From Candidatus Margulisiibacteriota bacterium (lineage in GTDB: Bacteria; Margulisbacteria; WOR-1; O2-12-FULL-45-9): a stretch of DNA of 52,932 nucleotides. Of the stretch, positions 1 through 52,932 are shown one piece after another. The stretch is from assembly GCA_036448795.1 (NCBI GenBank), contig JAZFXQ010000057.1, forward strand, positions 1 to 52,932. The letters are read 5' to 3'. Within the stretch, counting starts at the first letter, position 1. Each line of letters opens with the position of its first letter. Below the pieces are notes generated by a model. That model was not told the DNA's origin. It made no database searches and saw only the letters and a list, made by a program, of their open reading frames with translations. A program made the translations under genes and the position numbers.

Positions 1-60
1 GCAAGCCTTTACGCAAAGAGTACAGCCAGTACATTTATCCAGGAGCACTCGGATACTCAT
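1..60 (-). CDS. etfA: electron transfer flavoprotein alpha subunit, 5' end only (runs off window), with N-terminal 4Fe-4S ferredoxin-type segment
   Basis: Reverse-strand ATG at 58-60 overlaps the etfB stop (TAATG) and reads MSIRVLLDKCTGCTLCVKAC, a CxxCxxCxxxC cluster motif. The position directly after etfB fits etfA. Only 20 codons are visible. Confidence 0.5.
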   Translation of the reverse strand, partial: MSIRVLLDKCTGCTLCVKAC

Positions 61-842
61 TAGATTATCTTACTCTCCTTGATCTTAGAGATGAGCTTAT
101 CAACGATTTCTCCAGGCTCACCCTCCAGGATTTCCCCACTGCTCTTTGGGGGAGGAGTGAAAATTTTGATGACCTGGGTGGGGGAGCCGTCTAGCCCTAT
201 GTTTTTAAGATCTGCCTCAATATCTTCTGCTTTTAAGGTCTTAATTTCCGTTTTTTTGGCTTTCATCATCCCTTTAAGCGATGGCATGCGCGGTTCGTTA
301 ATTTGTTTTACTACCGTGATAACTGCCGGAAGGGGAGCTTCAACCACTTCGTTCACTTCTTCGAGAAGTCTTTCTACTTTTGCTTTGCTGCCGTCTATAT
401 CAATTTTAACCGCAAAGGTTACCTGTGGAATTCCCAGCCATTCGGCGATTCCAGGGCCAACCTGAGCAGTGTCTCCATCAATGGCTTGCTTTCCGCAAAG
501 AATTAGATCGTAAGTTCCTATTTTTCTGATGGTTTGGGCTAAAGTGTAAGAGGTTGCCCAGGTGTCCGAGCCAGCGAAGGCACGGTCAGAGATGAGGACG
601 ACCTCATCTACTCCCATGGCAATTGTGTTTTTTAAAGCTTCGGCCGCTTGCGGAGGCCCCATGCTGATGACGGTTATCTTTCCACCCTGTTTTTCCCTGA
701 GCTGGAGAGCGGCTTCAACCGCATTTTCATCAAAGGGGTTGACAATGGAAGGGACTCCTTCCCGTATCAAGGTGTTTGTCTCGGGATTGATCTTAACTTC
801 GGTGGTTTCCGGAACCTGTTTGATGCAGACTATAATGTTCAT
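60..842 (-). CDS. etfB: electron transfer flavoprotein beta subunit
   Basis: 260-aa ORF starting MNIIVCIKQVPE, with NPFDENAVEAAL and ILCGKQAIDGDTAQVGP, all typical of EtfB. It abuts the acyl-CoA dehydrogenase stop. Confidence 0.9.
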   Translation of the reverse strand: MNIIVCIKQVPETTEVKINPETNTLIREGVPSIVNPFDENAVEAALQLREKQGGKITVISMGPPQAAEALKNTIAMGVDEVVLISDRAFAGSDTWATSYTLAQTIRKIGTYDLILCGKQAIDGDTAQVGPGIAEWLGIPQVTFAVKIDIDGSKAKVERLLEEVNEVVEAPLPAVITVVKQINEPRMPSLKGMMKAKKTEIKTLKAEDIEADLKNIGLDGSPTQVIKIFTPPPKSSGEILEGEPGEIVDKLISKIKESKII

Positions 843-2006
843 TTACTTCTTGGCTCTGGCGCTTTCTTTGATAAGTTTTAGGGCGATCTCGTTCCTCTGG
901 ATCTGATTGGTCCCTTCATAAATTTGAGTTATTTTTGCGTCCCGCATCATTTTTTCAACCGGGTACTCCCGCATGTATCCGTATCCGCCGAGGATTTGGA
1001 CTGCCTCGGTCGTGACTTTCATGGCTGTATCGGAAGCAAAGAGCTTTGACATGGCAGATGCTCTGGTATAATCCTTTGCTCCAGAGTCGATCATTCTGGC
1101 GGTTGAATAGACCAATGCCCGAGCTGCTTCTATCTGGGTGGCCATGTCCGCCAACATGTGCTGGATAGCCTGAAGGGAAGAGATCGGTTTCCCAAACTGG
1201 ACCCTTTCCCGGCTATATTTTACGGCCTCGTCCAGCGCTCCCTGCGCGATCCCCACGGCTTGGGCCCCGATCCCCGGTCGGGTCAGGTCCAGTGTTTTCA
1301 TGGCAACGATAAAGCCCATCCCTTCTTTAGCCAGAAGCTGGCTCTTGTGAATTTTGCAATCCTGGAAGATCAGCTCCCGGGTAGCTGAGCAGCGGATACC
1401 CATTTTGTTCTCTTTTTTCCCGAAGGTAAAACCAGGGGTTCCTTTTTCGATGATAAAGGCGGATGCCCCACGGCTTCCCTTGTTTTTATCGGTTATGGTA
1501 ATCAAGGTGTAGACTTCAGCTTCTCCGCCGTTGGTGATCCATTGTTTGGTCCCGTTGATAATGTAGTGATCCCCTTCTTTTTTGGCGGTAGTTTCGATCC
1601 CACCTGCGTCTGAACCGGCGTTGGCCTCGGTTAAACCAAAGGCAGCCAGTTTTTTGCCGGCCGCAATCTCCGGCATATACTTTTTCTTTTGCTCTTCTGA
1701 TCCAAAAAGCAGGATTGGTGCGGCGCCCAAGGCAGAAGCGGCAAAGGTAACCCCGACCCCTCCGCAAACCCGGCTGATTTCTTCAGTGGCGATACAAAAA
1801 TTAAGGACGCTCTGTCCAAAGCCGCCGTACTCTTCCGGGATGTAAAGGCCGCATAGATCTGCTTCGGCAAAGGCTTTCATGAGATCCCAGGGAAACTCTT
1901 CTTTTTCATCCAGCTCGGCGCGCTTGGGAAGAACCTTTTCCACGGATACCTTGCGCGCCAAGTCCCTTATCATTTTCTGCTCTTCGCTTAAGAGATAATC
2001 AAGCAT
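843..2006 (-). CDS. acyl-CoA dehydrogenase (butyryl-CoA dehydrogenase-like)
   Basis: 387-aa ORF with the FGLTEANAGSDA, QWITNG and YEGTNQIQR motifs of the ACAD family. It is followed by etfB-etfA. Confidence 0.9.
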   Translation of the reverse strand: MLDYLLSEEQKMIRDLARKVSVEKVLPKRAELDEKEEFPWDLMKAFAEADLCGLYIPEEYGGFGQSVLNFCIATEEISRVCGGVGVTFAASALGAAPILLFGSEEQKKKYMPEIAAGKKLAAFGLTEANAGSDAGGIETTAKKEGDHYIINGTKQWITNGGEAEVYTLITITDKNKGSRGASAFIIEKGTPGFTFGKKENKMGIRCSATRELIFQDCKIHKSQLLAKEGMGFIVAMKTLDLTRPGIGAQAVGIAQGALDEAVKYSRERVQFGKPISSLQAIQHMLADMATQIEAARALVYSTARMIDSGAKDYTRASAMSKLFASDTAMKVTTEAVQILGGYGYMREYPVEKMMRDAKITQIYEGTNQIQRNEIALKLIKESARAKK

Positions 2007-2060
2007 TTATACACCCCATCTTATAACATTTACTTTTTCTTTTGGCAATCCCATTTTTAG

Positions 2061-3050
2061 CTATGTTTTTACTCCTAGTTTCGAGAAGCAGCTGACCATA
2101 TCTTCTTTGACTGCCTCGGCGGTTTCTCGAATGGCATTTTTGAAGGCCTGTGCTTTGGCGCGGCCGTGGGCTTTAAATACCACCCCTGAGATACCAAGCA
2201 GGGGTGCGCCTCCGTATTCATCATAGGTTATCGTTTTCCGAAGTTTTCGCAGGCTGGGGTAAAGCAAGGCCAAGCCAATCTTGTTCATGATCCCTTTGGA
2301 AAGTTCGTTTTTCAAAAGTTGAAAGACAGCTCCACTAATGGATTCCCCGAACTTCAAAATTAAGTTCCCCACAAACCCGTCGCATACGATCACATCTGCT
2401 TTGCCCTTAAGAATTTCTTTGGATTCTACGTTTCCAATAAAGTTGATAGGGGTCTGTTTAAGCAGGGGCCAGGCTTGGCGGGTTAACTCGTTTCCTTTTT
2501 CCTTCTCTTCTCCGATGTTTAGAAGTCCTACTCTTGGATTATCGATATGCAAGACATGCTGAGCGTAGAGGCTTCCCATTTCTGCGAATTGTTTCAAATT
2601 TTTAGGTTTGCAGTCAACGTTTGCTCCCATGTCCAGGAGCAAGACTTTGCCGGTAGGGAGTGGGAATTCCGTGGCAATGGCTGGCCGCTCAACTCCTGGA
2701 ATCCTTCCCAGCTTAAAAAGGGCAGCCGCCATAAGCGCCCCTGTGTTCCCACCAGAAACAACCGCGTCAGCTTTGCCATTTTTAACTAAGGAGACAGCGA
2801 CATTGATGGAAGCGTCCTTCTTTTGCTTAACTGCCTGAGCCGGGGGTTCGTCCATTTCAATCACTTCTGATGCCGCCACTACCGGAAGCTTCCCCTTCTC
2901 TTTATACTTTTTGAGCTCTCGGGATAATTTTTCCGGGTTGCCGACCAGTACGATCTCAACCGGCAATTCTTGGCTTGCATGTACCGCACCCTTTACGATT
3001 TCAAGCGGAGCAAAGTCTCCGCCCATCGCATCCACTGCGATCCTAATCAC
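2061..3050 (-). CDS. plsX: phosphate acyltransferase PlsX
   Basis: 329-aa ORF with IAVDAMGGDFAP, VSGGNTGA and GFVGN motifs, in the conserved yceD-rpmF-plsX order. Confidence 0.92.
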   Translation of the reverse strand: MIRIAVDAMGGDFAPLEIVKGAVHASQELPVEIVLVGNPEKLSRELKKYKEKGKLPVVAASEVIEMDEPPAQAVKQKKDASINVAVSLVKNGKADAVVSGGNTGALMAAALFKLGRIPGVERPAIATEFPLPTGKVLLLDMGANVDCKPKNLKQFAEMGSLYAQHVLHIDNPRVGLLNIGEEKEKGNELTRQAWPLLKQTPINFIGNVESKEILKGKADVIVCDGFVGNLILKFGESISGAVFQLLKNELSKGIMNKIGLALLYPSLRKLRKTITYDEYGGAPLLGISGVVFKAHGRAKAQAFKNAIRETAEAVKEDMVSCFSKLGVKT

Positions 3051-3263
3051 TTACTCTTTCTCCTTTTTACCCTTTCCCTTTTTTTCTTTCATTTTGATGA
3101 TGGGCTGGCCTTTGTATTTGCCGCAGGCAGGACAGGCATGGTGGGAGAGAATGGGGGCTCCGCATTCGGGACAGCGGCTGAGGTTGACCGGAGAGAGTCT
3201 ATAATTCGAAAATCTCCTTTTTCCCTGACGGACGTTTGAGTGTCTTTTTTTCGGCATGGGCAT
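3051..3263 (-). CDS. rpmF: 50S ribosomal protein L32 with Lys/Glu-rich C-terminal tail
   Basis: Starts MPMPKKRHSNVRQGKRR and has a CPECG...CPACG zinc ribbon. Its stop abuts the plsX start. Confidence 0.9.
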   Translation of the reverse strand: MPMPKKRHSNVRQGKRRFSNYRLSPVNLSRCPECGAPILSHHACPACGKYKGQPIIKMKEKKGKGKKEKE

Positions 3264-3266
3264 GGC

Positions 3267-3710
3267 TTATTCTCCTTTTGTTTGTGTCGGGATCCCCGTG
3301 CAGTCCGGCGAACACAAAGTCTTTATGGGTATGGCCAGCAAGAGATTTTGTCTGATCACTTCAGTAAGGTCGATGCTGTTATCCTTTTCAATTGGATAGA
3401 TAAAATCCGCTTCCTTTAGCTCAGTTTCTCCGCCGCCCTTGAATTCGGTCGGTCTTCTGGAAAATTCCTCCTCGATTTCAACCGCAAGAGGATATTTAAA
3501 AGTTTTCAGGCATCTTGAGCATTCCAGCTCGATTTCAGTTTCAACCCGTCCCTTTACCAGAACCGAAGCGCCGGTACTTACAAGATGCAGCCTTATTTTG
3601 GCCGGCTTGGTCAGGCTGAAGTCATCTTCCGGGTACCTTAATTTTTCAGCCTGCTCCAGGTCTGCCTCGTTCCCAACCTTCTGCAGCAGCTCGGTAAGGT
3701 CAATTTTCAC
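3267..3710 (-). CDS. DUF177/YceD-family protein
   Basis: 147-aa acidic protein with CSRCL...CSPDC cysteine pairs, immediately upstream of rpmF as in most bacteria. The start codon is GTG. Confidence 0.75.
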   Translation of the reverse strand: MKIDLTELLQKVGNEADLEQAEKLRYPEDDFSLTKPAKIRLHLVSTGASVLVKGRVETEIELECSRCLKTFKYPLAVEIEEEFSRRPTEFKGGGETELKEADFIYPIEKDNSIDLTEVIRQNLLLAIPIKTLCSPDCTGIPTQTKGE

Positions 3711-3721
3711 AACAAGGGGTA

Positions 3722-3751
3722 ATTATACTTGATTTTGGGAAGGCTTGTCAA
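3722..3751 (-). promoter_or_regulatory. candidate sigma70 promoter for yceD-rpmF-plsX
   Basis: Reverse strand reads TTGACA (3751-3746), an 18-nt spacer, then TATAAT (3727-3722). The -10 lies only 11 nt from the GTG at 3710, and the -35 overlaps the recombinase stop codon. Confidence 0.35.
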
Positions 3752-4635
3752 CGACCGGACCGGGGGTGAGCCGCGTCATAGACCTCTTTGAGGCGCTCTT
3801 TGGTGATATGAGTGTAGACCTGAGTGGTGGAAAGCGAGACATGTCCCAGAAGCTCCTGGACCATTCTGAGATCTGCTCCGCCAGAGAGCAAATGGGTGGC
3901 AAAAGAATGGCGCAGGGTGTGGGGGGTCACTTTTTTATTAAGCCCAGCTTTTTTGGCATAAAAAGTGATCATTCGCTCCACCGAACGGGGGGTCAAGCGG
4001 CCTCCCCGGCGGTTAATAAAAAGAGCTGGCATCTTTTTGCCTGAGATCAAGTGAGATCGTCCTTCTTTTATATATTTATGTAAAGCAGCTCGGGCGTGGG
4101 ATCCAAAGAGGACAATCCGCTCTTTGGACCCTTTTCCTAAGACCTTGATCTCGCCCTCATCGAAATCAATGTCATTCATGTTCATTCCAATGATTTCGGC
4201 CACACGCAGTCCCGTCCCGTAGATAACCTCAAGAATCGCTCGATCCCGCAAGCCCTGTGGCGATTTCTGGTCAGGGGCTTCCAGCAAGGATTTTAACTCT
4301 TCCGGATAGAGGAAGTTTGGAAGTTTTCGTGGCAGCTTTGGGGTCAGCAGATTTTGAAAAGGATCTTGCTCGACCAGCTTCTCGCGTATCAAAAAGCGAA
4401 AAAAAGAGCGTGCCGAGGAGAGCTTGCGGGCGATTGATCTTCGGGAATATCTTTTCTTTTCGAGTGCCAGAAGATAATCTCTGGCGGCAGAGCGATCTGT
4501 CTTTTTGCCTTTTAGAAAATTAGTCAGGAACCTAAGGTCTCGCTCATAGTTGCTGATAGTATGTGAGGAATAATTGCGCTCGGTTTTGAGAAAATTAATA
4601 AATTTGCAAATCAGTTCCTTCTTAAAAAAATTCAA
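3748..4635 (-). CDS. tyrosine site-specific recombinase, XerC/XerD type
   Basis: 295 aa with an N-terminal SAM-like core-binding domain. C-terminal HTLRHSFATHLL, GADLRMVQELLGH and TTQVYTH supply the R-H-R-Y catalytic residues. Confidence 0.85.
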   Translation of the reverse strand: MNFFKKELICKFINFLKTERNYSSHTISNYERDLRFLTNFLKGKKTDRSAARDYLLALEKKRYSRRSIARKLSSARSFFRFLIREKLVEQDPFQNLLTPKLPRKLPNFLYPEELKSLLEAPDQKSPQGLRDRAILEVIYGTGLRVAEIIGMNMNDIDFDEGEIKVLGKGSKERIVLFGSHARAALHKYIKEGRSHLISGKKMPALFINRRGGRLTPRSVERMITFYAKKAGLNKKVTPHTLRHSFATHLLSGGADLRMVQELLGHVSLSTTQVYTHITKERLKEVYDAAHPRSGR

Positions 4636-4649
4636 AATAATTTCTCCTT

Positions 4650-6173
4650 TTACAGCCCTTCCCCTGTGCCTTGAGCGTCCTTCAATTTGTTTTGCTTGTA
4701 ATAAAGCAGCCTGAGATTAAAGCAAACATTGTTATTTGAAGGATTAATTGCTAGTTCTTTCCGAAATTCCTCTTCGGCTTTTTTGAACATATTTTTCTTC
4801 ATATAAACAAGTCCCAAATTATTGTGAACCATTGGTTCTTGGGGGTTTAGTTCAAGAGATTTTTTGTATTTTGATTCAGCTTTATCTGGTTGTTCCTCTA
4901 AATAATACATTGTGCCCAGGTTTCGGTGGGCCAGTGATGAATGGGGTGAAGTCTTGACAGCATTTTCCCAGAAGTTTAATCTGTTTTTGAAGTTTTTGCT
5001 ATGGTTAAAAGTTATTATTGTTAAAAGGACAAGGACGATCACCGCTCCCAAAATTGGCGAACTATTTTTTTTCGCACTTAAATTTTTTATCATGTCAGTT
5101 TCTAGCAAAATGATAATAAAGCCAATGATGGGCAAATAAATTCTGTGTTCTATAAAGTAAGCGACGATTGCCGGATTTGGTTGAATAAAGGAGGGTAGCA
5201 GGAAAAGAATAAACCAAAACGATCCAAAAATAATGAAATTATAACATTTGTTTTTTGAGAGAAAGAGAGCGATGGTTAAAAGAGTTATTGCAATAAATCC
5301 GTAAACAAAGGTTGTGTCTTGAATTATGGGTAAAACCGACAAATTAAAAGGCAGAAGAATTTTGCCAATGTATTGAATAATTGCAGGGAGGTTCCCCAGC
5401 AAAGATCTTACCATGTTAGAGGGCGTCATTTTTATTGGATTTGCTAGAGCAGCATGCCGAAGGAAAAACCAAAGAGTTATTATGGTAAACCAACCTATTG
5501 CAAACAATTTTTCGGTAGAAGAGAATAACCTCTCTTTTGTGATCAAATGAAGATATAAAACACACATTATGATCAAAACAAGGGCGGATTCTTTTGTAAA
5601 AAGCGCTAGGGCGAAAAAAAGCAAGTGCCACAAATAAGATTTCCCATTTTTAGTTTCTAAAAAATTCAAAAACGAGATAAAAGCCATGAGTATAAAAATG
5701 GTCAGCAACGAATCATTTCTTCCTGGAATCCAGGCTACTGCTTGCGTTAATACTGGATGAACAGTAAAGACTAAAGAAAAAAATAATGCCAGCTCTTTTC
5801 TATACTTTAGCTTTATCAAAAACATAAAAAGCAGGCAGGCAGCTAAGAGATGGATATTTATATTTGTGAAATGATAGATAAAAGGAGAGGCACCCCCTAA
5901 TTGTGCATCCAGCATAAAGGATATGGTCAGTAAAGGACGATAATAGGCCTCAAAACACTGGGACGAATGAAATGCGTCTTGCCTAAATACTTGAAAGACA
6001 TTTGATGAACTGGTTAAAAAAGGAAGTTTTTCTAAAATTAAGATGTTATCGTCTAAATAAGTGAAATTAAAAAACAGGGTCTGTGAATATAGGAGCAAGC
6101 CTATGAAAATTATCCAAAAATAGGGATGCCAGGTTTTTAAAAATGTTTCTTCAACCCAGTTTCCTTTTGACAT
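4650..6173 (-). CDS. multi-pass membrane protein with C-terminal TPR repeats (TMTC/DUF1736-like putative glycosyltransferase)
   Basis: About 10 hydrophobic segments, an HPVLTQAVAWIPGRNDSL motif, and C-terminal TPR units (AHRNLGTMYY.., HNNLGLVYMK..). The gene is visibly more AT-rich than its neighbours. Confidence 0.65.
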   Translation of the reverse strand: MSKGNWVEETFLKTWHPYFWIIFIGLLLYSQTLFFNFTYLDDNILILEKLPFLTSSSNVFQVFRQDAFHSSQCFEAYYRPLLTISFMLDAQLGGASPFIYHFTNINIHLLAACLLFMFLIKLKYRKELALFFSLVFTVHPVLTQAVAWIPGRNDSLLTIFILMAFISFLNFLETKNGKSYLWHLLFFALALFTKESALVLIIMCVLYLHLITKERLFSSTEKLFAIGWFTIITLWFFLRHAALANPIKMTPSNMVRSLLGNLPAIIQYIGKILLPFNLSVLPIIQDTTFVYGFIAITLLTIALFLSKNKCYNFIIFGSFWFILFLLPSFIQPNPAIVAYFIEHRIYLPIIGFIIILLETDMIKNLSAKKNSSPILGAVIVLVLLTIITFNHSKNFKNRLNFWENAVKTSPHSSLAHRNLGTMYYLEEQPDKAESKYKKSLELNPQEPMVHNNLGLVYMKKNMFKKAEEEFRKELAINPSNNNVCFNLRLLYYKQNKLKDAQGTGEGL

Positions 6174-6179
6174 GTTTTA

Positions 6180-6602
6180 TTAGAGGCCGTACTTAGCTCT
6201 TTTGTCCGAGGTGAGCGGAAAATAGTCATTTCCTTCTTTGACAAATCTTACTGGATCGCCCGGCCGGGTATCGATATGGATCCATTTTTCCTTGGGGTAG
6301 AAACCGACTCCCCGCAGCTCGGGGATAGTTTCAGTGTACTTGAATAATTCCTGCGGAGAAACGCCTTCTATCATGATATGGGCGGCTTTTCCCATGGTAT
6401 GGAAGCTTCTCTTGGGCTTGTTTAATTTTTCGTAGTAGGCATCACACCAGTAGGCCGAGAGAATTCTTACCTTTTTTCTGAAGTGTCCGCCAATCTGCTC
6501 CAGCGCTCCCGCCAGTCCCAGATGTATCCGGTATTCTCCTTTGCATTCCGGGCAGCGGCAGGCAAAGTCTTTGTGGTTAAAGTGTTCGCTCAGATTCCCC
6601 AT
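6180..6602 (-). CDS. peptidase M15A / DUF882-like zinc D,D-peptidase
   Basis: 140 aa with HFNHKDFACRCPEC, then SAYWC.., H..G.A.D-like and WIHIDTR motifs typical of YcbK/M15A proteins. A TATAAT (6617-6612 on the reverse strand) lies 9 nt from the ATG with no SD. Confidence 0.65.
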   Translation of the reverse strand: MGNLSEHFNHKDFACRCPECKGEYRIHLGLAGALEQIGGHFRKKVRILSAYWCDAYYEKLNKPKRSFHTMGKAAHIMIEGVSPQELFKYTETIPELRGVGFYPKEKWIHIDTRPGDPVRFVKEGNDYFPLTSDKRAKYGL

Positions 6603-6628
6603 CTAAGCATTATTATATATTTTTTCTA

Positions 6629-6657
6629 TTGACAACGCAAACCAGGATAGATATACT
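6629..6657 (+). promoter_or_regulatory. sigma70-type promoter of metK
   Basis: TTGACA (6629-6634), a 17-nt spacer, then TATACT (6652-6657). It is followed by a leader carrying a 20-nt palindrome and the SD GGGAGGAG. Confidence 0.55.
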
Positions 6658-6720
6658 TTGGCATATTTTCCGGTCCGCTCGCCTGCCTGCCGGCAGGCAG
6701 GTATGAGGGAGGAGAAAAAA

Positions 6721-7917
6721 ATGAAGAAACGATACCTTTTTACCTCAGAATCTGTCACCGAAGGCCACCCCGACAAAATGTGCGATCAGATCTCGGATGC
6801 CATACTTGACGCCATTATGGAAAGGGACCCGCCCGGACGCGTTGCGGTTGAAACCCTGGTTACCAATGGAACCTGTGTGGTTGCCGGGGAAATCACAACC
6901 GGGTGCTATATTGAGATTCCTCAGATTGTCAGAAATACCATCAAGGAGATCGGCTATACCCGTGCCAAATACGGCTTTGATTATGAAACCTGCGGAGTGA
7001 TGCTCGCAATCCAGGGACAGTCCAAAGATATTGCCCGCGGCGTTGACAAGGCCCTGGAGATCAAAGGCGGGGAGGTCGTCAAAGAGGATTTGGAAGGGTT
7101 GGGGGCAGGGGACCAGGGATTGATGTTCGGATTTGCCTGTGATGAAACCGAAGAACTTATGCCGTTACCCATTACCCTGGCGCACAAATTGGCCAAAAAA
7201 TTAGCTGAGGTCCGCAAAACCGGTGAACTTTCCTACCTGCGTCCGGACGGCAAGTCTCAGGTTACCATCGAGTATGAAGATGATAGGCCGCTCAGGGTCC
7301 ATACCGCCTTGATTGCTGCCCAACACTCGCCTGATGTAGCCGTGGAAAAAATCAAACAAGATATCATTGAGCGTGTGATTCTGCCAACCCTTCCGGGAAA
7401 GTTGGTGGATGATAAGATTAAATATTATGTTAATCCCACGGGAAGATTTGTGATCGGGGGACCGCAAGGAGATACCGGCGTCACTGGAAGAAAGATCATT
7501 GTGGATACCTACGGCGGATACTCACGGCATGGAGGAGGGTGCTTTTCTGGCAAAGATCCGACCAAAGTGGATCGTTCAGGTACCTATGCCGCACGCTGGG
7601 TGGCCAAGAATATTTTGGCGGCCGGACTGGCAAAAAAGTGCGAGGTCCAGATTGCTTACGCCATTGGGATTGCCAGACCGCTTTCTGTTATGGTGGATAC
7701 CTTTGGCACCGGGGAAATACCGGATACCAAGATCGCAAAATTAGTGGATGATACTTTTGACCTGCGCCCCGGTCTGATTATTAAGAACCTGAAACTGCGC
7801 CGACCGCTTTATAAGCAGGTGGCTGCCTACGGGCACTTTGGCAGATTGGATCTGGATTTGCCCTGGGAAAAAACAGATAAAGCAGCTGAGTTAAAGAAAA
7901 AAGCCAGTCGGCCGTAA
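6721..7917 (+). CDS. metK: S-adenosylmethionine synthetase
   Basis: Contains [30 protein letters not shown] and [14 protein letters not shown]-like motifs. I chose the ATG at 6721, which has GGGAGGAG 6 nt upstream, over the ORF-track start at 6658. Confidence 0.93.
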
Positions 7918-10605
7918 CTAGTTAACCAGATATCTTTGTCCGTAGATGGCTTTGCCTCCACTGGTGTAGTCTTCCCAGAAAATATAGAAACTGTTATCAG
8001 AAGAAGTTGCTAGGATTTTGGGGGCCCTTCCTCCATTTTTGCTTGAGATTTTGAATCCGTTTTCAACCCAAGCCGGCTTACCATCGCTCTTTATTTTCTG
8101 AATATAGAGCTCATAGTGTTTGCCGCTCCGGTAATCTTCCCAAGCAATTATGACACTCCCGTTTTTCCATGGGATAATTTGAGGAGCATATTGGGTATGA
8201 GGGATAAGCGCCACCGGGACCCCATCTTCTCCCCAGGGGAGCTTACCCGAGGGGTCTACTGCTGCAGCAAAAACATCCCAGTTCCCGTAACGATAATCTT
8301 CCCAGACCAGAATGGTTTTATTTCCGAATTTTGGATTCTGTTGGGTGCGGCTCAATTGGTTGAGAGGAATGCCGTCCCTCATCCAAATAGGTTGTCCGGA
8401 TTTATTTATGCGCTGGGCATAGATATCGTAACTCCCACCTCCCTTATCTGTCCAGGAGATGATTACTCCTCCTTCCCCATCTGAAATTAATTTGGGAGCA
8501 CGCTGGACATCCGGAGCCCCACAGACTAAAACACCCTCTTCATGCCAAAGGGCCTTCCCTTTGGCGTTTATTCTTTGGGTATAGATATCCGGATTTCTAT
8601 CTCCGCGGCGGTAGTCTGTCCAGGCTAAAATCGCTCCACCCGCTCCGTCCGGGAGCATGCTTGCATCAAGTTGGTTGCCATTTGCAGAAATGGCGATTTT
8701 GCCCTTTTTGCCCCACAGAAGCATTCCCTTTCCAGATACCCTCTGAGCGTAGATATCCTGAAGACTTAGGACGTCCCGATCATCCTGCCAGGCCACAATC
8801 GCCCCGCCCGCTCCGTCAGAAATCATAATCGGTTTGATCTGTCGGGATTTGACTTTTGCCAGTGAGAGGCTGCTTTCCCAGAGCTTTTTCCCCTTGGAAT
8901 CTAAGTGTTGTGCCCGAATGGAAGGAAATTCTTCAATGCGGCGATCTTCCCAGGCAATGATTGCTCCCCCCTTGCCATCCGGCACAATCTGCGGGTCAAA
9001 TTGATCGGCCGCGACTTTAGCAATCGCGATTCCATGACGTCCCCAGGCTAATTGCCCTGTCTTGTCTATTTTTTGCGCATAAATATTAAAAAAGCCAGAG
9101 CGGGCGTCTTCAAAAACTAAGATAATTTCCCCTTTACCATTCGGAATTAACTCAATGTTTTGCTGTACGACTGAACCATGCGCAGCGCAGACCACTACCC
9201 CAGATTTTTTCCAAAGAAGAGTTCCATCCGGTGAAATTTTTTGCGCGTATATATCATAGTTTCCAAAGCGGCTATCTTTCCAGGTCACAATTATATTTCC
9301 GGTTGGGGTTGAGGTAACTGCTGGTGATTCCTGTGCCAGACGATCTGAAATTATGAGAAGGCCACCCGTTTTCCAGAGAGGGGTGCCCGCACTGTTTATC
9401 TTTTGAGCAAAAAGGTCCGCTTTTCCTTTTCGGCTGTCCTCCCAAACCACAATCCAATCTTCGGTTTTTAATTTGACAATCTCTGGATTTCTTTGTTTGC
9501 CGAGCGATCTGCAGACCGGACGACCGTTATCCTGCCAGGCCACTCTTCCATCTTTAAAAATTCTTTGGGCATAAATATCGCTTTCTTCTGCCCGGTGGTC
9601 TGTCCAAACCAAAATTGTTCCCCCCGATCCATCCGGGGAGAGCTTTGGGTTTTCTTGTGAATAAGGATAAGAGCAAGCGCAAACCCCTTCCTTTTCCCAT
9701 TCAAGGTTTCCAGCCAGATCTATTTTTTGCGCATAGATATCGATGTTCCCTGAACGGGCATCGTTCCAGGCAATAATTGCGCCATTTTGAGTGGAAAGAA
9801 TGACCGGACGTTCTTGGTTAAGTTGAGCAGAACAGATTGGAATCCCATCCCTTTCCCAGAGGATCTTGCCAGAGGGATCAAGGTGCTGTGCAAAAATATT
9901 GTTGTCTGAGGAACTAATTCGGCCGTCGGCCCAAACGATAATTGCCCCTCCCTGGCCGTCGCTTGCGATTTTTGGATACCATTGCGTGCCGGGCGCAGTT
10001 GAAACCGGGATTCCATTTTCCTGCCAGAGGGGGTTTCCAGAGCCATCCAGTCTTTGGGCGTAGACATCTTCTCCTTTTTCGCTACGATAATCATGCCAGG
10101 TAACGAATGCCCCTCCCGCTCCGTCTGAAATTATTTCTGGGCCGAATTGTCCAGCGGTTGCCACGCAAACCGGGGTGCCGCCTTCACCCCAGAGCGTGTT
10201 TCCGGCATAGTTTATTTTCTGGGCAAAGACGTCTGAGTTTCCGTTTCTGTAATCCTGCCAGACAATGATAAGCCCCCCAGCGCCATCGCTGGTTATCTGC
10301 GGGAAGTTCTGGTTTCCAAAACGGGAGCAGGCACCTATCCCATCTTTTGCCCAAAGTAGCCGACCGGATTCATCGATCTTTTGAGCGAAGATATCATAAT
10401 AACCAGAACGACCATCTTCCCAGACAAGGATGTAATTCCCATGCCCATCACTAATAATTTTTGGATTTTGTTGTGGAGAATTGCCCGGAGTATCGTTGAT
10501 AAGTAATCCGTAAGTAGCCCAGAGGGCTTTGGGCTCTGCTGCATAAGCCGGCGCAATCAGAATTGAAACCAATGCAAAAATCAAGATGCATTTATGAATG
10601 TTCAT
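7918..10605 (-). CDS. secreted protein made of about 16 tandem ~53-aa repeats (beta-propeller-like), function unknown
   Basis: Signal peptide MNIHKCILIFALVSILIAPAYA|AEP, then repeats of the pattern P.I.SDG.GGAI.VW.D.R.G..DIYAQ.I...G..LW...G..V. The start ATG overlaps the smc stop (ATGA). Confidence 0.8.
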   Translation of the reverse strand: MNIHKCILIFALVSILIAPAYAAEPKALWATYGLLINDTPGNSPQQNPKIISDGHGNYILVWEDGRSGYYDIFAQKIDESGRLLWAKDGIGACSRFGNQNFPQITSDGAGGLIIVWQDYRNGNSDVFAQKINYAGNTLWGEGGTPVCVATAGQFGPEIISDGAGGAFVTWHDYRSEKGEDVYAQRLDGSGNPLWQENGIPVSTAPGTQWYPKIASDGQGGAIIVWADGRISSSDNNIFAQHLDPSGKILWERDGIPICSAQLNQERPVILSTQNGAIIAWNDARSGNIDIYAQKIDLAGNLEWEKEGVCACSYPYSQENPKLSPDGSGGTILVWTDHRAEESDIYAQRIFKDGRVAWQDNGRPVCRSLGKQRNPEIVKLKTEDWIVVWEDSRKGKADLFAQKINSAGTPLWKTGGLLIISDRLAQESPAVTSTPTGNIIVTWKDSRFGNYDIYAQKISPDGTLLWKKSGVVVCAAHGSVVQQNIELIPNGKGEIILVFEDARSGFFNIYAQKIDKTGQLAWGRHGIAIAKVAADQFDPQIVPDGKGGAIIAWEDRRIEEFPSIRAQHLDSKGKKLWESSLSLAKVKSRQIKPIMISDGAGGAIVAWQDDRDVLSLQDIYAQRVSGKGMLLWGKKGKIAISANGNQLDASMLPDGAGGAILAWTDYRRGDRNPDIYTQRINAKGKALWHEEGVLVCGAPDVQRAPKLISDGEGGVIISWTDKGGGSYDIYAQRINKSGQPIWMRDGIPLNQLSRTQQNPKFGNKTILVWEDYRYGNWDVFAAAVDPSGKLPWGEDGVPVALIPHTQYAPQIIPWKNGSVIIAWEDYRSGKHYELYIQKIKSDGKPAWVENGFKISSKNGGRAPKILATSSDNSFYIFWEDYTSGGKAIYGQRYLVN

Positions 10606-12842
10606 GTTACAGCCTCAGCCAGTTTCATAGAGATTACTTTTGAAACCCCCGGTTCTTCCATGGTAATGCCGTAGATGTTGTTTGCTACAGCCATGGTGCA
10701 TTTGTTATGAGTGATTACAATGATTTGGCTTTGTGAGGAGAAATCCTTGAGCATTTCTGCAAAACGGCCGATGTTGGCATCGTCTAGGGCAGCGTCAACC
10801 TCATCCAGAAAACAAAAAGGGCTTGGCCGAATTTTTAGTAGAGAAAAGAGAATAGCAATGGCCGAAAGAGATCTTTCTCCACCGGAGAGAAGGGGGAGCG
10901 GAAGCCACTTTCGGCCCGAAGGCCTGACAGAAATTTCGATTTCTGCTTCGAGAGGCGGGGCTTCCGGAGAAAGGGAGATCTTGGCTTCTCCGCCCTGGAA
11001 GAGCTTGGAAAAGATTTCTGAAAAAATCGAAGAGAGCTGTCGCATGGTATCTAAAAAGGCTTGTTCGGCTTTAAGATCGAGTTCCGTGATTAAGCTGCGC
11101 AGGTTTTCGCGCGCACCATTTAGATCTTCTAGCTGTGCCTCAATAAAGGAAAGCCTCTCTTTCCCTTTTTCAAACTCTTCGATAGCCAGGAGGTTCACCG
11201 GCTCCAGCGATCGAAGCTTTGACTTCATTTCTTCCACTTCTTTTTTTGCCTTTGAGGTGTTTGATGCCGTATAAGCAGAGGCCAGGGCTTCTTCCATGCT
11301 CAGATTGTATTCCAGAGAAAGCTTTTCGCTTATGGTATTCGTTTCCCCTTCCAGTTTAGCCAGGGCGATTTCAAGGGAAGATTCTTCGGTCAGGGCCTTT
11401 CGTTCGGCCTGACCCTCGGTTCTCACCTTTTCTTCCAGAGCCGAGATCTTTTGGGAAATCTCTTCTTTTTCCTGCCTCTTCTGAGCAAGGATAAAAGCTG
11501 CGGTTTGCTTGGTCTTGGCTTCTTCAACCTTCTCGGTCAGATTTTCAAGCTGGGAACAGTAGGCCTGCAGGGCAAATTCGACCTTTCCCTTTTCCTCGAG
11601 AACTTTCTTCCCTTCTTCCTCAAGCAGTTCCAGTTTTAGCCGATAGGTTTCTTCTTTCTCAGTCGAGTGACCAAGGCTAAGGATGAGCTTGCTTTCCTTT
11701 CCCAAGGAGGAAAGGATGGAGGCCAGTATTTCAATTAATTCTGCGGATTGTTTAAGGATTCTTTCGAAAAATTCTGCGAGCGGAATCTCGGCAAGGTCCA
11801 ACCCTTTTTTTTCCTGCTCCAGATCAGATCTTATTGCAACAATTTTTTCCTGCATTTTCTTTTCTTTTTCCTGAAGGCCGCTTAAGAATTTCTCTTCCCG
11901 CTCGGTTTCACTTTTGACAAAGCGCTGGTCGAGTTCGATGTCGCGCAAGCGATCTTTCTCTTCGTCAAGCTTGACCAGCCGCTCATCAATTTCATGGTCG
12001 ATTTTTCGGTGGACCTCTTTGAGCATCAGCAGCTCTTGGGAATCTTTTTCTTCAGTTTCTTTCTGAGCTAAGCTTTCTTTTTTTATCTTTTCCAATTCCT
12101 CAGTCAATTTATTTTTCTTTTCTAAAATTTGTTCAAGCACTCGCCGGCTCAGGCCGATCTCCAGCTCTTTTAGATGGGATTGGATTTCAAGATATTGCTT
12201 GGCTTTTCGGGCCTGTTCTTCCAAAGTAAGAAGCTGCTCGTTAACCTCGATTTTTAAATCGCTGATACGTAAAATGTTCTGTTCCGCGGCAATCAGCTTC
12301 TTTTCGGCTGCCAGTTTTCTGGTCTTATACTTATTGATTCCGGCCGCTTCTTCAAAAACCGCTCTTCTCTCTTCTCCCTTGCTGGAAAGTATGGCATCCA
12401 CCTGCCCTTGGGTGATGATGGAGTAAGTTCCCTCGCCCAGCCCGGTATCCAAAAGGAGATCCTTGATATCTTTTAAGCGGCATTGGTTTTTGTTGATGAA
12501 GAATTCGCTCTCTCCTTCGCGAAAAGTTCGGCGTTTGATCGAAACTTCGGTAAAAGGGACCGGAAGTTTTCCGGCCGAGTTGTCGAAAACTAGCGCTACT
12601 TCAGCCAAAGAGAGGGGTTTTCGAGAGGAAGTCCCGGCAAAGATGATATTTGAGAGATTGGCCACCCTGAGCTGGCGGGGATTGTCTTCTCCCAAAACCC
12701 AGCGCGTGGCATCCAGCAGATTGCTTTTGCCGCAGCCATTTGGACCAACGATGGCCGTAATCCGAGCATCTTCCGAAAATTCAATTTCGGTTGAATCGGT
12801 AAAGGTTTTGAAACCCCGCAGAATTAGGGATTTTAGAAACAC
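10602..12842 (-). CDS. smc: SMC-type chromosome condensation ATPase, unusually short (746 aa), with no recognisable hinge
   Basis: N-terminal head MFLKSLILRGFKTF..GPNGCGKSN..RWVLGE. C-terminal head has LSGGERSL (signature) and FCFLDEVDAALD (Walker B). Heptad-rich Glu/Lys arms lie between the heads. Confidence 0.8.
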   Translation of the reverse strand: MFLKSLILRGFKTFTDSTEIEFSEDARITAIVGPNGCGKSNLLDATRWVLGEDNPRQLRVANLSNIIFAGTSSRKPLSLAEVALVFDNSAGKLPVPFTEVSIKRRTFREGESEFFINKNQCRLKDIKDLLLDTGLGEGTYSIITQGQVDAILSSKGEERRAVFEEAAGINKYKTRKLAAEKKLIAAEQNILRISDLKIEVNEQLLTLEEQARKAKQYLEIQSHLKELEIGLSRRVLEQILEKKNKLTEELEKIKKESLAQKETEEKDSQELLMLKEVHRKIDHEIDERLVKLDEEKDRLRDIELDQRFVKSETEREEKFLSGLQEKEKKMQEKIVAIRSDLEQEKKGLDLAEIPLAEFFERILKQSAELIEILASILSSLGKESKLILSLGHSTEKEETYRLKLELLEEEGKKVLEEKGKVEFALQAYCSQLENLTEKVEEAKTKQTAAFILAQKRQEKEEISQKISALEEKVRTEGQAERKALTEESSLEIALAKLEGETNTISEKLSLEYNLSMEEALASAYTASNTSKAKKEVEEMKSKLRSLEPVNLLAIEEFEKGKERLSFIEAQLEDLNGARENLRSLITELDLKAEQAFLDTMRQLSSIFSEIFSKLFQGGEAKISLSPEAPPLEAEIEISVRPSGRKWLPLPLLSGGERSLSAIAILFSLLKIRPSPFCFLDEVDAALDDANIGRFAEMLKDFSSQSQIIVITHNKCTMAVANNIYGITMEEPGVSKVISMKLAEAVT

Positions 12843-12917
12843 CTTGCATTAATAATAACATAAAGCGAGCCTGAGCATCAACCCAGCAGCATAGTGGTGC
12901 TGGGTCAACTAAAGCAT

Positions 12918-12945
12918 TTGCATCTAAAAGGGAGTGTGTTAAAAT
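12918..12945 (+). promoter_or_regulatory. promoter with extended -10 for the SLH envelope operon (leaderless candidate)
   Basis: TTGCAT (12918-12923), a 16-nt spacer, then TGtTAAAAT (12937-12945). The ATG at 12954 lies 8 nt downstream with no SD. Confidence 0.45.
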
Positions 12946-12953
12946 AACGCAAA

Positions 12954-14201
12954 ATGAGGAAGATTTTAGTTTCGCTACTCCTGCTTTTATTTTTTACCTC
13001 TCTGGTGAAAGCTGGGATTTTTATCTCTGAACCTAAAGATAAGTTGATCACCTTTAACGAAGTTGTGATGCTGCGTGGGGCGTCAAAAGAATTAGATATT
13101 CTCAAGGTTAATGGGCAAAAAATAAAATTTGAGCCGGACGGATCTTTTTCCTGCGGTCTGGTTCTGAAACCCGGCAAGAACTATGTCGAAGTGCGGGCCC
13201 TGGATAAAGACAAGAATCATTTTGTCAAGAAAATCCGTATTTTAAGGCTAAAGACCTATCCGGACATGGAAATCCTCTATGATGGAAAAAAGCATTGGGC
13301 GCGCAACCAAGTTATATATCTTTCCAGTCTGGGATTTATTGAAGGGTATCCCGATAACTATTTTTTCCCGGGGAATCCGATAACCCGGGGGGAATTTGCC
13401 ACTTGGATCGCTCGCATAAAGGGGTTCAAGATACCGATTTTGACCGAGGATGTGTTTTTTGATGTTCCGAAAGAACACTGGAGAGCCCCTTATATTAAGG
13501 TGGTCGTGGATGCCGGCTTTTTGAGCGGCTATACTAATGAGACTTTTGGGATTGATGATCCCATTTCTCGCCGCGAAGCCGCGCAGGTTACGGTGGTCAC
13601 CGAAGGTCTCAGTGTGGGTGAGAAAATAAGGTCATTCTTTATCGATGTCCCAAGGGAGGAAGAGGGAGCTACCCCGATTTATGTTGCAGGCGAAAAAGGA
13701 TTGGTAAAGGGGGTTTATGAAAACATCCCGGTTTATGATCCAGATCGAGCTTTGACTCGAGCAGAAGCGGCGGTGTTGCTGGCTAGATTCGCGCGTCCGA
13801 TTAACAGCATACGCTACTTATTTGATTTTGGGAGGGGTTTTTCAGAAGTAAATTATTGCAGTCTGAATGTTCCTCCGGAGGTTGTTTATTTTTGGACTGA
13901 ACCCGGCAGAATACGCCGCGCAGAAAGGACAACGGTTAGAGTGCGGGCGCAAATTGCTTCGCGGGAAAGGTTCCTGCCTATTTCCACCGTTAAGGTTAAC
14001 CTGTCGGAGGTTGGGGGAGTACCCGACACCAAGATGTTTGATGATGGTACCCACGGAGATGAGGAAAAAAATGATCTTATTTATTCGCTCAATCTTTCTC
14101 TGGAACCTAAAGTGAGTGGGGCCAAAGTTCTAATAGTTACTGCGGTTGACCAGTTAGGGTGGGAAGGCAAAAGGCAAACCTCGCTGTTGATAGTCGAATG
14201 A
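12954..14201 (+). CDS. secreted SLH-domain protein with Ig-like domains
   Basis: Signal peptide, an N-terminal Ig-like segment, three SLH repeats (FFPGNPITRGEFATWIARI; FFDVPKEHWRAPYIKVVVDAGF; DPDRALTRAEAAVLLARF), and a C-terminal Ig-like domain with DDGTHGDE. Confidence 0.8.
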   Translation: MRKILVSLLLLLFFTSLVKAGIFISEPKDKLITFNEVVMLRGASKELDILKVNGQKIKFEPDGSFSCGLVLKPGKNYVEVRALDKDKNHFVKKIRILRLKTYPDMEILYDGKKHWARNQVIYLSSLGFIEGYPDNYFFPGNPITRGEFATWIARIKGFKIPILTEDVFFDVPKEHWRAPYIKVVVDAGFLSGYTNETFGIDDPISRREAAQVTVVTEGLSVGEKIRSFFIDVPREEEGATPIYVAGEKGLVKGVYENIPVYDPDRALTRAEAAVLLARFARPINSIRYLFDFGRGFSEVNYCSLNVPPEVVYFWTEPGRIRRAERTTVRVRAQIASRERFLPISTVKVNLSEVGGVPDTKMFDDGTHGDEEKNDLIYSLNLSLEPKVSGAKVLIVTAVDQLGWEGKRQTSLLIVE

Positions 14202-15832
14202 TGAGAAACCAACTAATTTTCATATTTATTTTGTCATTTGTCATTCTGGCGCTGCCTACCCATGCTCAATTGGGAGGGCTGGGGATTAATCCTTTTGACA
14301 TCGAGATCGGAAGTAGGCCGCTTGGAATGGGAGGGGCTTTTGCCGGCTTGGCGGATGATATGAATGCGGCCTTTTACAATCCGGGCGGGCTGGCTTGGGC
14401 AAAAGGGATTTCACTCAGCCTAAAAGATTTTGGGAATATTTCAGCAGTTCAAGCTTATCCCACTGGGTTTGGTTCCTCTCTTGGATTAGCAGTTATTACA
14501 AGTAAAATTTCGAATATTCCAATTCCCGCAGGTTCTGCTAATTCCAATAGTAATATCATCAGCCTCTCCTATGGGACAAAGCTGACCTTTTTGCCCGGCC
14601 TTTATAAAAGGCCTTTTTTTCAGCGCCTGGGGTTGGGCTTGAATATAAAAGGGTTGATGGGGCAGACTTTGAGGAGGACCGATGAGCCGGATCGCTCAGC
14701 AACCGGCTGGGACATGGATGTGGGGGTATTGTGGAAGGGAGAAGAATGGTGGTCAGCGGGGGTATCTTTGCAGAATATTCTTCCAGCCAAAACCTTAGGG
14801 GGAGGGATAATCAAGTGGGATGTTGGCGAGGAGGAAGGGATTCCAGCTGTTGGGAAGTTATCGGCTTCGGCTCGGTTAATCGGAGATATTGGTTCACCCA
14901 TTTTTATGGAAGGGAGAGAACTGCTTTTGGGTGGCGAGCTCGATTTTTCCAGGAATCGACCGATGCTGCTGCGTCTGGGAGCGGAGTGGAATTTTGCAAA
15001 AAGATATTATTTTAGAACAGGTTTCATGCAGCAGTATCAAAAAATCGGAATTTCTTCTGATATAAATTTTGGAATGGGTCTCCGTTTTGAGAGATGGGGA
15101 CTTGATTTTGTGAGTTACAGAGAACCCATTCAGGACGAACGCTTTTTCTGCGCCTCATTTCTTTATTTTCCCAAGGAATGGATAGTGGTTAGAAAACTGG
15201 ATGTTGAGAAGCCGGCGGTTATGATCGAGAGACCGATCGAGATGATTTCCCTTGAGGATAATATTGTTACTTATGATGATAAGATCGAGGTTTTTGGCAA
15301 GGTCAAGCCGGGTGTGGAGGTTTATATAAACGGTTTAAGGGCTTCCTTGGGTCCGGACAATTCCTTTAAGACCGTGGTTCCCCTGCGCCTGAAGAAGAAT
15401 CTGATTGTAGTAGAGGCGCGCTACGAGGGCGAGAAGAAAGTGTGGAAATATAAGGTGCTCAGGAAGGCCAGGGTGAAGATTGCTGATGAGGAAAGGGTTA
15501 AGGATTTGGAAGAGAAAAAAGAGGCGGTGGAGTCTTTGGTTACCATGGGTGTGATCGAAATAACTCCTGAGGCAGAATTTGTAATGGAGGCCGGGGTCAC
15601 CCGAGGAGAGCTTTCGAGCTGGCTGGTAAAGGCTTCAGATATGAAACTGCCGGAGGTCAAAAAAGACCTTTTTGCAGACGTTCCCAAAGAACATCTCTTG
15701 GCTCCCTATATCAAGGTTGTTACTGATTTAAAGTTGTTGCTCCCCTTCCCAGACGGGACTTTTCGGCCGGGAGCAGTTGTTTCTAAGGAAGAGGGAGATG
15801 CGATTTTTGCGAAGTTTGGAGTAGCCAGATGA
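14198..15832 (+). CDS. outer-membrane beta-barrel-like protein (PorV/FadL-like N-terminus) with Ig-like domain and C-terminal SLH domain
   Basis: I chose the start at ATG 14198, which forms an ATGA overlap with the upstream stop. Signal peptide ..LALPTHA|Q. GSRPLGMGGAFAGLADDMNAAFYNPGGLA is followed by alternating barrel-like strands. The C-terminal FADVPKEHLLAPYIKVV..FPDGTFRP is an SLH repeat. Confidence 0.72.
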   Translation: MMRNQLIFIFILSFVILALPTHAQLGGLGINPFDIEIGSRPLGMGGAFAGLADDMNAAFYNPGGLAWAKGISLSLKDFGNISAVQAYPTGFGSSLGLAVITSKISNIPIPAGSANSNSNIISLSYGTKLTFLPGLYKRPFFQRLGLGLNIKGLMGQTLRRTDEPDRSATGWDMDVGVLWKGEEWWSAGVSLQNILPAKTLGGGIIKWDVGEEEGIPAVGKLSASARLIGDIGSPIFMEGRELLLGGELDFSRNRPMLLRLGAEWNFAKRYYFRTGFMQQYQKIGISSDINFGMGLRFERWGLDFVSYREPIQDERFFCASFLYFPKEWIVVRKLDVEKPAVMIERPIEMISLEDNIVTYDDKIEVFGKVKPGVEVYINGLRASLGPDNSFKTVVPLRLKKNLIVVEARYEGEKKVWKYKVLRKARVKIADEERVKDLEEKKEAVESLVTMGVIEITPEAEFVMEAGVTRGELSSWLVKASDMKLPEVKKDLFADVPKEHLLAPYIKVVTDLKLLLPFPDGTFRPGAVVSKEEGDAIFAKFGVAR

Positions 15833-16773
15833 AAATCCGAAGTCCGAAATCCGAATATCGAAATAAATCCAAAATCCCAATTTCCAAACTGGTCATTGCA
15901 GTCTTGGTCATTATTTCATCATTCTGGCTTGGTCATTGGTTATTGGTTGCGCCAGCATATGCGCAGAAAAAGGCGGAAGCCGAGGAAAAGCTAACGAAGG
16001 GCGAGGCGGTCATGTACATTTCGGCCACGGATTTCATGAAGAAGAAGATCGGGGAGCTCCTTTCTTGGACCATCGGCTATGATATCTCTAAGGTGAGCCG
16101 CATAAAACTCACCCCAACCATTAATTATGTCATGGCTATTCCGAAAAGGGTTCCACCGGATGGAAGGACCATCCTTGAAATCGTGGCTTCAGTGGATAAT
16201 CCGGGAGGTCTGAAAAATATTGCGGGGGTCAGAGCAGACTTAAGCTCTATCGGACGGCTTCCGAATACCATGCTTGTGGATAATGGTCTCTTTGGTGATA
16301 AAAAAGCATCTGACGGCATTTATACTTTGCAAACTAGTGCTTCCCCAAAGATTGAACATGGAGTGAAGGAGGTGCCGGTAGCAGTTGCCAACAAAAAGGG
16401 ATGGCTGGCCCTTGCCAAAACAACCTTGGATATTAGAGTGAATCCGGTTATAATTGAGGCAAGGTTTGCGCCAGATAAGGCACGTGCTGGGAGCTCTGCT
16501 CCGGTTACCCTTACGATTAGGATTGACAATCCGGGAAGAATTGAGGACTTGAAGAAGGTCACAGCGGATTTAAGATCTTTCGGGTATACCGAGCTGGCGT
16601 TGTTGCGAAACGATGGCCGGGGAGGGGATGCAGTGGCTGGAGACGATATTTTTACTTTGCGATTTGTGGTGCCTGAGTTTGTGAGCGAGGGGGAATATAA
16701 CATAAGGGTGGGAGCTTCAAACCTGGCTGGGGGTTACGGATTTGCAGATGTTGTTTTGAGGGTTTATAGATAA
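15829..16773 (+). CDS. signal-anchored surface protein with two Ig-like domains, function unknown
   Basis: ATGA overlap with the upstream stop. N-terminus MKIRSPKSEYRNKSKIPISKLVIAVLVIISSFWLGHWLLVAPAYA|Q. Two repeats contain ADLSSIG..DNGLFGDKKASDGIYTL and ADLRSFG..NDGRGGDAVAGDDIFTL. Confidence 0.65.
   Translation: MKIRSPKSEYRNKSKIPISKLVIAVLVIISSFWLGHWLLVAPAYAQKKAEAEEKLTKGEAVMYISATDFMKKKIGELLSWTIGYDISKVSRIKLTPTINYVMAIPKRVPPDGRTILEIVASVDNPGGLKNIAGVRADLSSIGRLPNTMLVDNGLFGDKKASDGIYTLQTSASPKIEHGVKEVPVAVANKKGWLALAKTTLDIRVNPVIIEARFAPDKARAGSSAPVTLTIRIDNPGRIEDLKKVTADLRSFGYTELALLRNDGRGGDAVAGDDIFTLRFVVPEFVSEGEYNIRVGASNLAGGYGFADVVLRVYR
15833..15949 (+). repeat. two degenerate heptanucleotide arrays (AAATCCG-type, then TTGGTCA-type) encoding the N-terminal signal anchor
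   Basis: First array, 15833-15860: aaatccg aagtccg aaatccg aatatcg. Continuation, 15865-15885: aaatcca aaatccc aatttcc. TTGGTCA-type units: ctggtca at 15889, ttggtca at 15904, and ttggtca ttggtta ttggttg at 15929-15949. Confidence 0.7.
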
Positions 16774-18971
16774 TGTTGACCACCTTAACCATTATCAGCA
16801 TATTCACCGAAATTTTTGCTTCGGGCATCCTGATTGCAGGAACGGTGGCTTTTCTTAAGAATTATTTTTCATTTAAACGAATAAAAGATCTGCTTTTTAG
16901 CTTGGTTTTCCTTACTTTCTTTGTTTTTGTTGCTTCAACCATCGCATCACAGATGATGTTTAACCTGGGGCGAGAGCTTTCCGAGCTTATACTGGTGCAT
17001 AAGGGGATATCAATCTGTCTTGTGTTTTGTGCGGTTTTTCTTTGGGCTTTTATACTGGAGAGATTTGATAAAAGGAAATGGCGATGGAGCAGTCTCTTGA
17101 CGTTGCTCCTGGCCGGTTTTTTTGTTTATCGCATCTTGGGCTCATCTGTGAATCTGATTTACCGGGAGGGGATAATCGAGCCGATTGCAACTTTTTCTCT
17201 TTCTGTGCCGGTTAAACCTTTCTTTGTTCTAATGTGGATATTGTTGGCGGTTTTCTCGTTTATTTCTGCCCCATCCTACCCTCGGGGAAGAAGATCCCTT
17301 ACTCTGTATCTTGGATATTCTGCCCTTTTTATTCTGGCGGCAATGTTTTGTTCGTTCCTTTATGTCCGTTTCGGAGAACCCGGATATCTTTTGGTTTCTT
17401 GGATTTTAATCCTTATTTCTAGCTTAGGATTCCTGTTGGCCGAGTTAATTCCTTCAGAATCCCCCGAGGCCAAAAGACCGCTGCGCTTCTTCAGATCACG
17501 TATTTTATTTAAACTCATGCTTATTTTTGTCCTGTTAATTGTAATTCTTTTTGAAGCCACCACCCTGGCTACCATAAATATCAGCAAGGAAGCTTTATCT
17601 AAGGCAATCGTTAATAATTATTTAAGAGCGGCAGAAGATCTTGCTTCAGAGATTAAGGCCTCTCCGGAGAGGCCTTCCTTTGAATCCTTGCAGAGGTTGG
17701 TCTCAACCGCCAGAGTGGATGCAAAGGGAGTAGCCTTTGTGGTTGATAAAGAGGGTCGGCTTATTTCTCACCCGGATAAGAAACGGGCCATACAGCGTGA
17801 AAATCTTATAAGGAATCAAGGAGTAGAACGGGTTTCGGGAGGGGAAAGAGGAGGGGGCGAGTTGCGGGATGAGCTGGGAAGCGCAGTGGTTGGAGCTTAT
17901 GTGCCCATAAAAAAATATGGTTGGGGGGTGGTGGTCCAGGAACCCCTGGATTCCGCCTATTTTGAGCTCCGCAGATTAGAAACCAACTCGCTTCTTTTTG
18001 TAATCGCCGGAATGTTCCTTACCGCTTTGGTTGGAATCTTTTTTGCTCACTCAATTGAGAAACCGATCAAAGAGTTAACCCGGGGGACCGAGGCAGTTGC
18101 TAAGGGGGACTTGCACTGGCATGTAGCAATTGATTCGGACGATGAGATCGGCCAACTTGCTGCGGCCTTTAATCAGATGACCAAGGATTTAAGAGATAGC
18201 CAGGAGCGTCTTGTTCTTTCAGAGAAATTAGCTTCTTTAGGGACCATGGCGGCGGGGATGGCCCATGAAATTAAAAATCCATTGGTTTCTTTGCGAACTT
18301 TCACTCAACTTTTGCAGCAAAAATGGGAGGACACCGAGTTCCGCGAAAAATTTTCATCCATTATTCCTCACGAAATTGAGCGCATTAACCGCATCGCAGA
18401 GAGTTTATTAAAATTTGGGAAACCGATGAAGCCAGAGCTTACCAAGGTGGAAGTAAATGCCCTGCTCGAAGAAGTACTCATGCTCTTTGAGAGCGAGACC
18501 AAAAAGCATAACATAAGGGTCACCATGAAGCTGGCGGAGCTTCCAGAGATAACCGGCGATGCCGGACAGCTTCAGCAGGCTTTTGTAAATATTGTTAAGA
18601 ACGCGATTGAAGCCATGCATGAAAAGGGCGGGGAGCTCATTGTCAAAACGGATGTAGGAGAGGTGGTCCGGCTTGGGAAAATTCAAAGGGAAGGCAGAAA
18701 AAGAGGCGAGGAGATGGTTTGGGGAGAAGAGGAAGTGATGGATAAACCGATCCCGGTGGTTTTCATAGAGGTTTCGGACAGCGGAGAAGGGATACCGGAA
18801 GAAAATCTTAAAAGTTTATTCGATCCGTTCTTTACCACGAAAATGACCGGAACCGGGATGGGGCTTCCTATAACCCTGCGCATCATAGAAGAGCACAAAG
18901 GATCGTTAAAGGTCAGGAGTCAGGAAGGGAAAGGGACAACGTTTATAATAACTCTACCCCAGAAGCACTAG
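16773..18971 (+). CDS. sensor histidine kinase (multi-TM N-terminus, periplasmic Cache-like domain, HAMP, HisKA, HATPase)
   Basis: TAATG overlap with the upstream gene and about 9 hydrophobic helices. H-box MAHEIKNPL, N-box NIVKNAIEAM, and G-boxes DSGEGI and GTGMGL. No response regulator is adjacent. Confidence 0.85.
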   Translation: MLTTLTIISIFTEIFASGILIAGTVAFLKNYFSFKRIKDLLFSLVFLTFFVFVASTIASQMMFNLGRELSELILVHKGISICLVFCAVFLWAFILERFDKRKWRWSSLLTLLLAGFFVYRILGSSVNLIYREGIIEPIATFSLSVPVKPFFVLMWILLAVFSFISAPSYPRGRRSLTLYLGYSALFILAAMFCSFLYVRFGEPGYLLVSWILILISSLGFLLAELIPSESPEAKRPLRFFRSRILFKLMLIFVLLIVILFEATTLATINISKEALSKAIVNNYLRAAEDLASEIKASPERPSFESLQRLVSTARVDAKGVAFVVDKEGRLISHPDKKRAIQRENLIRNQGVERVSGGERGGGELRDELGSAVVGAYVPIKKYGWGVVVQEPLDSAYFELRRLETNSLLFVIAGMFLTALVGIFFAHSIEKPIKELTRGTEAVAKGDLHWHVAIDSDDEIGQLAAAFNQMTKDLRDSQERLVLSEKLASLGTMAAGMAHEIKNPLVSLRTFTQLLQQKWEDTEFREKFSSIIPHEIERINRIAESLLKFGKPMKPELTKVEVNALLEEVLMLFESETKKHNIRVTMKLAELPEITGDAGQLQQAFVNIVKNAIEAMHEKGGELIVKTDVGEVVRLGKIQREGRKRGEEMVWGEEEVMDKPIPVVFIEVSDSGEGIPEENLKSLFDPFFTTKMTGTGMGLPITLRIIEEHKGSLKVRSQEGKGTTFIITLPQKH

Positions 18972-19162
18972 CCTTTGATCTTTTTTAAAAGAGTCTGCAT
19001 GCCGTGTTCAAGCATTCCGTCCATTTTTTCAAGGAGCCCGCTTTGGGCAAGATGGTAAGGGTTTTCTTGGTGGTCGCCAAAGACGATATTACCACTGGTT
19101 TTATAAGTAACTCCTTCTAAGGTTATGCTGTTTTTCGATTTGTCAGTATTATCTTTTAGCAT
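18968..19162 (-). CDS. small hypothetical protein (64 aa from ATG 19162; the ORF track starts at GTG 19171)
   Basis: ORF MLKDNTDKSKNSITLEGVTYK.. lies 18 nt downstream of a sigma28-like promoter motif. Its 3' end overlaps the kinase stop by 4 nt (convergent). No recognisable domain. Confidence 0.4.
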   Translation of the reverse strand: MLKDNTDKSKNSITLEGVTYKTSGNIVFGDHQENPYHLAQSGLLEKMDGMLEHGMQTLLKKIKG

Positions 19163-19180
19163 AGGTATCACTCATAATAT

Positions 19181-19208
19181 TTATCGAGTTAGGAAGCAGA
19201 AAACTTGC
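19181..19208 (-). promoter_or_regulatory. sigma28-like promoter motif, degenerate copy (site F)
   Basis: Reverse strand reads GCAAGTTT tctgcttcctaa CTCGATAA atattatgag. It has the same 8+12+8 geometry as the five TGAAATTT sites. Confidence 0.45.
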
Positions 19209-19233
19209 GTCGTAAATGCATGGCTGTTATAAT
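19205..19233 (+). promoter_or_regulatory. sigma70-type promoter of clpC with extended -10
   Basis: TTGCGT (19205-19210), a 17-nt spacer ending in TGt, then TATAAT (19228-19233). The SD GAGGA precedes ATG 19268. Confidence 0.55.
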
Positions 19234-19267
19234 TGTGGCGATGGCTTAAAATTGAGGATGATTAATT

Positions 19268-21763
19268 ATGGCGATGTTTGAAAGATTTACCGAGAGAGCG
19301 GTTAGAGTAATTATGGCGGCCCAGGAGGAAGCCAAGCGCTTGGGAACCCCCTTTGTGGGGGTGGAGCATCTTTTGTTAGGCATGATGCGCGAAGGGGAGC
19401 CGATCGTACTCCGGACTTTGGAGCATTTCAGGATCGACCCGGCTGCTCTCAAGGAACGCATCGAAGAAAAAATTGCGAAAATGCAGTCCCCCGGGAAAGT
19501 CGGGCCGGAGCTTCCCTTTAACACTCGAGTCAAAAAAGTTATCGAACTAGCCTGGGATGAGGCCCGGGGTTTGGGGCACAGCTATGTGGGTGTGGAACAT
19601 TTATTTTTGGGGATATTGAGAGAGGGAAGTGGAATAACCGGCGAAGTTTTGGGTGAGCTGGGAATTACCATCGCTTCAGCCAAGGACCAGATTGTGACTA
19701 TCCTGGGAGAGGTTGCGACCTTTCAAAAAAGGATGCCGCGGCCCACCCGCACCCCGGTCCTGGATGGTTTTAGTCGGGACTTGACCGTTCTGGCAAGAGG
19801 GAAAAAGCTTGATCCGGTGATCGGGCGGGCCAAAGAGATCGAAAGGGTAACCCAGATCCTTTCCCGTCGCAAAAAAAATAATCCAGTCTTGATTGGAGAG
19901 GCCGGAGTAGGGAAAACCGCTATCGTAGAGGGATTATCCCAGAGAATTGTAGCGGGAAACGTTCCGCCGCCTCTTTTAGGCAAAAGAGTGGTCACCTTAG
20001 ATCTGGGCCTGTTGATCGCGGGGACCAGATATCGGGGAGAGTTTGAGGAGAGAATGAAAAAAGTGATCGGTGAGGTAACCAAGGATGGGAATGTTATTCT
20101 TTTTATCGATGAGCTGCATACCCTCATCGGAGCAGGTGCGGCAGAAGGGGCCATGGATGCTGCAAACATTTTGAAGCCAGCGCTTGCCCGGGGTGAGCTT
20201 CAGTGCATCGGAGCCACCACCATCGATGAGTATCGGAAAAGGATCGAGTCTGATCCAGCGCTGGAACGCAGATTTCAATCGGTTATGGTAGAGGAACCAA
20301 CTGTACATGAGACCATTGAGATCTTAAAAGGACTGCGCGAACGCTATGAAGACTTTCACAAGGTCAAGATTACCGACGATTCTCTGGTTTCTGCAGCGCG
20401 GCTTTCTGCGCGTTACATTTCGGATCGGCACCTGCCGGATAAGGCCATTGATTTAATTGATGAGGCGGCCTCAAAAGTCATGCTGCAGTCTTCGGTTGCT
20501 CCGCCTGAGCTGGTTGAGATCACAAAACAGATTGAAAAAGTGAAGGGAGAAAAAGAAAAGGCGGTTGAAAACCAGGAGTTTGAACAGGCCGCTCAGCTCA
20601 GAGATAAAGAAGATGGCCTGCGCTTGCAGTATGAAGCTATTTCAAAAAAAATGACTGGGTTGACGCGTGAAGGATATCCCGAGGTAAATTCAGAAACCAT
20701 TGCCCAAGTGGTTTCCTCCTGGACCAGCGTTCCGGTAACACAACTCACCACAGAAGAGACCGAGCGGTTGCTCAAGATGGGGGAAGAGCTAAAGAGACGG
20801 GTGGTGGGCCAAGATGAGGGAATTTCGGTGGTTTCTAAATCTATTCGTCGGGCGCGAGCAGGGCTAAAAGATCCCAGACGGCCGATCGGGTCATTTATCT
20901 TCCTGGGTCCCTCTGGGGTTGGCAAAACCGAGTTGGGGAAGAGGTTGGCAGAGTTCTTGTTCGGAGATATAGATGCAGTGGTGCGCATTGACATGTCAGA
21001 ATACCTGGAGCAACACACTGTCTCCAGATTGATTGGTTCTCCTCCGGGCTATGTTGGCTTTGGTGAGGGGGGGCAGTTAACAGAACCCATCCGACGAAGA
21101 CCCCATTCGGTAGTGCTCTTTGATGAGATCGAGAAAGCCCATCAAAATGTGATGAATGTTCTGCTCCAGATCTTGGATGAAGGTCACATAACCGATGCCC
21201 AGGGGCGCTTAATTGATTTTAAGAACACGGTCATTATTATGACCAGCAATGTGGGGGCCGAGCTTATCCGCAAAGAGACCTCGATCGGCTTTGTGACCCG
21301 GGATGATGCCAAGGCTTCCTATGATAAAATGAAAGAAATAGTCCTGGATCAGCTAAACAAACAATTTCGGCCTGAATTTTTAAATCGTGTGGATGAGAAG
21401 ATCGTTTTTCGTCCGCTCTCCAAAGAGGATCTGGCGGCCATTGTGGATATCATGATAGGGGATATTAATACCCGCGTAGAAGAGAAAGGCCTCCATCTAA
21501 AGATAACCAAAAAGGTCAAAGAATTTTTGGTTGAAAAAGGCTATGACCCCAAACTCGGGGCAAGACCCTTGCGGAGAGCGATCGAGGAGCATGTTGAAGA
21601 TCCGCTTTCGGAAGATGTGCTTAAGGGCAAATTCGGTTATGGCAGCAAGATCAGCCTGAAGGTTGAAAAAGGTAAAATCGTTTTCAGCGGAACCAAGGGG
21701 AGAAAGTCTTCCAAATCCGAAACCTCCTCCAAAAAAGAAGAGCCCGCGATCAAAGGTGAGTAA
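19268..21763 (+). CDS. clpC: ATP-dependent Clp protease ATP-binding subunit ClpC
   Basis: Two Clp_N repeats (FTERAVRVIMAAQEEA.., VKKVIELAWDEA..), Walker A motifs GEAGVGKT and GPSGVGKT, and a UVR-like linker (ENQEFEQAAQLRDKE). 831 aa. Confidence 0.93.
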   Translation: MAMFERFTERAVRVIMAAQEEAKRLGTPFVGVEHLLLGMMREGEPIVLRTLEHFRIDPAALKERIEEKIAKMQSPGKVGPELPFNTRVKKVIELAWDEARGLGHSYVGVEHLFLGILREGSGITGEVLGELGITIASAKDQIVTILGEVATFQKRMPRPTRTPVLDGFSRDLTVLARGKKLDPVIGRAKEIERVTQILSRRKKNNPVLIGEAGVGKTAIVEGLSQRIVAGNVPPPLLGKRVVTLDLGLLIAGTRYRGEFEERMKKVIGEVTKDGNVILFIDELHTLIGAGAAEGAMDAANILKPALARGELQCIGATTIDEYRKRIESDPALERRFQSVMVEEPTVHETIEILKGLRERYEDFHKVKITDDSLVSAARLSARYISDRHLPDKAIDLIDEAASKVMLQSSVAPPELVEITKQIEKVKGEKEKAVENQEFEQAAQLRDKEDGLRLQYEAISKKMTGLTREGYPEVNSETIAQVVSSWTSVPVTQLTTEETERLLKMGEELKRRVVGQDEGISVVSKSIRRARAGLKDPRRPIGSFIFLGPSGVGKTELGKRLAEFLFGDIDAVVRIDMSEYLEQHTVSRLIGSPPGYVGFGEGGQLTEPIRRRPHSVVLFDEIEKAHQNVMNVLLQILDEGHITDAQGRLIDFKNTVIIMTSNVGAELIRKETSIGFVTRDDAKASYDKMKEIVLDQLNKQFRPEFLNRVDEKIVFRPLSKEDLAAIVDIMIGDINTRVEEKGLHLKITKKVKEFLVEKGYDPKLGARPLRRAIEEHVEDPLSEDVLKGKFGYGSKISLKVEKGKIVFSGTKGRKSSKSETSSKKEEPAIKGE

Positions 21764-23123
21764 ACAAGATATCCGCTACGTCTGTCAGTCCTGTGGTCAG
21801 GATTATCCGCGCTGGTTTGGGCAGTGCCAGTCCTGCGGGGAATGGAATAGCCTGGTAGAGGAACAAATTATAAAATCCATCCCGATAAAATCGGGACCAA
21901 ACAAATTACAAATTTCAAATATCCAATCTCCAATTTCGATAGTTGAGGTTAAATATGATGCTGAGGAAAGGAACGCCACTGGAATTGCGGAGGTGGACAG
22001 GGTTCTAGGTGGGGGTGTGGTTGGTGGGTCAGTTGTGTTGGTTGCCGGTGAGCCAGGGATCGGGAAATCGACCATGATGCTGCAGGCTGCGGAGGCTTTG
22101 AGTAAAAACGAGCTGGTTCTCTATGTGAGCGGGGAGGAATCGCCAAAGCAGATTAGACTTCGGGCCGAGAGATTGGGAACGATCTCCAAAAACCTGATGC
22201 TTTTTCCGGAGACCAATCTCTTTGCCATTGAAAAAGCAATCGGAGAAATCAAACCTCAATTTGTAGTGGTCGATTCGATTCAGGCCGTATACCGCGAAGA
22301 TATTCCATCTGCGCCTGGATCTGTTTCTCAAGTTCGGGAATGCGCAGGCTATTTGGTAAGGATCGCGAAATCAACGGGCATCCCGATCTTTATTGTCGGA
22401 CATGTTACCAAAGAAGGGAATATTGCCGGTCCACGGGTGCTGGAGCATGTAGTTGATACAGTTCTTTATTTTGAAGGAGAAAGGCACAAACAATATCGGA
22501 TCCTGCGAGTGACCAAAAACCGGTTCGGTTCTACCAATGAGGTCGGGATTTTTGAGATGAAGGATAAGGGCCTGGTCGAAGTTGCCAATCCTTCCGAGGT
22601 TTTTCTGTCCGAGCGGCCCAAGGATTCCTCTGGCTCCGTGGTAACTGCTGCTATTGAAGGAACACGTCCACTTTTGGTAGAAATCCAAGCTCTGGTTTCG
22701 CCAACTAAGATGGCTTATCCGATCCGTAGAACTACCGGAGTGGATTATAACCGGACCTCGATCATCATCGCAGTTTTGGAAAGACAATTAGGTTTGAAGC
22801 TTTCCGGAGCAGATGTTTATGTGAATGCAGCGGGAGGAGTCAGGGTTGCCGAACCAGCCATCGATCTGCCAATCGCCGTTGCGATTGCTTCCTGCTACAA
22901 AAATAAAGTTGTTGATCCACAGACCATTGCTGTTGGTGAAATTGGTTTAGCCGGAGAGATACGCTCGGTCAGTCAAATCGAGCAGCGGGTTAAGGAAGCG
23001 GAGAAGCTGGGTTTTAAGAGAATTATTGTTCCTCGAGCCAATTTGAAAGAGGTTGGTAAGGCAAAAATAAGCATAGAAGCAGTTTCCTCAGCTAGAGAAG
23101 CCTTCAGGGGCATTTTTGGATAG
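21756..23123 (+). CDS. radA: DNA repair protein RadA/Sms
   Basis: Zinc finger YVCQSCG..CQSCGEWNS, Walker A GEPGIGKST, KNRFG motif (VTKNRFGSTNE), and a Lon-like C-terminal domain. I chose GTG 21756 (8-nt overlap with clpC) because the longer ORF-track start at 21663 only adds low-complexity sequence inside clpC. Confidence 0.88.
   Translation: MSKQDIRYVCQSCGQDYPRWFGQCQSCGEWNSLVEEQIIKSIPIKSGPNKLQISNIQSPISIVEVKYDAEERNATGIAEVDRVLGGGVVGGSVVLVAGEPGIGKSTMMLQAAEALSKNELVLYVSGEESPKQIRLRAERLGTISKNLMLFPETNLFAIEKAIGEIKPQFVVVDSIQAVYREDIPSAPGSVSQVRECAGYLVRIAKSTGIPIFIVGHVTKEGNIAGPRVLEHVVDTVLYFEGERHKQYRILRVTKNRFGSTNEVGIFEMKDKGLVEVANPSEVFLSERPKDSSGSVVTAAIEGTRPLLVEIQALVSPTKMAYPIRRTTGVDYNRTSIIIAVLERQLGLKLSGADVYVNAAGGVRVAEPAIDLPIAVAIASCYKNKVVDPQTIAVGEIGLAGEIRSVSQIEQRVKEAEKLGFKRIIVPRANLKEVGKAKISIEAVSSAREAFRGIFG
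21903..21937 (+). repeat. degenerate heptanucleotide array inside the radA linker
   Basis: aaattac aaatttc aaatatc caatctc caatttc encodes QISNIQSPIS, which lies between the zinc finger and the ATPase domain. Confidence 0.5.
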
Positions 23124-23203
23124 CCTATAAATATTTCCTCGGGTCTGAGATCTTTCCTCTCGTGCTCCATTTATTATAGAAAGCTATGATTTTCCAAAAA
23201 TAA

Positions 23204-23231
23204 TGAAATTTTCGTATAAAATTGTCGATAA
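23204..23231 (+). promoter_or_regulatory. sigma28-like promoter motif (site C)
   Basis: TGAAATTT tcgtataaaatt GTCGATAA atatatgaagaggag. ATG 23274 lies 42 nt downstream and is preceded by AGGAGG. Confidence 0.6.
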
Positions 23232-23273
23232 ATATATGAAGAGGAGATTTAAGGTAAAAAGGAGGAATTTGAT

Positions 23274-23852
23274 ATGGGAAGCACAGTAACAATAGTTGGC
23301 AGAGAAATGTTATCAAGGATGAATATAAGACCAGGAAAAATTTTTTCTACAAGGTATAGAGGGCTAAAAAATATTGGAATTCGCTTGCCGTACACTGCTG
23401 GCAAATTGCCAGGGGAATCTAGGATTTTTGTTTTAGTTGGAGAAATGGTCTATAGAGGAGTTGGCAAGAAAAAGGCACAACTAGCTGAAATGCTAAACCC
23501 ATTAGCTAATCTTGATTTGTCATTAATCTATACATTCGATGAGGAAGGATCAGAAATAGGTCGGCTAGTTTTGGAAGCCGATTTTTTGAGAGAATTTGAT
23601 GATGTGAAGAGAATGCTGCAGAAGGTGCCTGGATTGGAGAAAAAGATTCTAGCTTGCTTTCCGGCAGAATCAGAGCCAATGAGAGAAGAATCAATATATT
23701 GGAAGTATGCCCCGATAGCAGATTCAGACGGTTCAGTTGCAGAAAAAGCTATGTTAATTGAAGTATTCCGCAGAGACAAATTAAATAACCTTGCGAAACA
23801 AATCGCCCAAGCAATTCAAGCGCTTCAACTTGAAATTATTGGAGCTAAGTAA
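23274..23852 (+). CDS. hypothetical protein (192 aa), no recognisable domain
   Basis: ORF with a strong SD (AAAGGAGG) in an AT-rich island, driven by motif site C. Confidence 0.55.
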   Translation: MGSTVTIVGREMLSRMNIRPGKIFSTRYRGLKNIGIRLPYTAGKLPGESRIFVLVGEMVYRGVGKKKAQLAEMLNPLANLDLSLIYTFDEEGSEIGRLVLEADFLREFDDVKRMLQKVPGLEKKILACFPAESEPMREESIYWKYAPIADSDGSVAEKAMLIEVFRRDKLNNLAKQIAQAIQALQLEIIGAK

Positions 23853-23883
23853 AATGTATTTCTCATATTGGACTTTGAGTTGC

Positions 23884-25161
23884 TTAGAGATACTTCCTTG
23901 GATCCGCGATTTTTCCTTCTATGACTGAAGCAGCCACTGTGGCAGGTGAGGCTAAGTAAATAAAAGCGTTTGGGTTCCCCATTCTCCCCTTAAAATTTCT
24001 GTTTGCAGTTGAAATCACGTTTTCTCCATCGGAGGGTACTCCATTGTGGGTTCCCACACAGGGTCCACAGCCCGGAGTTACCACAACTGCCCGGGCTTCA
24101 AGTAAAGTCTGAATAATCCCTTCTTCCAAAGCCTCCAGAAGGACCTCTTTGGAAGCCGGAGCCACGATCAGGCGGCATTCTGAATTGACTTGCTTCCCTT
24201 TTAAAATCTGTGCGGCAATTCTTAAATCTTCCACCCGTCCATTAGTGCAAGTTCCAATAAAACCCTGTTGGATGGGGGTTCCGATTACTTCAGATATTGG
24301 GCTAACATTGTCTACGGTATGCGGTTTAGCGACTTGAGGCTCTAATTTGGATACATCAACCTCTTTTGTTTCTTTATAAACCGCATCTTTGTCTGCGGCA
24401 ACCGGCTTGGGTTTGCGTTTGGAGTGTTTCTTGACCCAGTCCAGGACCTTCTTGTCTGCCTCCATGAGACCAACCTTGGCTCCACATTCAATGGCCATAT
24501 TCGAAATCGTAAACCGGCTATCAATCGAAAGCTGTTCAATTACTTCTCCATAAAACTCAAGCGCCATATATGTTGCCCCGTCTGCTCTGATCTGCCCAAT
24601 GAAATTTAGGATCACATCTTTGGAAAAAACACCTTTGGGAAGCTTTCCGGAGAAAATTACCTTCATGGTTTCCGGAACCTTAAACCAGAGCTGACCGGAA
24701 GCAATTCCAGCTGCTAGATCCGTTGAACCCACTCCCGTGGAAAAGGCGTTAATTGCTCCATAGGTACAGGTATGTGAATCCGCTCCAATTACTAGATCTC
24801 CCGGAACCACATGACCTTGCTCCGGCAGAAGCTGATGGCAGACCCCGCATCCCACATCGTAAAGGATAGCTCCTTTGCTTTTTGCAAATTCTCTTATCTT
24901 TTTGTGGATGGTGGAAACCCCGATGTTGGGCGAAGGAGCGCTGTGGTCTATGCAAATCGCAAATTTGGAAGGATCATCGATCTTTTTAGCTCCCATTTTT
25001 TGGAAGGAATCCACGATGATCCCGGAGGTACCATCTTGGCCCATCATGAAATCCAGGTTGGCAATTACAATGTCTCCGGCTTTGGCGTTTTTTCCTGAGT
25101 GGGAGGATAGGATCTTTTCGGAGATAGTTCGACTACACTCACTGCAAGTGGTTTTACCCAT
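23884..25161 (-). CDS. aconitase-family dehydratase large subunit (3-isopropylmalate/homoaconitate dehydratase, LeuC/HacA type)
   Basis: 425 aa with DHSAPSP, GADSHT and CGPCVG (cluster cysteines), plus STANRNFKGRMG. No small-subunit (LeuD) gene is adjacent. Confidence 0.82.
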   Translation of the reverse strand: MGKTTCSECSRTISEKILSSHSGKNAKAGDIVIANLDFMMGQDGTSGIIVDSFQKMGAKKIDDPSKFAICIDHSAPSPNIGVSTIHKKIREFAKSKGAILYDVGCGVCHQLLPEQGHVVPGDLVIGADSHTCTYGAINAFSTGVGSTDLAAGIASGQLWFKVPETMKVIFSGKLPKGVFSKDVILNFIGQIRADGATYMALEFYGEVIEQLSIDSRFTISNMAIECGAKVGLMEADKKVLDWVKKHSKRKPKPVAADKDAVYKETKEVDVSKLEPQVAKPHTVDNVSPISEVIGTPIQQGFIGTCTNGRVEDLRIAAQILKGKQVNSECRLIVAPASKEVLLEALEEGIIQTLLEARAVVVTPGCGPCVGTHNGVPSDGENVISTANRNFKGRMGNPNAFIYLASPATVAASVIEGKIADPRKYL

Positions 25162-26079
25162 TTATCTCTTCTTCTTTTTATCTCTTTCCTTTATGGCCTC
25201 TTCAATAATTCTTGTTTTTTCAATGAGGTAGGGATCAAGCCCTGCCATTTCGTGAACCTGTTTCAGAAGCTTGATCGCTTTGGGATGGGTCACAATGTCT
25301 GCCAGGTCGAGTTTGGCCCGGGCAATCAGGTCGGTGTAGGCAAAGGGCATTTTGAGGACTTCGGTTAAGAGCTTTTCCGCTTTTTCAAAGTCTCCTTTTT
25401 TGGCTCGACGAGTCAGGACTTCGGATTTCAACACCTTTCCTTTGTTTGCGAAGTAATCATCCGGCCTGGCTTTGAGTTCCTTCAGAGCAAAGTCGCACAG
25501 CTTGATGGCCGCGCCCAGGTCTTCCGGGTCGCGGTAGAGGATTATTTCAGCTTTTGAAAGAAGCGCCCTTCCCCTGAAATACCAATGCGCATCCTGTTCC
25601 TTAACTATCTGGTTGATCAGTCTCAAGGCATAACTCCAGTCTCCTTTATCCCGACGGGCCAGGCGCAGTTCAGCCTCCACAATATAGGTTTTGGCCGCGA
25701 AGAAATCAGAAACATCGCTCCCCAGGATTTTACGGGCCTTCTCACACAAGGAGATGGCATTCCCAAATTCCTCAGGGGTTCCGATTGAAAGTTCAGATTT
25801 ACCGATCAGGGCGCGTGCTTTAAGATAGGCGGGAGGATTACGAAGCAGAATCTGGTCATAAAGTTTCATGGCTTCAGCATGATCACCCGGTTCACCGCGT
25901 CCAACTAAAAGATCCGCAATGCCGAACATGATCTCCGGGGCGTCGGCCCGCTTGGGATGCTGGGATAATATGTAGTGGTAGCGTTTAAGGGCCTTGTTTA
26001 TTTTTTCCTTTTCCGAAGGAATGGGGAAGCCGAGTTCCTTATCCACAATGTAGCTCATGATCGGGGAAAGGATTGCCAT
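25162..26079 (-). CDS. helical-repeat (TPR-like) protein, function unknown
   Basis: I chose the start at ATG 26079 (MAILSPIM..), which has AAGGTGA upstream. Repeated A..Y/L..A-type helical hairpins and a Lys-rich tail. Its stop abuts the dehydratase start. Confidence 0.55.
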   Translation of the reverse strand: MAILSPIMSYIVDKELGFPIPSEKEKINKALKRYHYILSQHPKRADAPEIMFGIADLLVGRGEPGDHAEAMKLYDQILLRNPPAYLKARALIGKSELSIGTPEEFGNAISLCEKARKILGSDVSDFFAAKTYIVEAELRLARRDKGDWSYALRLINQIVKEQDAHWYFRGRALLSKAEIILYRDPEDLGAAIKLCDFALKELKARPDDYFANKGKVLKSEVLTRRAKKGDFEKAEKLLTEVLKMPFAYTDLIARAKLDLADIVTHPKAIKLLKQVHEMAGLDPYLIEKTRIIEEAIKERDKKKKR

Positions 26080-26154
26080 GTTTATCACCTTTCTTTTAGA
26101 GTCATTGTTAACTGGTTGATTCTTAATTGTATATAATGTAAAATATAAAGTCAA

Positions 26155-26934
26155 ATGGAACAGATTGCCCCGCAGCGCGAAAAAGAGCTCCATGAAATTG
26201 AAAAGAGGCTAGGGACTTGCTTCCTCAACAAAGCTTTACTTAATCAATCACTGACCCACAGTTCTTACGGCCATGAAAAAAAGATCCCGGATAACGAACG
26301 GATGGAATTTCTGGGAGACGCCATCTTGAAATTAGTGGTCAGCGAATATCTCTACCATAAATTTCCTGAGCGCGCTGAAGGAGATCTTACCAAGATAAGG
26401 GCGGCAGTTATCTCGGATGAAACCTTGGCCTTTGTGGGACGGAAGCTCGATATAGGGAATTATCTGCTTTTGAGCGCGAACGAAAGAAGAACCGGGGGCG
26501 TGCGGAGAAAATCGAATTTGGCAAATGCTTTTGAGGCGGTTATTGGCGCAGTTTTCCTGGATGGGGGGATTGGCAAGTCACGCGAGTTGATCTTGGGTAT
26601 CTTGGAAAAGGAGATCGAGAAGGCATCCCGTGCGGGGTATATTCGTGATTATAAATCCGCCTTACAGGAGTTTACTCAGAAGCGCAAATGGGAACTTCCG
26701 CGCTACAGAGTTATTAAAGAGACCGGGCCCAAGCACCGCCGAGTTTTTTGGATGGAGGTTAAGATCAGGGGGAGGCGCTACGGAGTAGGGAGAGGTAGAA
26801 ACAAGAAGGAATCCGAACAGAGGGCAGCCATGCAGGCCTTAAGGGGGTTAAAGACGGAGAAGAAGGAGACAGGAAGAGAGGGGAAGGGTTTTCGGGGGAT
26901 TATTTCGCAGGTAAGAAAAAGGATCAAGATCTAA
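26155..26934 (+). CDS. rnc: ribonuclease III
   Basis: ERMEFLGDAILKLVVSEYLY signature, a dsRBD (DYKSALQEFTQKRK..PRYRV), and a basic C-terminal extension. Confidence 0.9.
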   Translation: MEQIAPQREKELHEIEKRLGTCFLNKALLNQSLTHSSYGHEKKIPDNERMEFLGDAILKLVVSEYLYHKFPERAEGDLTKIRAAVISDETLAFVGRKLDIGNYLLLSANERRTGGVRRKSNLANAFEAVIGAVFLDGGIGKSRELILGILEKEIEKASRAGYIRDYKSALQEFTQKRKWELPRYRVIKETGPKHRRVFWMEVKIRGRRYGVGRGRNKKESEQRAAMQALRGLKTEKKETGREGKGFRGIISQVRKRIKI

Positions 26935-28223
26935 TGGCGGGTTTGCTCATCAAGAACGGTAGAGTAATCGATCCAGCCTCCAAGCTGGATGGGAAAAGAG
27001 ACATTCTGATTGTAGGGGATAAAATAAAATCAATAAAGTCTCGAGTCACGAGCCGCGGGGCACGGGTCATAGATGCAAAAGGAATGCTGGTTCTGCCTGG
27101 CTTGATCGATATGCATACACACCTTCGAGATCCCGGTCGCCCAGATAAAGAAACCATTGCAAGCGGGACACGGGCGGCAGCCCGGGGCGGATTTACCACC
27201 CTTTGCTGTATGGCAAATACAGAGCCACCCATTGATAATCCAGCCGTAGTGAAGTACGTGCGAAACAAGGCGGAGACAGAGGGGGTAGTTAATGTTTATC
27301 CGGTTGCGGCAGTCACGAAAGGACTTAAGGGAGAGGCCTTAGCGGAGATGGGGCTGATGTTAGAAGAGGGGGCAGTGGCCTTCTCAGATGATGGAAATTC
27401 GGTCATGCGGGCAGATCTAATGCGGAGAGCCGTAGAATACGCAAGACAGTTTGGTGTGCCAGTCATTTCTCATTGTGAGGATAAAAATCTATCACATGCT
27501 GGAGCAATGAATGAGAGCGCACTTTCAACTGCGATTGGTCTGCCCGGGATACCGGCCCTCTCTGAGGAAATTATGGTGGCACGGGATATCAGGCTAGCTC
27601 AGGAATACGGAAGAGTTCATATTGCCCACATTTCCTCAGCCAGATCAGTGGAGCTAATTCGTCAAGCAAAAAGGAAAGGGATTCCGCTCACATGCGAAAC
27701 TTGCCCGCATTATTTTAGTCTGACCGAAGAGGCGATCATGGAATATGACACAAATGCCAAGGTTAATCCTCCACTTAAGGCAAAAGAAGATGTTAAAGCT
27801 GTCATGAGGGGGCTTAAAGATGGCACCATCGATTGTATCGTGACTGACCATGCCCCTCACAATATTGAAGAAAAGAATGTCGAGTTTAATTTGGCTGCCT
27901 TTGGCATGATCGGGTTGGAAACCGCTCTGGCTCTGGTTTTGACCAAGCTGGTCAACGTCAAGGTCCTGACCTTGAAAAAGGCGATTGAAAAAATGACAGT
28001 TGCTCCAGCGAAAATTCTTAATTTAAATAAAGGAACGCTTGGGGTTGGGGCAGATGCGGATGTTATTATTGTTGATCCCAAGGCCGAGTGGGCTGTGGAT
28101 GCAGAACAGTTTGCCTCCAAGAGTAGAAATACCCCCTTCCAGGGCTGGAAGCTCAAAGGAAAGGTTCTCTACACTATCGTGGGCGGCAAGGTTGTGGTGA
28201 AAGATGGCAAGCTTGCTGCCTAA
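26934..28223 (+). CDS. pyrC: dihydroorotase
   Basis: LPGLIDMHTHLRDPG, a cyclic amidohydrolase fold, and VTDHAPH. The ATG overlaps the rnc stop. Confidence 0.85.
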   Translation: MAGLLIKNGRVIDPASKLDGKRDILIVGDKIKSIKSRVTSRGARVIDAKGMLVLPGLIDMHTHLRDPGRPDKETIASGTRAAARGGFTTLCCMANTEPPIDNPAVVKYVRNKAETEGVVNVYPVAAVTKGLKGEALAEMGLMLEEGAVAFSDDGNSVMRADLMRRAVEYARQFGVPVISHCEDKNLSHAGAMNESALSTAIGLPGIPALSEEIMVARDIRLAQEYGRVHIAHISSARSVELIRQAKRKGIPLTCETCPHYFSLTEEAIMEYDTNAKVNPPLKAKEDVKAVMRGLKDGTIDCIVTDHAPHNIEEKNVEFNLAAFGMIGLETALALVLTKLVNVKVLTLKKAIEKMTVAPAKILNLNKGTLGVGADADVIIVDPKAEWAVDAEQFASKSRNTPFQGWKLKGKVLYTIVGGKVVVKDGKLAA

Positions 28224-28824
28224 ATGTTTAGTTATTGTATCTTGTTTTTTGGTTATTTCGCTTAGTGGCTGCGGTGACGTTGACAGCGAGCTTGCCAATT
28301 TAACCATTTCTCCCTCAAGTGCCACAATTGGAATTAATCAATCTCAGCTTTTTACGGTTATTGGGAAAGATGGGTTTGGTTTGATTGTTGAGGTTGATCC
28401 AACCTGGAGTTTAACCGGTGGAATCGGGGATATTCGTTCGAGTGGTTTATTTACTGCGGGTTCAACCAGCGGTGAGGGAACGGTAGTGGCTAGTTATGGA
28501 GAAAAATCGGAAAGTGCGTCAGTTACGGTGACGGAAAATGGATGGCTTGAAGGAAGAGTCCAGAATAGTGTTTATGGTTATGTTCCCGGGATAAGAGTTG
28601 AATTAATAGATACTTCTCTTTTTGATTTTTCTGACAGCGACGGGAGATATTCCATCTCGAATATCCCACCCGGGACCTATGAAGCACGTACTCGAGAAAC
28701 TCAAATCTATCAAGTAGCTTCTTTAGAGGTAACCATTGATAGAGGAGAAACAGAAACATGGGATATCTTTTTGGAAACACTGCCTGGAGTTACTCCCGTT
28801 CCTACAACCACCAATCCTTTTTAA
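28204..28824 (+). CDS. lipoprotein with Big_2-like Ig domain and carboxypeptidase-regulatory-like domain
   Basis: Lipobox VISLSGC, an LTISPSSATIGINQSQLFTV segment (Big_2-like), and GRVQNS..PGIRVEL..SDSDGRYSISNIPPGTY (CarboxypepD_reg-like). Confidence 0.6.
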   Translation: MASLLPKCLVIVSCFLVISLSGCGDVDSELANLTISPSSATIGINQSQLFTVIGKDGFGLIVEVDPTWSLTGGIGDIRSSGLFTAGSTSGEGTVVASYGEKSESASVTVTENGWLEGRVQNSVYGYVPGIRVELIDTSLFDFSDSDGRYSISNIPPGTYEARTRETQIYQVASLEVTIDRGETETWDIFLETLPGVTPVPTTTNPF

Positions 28825-28827
28825 GTT

Positions 28828-29169
28828 ATGGCAGAGGAATTCAATCCAGCTGAAGAAGGCCGTCGTATTGCCCACGAGTATTTAAGTAAGCGCGGTTGGA
28901 CGCGCGAGTGGCGCAGAACCCTGAATCGCCAATTATATCCCGGAGTTCAAAGGGAGGAATTTGAGGCCAAGCAGAGGCAGTGCGATCAGATGGAGGAGGA
29001 AGCCGAAGAGATTTTTTCCCGAAATATTGAGCGCTGGAGACACGATCCTTCTCCGCAGGCCAAGGAAGTTCTGCATGCCATTGTTGAAGTGATGGGAAAA
29101 AGGCTAGATCTTGGATTCTTTGCAAAGAGGATTGTGGATCGCTTGGAGAGAGAACTGGGGCCAATTTAA
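28828..29169 (+). CDS. hypothetical charged helical protein (113 aa)
   Basis: The ORF starts 3 nt after the upstream stop and has a protein-like helical composition. The equally long antisense ORF is Pro/Ser low-complexity. Confidence 0.45.
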   Translation: MAEEFNPAEEGRRIAHEYLSKRGWTREWRRTLNRQLYPGVQREEFEAKQRQCDQMEEEAEEIFSRNIERWRHDPSPQAKEVLHAIVEVMGKRLDLGFFAKRIVDRLERELGPI

Positions 29170-29175
29170 AGTGAA

Positions 29176-29202
29176 GGGGGCGCGCTCTCCGCGAACGCCC
29201 CC
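29176..29202. terminator. bidirectional rho-independent terminator hairpin between convergent genes
   Basis: GGGGGCG cgctctccgcgaa CGCCCCC is followed by ctcttatttg on the + strand and a T-rich run on the - strand. Confidence 0.6.
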
Positions 29203-29213
29203 CTCTTATTTGA

Positions 29214-30119
29214 TTACTTTTCGAGAACTAACCGGACTGGTGAAGGGAATGTATGATTCTTGCCTTTATATTTAAAACTGAGGAAATCAACATGAATATC
29301 TAGATAGTCAGCGTAGGCGGTGGTCGCGCTTTCCGAAATTGGCTCAACTTTTACTGGCCCTTTTGCCGGTAGAGCGATCTTGTTCTCGATCATATATTTG
29401 GCCAGCTCTAGTTTGAACTTGCTCACATTTCCTCTCTTAATAAGACCAAGCTGCCACGCTCTCTTTTTGCTTCCCTTTTCGCATATATTGGAATCGCGCC
29501 CATGATCCCTCCATGGTTTAACGCGAAGCCTCTTTGCTAAATTATACACATCCATATTAACGTATGGTCTTTTCGCTGCTCGTGAAAGCCAGGGGTGTTT
29601 TATTTTATCCGCCCATCCGATCTCCTCCCTGCTTTCCGTTTGCAATTCATTGATCTGTTCCGGGGTAAAGTACTCTGGATTTTTATCTTTGAAGGTCTCA
29701 CGTATTCCGTCGCGTTGAATTATAAGGGCTTCAGCAAAACGAACGGTTTTATCCTTATATTTAAAACCCACGAAAAGGAAAACCGCCCGGTTGCAAAAAA
29801 AGTCCTGTTGCCAATTTTTCGTATCGCTTTCTGAAAATGGCTCGATCTCTATGGTGCCCCTTTGGGAGATTTTGATCTTCTCGGCGAGCAGTGCCTGCGC
29901 TATTTCAAGTTTGATCTTGCTCCGATTTGTCCGCTCGAACGATGATAGTTTCTCCAGAAAGAGACCCTCTCCCCGTCTAAAATTTCGCCAATTTTTTATC
30001 CGGATTCTCTTTGCCAGATTATATACGTCCATATTGATGCCTTTTTTTAGCGCCATTTGAGAAAGGAAGGGGCGCCTTACTTTCTCTGCCAACCCCATTC
30101 TAGCTCCAGCTGTAACCAT
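29214..30119 (-). CDS. hypothetical protein with an internal two-fold duplication (301 aa)
   Basis: SD GGGGGA lies 8 nt before the ATG. The two halves share NMDVYNLAKR(I/L)R(I/V)K.WR, SK(I/F)KLE(I/L)A, (I/V)EP(F/I)SES and FKYK.K...F. Confidence 0.6.
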   Translation of the reverse strand: MVTAGARMGLAEKVRRPFLSQMALKKGINMDVYNLAKRIRIKNWRNFRRGEGLFLEKLSSFERTNRSKIKLEIAQALLAEKIKISQRGTIEIEPFSESDTKNWQQDFFCNRAVFLFVGFKYKDKTVRFAEALIIQRDGIRETFKDKNPEYFTPEQINELQTESREEIGWADKIKHPWLSRAAKRPYVNMDVYNLAKRLRVKPWRDHGRDSNICEKGSKKRAWQLGLIKRGNVSKFKLELAKYMIENKIALPAKGPVKVEPISESATTAYADYLDIHVDFLSFKYKGKNHTFPSPVRLVLEK

Positions 30120-30202
30120 TTTTTGTTCCCCCTTAATTTATATTTTAGTTTTTCAGATATCGACCTTCGTCAGCCTCTTTGGGCATCTGAGTTTCCAAAA
30201 TT

Positions 30203-30233
30203 TTAGGGAACGTACTCTCCGCACGTTCCCTAA
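30203..30233 (-). terminator. perfect 11-bp stem hairpin: terminator of the radical-SAM gene and/or attenuator in the leader of 29214-30119
   Basis: TTAGGGAACGT actctccgc ACGTTCCCTAA. On the - strand it is followed by AATTTTGG. It lies downstream of motif site E. Confidence 0.45.
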
Positions 30234-30275
30234 GTTTTTCCTTATTTGCGGAGAGCAAATGTCTCTCTATATGTA

Positions 30276-30303
30276 TTATCGTCACTTTTTGGAAGAAATT
30301 TCA
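30276..30303 (-). promoter_or_regulatory. sigma28-like promoter motif (site E)
   Basis: Reverse strand reads TGAAATTT cttccaaaaagt GACGATAA tacatatagagagac, 156 nt upstream of ATG 30119. Confidence 0.6.
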
Positions 30304-30317
30304 TATTTTGCAGAAAA

Positions 30318-31205
30318 TTAAATGCGAGGGAAACCTCGATGCAAGCCTTCCTTTTTAGCCATATCGATGGCTTCTCTATATTCTTCATGGGATATTCTTC
30401 GATCAAGCGGAGGGAAGTCCCAGGCCTGGCCGCAGGGGCGATACTGATCCATGATGTTAACATAGGAATCTTTGGATAGCTCGGAAGCTATAAAATGCAT
30501 GACGCTTCCAGTTCCAGCTAATCCTCCCGGAAGAACCAAGTGTCTGATTAGCATTCCACGCTCAGCGATCCCTTCTTTGTTCATGATTAGATCTCCCACC
30601 TGTCGATGCATTTCTTTAAAGGCTGCCCTGGCTACTTCCGGATAATCTTTGGCTTCTTTTGAATAACTGCTAGCCACTTCTTTATCCCAGTATTTAAAAT
30701 CCGGCATGTAAATATCAATTACATCTTCCATAAGCTTTAATTCCTGGATAGAATCGTAGCCTCCGGTATTGTAAACCAGGGGAACCTTTAGTCCCTGGGG
30801 AATGGCGATCTCAAGTGCGGCTAGGATCTGTGGAACCTGATGGGAAGGGGTAACAAAGTTGATATTGTGGCAGCCAAGTTTCTGCAGATAGAGCATCTGA
30901 TCGGCAAATTCTTCTATGGAGACTACTTTACCCATCATGCTGTGGCTTATTTCGTAATTCTGACAGTACAAGCAATGCAGATTACAACCGGTTAAAAAGA
31001 TTGTTCCTGATCCATGCCGGCCCACCAGAGGAGCTTCTTCGCCAAAGTGCGGGCTGGCAGAAGAGAGCATAGGATCTTTTCCAACCTTGCAATCCCCAAG
31101 CTCTCCTTTGAGTCGATTGACTTTGCATTCACGGGGGCAAAGGGTACAGTTTTCAAGAATTTTATAAGCTTTTTCGATTTTTTCTCGAAGCTCTCTGTTA
31201 CCCAC
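30318..31205 (-). CDS. radical SAM protein, PflX-like (putative glycyl-radical-enzyme-activase-like)
   Basis: CTLCPRECKVNR, followed by the GCNLHCLYCQN CxxxCxxC cluster motif. 295 aa, GTG start. Confidence 0.75.
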   Translation of the reverse strand: MGNRELREKIEKAYKILENCTLCPRECKVNRLKGELGDCKVGKDPMLSSASPHFGEEAPLVGRHGSGTIFLTGCNLHCLYCQNYEISHSMMGKVVSIEEFADQMLYLQKLGCHNINFVTPSHQVPQILAALEIAIPQGLKVPLVYNTGGYDSIQELKLMEDVIDIYMPDFKYWDKEVASSYSKEAKDYPEVARAAFKEMHRQVGDLIMNKEGIAERGMLIRHLVLPGGLAGTGSVMHFIASELSKDSYVNIMDQYRPCGQAWDFPPLDRRISHEEYREAIDMAKKEGLHRGFPRI

Positions 31206-31251
31206 GACTTAATTATAGCAAATCCGATAAGCGCGTGATAGAATATTACAA

Positions 31252-32241
31252 ATGATTCTGGTGTGGTTAAAGTTCATCATCTGCGTTGCGATCATCTTCT
31301 TTGCCGGTTCCAAGCTTGCCAGATACTGGGACGCGATCGCTCATAAGACCGGGCTAAGTCACGCTTGGGTCGGGATCGTTCTTTTAGCGATTGTCACATC
31401 CCTTCCCGAGCTGGCTAACGGGATATCCTCTGTCGCTTTAGCCAGGATTCCTGACCTGGCCATGGGAGATCTCCTTGGCGCCTGTATGATGAATATGTTC
31501 TCGCTGGCCATGCTTGATCTGATCTGGGGGCTGCGCGGCCGCGAATCTTTGTTCAAAACATTTCGAGAAAGCAACCTGGTCTCGACCTTTTTCGGAGTCC
31601 TGCTCTTGTTGATTGCGTCCGCAGCATTGGCTCTGAGTCAATTCTTGTTTGATTTCTCTCTATTCGGCGTTTCTATTTATTCCTTTGTTATTCTGGGTGT
31701 GTATATCGCTGCGCTGAAGGTTCTTGGCCAGCATATGGATGAAGAAGAGGTGGACGAGGAAGAATACGCTCATCTTTCCGACCTTCAGGTATATATTGTT
31801 TTCTTTATATTGGCCTTGATAGTTATTGGAGCAGGAATATGGCTGCCTTTCATCGGCAGCGAGATTGTTTCGGTCATGGGCTGGGGAAAGACTTTTGTGG
31901 CGGTCTTGTTCATTGCCTTGGCGACCACTCTGCCCGAGTTAACAGTATCTTTGACCGCTTTGCGCATGGGTGAGACCAGCATGGCCATTGGCAACCTGGT
32001 TGGCAGCAATATTTTTAATGTAGCGATAATTTTTGTGGTGGATATTTTCAATCAACCTGCTTCGCTTCTTTCAGCGGTCTCTCAAAATATGATCTATGCG
32101 GCCCTCTTCGGGGCGCTCCTCATGGGAATAGCCTTTTTTGCCTTGAAAAAGCAGATCGCAAACCGCATCCCTGCGTTGATCATCATTCTGCTTTACCTTT
32201 TCTCCCTCTTTTTCATTTTCCAGGCCGGCGCACTGTCGTAA
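31252..32241 (+). CDS. Ca2+/Na+ antiporter family (CaCA) membrane protein
   Basis: Two alpha-repeats (TSLPELANGISSV; TTLPELTVSLTALRMGETSMAIGNLVGSNIFN) and about 10 TM helices. TGaTAGAAT (31236-31244) lies 7 nt before the ATG. Confidence 0.8.
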   Translation: MILVWLKFIICVAIIFFAGSKLARYWDAIAHKTGLSHAWVGIVLLAIVTSLPELANGISSVALARIPDLAMGDLLGACMMNMFSLAMLDLIWGLRGRESLFKTFRESNLVSTFFGVLLLLIASAALALSQFLFDFSLFGVSIYSFVILGVYIAALKVLGQHMDEEEVDEEEYAHLSDLQVYIVFFILALIVIGAGIWLPFIGSEIVSVMGWGKTFVAVLFIALATTLPELTVSLTALRMGETSMAIGNLVGSNIFNVAIIFVVDIFNQPASLLSAVSQNMIYAALFGALLMGIAFFALKKQIANRIPALIIILLYLFSLFFIFQAGALS

Positions 32242-32291
32242 TCCCGACACTTCCCTTCCCGCATCCCTCGTCCCGCATCCCGCATACCCCT
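32242..32291 (+). repeat. intergenic heptanucleotide array (TCCCGCA-type)
   Basis: tcccgca tccctcg tcccgca tcccgca tacccct, in phase from 32257, with degenerate units upstream. Confidence 0.6.
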
Positions 32292-32317
32292 GGTAATAAG
32301 ATTGCTGTCTGTTCCAT

Positions 32318-32743
32318 ATGATCCTCGGACAGCAAACGATTCTTAAATTAATTCTTATTGTTTTATTAGTCTTGGCATTATCATCTTGTGCTTCTGTCAA
32401 AGAGAAAGCTGAGGTAAGCCTTGAAGAGGAAGAGTCAGAGATTATTGCGGAAAAGGCAGCCTCAGCTGAAGGGGATGTCCGTAAGCCAATCTATGTTTAC
32501 GAAAACCAACCGAAAAAAGTTTCTTTGAAAGAAATAACATTAACAATGCATAGCGAGCCCCTCCTCCTGCCCAACGGCTATGTTCGGTTAGTTGGGGTGG
32601 TCAGTGGGGGAAGACCGATGGCTCTGATTGAGGTCGGGGGGAGAGGGCTTTGTGTTGATGTGGGAGATGAGATTGGTAAATACAGGGTTGCCTGGATTTC
32701 AAGAGAAAAAATCAAGCTGGTAAGAAAAGGGGAGGATCAATAA
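32318..32743 (+). CDS. lipoprotein, PilP/GspC-like secretin-associated protein
   Basis: Lipobox LALSSC. The C-terminal VRLVGVVSGGRPMALIEVGG..VDVGDEIGKYRVAWISREKIKL resembles the PilP/GspC beta domain. It ends at the secretin start (ATAATG). Confidence 0.5.
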   Translation: MILGQQTILKLILIVLLVLALSSCASVKEKAEVSLEEEESEIIAEKAASAEGDVRKPIYVYENQPKKVSLKEITLTMHSEPLLLPNGYVRLVGVVSGGRPMALIEVGGRGLCVDVGDEIGKYRVAWISREKIKLVRKGEDQ

Positions 32744-33900
32744 TGTTTAAAAAAATTGTGCTTCTATGCTGTTGTGCCACTATCTTTCTGAGTCTCGCGG
32801 AGGCCAGTGAGCTGATCGCCAGAGTGGATTTTGCGGATGCGGCAGTATTAGATGTGGTCCAAACACTGGCACGGCAGGCCGGTTTAGAGTTGATAATCAG
32901 CGGAGACAGTGCTTTGGCGCAGAACAAGCGGACAACCGTGCATTTGAAGGATATTACAGCCGAGGAGGCCATTGATTATGTTGTGAAAACAAATGGCCTG
33001 GCTTTTGAGCGGAAAGGAAAAGTTATCCTGGTTTCTGTGTTGCCTCAGGGGCCTGCGGCGTATAAGGGAGAGATCGAAACCCTGAGCCTCAAATATCTTT
33101 CTGCTGAAAGAATGTCGGCTCTGCTGGCTAAAGTACTTCCCGCATTAAAGGCCACTAGCGGGGGAAGCGCAAATTCCTTAATCCTTCAGGGGAGCTCCGC
33201 TCTTATTGAAGAGGCCCGGAAACTCATTTCTTCAGTTGACAGACCGGTTCCTCAAATATTGATCGAGAGCAAGGTATTGGAGATTTCTGAATCAGATTCT
33301 ATGCGTTTGGGGTTCTCTTATGGCCGGGAGAAAGGAGCTTTCAAATTTATAACTGACAAGAAAAGCGGGCAAACCGTCCCGGCGGAGGATTTGCAGACAA
33401 CCTTGAATGCTCTTATAGGGAATGGCAAGGCAAACGTTGTAGCCAGCCCCAGGATCGCGACTTTGGATAACCATGAAGCGGTGATCAATATCGGCAGCCG
33501 TATCCCTTACGCGGTTCCGGTAAGCAACGGTTCCAGTAGCACTCAGTGGACGGTTGAGTACATCGAGGCAGGGGTGAAGCTAAAGATCACTCCGCGCCTT
33601 GGTCAAGAAGGCTACATTACTACTTCGATTCAACCTGAGGTTTCTTCAGTTTCAGAATGGCGGACCACCGCTGCGGGCGAATTCCCGGTAATCACTACCC
33701 GGAACGCCCAAGCCACTCTTAGGGTTAGAGATGGTGAGACCATTGTGGTGGGAGGATTGCTTTCTGAGTCTGATCGCGAAAATATTTCCAGATTGCCAAT
33801 CCTGGGATATTTACCGGTAATAGGTTTGCTTTTCCAAAATAAGACCGTAGAGAAGGCGAAGACCGAGATAGTTTTTCTAATTACACCCCATGTTATCTAA
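32743..33900 (+). CDS. secretin (type II secretion/type IV pilus family), short form
   Basis: N-terminal STN/N0-like domain, then NVVASPRIATLDNHEAVINIG, ATLRVRDGETIVVGGL and LPILGYLPVIGLLF..TEIVFLITPHV. Confidence 0.85.
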   Translation: MFKKIVLLCCCATIFLSLAEASELIARVDFADAAVLDVVQTLARQAGLELIISGDSALAQNKRTTVHLKDITAEEAIDYVVKTNGLAFERKGKVILVSVLPQGPAAYKGEIETLSLKYLSAERMSALLAKVLPALKATSGGSANSLILQGSSALIEEARKLISSVDRPVPQILIESKVLEISESDSMRLGFSYGREKGAFKFITDKKSGQTVPAEDLQTTLNALIGNGKANVVASPRIATLDNHEAVINIGSRIPYAVPVSNGSSSTQWTVEYIEAGVKLKITPRLGQEGYITTSIQPEVSSVSEWRTTAAGEFPVITTRNAQATLRVRDGETIVVGGLLSESDRENISRLPILGYLPVIGLLFQNKTVEKAKTEIVFLITPHVI

Positions 33901-34622
33901 AGAGGAACAATCTTAACTTTTCCGAGTGCCCCCATCTGATCCTCTTTTATGATGAGCACTCCATCCAGTCCACGGATTTTCTTGGCAAGTTTAAGCCCAT
34001 GATCGATATCTGGGATCTCTTTGACCACATTGCCAATGGCAGTCGCGGCTGCATCGGCCAGAAGAGTGCTTTTGGCAATGACCACCACCGCGTCTGCTTT
34101 TCCGAAGCTGAACGAGTGCCCGACCGTTCCGGATGAACAGCATATTGAGAAGGGCTTTTCACGAGGTTCGATCTCTAAAGCGATTTTCTCTGAAAAAGGA
34201 CATTTTCCAGCGTAAATCGCAACCTTTCTGGTCTGGTTGATTTTTAAGAAGATATCCCCTCCATTTTCAACAATAATTTCATCGCTAAAACTCATAAGGT
34301 CTTTTCCTACAAATTCAGCCATGGCTCCGGCCACAGCTGCCATGGGGCCGACCTTTGTTTTCCGGGCTGCCAGGCCCATCTCTTTTACAATGGGAGGGGC
34401 GTCGTAGCGAATGTGAAGAGGAGAGAAGGTTTTGGCAAATTGTGGATTGGCCTCAATATATTTCTCAATTTCAGTTCGGTATTTCAGGGCAGAGGCTAAG
34501 GCCTTGTCATATAAATTCTCTTTGGCCAGGATCAATAAATCGGTTTCCTTCTCGATGACCTCGAATTTGGTCAGGTTTTCAGCCTTCACATAATTTCGGT
34601 AAGCTCTCTCTTGATATGGCAT
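33897..34622 (-). CDS. UPF0280/ApbE-like family protein
   Basis: 241 aa with ..VGPMAAVAGAMAEFVG..ENGGDIFL.. and SSGTVGHSFSFGKADAV, typical of UPF0280. Confidence 0.65.
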   Translation of the reverse strand: MPYQERAYRNYVKAENLTKFEVIEKETDLLILAKENLYDKALASALKYRTEIEKYIEANPQFAKTFSPLHIRYDAPPIVKEMGLAARKTKVGPMAAVAGAMAEFVGKDLMSFSDEIIVENGGDIFLKINQTRKVAIYAGKCPFSEKIALEIEPREKPFSICCSSGTVGHSFSFGKADAVVVIAKSTLLADAAATAIGNVVKEIPDIDHGLKLAKKIRGLDGVLIIKEDQMGALGKVKIVPL

Positions 34623-34630
34623 GTTATAAT
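34622..34630 (+). promoter_or_regulatory. extended -10 promoter, leaderless candidate
   Basis: TGtTATAAT lies 7 nt before ATG 34638 with no SD. A mirror TGaTATAAT on the - strand (34658-34650) serves the divergent gene. Confidence 0.45.
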
Positions 34631-34637
34631 ACCTTGT

Positions 34638-35366
34638 ATGCTATATGGAATTATATCAGATATCCACAGTAATTTGGAAGCTTTGAACGTTGTTCTCAAC
34701 AAACTCTACCAGGCAGAAAAGCTGGTTTGCCTGGGGGACATTGTGGGTTATGGACCCGATCCCAACTTATGCGTTGAGAAGGTAAGAGAATTAAACATTC
34801 CGACCGTGGCTGGGAACCATGACAAAGCAGTGACAGGCGAGATGGAGACAACCTGGTTTAATCAGAGTGCACGGGAGGCGGTGATCTGGACGCAGAGAGA
34901 GATAAAGGAAGAAAATCTAGAATATCTTAGAAATCTTCCAGAAATCATCGAAGAAGATGACTTTCAGGCTGTTCACGGAAGTCTGCGGGCTCCTCTGGAG
35001 GAGTATATAATGAGTATTTCCGATGCCTTGCCGACCTTTGAAAAGATGACCAAACCGGTATGTTTTATAGGGCATTCCCATGCTCCTCTTTTCATTGCTC
35101 TCAAGAAAGATGGGAACTATGACGGTCGGGTGCTTTTGGACGGAGAGGAAGTCCTGGTTGAGGATCATGAAAAAGTTATCATCAATGTGGGTGGGGTGGG
35201 GCAGCCCCGGGATGGGGATCCGCGCGCCAGCTACGGGATCTATGATTCAAAAACCAAGATCTTTACTCTGCATCGGGTAGAATATAACATCGAGAGAGTT
35301 CAAGGGAAGATGAAAACGGTCGGTTTACCTCAACCTTTAATTGCTCGACTCCAATTTGGTAGATGA
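34638..35366 (+). CDS. metallophosphoesterase (YfcE/MJ0936-like)
   Basis: ISDIHSN, GDIVGYGP, GNHD and GHSH motifs. I preferred the start at 34638 (MLYGIISDIH) over the ORF-track 34611, which overlaps the divergent gene. Confidence 0.75.
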   Translation: MLYGIISDIHSNLEALNVVLNKLYQAEKLVCLGDIVGYGPDPNLCVEKVRELNIPTVAGNHDKAVTGEMETTWFNQSAREAVIWTQREIKEENLEYLRNLPEIIEEDDFQAVHGSLRAPLEEYIMSISDALPTFEKMTKPVCFIGHSHAPLFIALKKDGNYDGRVLLDGEEVLVEDHEKVIINVGGVGQPRDGDPRASYGIYDSKTKIFTLHRVEYNIERVQGKMKTVGLPQPLIARLQFGR

Positions 35367-35993
35367 TTATAAAATCCCCTTTGTGGAAGGAACGCCCTTT
35401 TTGCGGGGATTGATCTGGCAGGCTTTGCGGAGTGCGACCCCAAAAGCCTTGAAAATTGCTTCGATCTTGTGGTGCGTGTTTTTACCTCTTTTAAGGTCTA
35501 TGTGAAGCGTGATTCCTGCTTTATAAACAAAAGATTCAAAGAATTCACGCAGCATTTCGGCATCTAAATATAATTTCATTCGTTCTTTGCCGATCTGCGC
35601 ATAAAGAAGTTCTTTTGGAAACCTCGCTTTAAAAGTAAAATGAGGTCGGCCACTAATATCTACAGCAGCTTTTACTTCGGCCAGAGACTCATCCATAGGG
35701 ACGATGGCGTGACCATAGCGCTCGATCTTCTTCTTGGTGCCCAAGGCTTTTTTAAAGGCTTCCCCAAGACTGAGACCAGTGTCTTCAATAAGATGATGAA
35801 GATCGACCTCAACATCTCCTTTTGCAGAAAGCTTTAAATCAAAAAGACCGTGCTTGGCAAACAGGGCAAACATGTGACCCAAAAAAGGGATGGGATAATC
35901 TATCTTGCTTTTGCCCGAACCGTCAATATTTAATTCGATCTTGATATGGGTCTCTTTAGTTTTGCGGAGGACCTTGCTCTTTCTCTTCTTCAT
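35367..35993 (-). CDS. hisB: imidazoleglycerol-phosphate dehydratase
   Basis: RKTKETHIKIELNIDG, DLHHLIEDTG and HHKIEAIFKAFG motifs. Confidence 0.9.
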   Translation of the reverse strand: MKKRKSKVLRKTKETHIKIELNIDGSGKSKIDYPIPFLGHMFALFAKHGLFDLKLSAKGDVEVDLHHLIEDTGLSLGEAFKKALGTKKKIERYGHAIVPMDESLAEVKAAVDISGRPHFTFKARFPKELLYAQIGKERMKLYLDAEMLREFFESFVYKAGITLHIDLKRGKNTHHKIEAIFKAFGVALRKACQINPRKKGVPSTKGIL

Positions 35994-36249
35994 GTTTTAC
36001 TTCACCACTCTCGAGCTCTTTTATTTTACTTTCTAGTTCCTTGATCCTTTGCGTGGTTTTTAAATATTTCGGAGCCCCAAAAAGGGCAGCCACGAGAACT
36101 CCAATCAGGACCGAAAACAAAACAACCAAAGCCAGGGATATTTCAGGTGCTTTCCATAAGAAGAGATTTACGGAGACCGGGGCACTATTTAAAGAAGCAA
36201 AGCCCGCGATTGTTATTGCGATCAGGAGCGCCAGAATAAGACCCCACAT
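35956..36249 (-). CDS. LapA/DUF1049-like small membrane protein
   Basis: Two TM helices followed by a coiled KELESKIKELE tail. Overlaps the hisB start by 38 nt. Confidence 0.55.
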   Translation of the reverse strand: MWGLILALLIAITIAGFASLNSAPVSVNLFLWKAPEISLALVVLFSVLIGVLVAALFGAPKYLKTTQRIKELESKIKELESGEVKHEEEKEQGPPQN

Positions 36250-36252
36250 GTT

Positions 36253-37296
36253 TTATCCCTCCTTGAATAGATTTGCTTGCTTTGTCTTGTCTGATTTTTT
36301 TATGGCTATTCCAAGGTGCTTATGAGCAGCCGGCGTAGCCACTCTTCCCCGCGGTGTTCTTTCGATGAATCCAAGCTGCAGGAGGAAAGGCTCATAAACA
36401 TCTTCAATGGTCAGAGAATCTTCATGGATGGAAGCAGCTAGAGAGTCAACTCCTACCGGTCCGCCCGAAAATTTTTCAATAATGGCTTTTAAAAGCTTTC
36501 GATCAACCTTGTCCAAGCCTAGTTCGTCAATCTCTAAGCCTGCCAGGGCTTTCTCAGCAGTTTCTCGATTAATGGTGCCATCTTCCTTGACTTGCGCAAA
36601 ATCCCGCACTCGGCGCAGCAGCCGGTTCGCAATGCGCGGAGTTCCTCGAGAGCGCTTGGCGATTTCCTGCGAACCTTCCTTTTCGATCTCAATCTTTAAT
36701 ACCTGAGCGGCATGCAGGATGATTTGGTCTATTTCCTCCGGCGAGTAAAATTCAAGTCGACTGATCATTCCAAAGCGGTCCCGAAGCGGGGAGGAGAGCT
36801 GACCGATGCGAGTGGTGGCACCAATTAAAGTAAATTTGGGAAGATCCAGACGGATAGATCTGGCGCTGGGGCCTTTTCCAATCATAATGTCCAGTCCAAA
36901 ATCTTCCATGGCCGGATAAAGAACCTCCTCCACTACCCGATTCAGACGATGAATTTCGTCGATGAAGAGAACATCATTCATTTTTAGATTGGTTAAAATG
37001 GCGGCTAGATCGCCCGGGCGTTCAATCGCCGGACCTGAGGTTATTTTAAAATTGACCACCATTTCGTTGGCGATAATACTGGCGAGGGTTGTTTTTCCCA
37101 AACCAGGCGGGCCATAAAAAAGGAGGTGTTCCAGATGTTCTTTGCGCCCCTTGACCGCATCGATGTGAATAAGCAAGTTTTCCTTGATCTTTTCCTGGCC
37201 GATGAAATTTTTGAAGGTCTTGGGACGAAGCCCCTCAAAAGCCAGGTCTTCTTCCTTGCGCTCAAAGGTAATGATCCTATCCTTTTTTTCAGCCAC
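36253..37296 (-). CDS. ruvB: Holliday junction branch migration helicase RuvB
   Basis: [30 protein letters not shown] and RTPRGR motifs. Confidence 0.93.
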
Positions 37297-39352
37297 CGGC
37301 GTAAGTCCTCTTATACCCGTAATAGCTTTTTAAAACCTTCTTTACATAATATCTGGTTTCTCGGAAGGGAATATCTTCTATAAATTCGTCTATATCAAGA
37401 TTATTATTGTACTTTTTGAGCCACCTTTTCACTCTGACCGGTCCACCATTATATCCTGCCAGAGCCAGGGCTACGTTTCCGTCAAACCTCTTAATAAGAC
37501 TTGAGAGGTAATAGGTTCCCATATGGATATTAACACGCGGATTGTATAATTTCCAGCGTGAGTAGCGGATTCCCAAAAGACGGGAAAGGTTTCGCCCGGT
37601 GCTGGGAATAATCTGCATCAGTCCGTGCGCCCAGGAGCGGGATAAGGCCCGGGATTTGAAGAGGCTTTCTTCACGGATGACTGCGTAAGTCAAGTAGGGA
37701 TCAAGGCCGTACATTTTTGAATATTTTTCAACGTATCTGCTATAACCGCGAGGATAGGAAAACCTCCAGAGGCGGGGATCAATGCTTGAAAGGGAACCTG
37801 CCAGCATAGCTTCTTTAATTTTTTTGTCTGCAAAATCGATCGGTCTGGCATACCTTCCCTTCATGACGTAAGCATGATACTTGGCAATGCGTGCCCTATC
37901 TTTCTTGCTGAGCGGGACTTTCTCTACCAGAAAAGAAGCCTCTTGTGCCGCTTCATCTCCCAAACCCAAGGCTAAAAGTTCCTTGTATTTTTCTTCGTGA
38001 GTAGCAGTTTCTGGTGAGCCCCCATTTATCTCTTCGACCATTTCAGAAATTTCCGGCACGGCATTGGCTTTGATTTGTATTCCAAATTTTTGCAATTCTT
38101 CCCGCGCACGGTATCCGTAGTAAGAATGGTCATAGCGCTGGATGGTAGTTTTGTATAGAGTCTTGGCTTTCTCTTTTTTTCCGATTTTCTCCGCGCATTT
38201 CGCAGCCCAGAAAAGCAGTCGATCCGAGGCTTTCTCAGGAGGAAGTCGAAGCGCTTGCCTGAACTGGTCGTAAGCCTTCTTATAGTTTTCCTGTTTGAAG
38301 TAAATATTTCCAGTATGCCAGATTGAGTCTGCGAAGAACTCAGAGCTGGGATAAAAAGAAGCCAGTTTTTTATAACATCGAAGAGCATTTTGGGTATCGC
38401 CAGCTTTCTTGTAATAGCGGCCTAGATAATAGAGAGCGTCATCTGCGCTGTGACTATTTGGATACATAGAAACCGTTTTTTCCAAAGTATAGATCGTGGC
38501 CTGGGGACTGCCAAGATAAGCGTAAGTCAGGGCCAGATAAAACATAGCCTGGGGCTTTGAATCTTTGTTAAGATTGATGGCCTTCTTGAAATAGCGGGTG
38601 GCTAGGCTTAACTTTCCCCGCCTTAAGAAAATTCTTCCGAGCATAAAGATAGCTTCGTCATGAAAAGAGCTTTTTTTGTAGAATTTTGCAAGACGCATAA
38701 AGTATCCCTTGGATTTTGTATAGTTCCTCTTTTTGAAGTATTTGATCCCCAGATTATAGATGGTGGCAGCCGGCGCTTCATAGCCCGCCAGATGTTTCTT
38801 CTTGGCGAGCCAATCCAGCCGCTCCAGGGCTTTTTCTGCAAAATCGCTCTCCGGATGCAGGAGATCAAGGTTTCGATAAACCCGAGCGGCATCCACAAAT
38901 TTGCCTGCTTTTTCTAAATTTGTCCCAAGCAGATAGCGGGCTTCGGGAATTAGTTCATGCTCTGGGAATTGCGCAATGAGTATTCTCAAGGTGGAGTTAG
39001 CATCGGTGTAATTTTCTAATTCAATTTGACATTGGGCGATGCCAAATAATGCCTTGGGGATCAAGATACTGTTTTTGAAGTAATTTACTACTATTTCATA
39101 AACCTGGAGAGATTCTTTGAAGCGATAACCTTTCTGATAGGCTTGCGCCATATAATAGTAGCTGTAATCCAGAAGGGGATAGGAACGGTCTCCGAGGGTA
39201 CCCTTAAAGCTCTTTATAGATGAATAGTATTCCCCCTCTTCGAGTAATTTATAGCCCTTTTTAAAGGCATCCCGGGTCTCCAGGGTATATGCCAAAGAAG
39301 AGGTGCTGAAGACCGCTAATATGAGGACAGCTAAGATAACTCGGAATCGCAT
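37289..39352 (-). CDS. soluble lytic murein transglycosylase (Slt70-like) with TPR-like superhelical N-terminal domain
   Basis: C-terminal [18 protein letters not shown] and AGYNGGP motifs. Signal peptide [21 protein letters not shown], taken from ATG 39352 (the ORF-track start at 39382 is TTG). Confidence 0.8.
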
Positions 39353-39444
39353 AGTAGAATATAGCGCTGCAGCTCGGCCCAAAAACTAAAAGCTTCAAAA
39401 CCACAAACCTCTCGAACGAGAAATTCTTTCAGCTGCAGCGCGAT

Positions 39445-39472
39445 TTGATTATAGCACAGCATGTGCTAGAAT
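39445..39472 (+). promoter_or_regulatory. promoter with extended -10, leaderless candidate for galT
   Basis: TTGATT (39445-39450), a 16-nt spacer ending in TGc, then TAGAAT (39467-39472). ATG 39483 lies 10 nt downstream. The first ATG (39471) sits inside the -10. Confidence 0.45.
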
Positions 39473-39482
39473 GCAATTCGAG

Positions 39483-40487
39483 ATGCCCGAACTGAGACAA
39501 AATCCAGCTACCAAGGAATGGGTAATTATTGCCGGTGAGCGGGCCGCGCGCCCCAATCACATGGGAAAAAAAGTTGATATTCCTTTGCCGGAAGAAAAAG
39601 AAAAGTGTCCTTTTTGTGGAGGACATGAAAACATGACCCCTGCTGAAATTTTATCCTATCGTACTTATGGAACCGCTCCCAATTCACCGGGATGGCGGAT
39701 TAGAATTGTTCCCAATAAATATGCGGCGCTTGTTCCAAAGGGTGAACTGAAGAGAGCTAAGGTGCAAAGGTTCTTCCCACATATGAACGGCATCGGGGAA
39801 CACGAGGTAATTATTGAATCTCCTGAGCATGATAAAACCATTGCCACCATGGATCAGAAGCAGGTGGAAGAGATCTTTTCGGCTTACCGGGAGAGATATA
39901 TAACCTTATCCAAGAATCCCAGGTATGAAATGATCATTATTTTTAAGAATCACGGGGTTCAGGCCGGAACCTCCTTGAGGCATCCTCATTCGCAATTGAT
40001 CGCCACCCCCATCACCCCCATGCATATCCGGCATCGCATTGAGGAAGCCATGCGTTTTTTTGATGATAATGGTGAATGTGTGTACTGCGAGATGATCAAG
40101 ACCGAGAAGAAAGCCAAGGAAAGGGTGGTTTTAGAAACAGATAATTTTATCTCCTTTGAGCCTTTTGCTTCGAAGTCCCCTTTTGAAACCTGGATAATAC
40201 CCAAGATACACAAAGCTTCTTTTGAGGGGGTCTCTCTGGAGGAGATCAAGGAATTAGCCTATGTCATGAAGCAGACCTTGGCTAAGATTTATAAGTCCTT
40301 AAACGATCCTGACTTTAACTATATGATTTTTTCCTCTCCCTGCCATGAAAAGGATGGAGAGTATTATCACTGGTACATACAGATTCTGCCTCGGGTCTCT
40401 TCTATGGCTGGTTTTGAACTGGGATCCGGAATATATATCAATACCATGCATCCCGAGACCGCGGCCAGGCTCTTGCGAGAGACTTAG
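39483..40487 (+). CDS. galT: galactose-1-phosphate uridylyltransferase (HIT superfamily; could also be an ADP-glucose phosphorylase-type enzyme)
   Basis: CPFCGGHE zinc site and the HPHSQLIA (HxHxQ) active site, with duplicated HIT-like halves. Alternative start at 39471. Confidence 0.78.
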   Translation: MPELRQNPATKEWVIIAGERAARPNHMGKKVDIPLPEEKEKCPFCGGHENMTPAEILSYRTYGTAPNSPGWRIRIVPNKYAALVPKGELKRAKVQRFFPHMNGIGEHEVIIESPEHDKTIATMDQKQVEEIFSAYRERYITLSKNPRYEMIIIFKNHGVQAGTSLRHPHSQLIATPITPMHIRHRIEEAMRFFDDNGECVYCEMIKTEKKAKERVVLETDNFISFEPFASKSPFETWIIPKIHKASFEGVSLEEIKELAYVMKQTLAKIYKSLNDPDFNYMIFSSPCHEKDGEYYHWYIQILPRVSSMAGFELGSGIYINTMHPETAARLLRET

Positions 40488-40492
40488 GTTGA

Positions 40493-41248
40493 ATGAAAAA
40501 AAGGTTAGACCAGCTCCTGGTTGAACAGGGCCGCTTCTCTTCACGCTCCCGTGCCCAAGCTGCTATTCTGGAAGGCTTGGTATATATAGGGGGGCAAAAG
40601 GTCGAGAAGGCCGGAGCGCTTTTTTCTTCAGAAGTTGCGATAGAGGTCAAGGGAGAATCCCATCCTTATGCAAGTCGGGGCGGGGTAAAGCTGGAGCAGG
40701 CTCTAAAGGAATTTCAAATAAAAGTAAAAGGCAAAGTTGCCGTGGATGTTGGTGCTTCCACCGGTGGATTCACGGATTGTTTGCTGCAGCAGGGAGCAGC
40801 AAAGGTTTATGCTGTTGATGTTGGTTATGGACAGTTAGCCTGGAAACTTCGCCAAGATCCGAGAGTTAAAGTTATAGAGCGGACCAATATTAGATATTTA
40901 ACACCAGAGAAATTTAGAGAGAAAATTTCGGATTTCGGATTTCGGATTTCGGATTTTGCCACAATAGATGTTTCCTTTATTTCGCTTTCCAAAGTTTTGC
41001 CTGCGGTTTATAATTTGTTAGGGGACAAGGGGGAAGTCATTGCTTTGATTAAGCCTCAATTTGAGGCACGGCGTGAGCAAGTAGGCAAGGGCGGGATCGT
41101 TAAGGACAATAAAGTCCATAAGGAAGTGGTCGAGAAGGTCAAGGCGGAGGCAGAGGCAATAGGCTTTAAGGCAAAGGGTGTTGTGCAGTCTCCGATAACT
41201 GGGGCAGATGGAAATGTGGAGTTTTTTATTTATTTGTTGAAAGGATAG
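40493..41248 (+). CDS. tlyA: TlyA-family rRNA 2'-O-methyltransferase
   Basis: N-terminal S4 domain (RLDQLLVEQG..SRSRAQ), SAM site DVGASTGGFTDC, and IDVSFISL..LIKPQFE. Confidence 0.88.
   Translation: MKKRLDQLLVEQGRFSSRSRAQAAILEGLVYIGGQKVEKAGALFSSEVAIEVKGESHPYASRGGVKLEQALKEFQIKVKGKVAVDVGASTGGFTDCLLQQGAAKVYAVDVGYGQLAWKLRQDPRVKVIERTNIRYLTPEKFREKISDFGFRISDFATIDVSFISLSKVLPAVYNLLGDKGEVIALIKPQFEARREQVGKGGIVKDNKVHKEVVEKVKAEAEAIGFKAKGVVQSPITGADGNVEFFIYLLKG
40925..40957 (+). repeat. perfect heptanucleotide tandem repeat (ATTTCGG x4 plus a partial unit) inside the tlyA reading frame
   Basis: atttcgg atttcgg atttcgg atttcgg atttt encodes ISDFGFRISDF. It is the reverse complement of the AAATCCG-type array at 15833. 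Confidence 0.85.
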
Positions 41249-41259
41249 GGATTAATACG

Positions 41260-41802
41260 ATGGGAGAGGGCTATCAAATCTTATTATATCTATCGATTGG
41301 TGTAATTCTAGGTGGTTTTCTGTTTTTCGTTCTGGGTCGGTTGTGGAGGCGAAAAATACCAGTTGTTCAAAGCGAAGGCATAAGATTTTCCGAGAAGGAA
41401 GTGGAGGGTTTTCTGCAAAGAGCAGGCTATCAGATCCTGGGGAAACGGCAAAGGGAAACTGTCATTACCAACGTGGACGGAAAGGATCGTTTTGGATATC
41501 TTGAGGCTGATTATACCGTCCGCAGGGGGAAGAAAAAATATGTGGTGGTGGTTCAGTCTGGAGAAGGTTCTTCCGACCCCAACGAACCCCTGCTGCGTCG
41601 GAAACTATTGGAATACGATCATGTCTTTTCCCCGAATGCCCTTCTGGTCCTGGATCTTTCCCGGGGAGAGATTCACGAAGTTAATTTCCGCTTTCCATAT
41701 GAGAGGAATATTGACTTTTTTTTCAGGTTTTTGATCGCGCTGTTTATTGTCTTAATGATAGTTGGTATAATCTGGATGTTGGTGCAGCTGCGCTTAATTT
41801 GA
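41260..41802 (+). CDS. membrane protein with a cytoplasmic endonuclease-fold-like core between two TM helices, function unknown
   Basis: N- and C-terminal hydrophobic helices. The core EVEGFLQRAGYQIL...GYLEADYTV...YVVVVQSGE loosely resembles YraN/PD-(D/E)xK topology but lacks the E-x-K. Confidence 0.5.
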   Translation: MGEGYQILLYLSIGVILGGFLFFVLGRLWRRKIPVVQSEGIRFSEKEVEGFLQRAGYQILGKRQRETVITNVDGKDRFGYLEADYTVRRGKKKYVVVVQSGEGSSDPNEPLLRRKLLEYDHVFSPNALLVLDLSRGEIHEVNFRFPYERNIDFFFRFLIALFIVLMIVGIIWMLVQLRLI

Positions 41803-41817
41803 TGGGAGGCGAAAAAT

Positions 41818-42579
41818 ATGACAACCATCGGAGTGATCTATAAAAAGGAAGACAGCTTGATCGCGGGAACCGCGCAGCAGGTCATAAAAGAGCTCAAGAA
41901 AATGGGATATAAGCTCGATCTGGCAAGGGCCAGGTTTGTCTTAACTTTTGGGGGCGATGGAACCATTCTGCGCGCAGCCAGGATCCTGGCAAAAAGTAAG
42001 ACCCCCATCTTAGGGGTCCATCTGGGAGGCCTTGGGTTTTTGTCGGAGATCGAGCTGCATGAGCTTAGCGACGCCCTGGAGCGGATCAAGAAGGGCAAAT
42101 TTATTATTGATGAAAGAGCCATGCTCGAGGCCATGCTAGGCGGAAGAAAACTTATTGCCTTAAACGATATTGTAATCAGCAATAGCGGCATTGCGCGTGT
42201 GATAAAATTGGAGGTTAAGGGAGTGGCGGAGTACACTTCAGACGGCATAATCTTTTCAACCGCTACCGGCTCCACCGCCTACAATCTTTCTGCGGGTGGC
42301 CCGCTTCTTACCCCGGATTCACAAAGTATGGTCATCTCGGCTATCTCTCCGCACAGCATCAGTACTCGTCCGCTGGTGCTCGAAAAACCGGTTACCGCAG
42401 TATTGATCCGGGGGAAGGAGGCCATCCTAACTGCTGACGGTCAACACCTTGTCCCGCTGCATGAAACGCAAAAAATACGGATTTATAAATCAAAATTTAA
42501 GACCAGATTTATCCGTTTGAAGGAATATAATTTCTTTGAGAGGGTAAAGAATGTCTTTGGCTTTGGGCCCAGGACTTAA
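41818..42579 (+). CDS. nadK: NAD kinase
   Basis: FGGDGTILRAAR, GHLGFL-like (LGGLGFLSE) and STGSTAYNLSAGGP motifs. SD GGGAGG. Confidence 0.85.
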   Translation: MTTIGVIYKKEDSLIAGTAQQVIKELKKMGYKLDLARARFVLTFGGDGTILRAARILAKSKTPILGVHLGGLGFLSEIELHELSDALERIKKGKFIIDERAMLEAMLGGRKLIALNDIVISNSGIARVIKLEVKGVAEYTSDGIIFSTATGSTAYNLSAGGPLLTPDSQSMVISAISPHSISTRPLVLEKPVTAVLIRGKEAILTADGQHLVPLHETQKIRIYKSKFKTRFIRLKEYNFFERVKNVFGFGPRT

Positions 42580-42803
42580 TTCAGGAAGGAGCCGCTGTTG
42601 AGGGAGACTAATTTTGAGATGTCATCAATTAAAACAAAATAGACCGGATCAGATAAGTTCGGCGCTCCGGTTTTAGAGAAGATCGGGAAAAGTGTGACCT
42701 TGTGCATTTCTGAATTGATCAATTTCTTCAGGTATTTTTGAAGGGCAAACTTTTCCATGGCTTCAATTACTTTTGCGTTGTTCATGGTGTTCATCTTTTT
42801 CAC
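42576..42803 (-). CDS. small hypothetical protein (75 aa)
   Basis: Second ORF of a two-gene unit, 2 nt after the upstream stop. AT-rich, no recognisable domain. Its 3' end overlaps the nadK stop by 4 nt. Confidence 0.4.
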   Translation of the reverse strand: MKKMNTMNNAKVIEAMEKFALQKYLKKLINSEMHKVTLFPIFSKTGAPNLSDPVYFVLIDDISKLVSLNSGSFLN

Positions 42804-42805
42804 CT

Positions 42806-43003
42806 CTAGAAGTAGGATTTGTTTCCGGCTTCACGCTTTAGAAACATGTCTGCAAAAACTCTTATGAATTGGCCAGAAGTCTTGACCAAGTTCTTTTCAA
42901 TATGCAATGCATCTCGTATATGAGCCCGCCTGGTCTTTCCCGGCTGATTGATTAGCGCTACATCAAAATTTCTTCTATCTGCATTTTCGCGATTCATATT
43001 CAT
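42806..43003 (-). CDS. small hypothetical protein (65 aa)
   Basis: MNMNRENADRRNFDVALINQPGKTRRAHIRDAL.. lies 14 nt downstream of motif site A. GAGAGGGA precedes the ATGs at 43003 and 42997. Confidence 0.45.
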   Translation of the reverse strand: MNMNRENADRRNFDVALINQPGKTRRAHIRDALHIEKNLVKTSGQFIRVFADMFLKREAGNKSYF

Positions 43004-43017
43004 TCCCTCTCATATAT

Positions 43018-43045
43018 ATATCGACAGATTTTCACGAAAATTTCA
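43018..43045 (-). promoter_or_regulatory. sigma28-like promoter motif (site A)
   Basis: Reverse strand reads TGAAATTT tcgtgaaaatct GTCGATAT atatatgagaggga ATG. Confidence 0.6.
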
Positions 43046-43099
43046 CCCGATTTCCATTTTTGGCAGTTTGACGCTAAAAAACATATCTAAAAAACTTTT

Positions 43100-44323
43100 C
43101 TATAATAGGTTAACATTTACCGAGGCATTTTCGGTTGAATGTTCAATAAGGAATTTTTCAATATGGCTTTGTACTTTCGCCGTCAGCACAGTGTCAAGAT
43201 GTCCAAGGTTTTCAAATTGCAGAAATACTTTGTTGCCTCTTTGCTTGCCGATGTATCCTTTTCCTTTAATAGAGGTTAATTCTTTAGGGTGTTGCTTATG
43301 TCGGGTAGCATCGAAAGCCGACTTCACTGTTTCAGGAGGAGCAAGTCCGTCTCTTTCTCCAGCGATAAAAAACATGGGGATTTCTGAAAAACCCATGTTA
43401 TAACGATAGCTGTATCGTCTTTTTGTCCTTTCTAGAACCCTTTTATAGGCCTTAGTATATTCTTTTATATTCGAATCATCTAAATCCTCTATATCTTCAA
43501 ATTCAGCCCAGCCGGGGTTGGATCTAAAATCTTCTGAATATGCCCAATCTTTAAATTGATCCAGCAACCCTCTCGGGATACCTTCAAGGACCTCAGAAAA
43601 TATTTTTTCGACAACTTTGTCATTCATATTTTCGGTATTATTCCCTAAAGTTTTTAGGCTTTTCTTTTTGATCTTTAAGGGTAATTTAGATGCATAACCT
43701 AAATAGTTTACCAGGGGTCTGTAGAGGAAAGCCCATTTATAAGCGCGCAGTAATTTCTTGGATAATTGCTCAGGATGCAGAAAGAAAGGACTGCAAATAG
43801 CGGTGATAGATTTTAATTTATTCAACATGAAATTCCTGGCAGAAGCCATATAGGCATAGATCATCATTGATCCCATACTAAAACCTGCCCAGTGGACTTG
43901 ATCGTGTCCGGTTACTTTTCTGACAAAATCTATGAATGCTGGAACATGATTGAAGAGAAGATTGTCAAAATCCAATTTTTTCTTTCCTTCGCTTAGCAGC
44001 TCAGCCGAAAAAACATTAAAATCCGCTAGGGCCAATTTGTTTTTTAAAGATCGGTTTGTTTCAAGCCCCATTCGGCCATCGTCCCCTAGCGCAAAAATTT
44101 CTCGATTGTGAGCTAAACCCGAACAGAGAATGACAGGCTCGCGATTAAGTTCGAGCGATTTCATTGTCCAGGTTTGAGTAATTTTGAAGGATAAATTGCC
44201 TGGGGTCTTTACTAAATATTCGCATTCATGTAATGATTGGGCCTGTCTTCCTGCTTTGGATTTGGCCAAAGAAGGCGTCGGTTGAAACTGGGATGTAAGT
44301 GTAATGCTTCTAAACCAGCGCAT
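43100..44323 (-). CDS. alpha/beta-fold hydrolase (lipase/esterase-like)
   Basis: GxSxG nucleophile elbow (HWAGFSMGSMM), a late HLD-type segment (NLGHLD), SD GAAGGGG. 407 aa, AT-rich. Confidence 0.65.
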   Translation of the reverse strand: MRWFRSITLTSQFQPTPSLAKSKAGRQAQSLHECEYLVKTPGNLSFKITQTWTMKSLELNREPVILCSGLAHNREIFALGDDGRMGLETNRSLKNKLALADFNVFSAELLSEGKKKLDFDNLLFNHVPAFIDFVRKVTGHDQVHWAGFSMGSMMIYAYMASARNFMLNKLKSITAICSPFFLHPEQLSKKLLRAYKWAFLYRPLVNYLGYASKLPLKIKKKSLKTLGNNTENMNDKVVEKIFSEVLEGIPRGLLDQFKDWAYSEDFRSNPGWAEFEDIEDLDDSNIKEYTKAYKRVLERTKRRYSYRYNMGFSEIPMFFIAGERDGLAPPETVKSAFDATRHKQHPKELTSIKGKGYIGKQRGNKVFLQFENLGHLDTVLTAKVQSHIEKFLIEHSTENASVNVNLL

Positions 44324-44386
44324 AGAGTTGCCCCTTCTACTATTTATCTGATTTTGGATTGAATAATTTCAGATGATTTGGGAGGC

Positions 44387-45898
44387 CTATTTTGTAATAC
44401 TGTGGAGAATATATGCCGCTTCGGCCCGGGAGAAATCCTTATTAGGCTCAAGGCTGTCTCCGGGAATATAATCTAACAATCCGGCTTTCTTCGCGGCAAT
44501 AATATTTGGGGCAGCCCAGTGGCTGGCAGGAAGATCAATGAAGGGAGATTCTTCTCTGATCGGCTTTAGGTTTGCAAATCGGGATAGGATAAGCACCCCT
44601 TCAACCCGGTTCAAGGTTTTTGAGGGTTGAAAAGTCCCATCCGGATATCCGCCGACTAATTTGATGTCTACGGCGGCCTTAATATAAGGTGCGGCCCAGT
44701 GTTTGACCGGAAGATCATTAAAAATTTGCTCTTTAGGTTTTGCAACCTTTATCTTTTTAGCTTTAATAAGTAGGGTGCTAAGCTCAGCTCGGGTTAAAGT
44801 CTTTTCTGGTTTGAAAGTCCCGTCTGGATATCCGCCGATGATTCCTTTTTCAGCTAGGGTTTCTATGGCTTCTTTAGCCCAATACCCTTGGGGCACATCC
44901 GAAAATCCAGGAGGAGCTTTAACTTTCTTGGGTGGAGCTTTTATTTTCTTTTCTGGCAGAAGATAGGAAAACGTGAAGTAATGGGTAGAATTTGCTGAAA
45001 GAAGGGTGTCTATGTAGTAGGCATAATCAAATGAAAATCCATTGGAGTTCAGACCGATTCCCAATCCCAGATTGGTAGTTGCTTCATTTTGGTTTATGGC
45101 AATTTGATCTAGCCCCCCTCGAATAGCGAGTAGCTCTGAATATCTCCATTCGACTCCGGCATGGAGTAGAAGGGGGGAGTTGCGGGCATAATCCAGGTCT
45201 CCCGTGATCAGTAAGTCATTTCGAGGAGTGTAAGCGCAACCGATCTTGGTATTGAAAGGGATTCCTTCTTTTTCTCCCGTACCCCAGGTAATTGAAGCAA
45301 TGCTTGCGGGCAGGGTGTTCTGCTGGGATACCCCGAGACTGAAATCTTTTCTCGGTTTCCAGAGAAGACCGAGGTCCATGTCAAAGCCGGAGGCAGTGCT
45401 TCCGGAAGAGCCGCTAAAGCCTTTGCTGAAAAGCTTCAGGGTGGCGCCGGCTGCCAGATTTTCCATGATCTCTTTTCCATAAACCAGGGAAATAACGCTG
45501 TTTGAATAGTCAAATGAAGTCCCGCTTGCCACGATTCGGCTGTCTGCATCCCGGGTAGCAATTTGAATCCCTGAGGTTAATCCACCAAGATAGGATAGTC
45601 CAAATGTTCCCCAGGGAGCCTGATATCCCCCGCCCAGCAGGGTGTAAGTAATCTCTCCCTCAAGCAGGGTCGTGTACATACTGGTTGCGCCCCAGCCCTT
45701 GAAATCAGCGGCATTAGCCGGGTTTATGAACATGGAGTTGATATTACCCGCAAGGCTGGCTGCGGTGCGGCCCATGGCCAGGGACCTTGCACCTACCCCC
45801 AGTTTCATGGGATCCAGCGAAGCCGCATGACAAATCCCAAAACCAAATGACAGACTTAAAATAATCGACAAAATCCAAATTGTAAGTTTAGTTATCAT
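44387..45898 (-). CDS. outer-membrane beta-barrel-like protein with three C-terminal SLH domains (paralog of 14198-15832)
   Basis: Signal peptide ..GICHA|A. GARSLAMGRTAASLAGNINSMFINPANAA is followed by alternating strands. Three SLH repeats follow (FSDVPQGYWAKEAIE.., FNDLPVKHWAAPYIKAA.., FIDLPASHWAAPNII..). Confidence 0.75.
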   Translation of the reverse strand: MITKLTIWILSIILSLSFGFGICHAASLDPMKLGVGARSLAMGRTAASLAGNINSMFINPANAADFKGWGATSMYTTLLEGEITYTLLGGGYQAPWGTFGLSYLGGLTSGIQIATRDADSRIVASGTSFDYSNSVISLVYGKEIMENLAAGATLKLFSKGFSGSSGSTASGFDMDLGLLWKPRKDFSLGVSQQNTLPASIASITWGTGEKEGIPFNTKIGCAYTPRNDLLITGDLDYARNSPLLLHAGVEWRYSELLAIRGGLDQIAINQNEATTNLGLGIGLNSNGFSFDYAYYIDTLLSANSTHYFTFSYLLPEKKIKAPPKKVKAPPGFSDVPQGYWAKEAIETLAEKGIIGGYPDGTFKPEKTLTRAELSTLLIKAKKIKVAKPKEQIFNDLPVKHWAAPYIKAAVDIKLVGGYPDGTFQPSKTLNRVEGVLILSRFANLKPIREESPFIDLPASHWAAPNIIAAKKAGLLDYIPGDSLEPNKDFSRAEAAYILHSITK

Positions 45899-45956
45899 TT
45901 TCTGTTATCTCTATTCTCCAACACCCGCTATAGTGTGTCAAGTATTTGGGGAAATA

Positions 45957-45965
45957 TGATATAAT
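45957..45965 (+). promoter_or_regulatory. extended -10 promoter, leaderless candidate
   Basis: TGaTATAAT lies 6 nt before ATG 45972 with no SD. Confidence 0.45.
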
Positions 45966-45971
45966 CAAAGC

Positions 45972-46997
45972 ATGGAGCGTTTTCTTAAAAGCCGCTACAA
46001 GATCGGTGAAAAAATCTCTGAAAATCCCTTTAGTGTGACCTATAAAGGGGCTTTCCTGGGCACCCATAAGCCGCTTGTCATAAAAATTTATAAGAGAGGG
46101 ACCCTGAATTCTGGCTTGATCAACCGCATGAAGCAGAAAGTCAGAGAGCTTTCCCTCATAAGTCATCATGGGATTGCAAAGTTGATCGACGGTGATTACG
46201 GCTGGCAGGGGTTTTACTACGTTCGGGAGTATATTAAAGGGGAAAGTCTTCAGCACATATTGGAAAGCAGTCAAAATATCGGGATTGAGAAGGCGGTTAA
46301 GATCGCTGAAGAAGTTTGTCATGCACTTGAATTTGCGCATAACAAGGGAATTATCCACGGGGCGATTAAACCTAACAATATTTTTATTGACTCACATGGG
46401 CTGGTGAGGGTAGCCGATTTTGTGATTGAGGGAGAAATCAAGGAGGCCATGCCGCAAAAGATCTTATCCCTCATGGATGATGGCAGGTATGCATCCCCTG
46501 AGGAATTGGCCGGAAAACCTGCTTCGGTTACCTCGGATGTCTACGCTTTGGGAATAATTCTCTATGAACTGGCCGTGAACCGCTGCGGTTTGGTTGAGGA
46601 AGGGCTCTCAAGCGGCTTGATAAAACTAAGGAACAAATCGTTATTGAATCAAGAAGAGCTGGCCAGCCTGCCGAGGTATCTCCAGGATGTTGTCAGCAGA
46701 GCCCTGCAAAGCGACCCGCAGCTGCGTTTCCCTTCAATGACTGAATTCCGTGAAAGCCTGGAAAAGAAAAATTTGGTCCTGAAGCGGCTTCCGCAGGAAG
46801 AATACATTACCCTTTTTGAAAACACGGTTACTCAATACGGCGGCGAGGAGCTTGATAAGGAAAGCGAGTCTCTAGAGGACTTAGGTCGGGTGAAAATTTC
46901 CTGGGGAAAAGAGAAACACAGGAATTGGATTTTGGCTTTGATCCTTGGAATAGCTTTTCTTTCTGGTATCTTATACGTATTTTTGTTCGCTTGGTAA
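45972..46997 (+). CDS. Hanks-type Ser/Thr kinase-fold protein with degenerate catalytic motifs (predicted pseudokinase) and a C-terminal TM helix
   Basis: Kinase fold markers are VIKIYK (Lys), SPE and the DFV segment. The catalytic loop reads IIHGAIKPNN instead of HRDxKxxN, and the Gly-rich loop reads ISENPFSVTY. C-terminal TM helix ILALILGIAFLSGILYVFLF. Confidence 0.78.
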   Translation: MERFLKSRYKIGEKISENPFSVTYKGAFLGTHKPLVIKIYKRGTLNSGLINRMKQKVRELSLISHHGIAKLIDGDYGWQGFYYVREYIKGESLQHILESSQNIGIEKAVKIAEEVCHALEFAHNKGIIHGAIKPNNIFIDSHGLVRVADFVIEGEIKEAMPQKILSLMDDGRYASPEELAGKPASVTSDVYALGIILYELAVNRCGLVEEGLSSGLIKLRNKSLLNQEELASLPRYLQDVVSRALQSDPQLRFPSMTEFRESLEKKNLVLKRLPQEEYITLFENTVTQYGGEELDKESESLEDLGRVKISWGKEKHRNWILALILGIAFLSGILYVFLFAW

Positions 46998-47011
46998 AAA
47001 CTTATCGGACT

Positions 47012-47674
47012 ATGCTTATTTCATATATTAGCTTTTATCTTATTTTTATTATCTCGATTTCCATCCTGATCGGTCTTCTTGTGTTGAGGTTAAATCTACC
47101 CAAGCCGCGCATGGTCATATCGATAATCGTCGCCATTATTATTTCGCCGCTCATCATAGGCTATCTTTATATTACCTATTTTACTTCTATTCCTGAAGCA
47201 GTTGTCCCGGACATGAGGGGTTTGCCTTTGGAAAAGGCTTTTGAGAAGCTTGAATCCCTGAAGCTTGAGGGGACCTTTGCCGGGACCGTATTTGATATGA
47301 AATATCCCGAGGGAAGCGTGGTGAATCAGCGGCCGGAAGGAGGGAGGATGGTTAAGATTGGAAGGGTGGTCAGGCTGGTGACCAGCTCCGGGAAAAGGAG
47401 GGTTATGGTTCCCAACCTTCTGGGCCGGCTTGCTGTTCAAGCTGAGGCTGTGCTGGCAGCCAAGGGTTTGCAATTGGGGAAAGTTGAACAGGATTTTGTG
47501 CCAGAGCTGGATTCGGGTATAATACTTACACAAAACCCCTTGCCGGGGGAAGAAGCGAAAGTTGGTTCTTATGTTAACATTACGGTTTCTGCCACAGAAG
47601 AACCAGAAATAATATTGGAAGCGACTGAGGAGGCAGAAGGCGCAGAAGAAGGAGGTTTTAAGTTTTGGTGGTAA
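47012..47674 (+). CDS. membrane protein with two extracytoplasmic PASTA domains
   Basis: Start at ATG 47012, 14 nt after the kinase stop. Two TM helices precede the PASTA units VPDMRGLPLEKAFEKL..VVNQRPEGG..VRLVTS and VPNLLGRLAVQAEAVL..ILTQNPLPG..VNITVS. Confidence 0.75.
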   Translation: MLISYISFYLIFIISISILIGLLVLRLNLPKPRMVISIIVAIIISPLIIGYLYITYFTSIPEAVVPDMRGLPLEKAFEKLESLKLEGTFAGTVFDMKYPEGSVVNQRPEGGRMVKIGRVVRLVTSSGKRRVMVPNLLGRLAVQAEAVLAAKGLQLGKVEQDFVPELDSGIILTQNPLPGEEAKVGSYVNITVSATEEPEIILEATEEAEGAEEGGFKFWW

Positions 47675-48339
47675 AATCTTCTAATAAACCCGGGATAAAG
47701 GTTGCCCCTTCCATTCTTTCAGCAGATTTTATAAATTTGGGGGCCGAAATAAAAAAAGTTGGAAAAGCCGGCGCGGACATGATCCATATCGATGTTATGG
47801 ATGGCCACTTTGTGCCAAATATTAGCATTGGGCCTCTGGTAGTGAAAGCTGCCAGGAAAGCCACCCAATTGCCGCTGGATGTGCACCTGATGATTGAAAA
47901 TCCAGATCGCTATATTCCGGACTTTGCCAAGGCCGGAGCGGATATAATTACCATACAGGCTGAGGCTTCAAAGAACCTGGATGAAGACATCGAGCTCATT
48001 AATCAAAACAATGTAAAGCCGGGGGTAGTGGTCAATCCGGATACCCCGATTGATTCCATCTTTCATGTTTTGGACAAGGTGGTTATGGTATTGATCATGT
48101 CGGTCAACCCGGGTTTTGAAGCCCAGAAGTTTATGCCGGAAGTTCTGCCAAAGATCAAGAAATTGAGATCAGAAATAGGAAAGAGGAAACTCAAGGTAGA
48201 CATCGAAGTCGACGGTGGCATCAATCTGGAAACTGCGCCAAAGGTGGTCTCCGCCGGAGCAAATGTGCTGGTGGCGGGGTCGGCTATATTTCACGCAAAA
48301 GACTACCAGAATGTCATCAAGAAATTAAAATCTTTGTAG
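47665..48339 (+). CDS. rpe: ribulose-phosphate 3-epimerase
   Basis: APSILSADF, HIDVMDGHFVPN and VDGGIN motifs. Non-ATG start (TTG 47665 or GTG 47668) after the SD GAAGGAGG. Confidence 0.88.
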   Translation: MVVKSSNKPGIKVAPSILSADFINLGAEIKKVGKAGADMIHIDVMDGHFVPNISIGPLVVKAARKATQLPLDVHLMIENPDRYIPDFAKAGADIITIQAEASKNLDEDIELINQNNVKPGVVVNPDTPIDSIFHVLDKVVMVLIMSVNPGFEAQKFMPEVLPKIKKLRSEIGKRKLKVDIEVDGGINLETAPKVVSAGANVLVAGSAIFHAKDYQNVIKKLKSL

Positions 48340-48358
48340 CTCCCTTTTTAAAAACACC

Positions 48359-48386
48359 TGAAATTTCACATTTTTTCTGCGGATAA
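48359..48386 (+). promoter_or_regulatory. sigma28-like promoter motif (site D)
   Basis: TGAAATTT cacattttttct GCGGATAA tatattagagagca. ATG 48425 lies 38 nt downstream. Confidence 0.6.
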
Positions 48387-48424
48387 TATATTAGAGAGCA
48401 CGGAAAGTTTTTGAGGAAAAAATC

Positions 48425-49222
48425 ATGTTTATAATGAGAAATAGTGTGCGTGCGGCCGGACCCAGGATTGCTTCCGGTAAAGAGATGAACGCAGATCAAT
48501 TATGCACTGCCCTGAAAAAAATACACAGGGGGGCGTCGCCCTGGATCTTTAACGCAACCGTTAGAACCCAGACCTCGCCTTTGCAACTCCGTCGGCTTGA
48601 CACTCGATCCTGCTATTGGATTGCCTCGGCCATGCCGATTAAGTTTAGCAGGTTTCTTGAATTCTTATCCGGCCTCAAAGGGAAACTCTTCAAGGCCTGG
48701 CTGATCTATGCGGGAAAAGAAAAGATCGAACACGAAGTTACTCTTACAAGTTCAGGGGTAAGCCTGGACGGGAGCCCTCACCAAACCAAAGGGCTGCCAG
48801 AGGGACTCGAGCTTGTTCGCCAGCAAGCGCCTGCTCTGATCAAAGGACAGACTTATAAGATCGGCATGAATGCGGGAGCGATTATTTTAGGCGAGCCGAG
48901 CGAGCATGGGCTGGGAATCGAAGCAAAATTACAGAAGATAGGGGTGAGCTCTTCATCATCCGGGTCGGAATCCAATCATTTTATGGCGGGAGTCACCGAT
49001 CTTGAGCAATTTCAAAGAGCTTTGTCGCCTCTGCTTGAGAAATCTGACTTCTTAGGACTGGAATTCGTTCAGCCCGCTTTATCGGTGGTGGTCAGAGAGG
49101 CCCGCATTTATCATGATCGGGTGAGAAAAAGTTTTTCTTGCGAATGTATTTTAGAGCCGGTGGCGCCTGAGATCGAGCGCAATCTGTTCAATGCGCTCTT
49201 TGATTCTGATACCAGGTCATAA
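48425..49222 (+). CDS. hypothetical protein (265 aa), no recognisable domain
   Basis: ORF downstream of motif site D. It is convergent with, and overlaps by 35 nt, the 3' end of 49188-50360. Confidence 0.5.
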   Translation: MFIMRNSVRAAGPRIASGKEMNADQLCTALKKIHRGASPWIFNATVRTQTSPLQLRRLDTRSCYWIASAMPIKFSRFLEFLSGLKGKLFKAWLIYAGKEKIEHEVTLTSSGVSLDGSPHQTKGLPEGLELVRQQAPALIKGQTYKIGMNAGAIILGEPSEHGLGIEAKLQKIGVSSSSSGSESNHFMAGVTDLEQFQRALSPLLEKSDFLGLEFVQPALSVVVREARIYHDRVRKSFSCECILEPVAPEIERNLFNALFDSDTRS

Positions 49223-50360
49223 GCTCAAATCTGATCGGAATATTTTCTAGGCAGTGTCCCGCCTCAGCCATTCTATTCTCCAAAGAAATAATCTCCCGGT
49301 TAATTTCGGTTCGGGTCAGATCTTTAAGGATTTTGCCGGAAGCGGAGATCGGGGTAGAGGAAAGGAGAAGACGGCGAAGAAGCTGCCGGATTGTCATTTG
49401 ATGCCCGTAAATATTTTCAAAATCAAATAATCGTTTGTGGGTCACAATGCGAATTTCGTAATTACCTTCTTTAATATCCTTTTGGTAAAGGCTGGGAAGA
49501 TCGAAGTTTTCAGGGTTTAAAAGAACGTCTTTCTGGGAGAGGGTTTTACGGTTTTTCCCCTTATATTGACTGCCCAATCCCAGGAACTGGAATATGAAAT
49601 CACCGAAACCGTAGCCATTATCGCCTTTTATTTCAAATATGATCAAGCGGCCGCTGTCCCGGTCCCGGCCGATAATGTCAAAAAACTCGATCTGGTTTAA
49701 GCTCCCCTTTTGAGAGAGAGTGGCATTGGCGTTCACAATTTCTATGTTTGTGTTTTGACCGATGTAAAGAATGGCTCTCAGCTCAGTGATCGCCCCTACG
49801 ATGTCGAAGTTGGTTATGTGGTTTGCAAGCAATCGATTGAGATATTTCTTAAAAAGGCCGTTGGTATTTTCCTCGGATAAAATCTTCAGGGCGTGAATGG
49901 CGTCCTGTAGCCAATCCTCGGTGAATTTTCCGCCTAATTTGTTCTGGATCCTCTGCTCAAAAGAGAGGGGTTGGGATGCAGCTGGAGAGGCGTTGTCATA
50001 AATGTCTAATATGCCTTGTAAGGGGCCTTGCGCCTTCTTTGCTAATTTATTTATTCTGCGATTATTTATTTGTATGCCTTGAACTTTATGCTCTAATATT
50101 TTTTCCAAATTATCTATGTGTTTGGGGAGCTTACTATGATCAAAAAATCTTGCGGGTAATGAATCTTTATCTAAGATTGCTGTTAATTTGTCAAATTTAG
50201 GTGCAAGTATTTTATGCGTTCCGAAAAGTTCAAGACCTTTAAGCGCAATGGTTTCCAGTCTGTCTCTTCGGATTGTATGGGGAGAGATAGCAGGCACGCT
50301 GCGCAATTTTAGCTGCGGGGTTGAATTTAATTTTCTGGCACCATTTAAGGATCCGGCCAT
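49188..50360 (-). CDS. hypothetical protein (390 aa) with a PD-(D/E)xK-like nuclease motif
   Basis: Start at ATG 50360 (MAGSLNG..), with GGAGGAG 8 nt upstream; the ORF-track start at 50393 is TTG and lies inside the promoter motif. The core IEFFDIIGRDRDSGRLIIFEIKG fits D-x(n)-E-x-K. Confidence 0.55.
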   Translation of the reverse strand: MAGSLNGARKLNSTPQLKLRSVPAISPHTIRRDRLETIALKGLELFGTHKILAPKFDKLTAILDKDSLPARFFDHSKLPKHIDNLEKILEHKVQGIQINNRRINKLAKKAQGPLQGILDIYDNASPAASQPLSFEQRIQNKLGGKFTEDWLQDAIHALKILSEENTNGLFKKYLNRLLANHITNFDIVGAITELRAILYIGQNTNIEIVNANATLSQKGSLNQIEFFDIIGRDRDSGRLIIFEIKGDNGYGFGDFIFQFLGLGSQYKGKNRKTLSQKDVLLNPENFDLPSLYQKDIKEGNYEIRIVTHKRLFDFENIYGHQMTIRQLLRRLLLSSTPISASGKILKDLTRTEINREIISLENRMAEAGHCLENIPIRFELMTWYQNQRAH

Positions 50361-50383
50361 CTTGTGACTCCTCCTGCATATAT

Positions 50384-50411
50384 ATATCGTCAAATTTCGC
50401 TCGAAATTTCA
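50384..50411 (-). promoter_or_regulatory. sigma28-like promoter motif (site B)
   Basis: Reverse strand reads TGAAATTT cgagcgaaattt GACGATAT atatatgcaggaggag, 23 nt before ATG 50360. Confidence 0.6.
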
Positions 50412-50420
50412 CTTTTTTAA

Positions 50421-50429
50421 TGATAAAAT
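50421..50429 (+). promoter_or_regulatory. extended -10 promoter, leaderless candidate for ribD
   Basis: TGaTAAAAT lies 9 nt before ATG 50439 with no SD and no room for a riboswitch. Confidence 0.45.
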
Positions 50430-50438
50430 AAAAGTCTG

Positions 50439-51533
50439 ATGTGGGCTGAAGATGATCTAAAGTTCATGCGCGATGTCCTTTCTTTGGCCAAATCCGCTGA
50501 GGGCAGAACCGCCCCGGATCCTTTGGTGGGGGCGGTCTTGGTCAAAGATGGCAGGATTATTTCCATGGGCTATCATGGAGAGGTTACTACTCCTCATGCG
50601 GAAGAATGGGCTATCCAGAAGGCAGGCAAAAATGCCAGGGGGGCCATTCTTTATCTTAACCTGGAGCCCTGCTGCCATTACGGGAATAATCCTCCCTGCA
50701 CGGATCTAATTATTGGCTCGGGCATAAAAAAAGTAGTTGCCTCAATGAAAGATCCGAATCCCCTGGTAAATGGAAAGGGCTTCAGGAGTTTGAAACGGCA
50801 TGGCATCAAAGTCAGGGTGGGCCTGTTTGAGAAAGAGGCCACGAAATTAAATGAGGTCTTCATTAAATATATCACGACCAAAAAGCCTTTTGTGGTTTTA
50901 AAGTCCGCTATGACCATAGATGGGAAGATCGCCACTCGAACCGGAGCCAGCCGCTGGGTAGCCTCACTTACTTCTCGGAAATATGCTCATCACCTGCGCA
51001 ATATCTACGATGCGATCCTGGTGGGAGAAGGAACGGTTTTGATCGATAATCCCAAACTCACGGTTCGCCTGGTCAAGAGAATTAAGAACCCTATTCGGAT
51101 CGTTTTGGATGCCTATGCGCGAACTCCCCTGAGGGCCAATGTTTTGAATACCAGAGGGGCGAAGACCATTATTGTAGTTGGCCCCAAGGCCCCCAAAAAG
51201 AAGGTTCGAGCCCTGGAGAACAAAGGAGCTGAGATCTTAAGGCTTTCCGCGCCCAAGGGGAAAATTGACCTAAAGGCCTTGATGAGGAAACTGGGGAAGA
51301 GGCAGATAACCAGTCTTCTGATCGAAGGGGGCGGAGAGGTGAATGCCTCTTTTTTTGAGTCAGGCCTGGTAGATAAAGCCATCTTTGTGGTTTCCCCCAA
51401 GATCTTTGGTGGACGGGATGCCAAAACCCCAGTTGAAGGGGAAGGAATAAAGCTTCCCAAACAGGCTATCTGTTTGAAAAACACCCATCTTGAGCAGGCG
51501 GGCGAAGATATTTTAGTTACAGGCTATCTGTAA
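50439..51533 (+). CDS. ribD: bifunctional riboflavin biosynthesis deaminase/reductase RibD
   Basis: The deaminase zinc site is HAEEWAI...PCCHYGNNPPC. The reductase domain has TIDGKIATRTG and LLIEGGG. Confidence 0.9.
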   Translation: MWAEDDLKFMRDVLSLAKSAEGRTAPDPLVGAVLVKDGRIISMGYHGEVTTPHAEEWAIQKAGKNARGAILYLNLEPCCHYGNNPPCTDLIIGSGIKKVVASMKDPNPLVNGKGFRSLKRHGIKVRVGLFEKEATKLNEVFIKYITTKKPFVVLKSAMTIDGKIATRTGASRWVASLTSRKYAHHLRNIYDAILVGEGTVLIDNPKLTVRLVKRIKNPIRIVLDAYARTPLRANVLNTRGAKTIIVVGPKAPKKKVRALENKGAEILRLSAPKGKIDLKALMRKLGKRQITSLLIEGGGEVNASFFESGLVDKAIFVVSPKIFGGRDAKTPVEGEGIKLPKQAICLKNTHLEQAGEDILVTGYL

Positions 51534-51534
51534 T

Positions 51535-52812
51535 ATGTGCTACGCCATCCCCGGAAAAGTAGTAGAAATCTCCGGAAAAACTGCTGTGGTCGATTACTTC
51601 GGAGAAAAAAGAAGGGCCATAAATGAGCTGAAAAGCTTGAGGATCGGGGACTTCATTTATGCTCAGGGGGGATTTGTGATCTCCAAAGTCTCCGAGGCCG
51701 AGGCCAAGCAGATCCTGGATATGTGGCGGGAGATGTTTTTCGCCCTGCGAAAGACCGACCTCCGGCTTTCCCGCTTGGAATTTGATGATATCGGAATTGA
51801 CCGAAAGTTTGCCCTTATCCTGGATAAAGCCGCGGAAGGAATGCCGCTTAAAAGAGAGGAGCTCCTCCGCCTTTTGCAGGCTAATAATCGAAGGGAGCTG
51901 AACCTGCTCTTTAAAGTCGCTAACTTCCTTCGCCAGAAACACCTGAAGAATGCCTGCTGTGTGCATGGAATTATTGAGTTTTCCAATCATTGTCAAAATG
52001 ACTGTGTCTATTGCGGCATTCGAAAGAGCAACGCTTCCCTGCCAAGATACCGCATGTCTGAAGAAGAGATCCTCCAGGCCGTGGGCGAGGCCGTAAATAA
52101 GCATGGATTTAAGGCCCTGGTCCTTCAGTCAGGAGAAGACCCCTATTTTACTCCGGATAGGTTAGCCGGGATCATAAAGGAGATCAGGGAGAAGTTCGCG
52201 GTTCTCATATTTATTTCGGTGGGAGAAATAGGAAGGAAGGGGTTAACCAAGCTATACCAGGCCGGGGCAAGAGGAGTGCTTTTGCGTTTCGAAACCAGTA
52301 ATTCGGAATTGTACTCTAAGCTTCACAATAAAGACAGCTTGGAAGACCGCCTGCAGGATTTGAGGGATGCTTTTGAACTGGGCTACCTTATCCTGACCGG
52401 GGGATTGATCGGGCTTCCAGAACAAACTGAAGAGGATTTATTGAATGATATTTTGCTGACCAAAGAGCTAAAGGCTGAAATGTATACTTCCGGACCGGTC
52501 CTTCCGAAGGGCCCCAAAAGCGAATTGGTCTTAAAAGTCCTGGCAGTCAGCAGAATCGTTGATCCGGAGAACGCGAAGATCGTGGTCACTACTGGTTTTG
52601 AGACCCTGGATCAGGATGCCCGGCGTTTGGGTCTTCTGGCTGGCGCAAATTCCATGATGCTTAATGTGACTCCCATGAAATATCGAAGATTTTATAATAT
52701 CTATCCCGATCGAGCGCATGTAAATGAGAAAATTGAAGATCAGATTAAGGATGCTTTGGAAATTCTTTATTCTTTGGGAAGAGCCCCTACGGATTTAGGA
52801 GTTTCTCAATAA
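51535..52812 (+). CDS. hydE: fusion of a HypC/HupF-like domain (aa 1-~72) to a HydE-type radical SAM [FeFe]-hydrogenase maturase
   Basis: The N-terminus MCYAIPGKVVEISGKTAVVDYFG...GDFIYAQGGFVIS is the HypC signature with Cys2. It is followed by IEFSNHCQNDCVYCGIRKSN (CxxxCxxC), VLQSGEDPYF and a BioB/HydE-like TIM barrel, with no stop between the two parts. Confidence 0.78.
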   Translation: MCYAIPGKVVEISGKTAVVDYFGEKRRAINELKSLRIGDFIYAQGGFVISKVSEAEAKQILDMWREMFFALRKTDLRLSRLEFDDIGIDRKFALILDKAAEGMPLKREELLRLLQANNRRELNLLFKVANFLRQKHLKNACCVHGIIEFSNHCQNDCVYCGIRKSNASLPRYRMSEEEILQAVGEAVNKHGFKALVLQSGEDPYFTPDRLAGIIKEIREKFAVLIFISVGEIGRKGLTKLYQAGARGVLLRFETSNSELYSKLHNKDSLEDRLQDLRDAFELGYLILTGGLIGLPEQTEEDLLNDILLTKELKAEMYTSGPVLPKGPKSELVLKVLAVSRIVDPENAKIVVTTGFETLDQDARRLGLLAGANSMMLNVTPMKYRRFYNIYPDRAHVNEKIEDQIKDALEILYSLGRAPTDLGVSQ

Positions 52813-52932
52813 TTGCGAGGGTTTCTTCAACCTGGAAAGGCTTCTTGATGATCCCGTCAACTTTGTATTCTTTTCCCACAATTTCAGCCACATCTTCATT
52901 TATCCCGGTTAAGAAAACTACCGGGATCTTAG
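52787..52932 (-). CDS. response regulator receiver domain, C-terminal part only (runs off window)
   Basis: Reverse-strand reading gives ..KIPVVFLTGINEDVAEIVGKEYKVDGIIKKPFQVEETLAIIEKLLNP*, the typical beta4-alpha4-beta5 (K-P-F) end of a REC domain. It overlaps the hydE 3' end by 26 nt. Confidence 0.5.
   Translation of the reverse strand, partial: KIPVVFLTGINEDVAEIVGKEYKVDGIIKKPFQVEETLAIIEKLLNP

Follow-up and report, generated by a model that had tools for sequence, protein, structure and literature searches.

Near the end of the window, the 52,932-nt stretch of a Candidatus Margulisiibacteriota genome that was analysed as a whole, a plus-strand gene (51535..52812) encodes a protein of 425 amino acids, in which a HypC-like domain continues into a HydE-clade radical SAM enzyme. 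Its reading frame opens with ATG, closes with TAA and contains neither internal stops nor frameshifts. A missed stop or frameshift between the two parts is ruled out by this continuous frame and by the recurrence of the architecture in hundreds of independent assemblies; the single-chain fusion of the original prediction is thus confirmed, nearly all top relatives carrying both Pfam domains. In the AlphaFold2 model (pLDDT 90.9, pTM 0.90), the two domains are connected by a helical linker (amino acids 54–100; 51694..51834, plus strand), where the C-terminal helix of the HypC-like domain runs on into the connector (helices 54–79 and 90–100). Subfamily B has a shorter linker.

Upstream lies ribD (50439..51533, plus strand), with its stop 1 nt before the ATG of the fusion. 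Its synteny with the fusion is found in 7 of 42 loci, in Margulisiibacteriota only, and ribD is probably not part of the maturation system. Downstream, the 3′ part of a convergent response-regulator gene (52787..52932, minus strand) is cut by the window end. Of the other open reading frames scanned, most are housekeeping genes, and no other hyd or hyp genes were found in the 52.9-kb window. The downstream context is given by locus L001, which matches the window at all but 9 of 11,398 bases and carries on the same contig a rex gene and a group-4 [NiFe] hydrogenase operon (L001 positions 11799–18247). This layout is repeated in L002, L010–L012, L014 and L021–L023, and Rex-like operators accompany the Rex genes nearby. 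The client in the window genome is likely this group-4 [NiFe] hydrogenase, encoded ∼1 kb downstream.

The HypC/HupF-like OB-fold domain (amino acids 1–72; 51535..51750, plus strand) comprises in the model five β-strands (residues 7–52) followed by a helix. HypC, HybG and HupF are the chaperones of the Fe(CN)2CO unit of [NiFe] hydrogenases, and the canonical N-terminal motif with Cys2 and Pro6 touches HypD and the large subunit. Homology to this family is well founded, since both Pfam HupF_HypC (PF01455; 58.0 bits over amino acids 1–64, gathering cut-off 28.5) and NCBIfam TIGR00074 hypC_hupF (55.3 bits, cut-off 48) score above their cut-offs; a PDB sequence search matches Thermococcus kodakarensis HypC (2z1c) at E = 4e-12. 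The protein begins with MCYAIPGK, as quoted in the original prediction, and shares with HypC, HybG and HupF the pattern Met-Cys-x-x-(I/L)-Pro, the OB-fold with its C-terminal helix and the company of [NiFe] hydrogenase genes, HypA/HypB and a protease. The N-terminal Met-Cys is unchanging across the fusion family. Cys2 (codon TGC, 51538..51540, plus strand), the iron-binding cysteine of HypC proteins, is invariant in 73 of 73 aligned fusions, as is Pro6; in a second comparison, all 39 fusion and all 48 control HypC sequences have Cys2. Differences from free HypC (∼80 amino acids) are the tether to a radical SAM enzyme and the residue that aligns with His51 of E. coli HypC. This residue is Gln44 in the window protein (CAG, 51664..51666, plus strand), and the column, located with E. 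coli and T. kodakarensis HypC reference sequences that served no other purpose, holds Gln in 34 of 39 fusions and His in none, compared with His in 40 of 48 stand-alone HypC sequences.

The remainder of the protein is a HydE-type radical SAM TIM-barrel (amino acids 95–418; 51817..52788, plus strand). Pfam Radical_SAM covers amino acids 147–304, and the predicted CQNDCVYCG motif is present as the CX3CX2C cluster site (Cys153, Cys157 and Cys160; 51991..52014, plus strand). The best family profile is HydE TIGR03956 (234.7 bits, amino acids 97–399), below its equivalog cut-off of 254.6. PylB (139 bits, cut-off 348), BioB (86, cut-off 225), ThiH (71, cut-off 380) and HmdB TIGR03957 (56, cut-off 320.9) fall behind, and scores so far under that of HydE rule out a BioB, ThiH or PylB identity. 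The HydE type of this part, as predicted, is therefore upheld. Members of its clade fall on either side of the cut-off: P0121 (243.3) and P0128 (214.6) are under it, P0137 (263.4) and P0140 (263.9) over it; P0123 (348.3) and P0130 (371), triple fusions that contain HydG, exceed it. Thermotoga maritima HydE (TmHydE) matches amino acids 101–418 at E = 1e-62 in a PDB sequence search, and the model superposes on TmHydE (PDB 3iiz, 7o1o) with an rmsd of 1.5–1.6 Å over 336 columns (Foldseek 1.6 Å), 39–40% identity and a TM-score of 0.90–0.93 relative to the target. Both proteins thus share the full-length barrel and the CX3CX2C motif, but the window protein has the additional N-terminal domain and lacks the C-terminal auxiliary-cluster cysteines.

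By its sequence, the window protein is a member of a separate HydE clade, here named ‘CxH-HydE’ after an invariant Cys142-x-His144. The two residues lie in a Cys141-Cys142-Val143-His144 motif on strand β1 (51955..51966, plus strand), at positions where TmHydE has His52 and Arg54. They occur in 25 of 25 clade members, His always in place of Arg54, whereas canonical HydE has His, Tyr or Phe at position 52 and Arg54 in 104 of 115 sequences. Two further cavity positions are remodelled: Thr134 (101/115 canonical sequences) is replaced by Phe in 22 of the 25 members (Phe226 in the window protein), and Arg155 (100/115) by Gly or Ala in all 25 (Gly247). In TmHydE, Arg54, Thr134, Arg155 and Thr269 hold the Fe2 product in a cavity where two Fe units dimerize, Arg54 touching the CN ligands of this product, and Met224 and Met291 bind the Fe(I) intermediate (PMC11826987). 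Only the fourth product residue, Thr269, has its counterpart in the window protein (Thr353). The substrate site, on the other hand, is retained. TmHydE Gln107, Ser136, Arg159, Glu161, Met224, Met291 and Lys309 correspond to Gln198, Ser228, Arg251, Glu253, Met316 (52480..52482, plus strand), Met375 (52657..52659, plus strand) and Arg393; the equivalents of Gln107, Arg159, Glu161, Met224, Met291 and Lys309 are conserved throughout the clade. In a neighbour-joining tree calculated with the diagnostic columns removed, all 25 CxH members fall within one clade of 27. Since this clade also takes in two non-CxH sequences, the exact CxH bipartition appears in 0 of 100 bootstraps; the mean Jaccard index is 0.89.

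The architecture is widespread. More than 120 sequence clusters carry it, in Margulisiibacteriota/WOR-1, Omnitrophota and other lineages. Among the best 120 matches (66–91% identity), almost every sequence spans the full length and has both Pfam domains, and ∼20 clusters at 50% identity, reaching down to ∼38% identity, also carry both. Since full-length two-domain relatives recur across independent ENA, JGI, NCBI and Logan assemblies, the fusion is no assembly artefact. Some relatives include HydG in the same chain, and HypC–HydE–HydG triple fusions occur in three loci. The clade is almost always HypC-fused, with a few unfused members (L102 and L052), where the gene lies between that of the [NiFe] large subunit, directly before it, and HydG, after it.

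Neighbouring genes were counted within ±10 kb of 42 non-redundant CxH loci, with labels from per-domain phmmer searches, and 50 stand-alone HypC loci scanned in the same way served as control. The [NiFe] large subunit occurs in 20 CxH loci, the small subunit in 18, HydG in 15 (in three of them as triple fusions), HycI in 11, HypA in 11 and HypB in 2; HypD, HypE, HypF, HydF and HydA are each found in 0 of 42. The control loci contain HypD in 27, HypF in 17, HypE in 13 and HydG in one, which is itself a truncated fusion. The difference is marked for HypD (Fisher p = 8e-10) and HydG (p = 3e-5), with kinship among the loci, which are phylogenetically non-independent and include ∼14 from Margulisiibacteriota with common synteny. 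Neighbouring large subunits bear the Ni–Fe ligand motifs RICGIC..H and DPCxxC. Several gene orders occur: 3b-type NiFe–HycI–HypA–fusion–Rex–HydG in L015, L016 and L026; HypA–HypB–fusion–HydG in L045; HypA–HypB–NiFe–HycI–fusion in L037; HydG–fusion–group-4 NiFe in L028; and HypA–fusion–HydG in L019, on the 1,275,267-bp Omnitrophota record CP070684.1, probably a closed genome. Among the 120 best HydF matches listed (at least 63% identity), none falls on this record. A Pseudomonadota metagenome-assembled genome (L101) has the fusion, HydG and HypA together. Of the two gene sets that the original prediction proposed to compare, the neighbourhoods thus side with hyp/[NiFe] as far as they show, HydA and HydF being absent from them and HydG, from the other set, being present as well.

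The distribution of HydG is uneven. Many lineages have HydG next to the fusion or in the same chain, but no Margulisiibacteriota locus, window included, contains one within 10 kb of it; the 120 best HydG matches listed bear no Margulisiibacteriota names, and the named ones are mostly from Omnitrophota. HydG shows no visible specialization: the HydG of L015, from Omnitrophota, has 68% identity to the HydF-fused HydG (P0293) of L017, a canonical [FeFe] cluster, and both have the same C-terminal motif variant. Neither of the two C-terminal motif types follows the maturation system, and HydG specialization was dropped as a discriminator.

In the textbook view, [NiFe] hydrogenases (HypA–F) and [FeFe] hydrogenases (HydE/F/G) are matured by two unrelated machineries. 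Genomic context and residues together favour, with moderate confidence, the view that CxH-HydE, mostly HypC-fused, matures [NiFe] and not [FeFe] hydrogenases by the mechanism set out below. The best reading is that CxH-HydE and HydG would supply an Fe–CO/CN unit to [NiFe] hydrogenases; judged from the neighbourhoods, the module probably replaces HypD, HypE and HypF. This points to a hybrid, hitherto undescribed route by which the [NiFe] active site may be built. More tentatively, it could amount to a third assembly route in Margulisiibacteriota/WOR-1, Omnitrophota and other anaerobes, in which HydG and a remodelled HydE make the Fe–CO/CN unit from tyrosine, the tethered HypC-like domain receives it and HypD/E/F are replaced altogether.

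The proposed mechanism starts with HydG, which is known to use tyrosine in forming a cysteine-ligated Fe(CO)2(CN) unit and is assumed to do the same here. The HydE barrel would take up this unit and remove the cysteine by 5′-deoxyadenosyl radical chemistry, as suggested by the retention of Gln198, Ser228, Arg251, Glu253, Met316 and Met375. In canonical HydE, Arg54, Thr134 and Arg155 line the cavity in which two Fe units are dimerized; the altered cavity, with His144, Phe226, Gly247 and the added Cys142, may instead hold a single Fe–carbonyl–cyanide unit. The tethered HypC-like domain would then receive the unit on its Cys2 and pass it on to the apo large subunit. The original idea of a Cys2 domain acting as built-in iron carrier between the two maturation systems is upheld in this form, the iron transfer itself being inferred. 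Finally, HypA/HypB and a HycI-type protease, with known roles in nickel insertion and in finishing the enzyme, would complete maturation; both are neighbours in related loci. One point of stoichiometry speaks against this mechanism, as the HydG unit carries two CO and one CN and the [NiFe] site one CO and two CN.

This mismatch would be eased if cyanide came from HypE/F. Accordingly, the fusion could be an accessory of the standard HypCDEF pathway, with HypD/E/F encoded elsewhere supplying cyanide and the fusion adding, for example, anaerobic CO synthesis on HypC-bound iron. The Margulisiibacteriota loci without HydG nearby fit this proposal, as does the invariance of Cys2 and Pro6, the contact residues for HypD and large subunit in canonical HypC, and a role in CO synthesis would meet the anaerobic origin of the [NiFe] CO ligand, to our knowledge a long-standing open question. 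An accessory role is nevertheless unlikely: HypD/E/F are missing from all 42 loci, even where HypA, HypB, HycI and structural genes share one operon with the fusion (L037 and L045); no separate HypC gene is found in these two loci; His51 is replaced; and HydG produces both CO and CN. HypD, a neighbour of free HypC in 27 of 50 loci, never adjoins the fusion.

The name given in the original prediction, the [FeFe]-hydrogenase maturase HydE, is not supported for a distinct clade with an altered product cavity that is never beside HydA or HydF in 42 loci. Behind this name is a reading in which an ordinary HydE carries a HypC-like domain passing Fe(CO)2(CN) among HydG, HydE and HydF, the proximity of [NiFe] genes reflecting clustering or co-regulation by Rex. 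HydE is indeed the best family match, with catalytic and Fe(I)-binding residues conserved, some members are named HydE by NCBI, HydG is adjacent or fused in 15 loci, Omnitrophota as a phylum possess HydF and HydA, and Rex genes with Rex-like operators are close by. This reading has become quite improbable, as three of the four Fe2-product residues are replaced across the clade, the window protein scores under the HydE equivalog cut-off and the recurrent neighbours HypA, HypB and HycI serve Ni enzymes only. Furthermore, the sole canonical [FeFe] cluster examined (L017; NuoE/F–HydA–HydF::HydG–HydE) has a HydE of the Arg54 type that is unfused and lacks the CxH motif, and the HypC domain of the fusion is without His51. 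In WOR-1/Saganbacteria, only [NiFe] hydrogenases and no [FeFe] hydrogenase have been reported (PMC6349859). Carnevali et al. 2019 yielded nothing usable on Hyp/Hyd maturation genes or KEGG numbers.

Barely credible is a function unrelated to hydrogenases (another metallocofactor or a sulfur product for a molybdopterin or AsrAB-type oxidoreductase module, or a ribD-linked role), for which ribD with its nearly overlapping stop and start, the frequent AsrA/AsrB-like and molybdopterin oxidoreductase neighbours and the different chemistries of the HydE relatives PylB, HmdB and BioB could be invoked, since ribD synteny is restricted to Margulisiibacteriota, the AsrA/B-like genes are β and γ subunits of group-3b hydrogenases, L045 and L019 have no such oxidoreductase, and both the HypC domain and HydG are specific to Fe–CO/CN chemistry.

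The preferred reading, [NiFe] maturation by CxH-HydE, has precedents. One is HmdB, a HydE-like radical SAM enzyme that was recruited for another hydrogenase class and acts in the biosynthesis of the [Fe]-hydrogenase cofactor, although its profile gives only 56 bits and its clade, context and archaeal methanogen setting are all unlike those of the fusion. Closer in architecture are Chlamydomonas reinhardtii HydEF, reportedly a fusion of HydE with HydF, the acceptor of its product, and the fusions HydF::HydG (P0293) and HydE::HydG (P0152), where a HydE/HydG-type enzyme is joined to a handler of the same iron unit. Such fusions support the HypC-like domain as acceptor or carrier; in the present case, however, HydE is joined to a domain of the [NiFe] and not the [FeFe] system.

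For Ca. Centrionella anaeramoebae, with a closed genome of 1.52 Mb, one line of a 2026 preprint lists an ‘unusual HydE-HypC fusion’ in a [NiFe] operon, together with HybD, HypA and HypB (bioRxiv 10.64898/2026.04.11.717937). Judged from this line, architecture and gene company are the same; family, residues, HydG and HypDEF are not analysed there, and no analysis of the HypC–HydE architecture was found in the literature beyond this sentence. The present comparison extends it to a widespread module of a HypC carrier and a HydE-type enzyme, with HydG, HypA/HypB and a [NiFe] protease, in whose loci HypD/E/F never occur. If the preferred reading is correct, CO and CN of some [NiFe] enzymes would derive from tyrosine by an alternative pathway that is directly testable, and a smaller set of maturation genes might serve the heterologous production of group-3b and group-4 hydrogenases. 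A true third route would, in addition, reveal where these organisms obtain the CO ligand anaerobically. Database names of family members vary between ‘biotin synthase’, ‘radical SAM protein’ and ‘[FeFe] maturase HydE’; on the same reading, these would mislead metabolic reconstructions of candidate phyla, with the risk that [FeFe] hydrogenase capacity is inferred where it is absent.

The ORF at 51535-52812 on the forward strand (425 codons, ATG-Cys start, TAA end) is uninterrupted and encodes HypC-like and HydE-type parts in a single chain without an intervening stop, as the original prediction held. Residues 1-64 match Pfam HupF_HypC at 58 bits (cut-off 28.5), the protein scores 55.3 against NCBIfam hypC_hupF (cut-off 48) and, in a search of solved structures, T. 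kodakarensis HypC aligns with residues 1-70 (E=4e-12). The radical SAM part (Pfam Radical_SAM, residues 147-304) had been assigned to HydE rather than BioB or ThiH, and this holds. HydE (TIGR03956) is the top NCBIfam family, with 234.7 bits over residues 97-399, slightly under the equivalog cut-off of 254.6; PylB, BioB and ThiH were rejected at 139, 86 and 71. Among solved structures Thermotoga maritima HydE (TmHydE) aligns with residues 101-418 (E=1e-62), and the barrel of an AlphaFold2 model from 73 homologues (pLDDT 90.9, pTM 0.90) superposes on it at 1.5-1.6 Å with 39-40% identity. Nearly all of the best 120 database matches (66-91% identity) are full length with both domains and ∼20 clusters at 50% identity, down to ∼38% identity, share the architecture, so the fusion is not an artefact. 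Named carriers are Candidatus Margulisiibacteriota, candidate division WOR-1 and Saganbacteria; remoter members occur in Omnitrophota and one Pseudomonadota MAG. A full-text literature search returned one mention of the architecture, in a paper that does not analyse the fusion and never names HypD/E/F or HydG.

Alignment of the window protein with TmHydE and ∼140 representatives places it in a separate HydE clade, ‘CxH-HydE’, named after Cys142-x-His144. Both residues are present in every fused protein aligned, whereas canonical HydEs carry His, Tyr or Phe at the first position (TmHydE His52) and Arg in 104/115 at the second (Arg54). At TmHydE Thr134 the clade has Phe (22/25) against Thr in 101/115 canonical sequences, and at Arg155 Gly or Ala (25/25) against Arg in 100/115; Thr103, Tyr156, Gly226 and Val289 are also substituted. 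Of the four residues holding the [FeFe]-type product (R54, T134, R155 and T269; PMC11826987), three are thus substituted in every clade member, and one Cys and one His have been gained. What serves the substrate site and radical chemistry is kept: the CX3CX2C motif and (TmHydE numbering) Q107, S136, R159, E161, Met224 (Met316 in the window protein), Met291 (Met375) and Lys/Arg309. In a neighbour-joining tree computed without the diagnostic columns, all 25 clade members fall in one group of 27 sequences. A few members look unfused; they comprise truncated fragments, a gene pair with HypC and HydE split (L027), and free genes (P0144, P0146, P0149 and L052).

In the fused HypC-like domain Cys2 and Pro6 are invariant, and at the site of E. 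coli His51 the fusions have Gln in 34/39 and His in none (0/39), against His in 40/48 stand-alone HypCs from the same scan. One subfamily reads MCYAIPGK...YAQGG with a long helical linker, the other MCLTIP... with a shorter one. A mobile N-terminal cysteine would fit the model, since its only low-confidence regions are residues 1-3 and the C-terminus. Three loci (L053, L065 and L096) have stand-alone HypCs with Gln or Asn for His51 beside [NiFe] structural genes and no HypD nearby; these could represent the fused domain in free form.

JGI metagenomes scanned with the N-terminal alignment yielded 42 fusion loci, many related to each other, and 50 stand-alone HypC loci as internal control; neighbours were counted per locus within ±10 kb. 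The check attached to the original prediction, [FeFe] against [NiFe] genes, points to the [NiFe] side as far as neighbouring genes go: HydA and HydF are found at 0/42 fusion loci (0/50 controls each) and the NiFe large subunit at 20/42 (controls 10/50). The small subunit occurs at 18/42 (8/50), HycI at 11/42 (5/50), HypA at 11/42 (13/50), HypB at 2/42 (8/50) and HydG at 15/42 (1/50, a truncated fusion). HypD, HypE and HypF are absent from all 42, also by a more sensitive profile search, against 27, 13 and 17 of the 50 controls. By Fisher test, with many fusion loci related, p=8e-10 (HypD) and p=3e-5 (HydG).

Gene order varies between loci. Omnitrophota loci L015, L016 and L026 read group-3b-type NiFe (beta, gamma, delta, alpha)-HycI-HypA-fusion-Rex-HydG. 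Others read HypA-fusion-HydG (L019, on CP070684.1, a 1,275,267-bp sequence that probably represents a closed genome), HypA-HypB-fusion-HydG (L045), HypA-HypB-NiFe-HycI-fusion (L037) and HydG-fusion-group-4 NiFe (L028), and the Pseudomonadota MAG has fusion, HydG and HypA (L101). HypC-HydE-HydG triple fusions adjoin NiFe genes (P0123/L005, P0130/L009 and L035), and at L102 an unfused clade member is flanked directly by a NiFe large subunit on one side and HydG on the other.

The 52.9-kb window holds no further hydrogenase or maturation gene. Locus L001 is the same contig (9 mismatches over 11,398 bases) and continues beyond the fusion with a convergent response regulator, rex and an operon of AsrA-like, AsrB-like, molybdopterin oxidoreductase, CooF-like, TPR, NuoH-like and [NiFe] small subunit genes. 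At L002, L011, L022 and L023 this operon extends to the large subunit (RICGICSTSH and DPCYCC motifs) and antiporter-like subunits, matching the ‘enigmatic’ group-4 hydrogenase described in Saganbacteria by Carnevali et al. (PMC6349859).

The closest relatives of the fusion are TmHydE and HypC. It has the fold, motif and catalytic residues of HydE, but differs in its sub-cut-off score, altered product cavity and lack of HydF/HydA neighbours; it has the profile and N-terminal motif of HypC, but neither His51 nor a HypD neighbour. Architecture, clade-specific residues, the company of [NiFe] genes, HypA/HypB, HycI and HydG, and the absence of HypD/E/F, HydF and HydA nearby are observed here. From these sequence data, the window protein is likely a [NiFe]-hydrogenase maturation factor made from [FeFe]-type parts; that the module fully replaces HypD/E/F is a more tentative proposal. 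HydG would supply a cysteine-ligated Fe(CO)2(CN) unit, and the barrel would strip the cysteine from it through HydE-like radical chemistry. The altered cavity (Cys142, His144, Phe226 and Gly247) would keep one iron unit, with no Fe2 dimer made; Cys2 of the tethered domain would carry it to the apo large subunit, and HypA/HypB and the protease would finish maturation. Chlamydomonas offers a precedent, with HydE joined to the protein that accepts its product (HydF); by analogy the HypC-like domain could be an acceptor. On this reading as a whole, the fusion would represent a hybrid [NiFe]-hydrogenase maturation module that is widespread and has hardly been described.

Weak points bear on this hybrid reading. 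The known HydG unit has two CO and one CN, the [NiFe] site one CO and two CN; none of the Margulisiibacteriota loci, window included, shows a HydG close to the fusion. That the fusion is instead an add-on to the standard HypCDEF pathway, e.g. a CO-ligand synthase, is unlikely with HypD/E/F missing within ±10 kb at all 42 fusion loci. Further weak points are that fusion-adjacent HydGs show no visible specialisation, the CTAGYRC variant being shared by HydGs beside fusions and the HydG of a canonical [FeFe] cluster, and that Omnitrophota as a phylum possess HydF and HydA. The canonical cluster (L017) reads NuoE-NuoF-HydA-TM1266-HydF::HydG-HydE; its HydG part and the HydG of Omnitrophota locus L015 share 68% identity, but its HydE, in contrast to fusion loci, is unfused and Arg54-type. 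The original prediction, that a carrier domain was added to the usual [FeFe] HydE, is right on domain identities but improbable as to function, given the NiFe neighbours and altered product-cavity residues. A function unrelated to hydrogenases is very unlikely.

Several minor features accompany these loci. Fusion-adjacent HypAs at L009 (18951-19205), L015 (1182-1424), L019 (8444-8686), L027 (183-425) and L037 (4629-4877) have only 80-84 residues, keeping the N-terminal MHE nickel motif without the CxxC zinc-site motifs; HypAs of L045, L101 and control L072 have two CxxC motifs. The HydG auxiliary-cluster motif CTAGYRC (CX5C; usual form CTAC, CX2C...C) occurs C-terminally at L015, L019, L026, L028 and in the HydF::HydG of L017. 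Further fusions, from 50%-cluster representatives and one HydG match, are Se_S_carrier (PF11823)-HydE, HydE-CoaE, HydE-HydG without HypC, and HydF-HydG (P0162, P0173, P0152 and P0293). At L103 (4766-7208) an unfused CxH-type HydE precedes HydG, with no hydrogenase gene in the 13.8 kb available; nearby genes for a histone-fold protein, inositol-1-phosphate synthase and CDP-alcohol phosphatidyltransferase make the contig look archaeal.

Palindromes resembling Rex operators (TGTGAA-N4-TTCACA, ≤1 mismatch) immediately precede rex and the first [NiFe]-operon gene (L001 11701; L011 12484 and 13177; L014 6080 and 6758; L016 2209). Fusion loci have 8 such sites in 584 kb and control loci 1 in 433 kb; the fusion gene in the window has none upstream. 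There, ribD (50439-51533, +) ends with its stop at 51531-51533, 1 nt before the fusion ATG (51535), which suggests translational coupling; this synteny recurs at seven Margulisiibacteriota loci and at none outside that group. A 225-229-aa ORF sits between the CooF-like and NuoH-like genes of the group-4 operon (L002 15328-16011; L011 17019-17708; L014 10556-11233); the one copy scanned with Pfam (L002) consists of TPR repeats throughout. Sizeable Pfam-less ORFs in the window lie at 14159-15832(+), 15829-16773(+), 48425-49222(+) and 49188-50393(-), the last (401 aa, TTG start) overlapping the end of the 265-aa ORF. At 3748-6173 a TPR/PMT_2 gene (4650-6173, -), where GC falls to 0.385, adjoins a XerC/D-type tyrosine recombinase (3748-4635, -).
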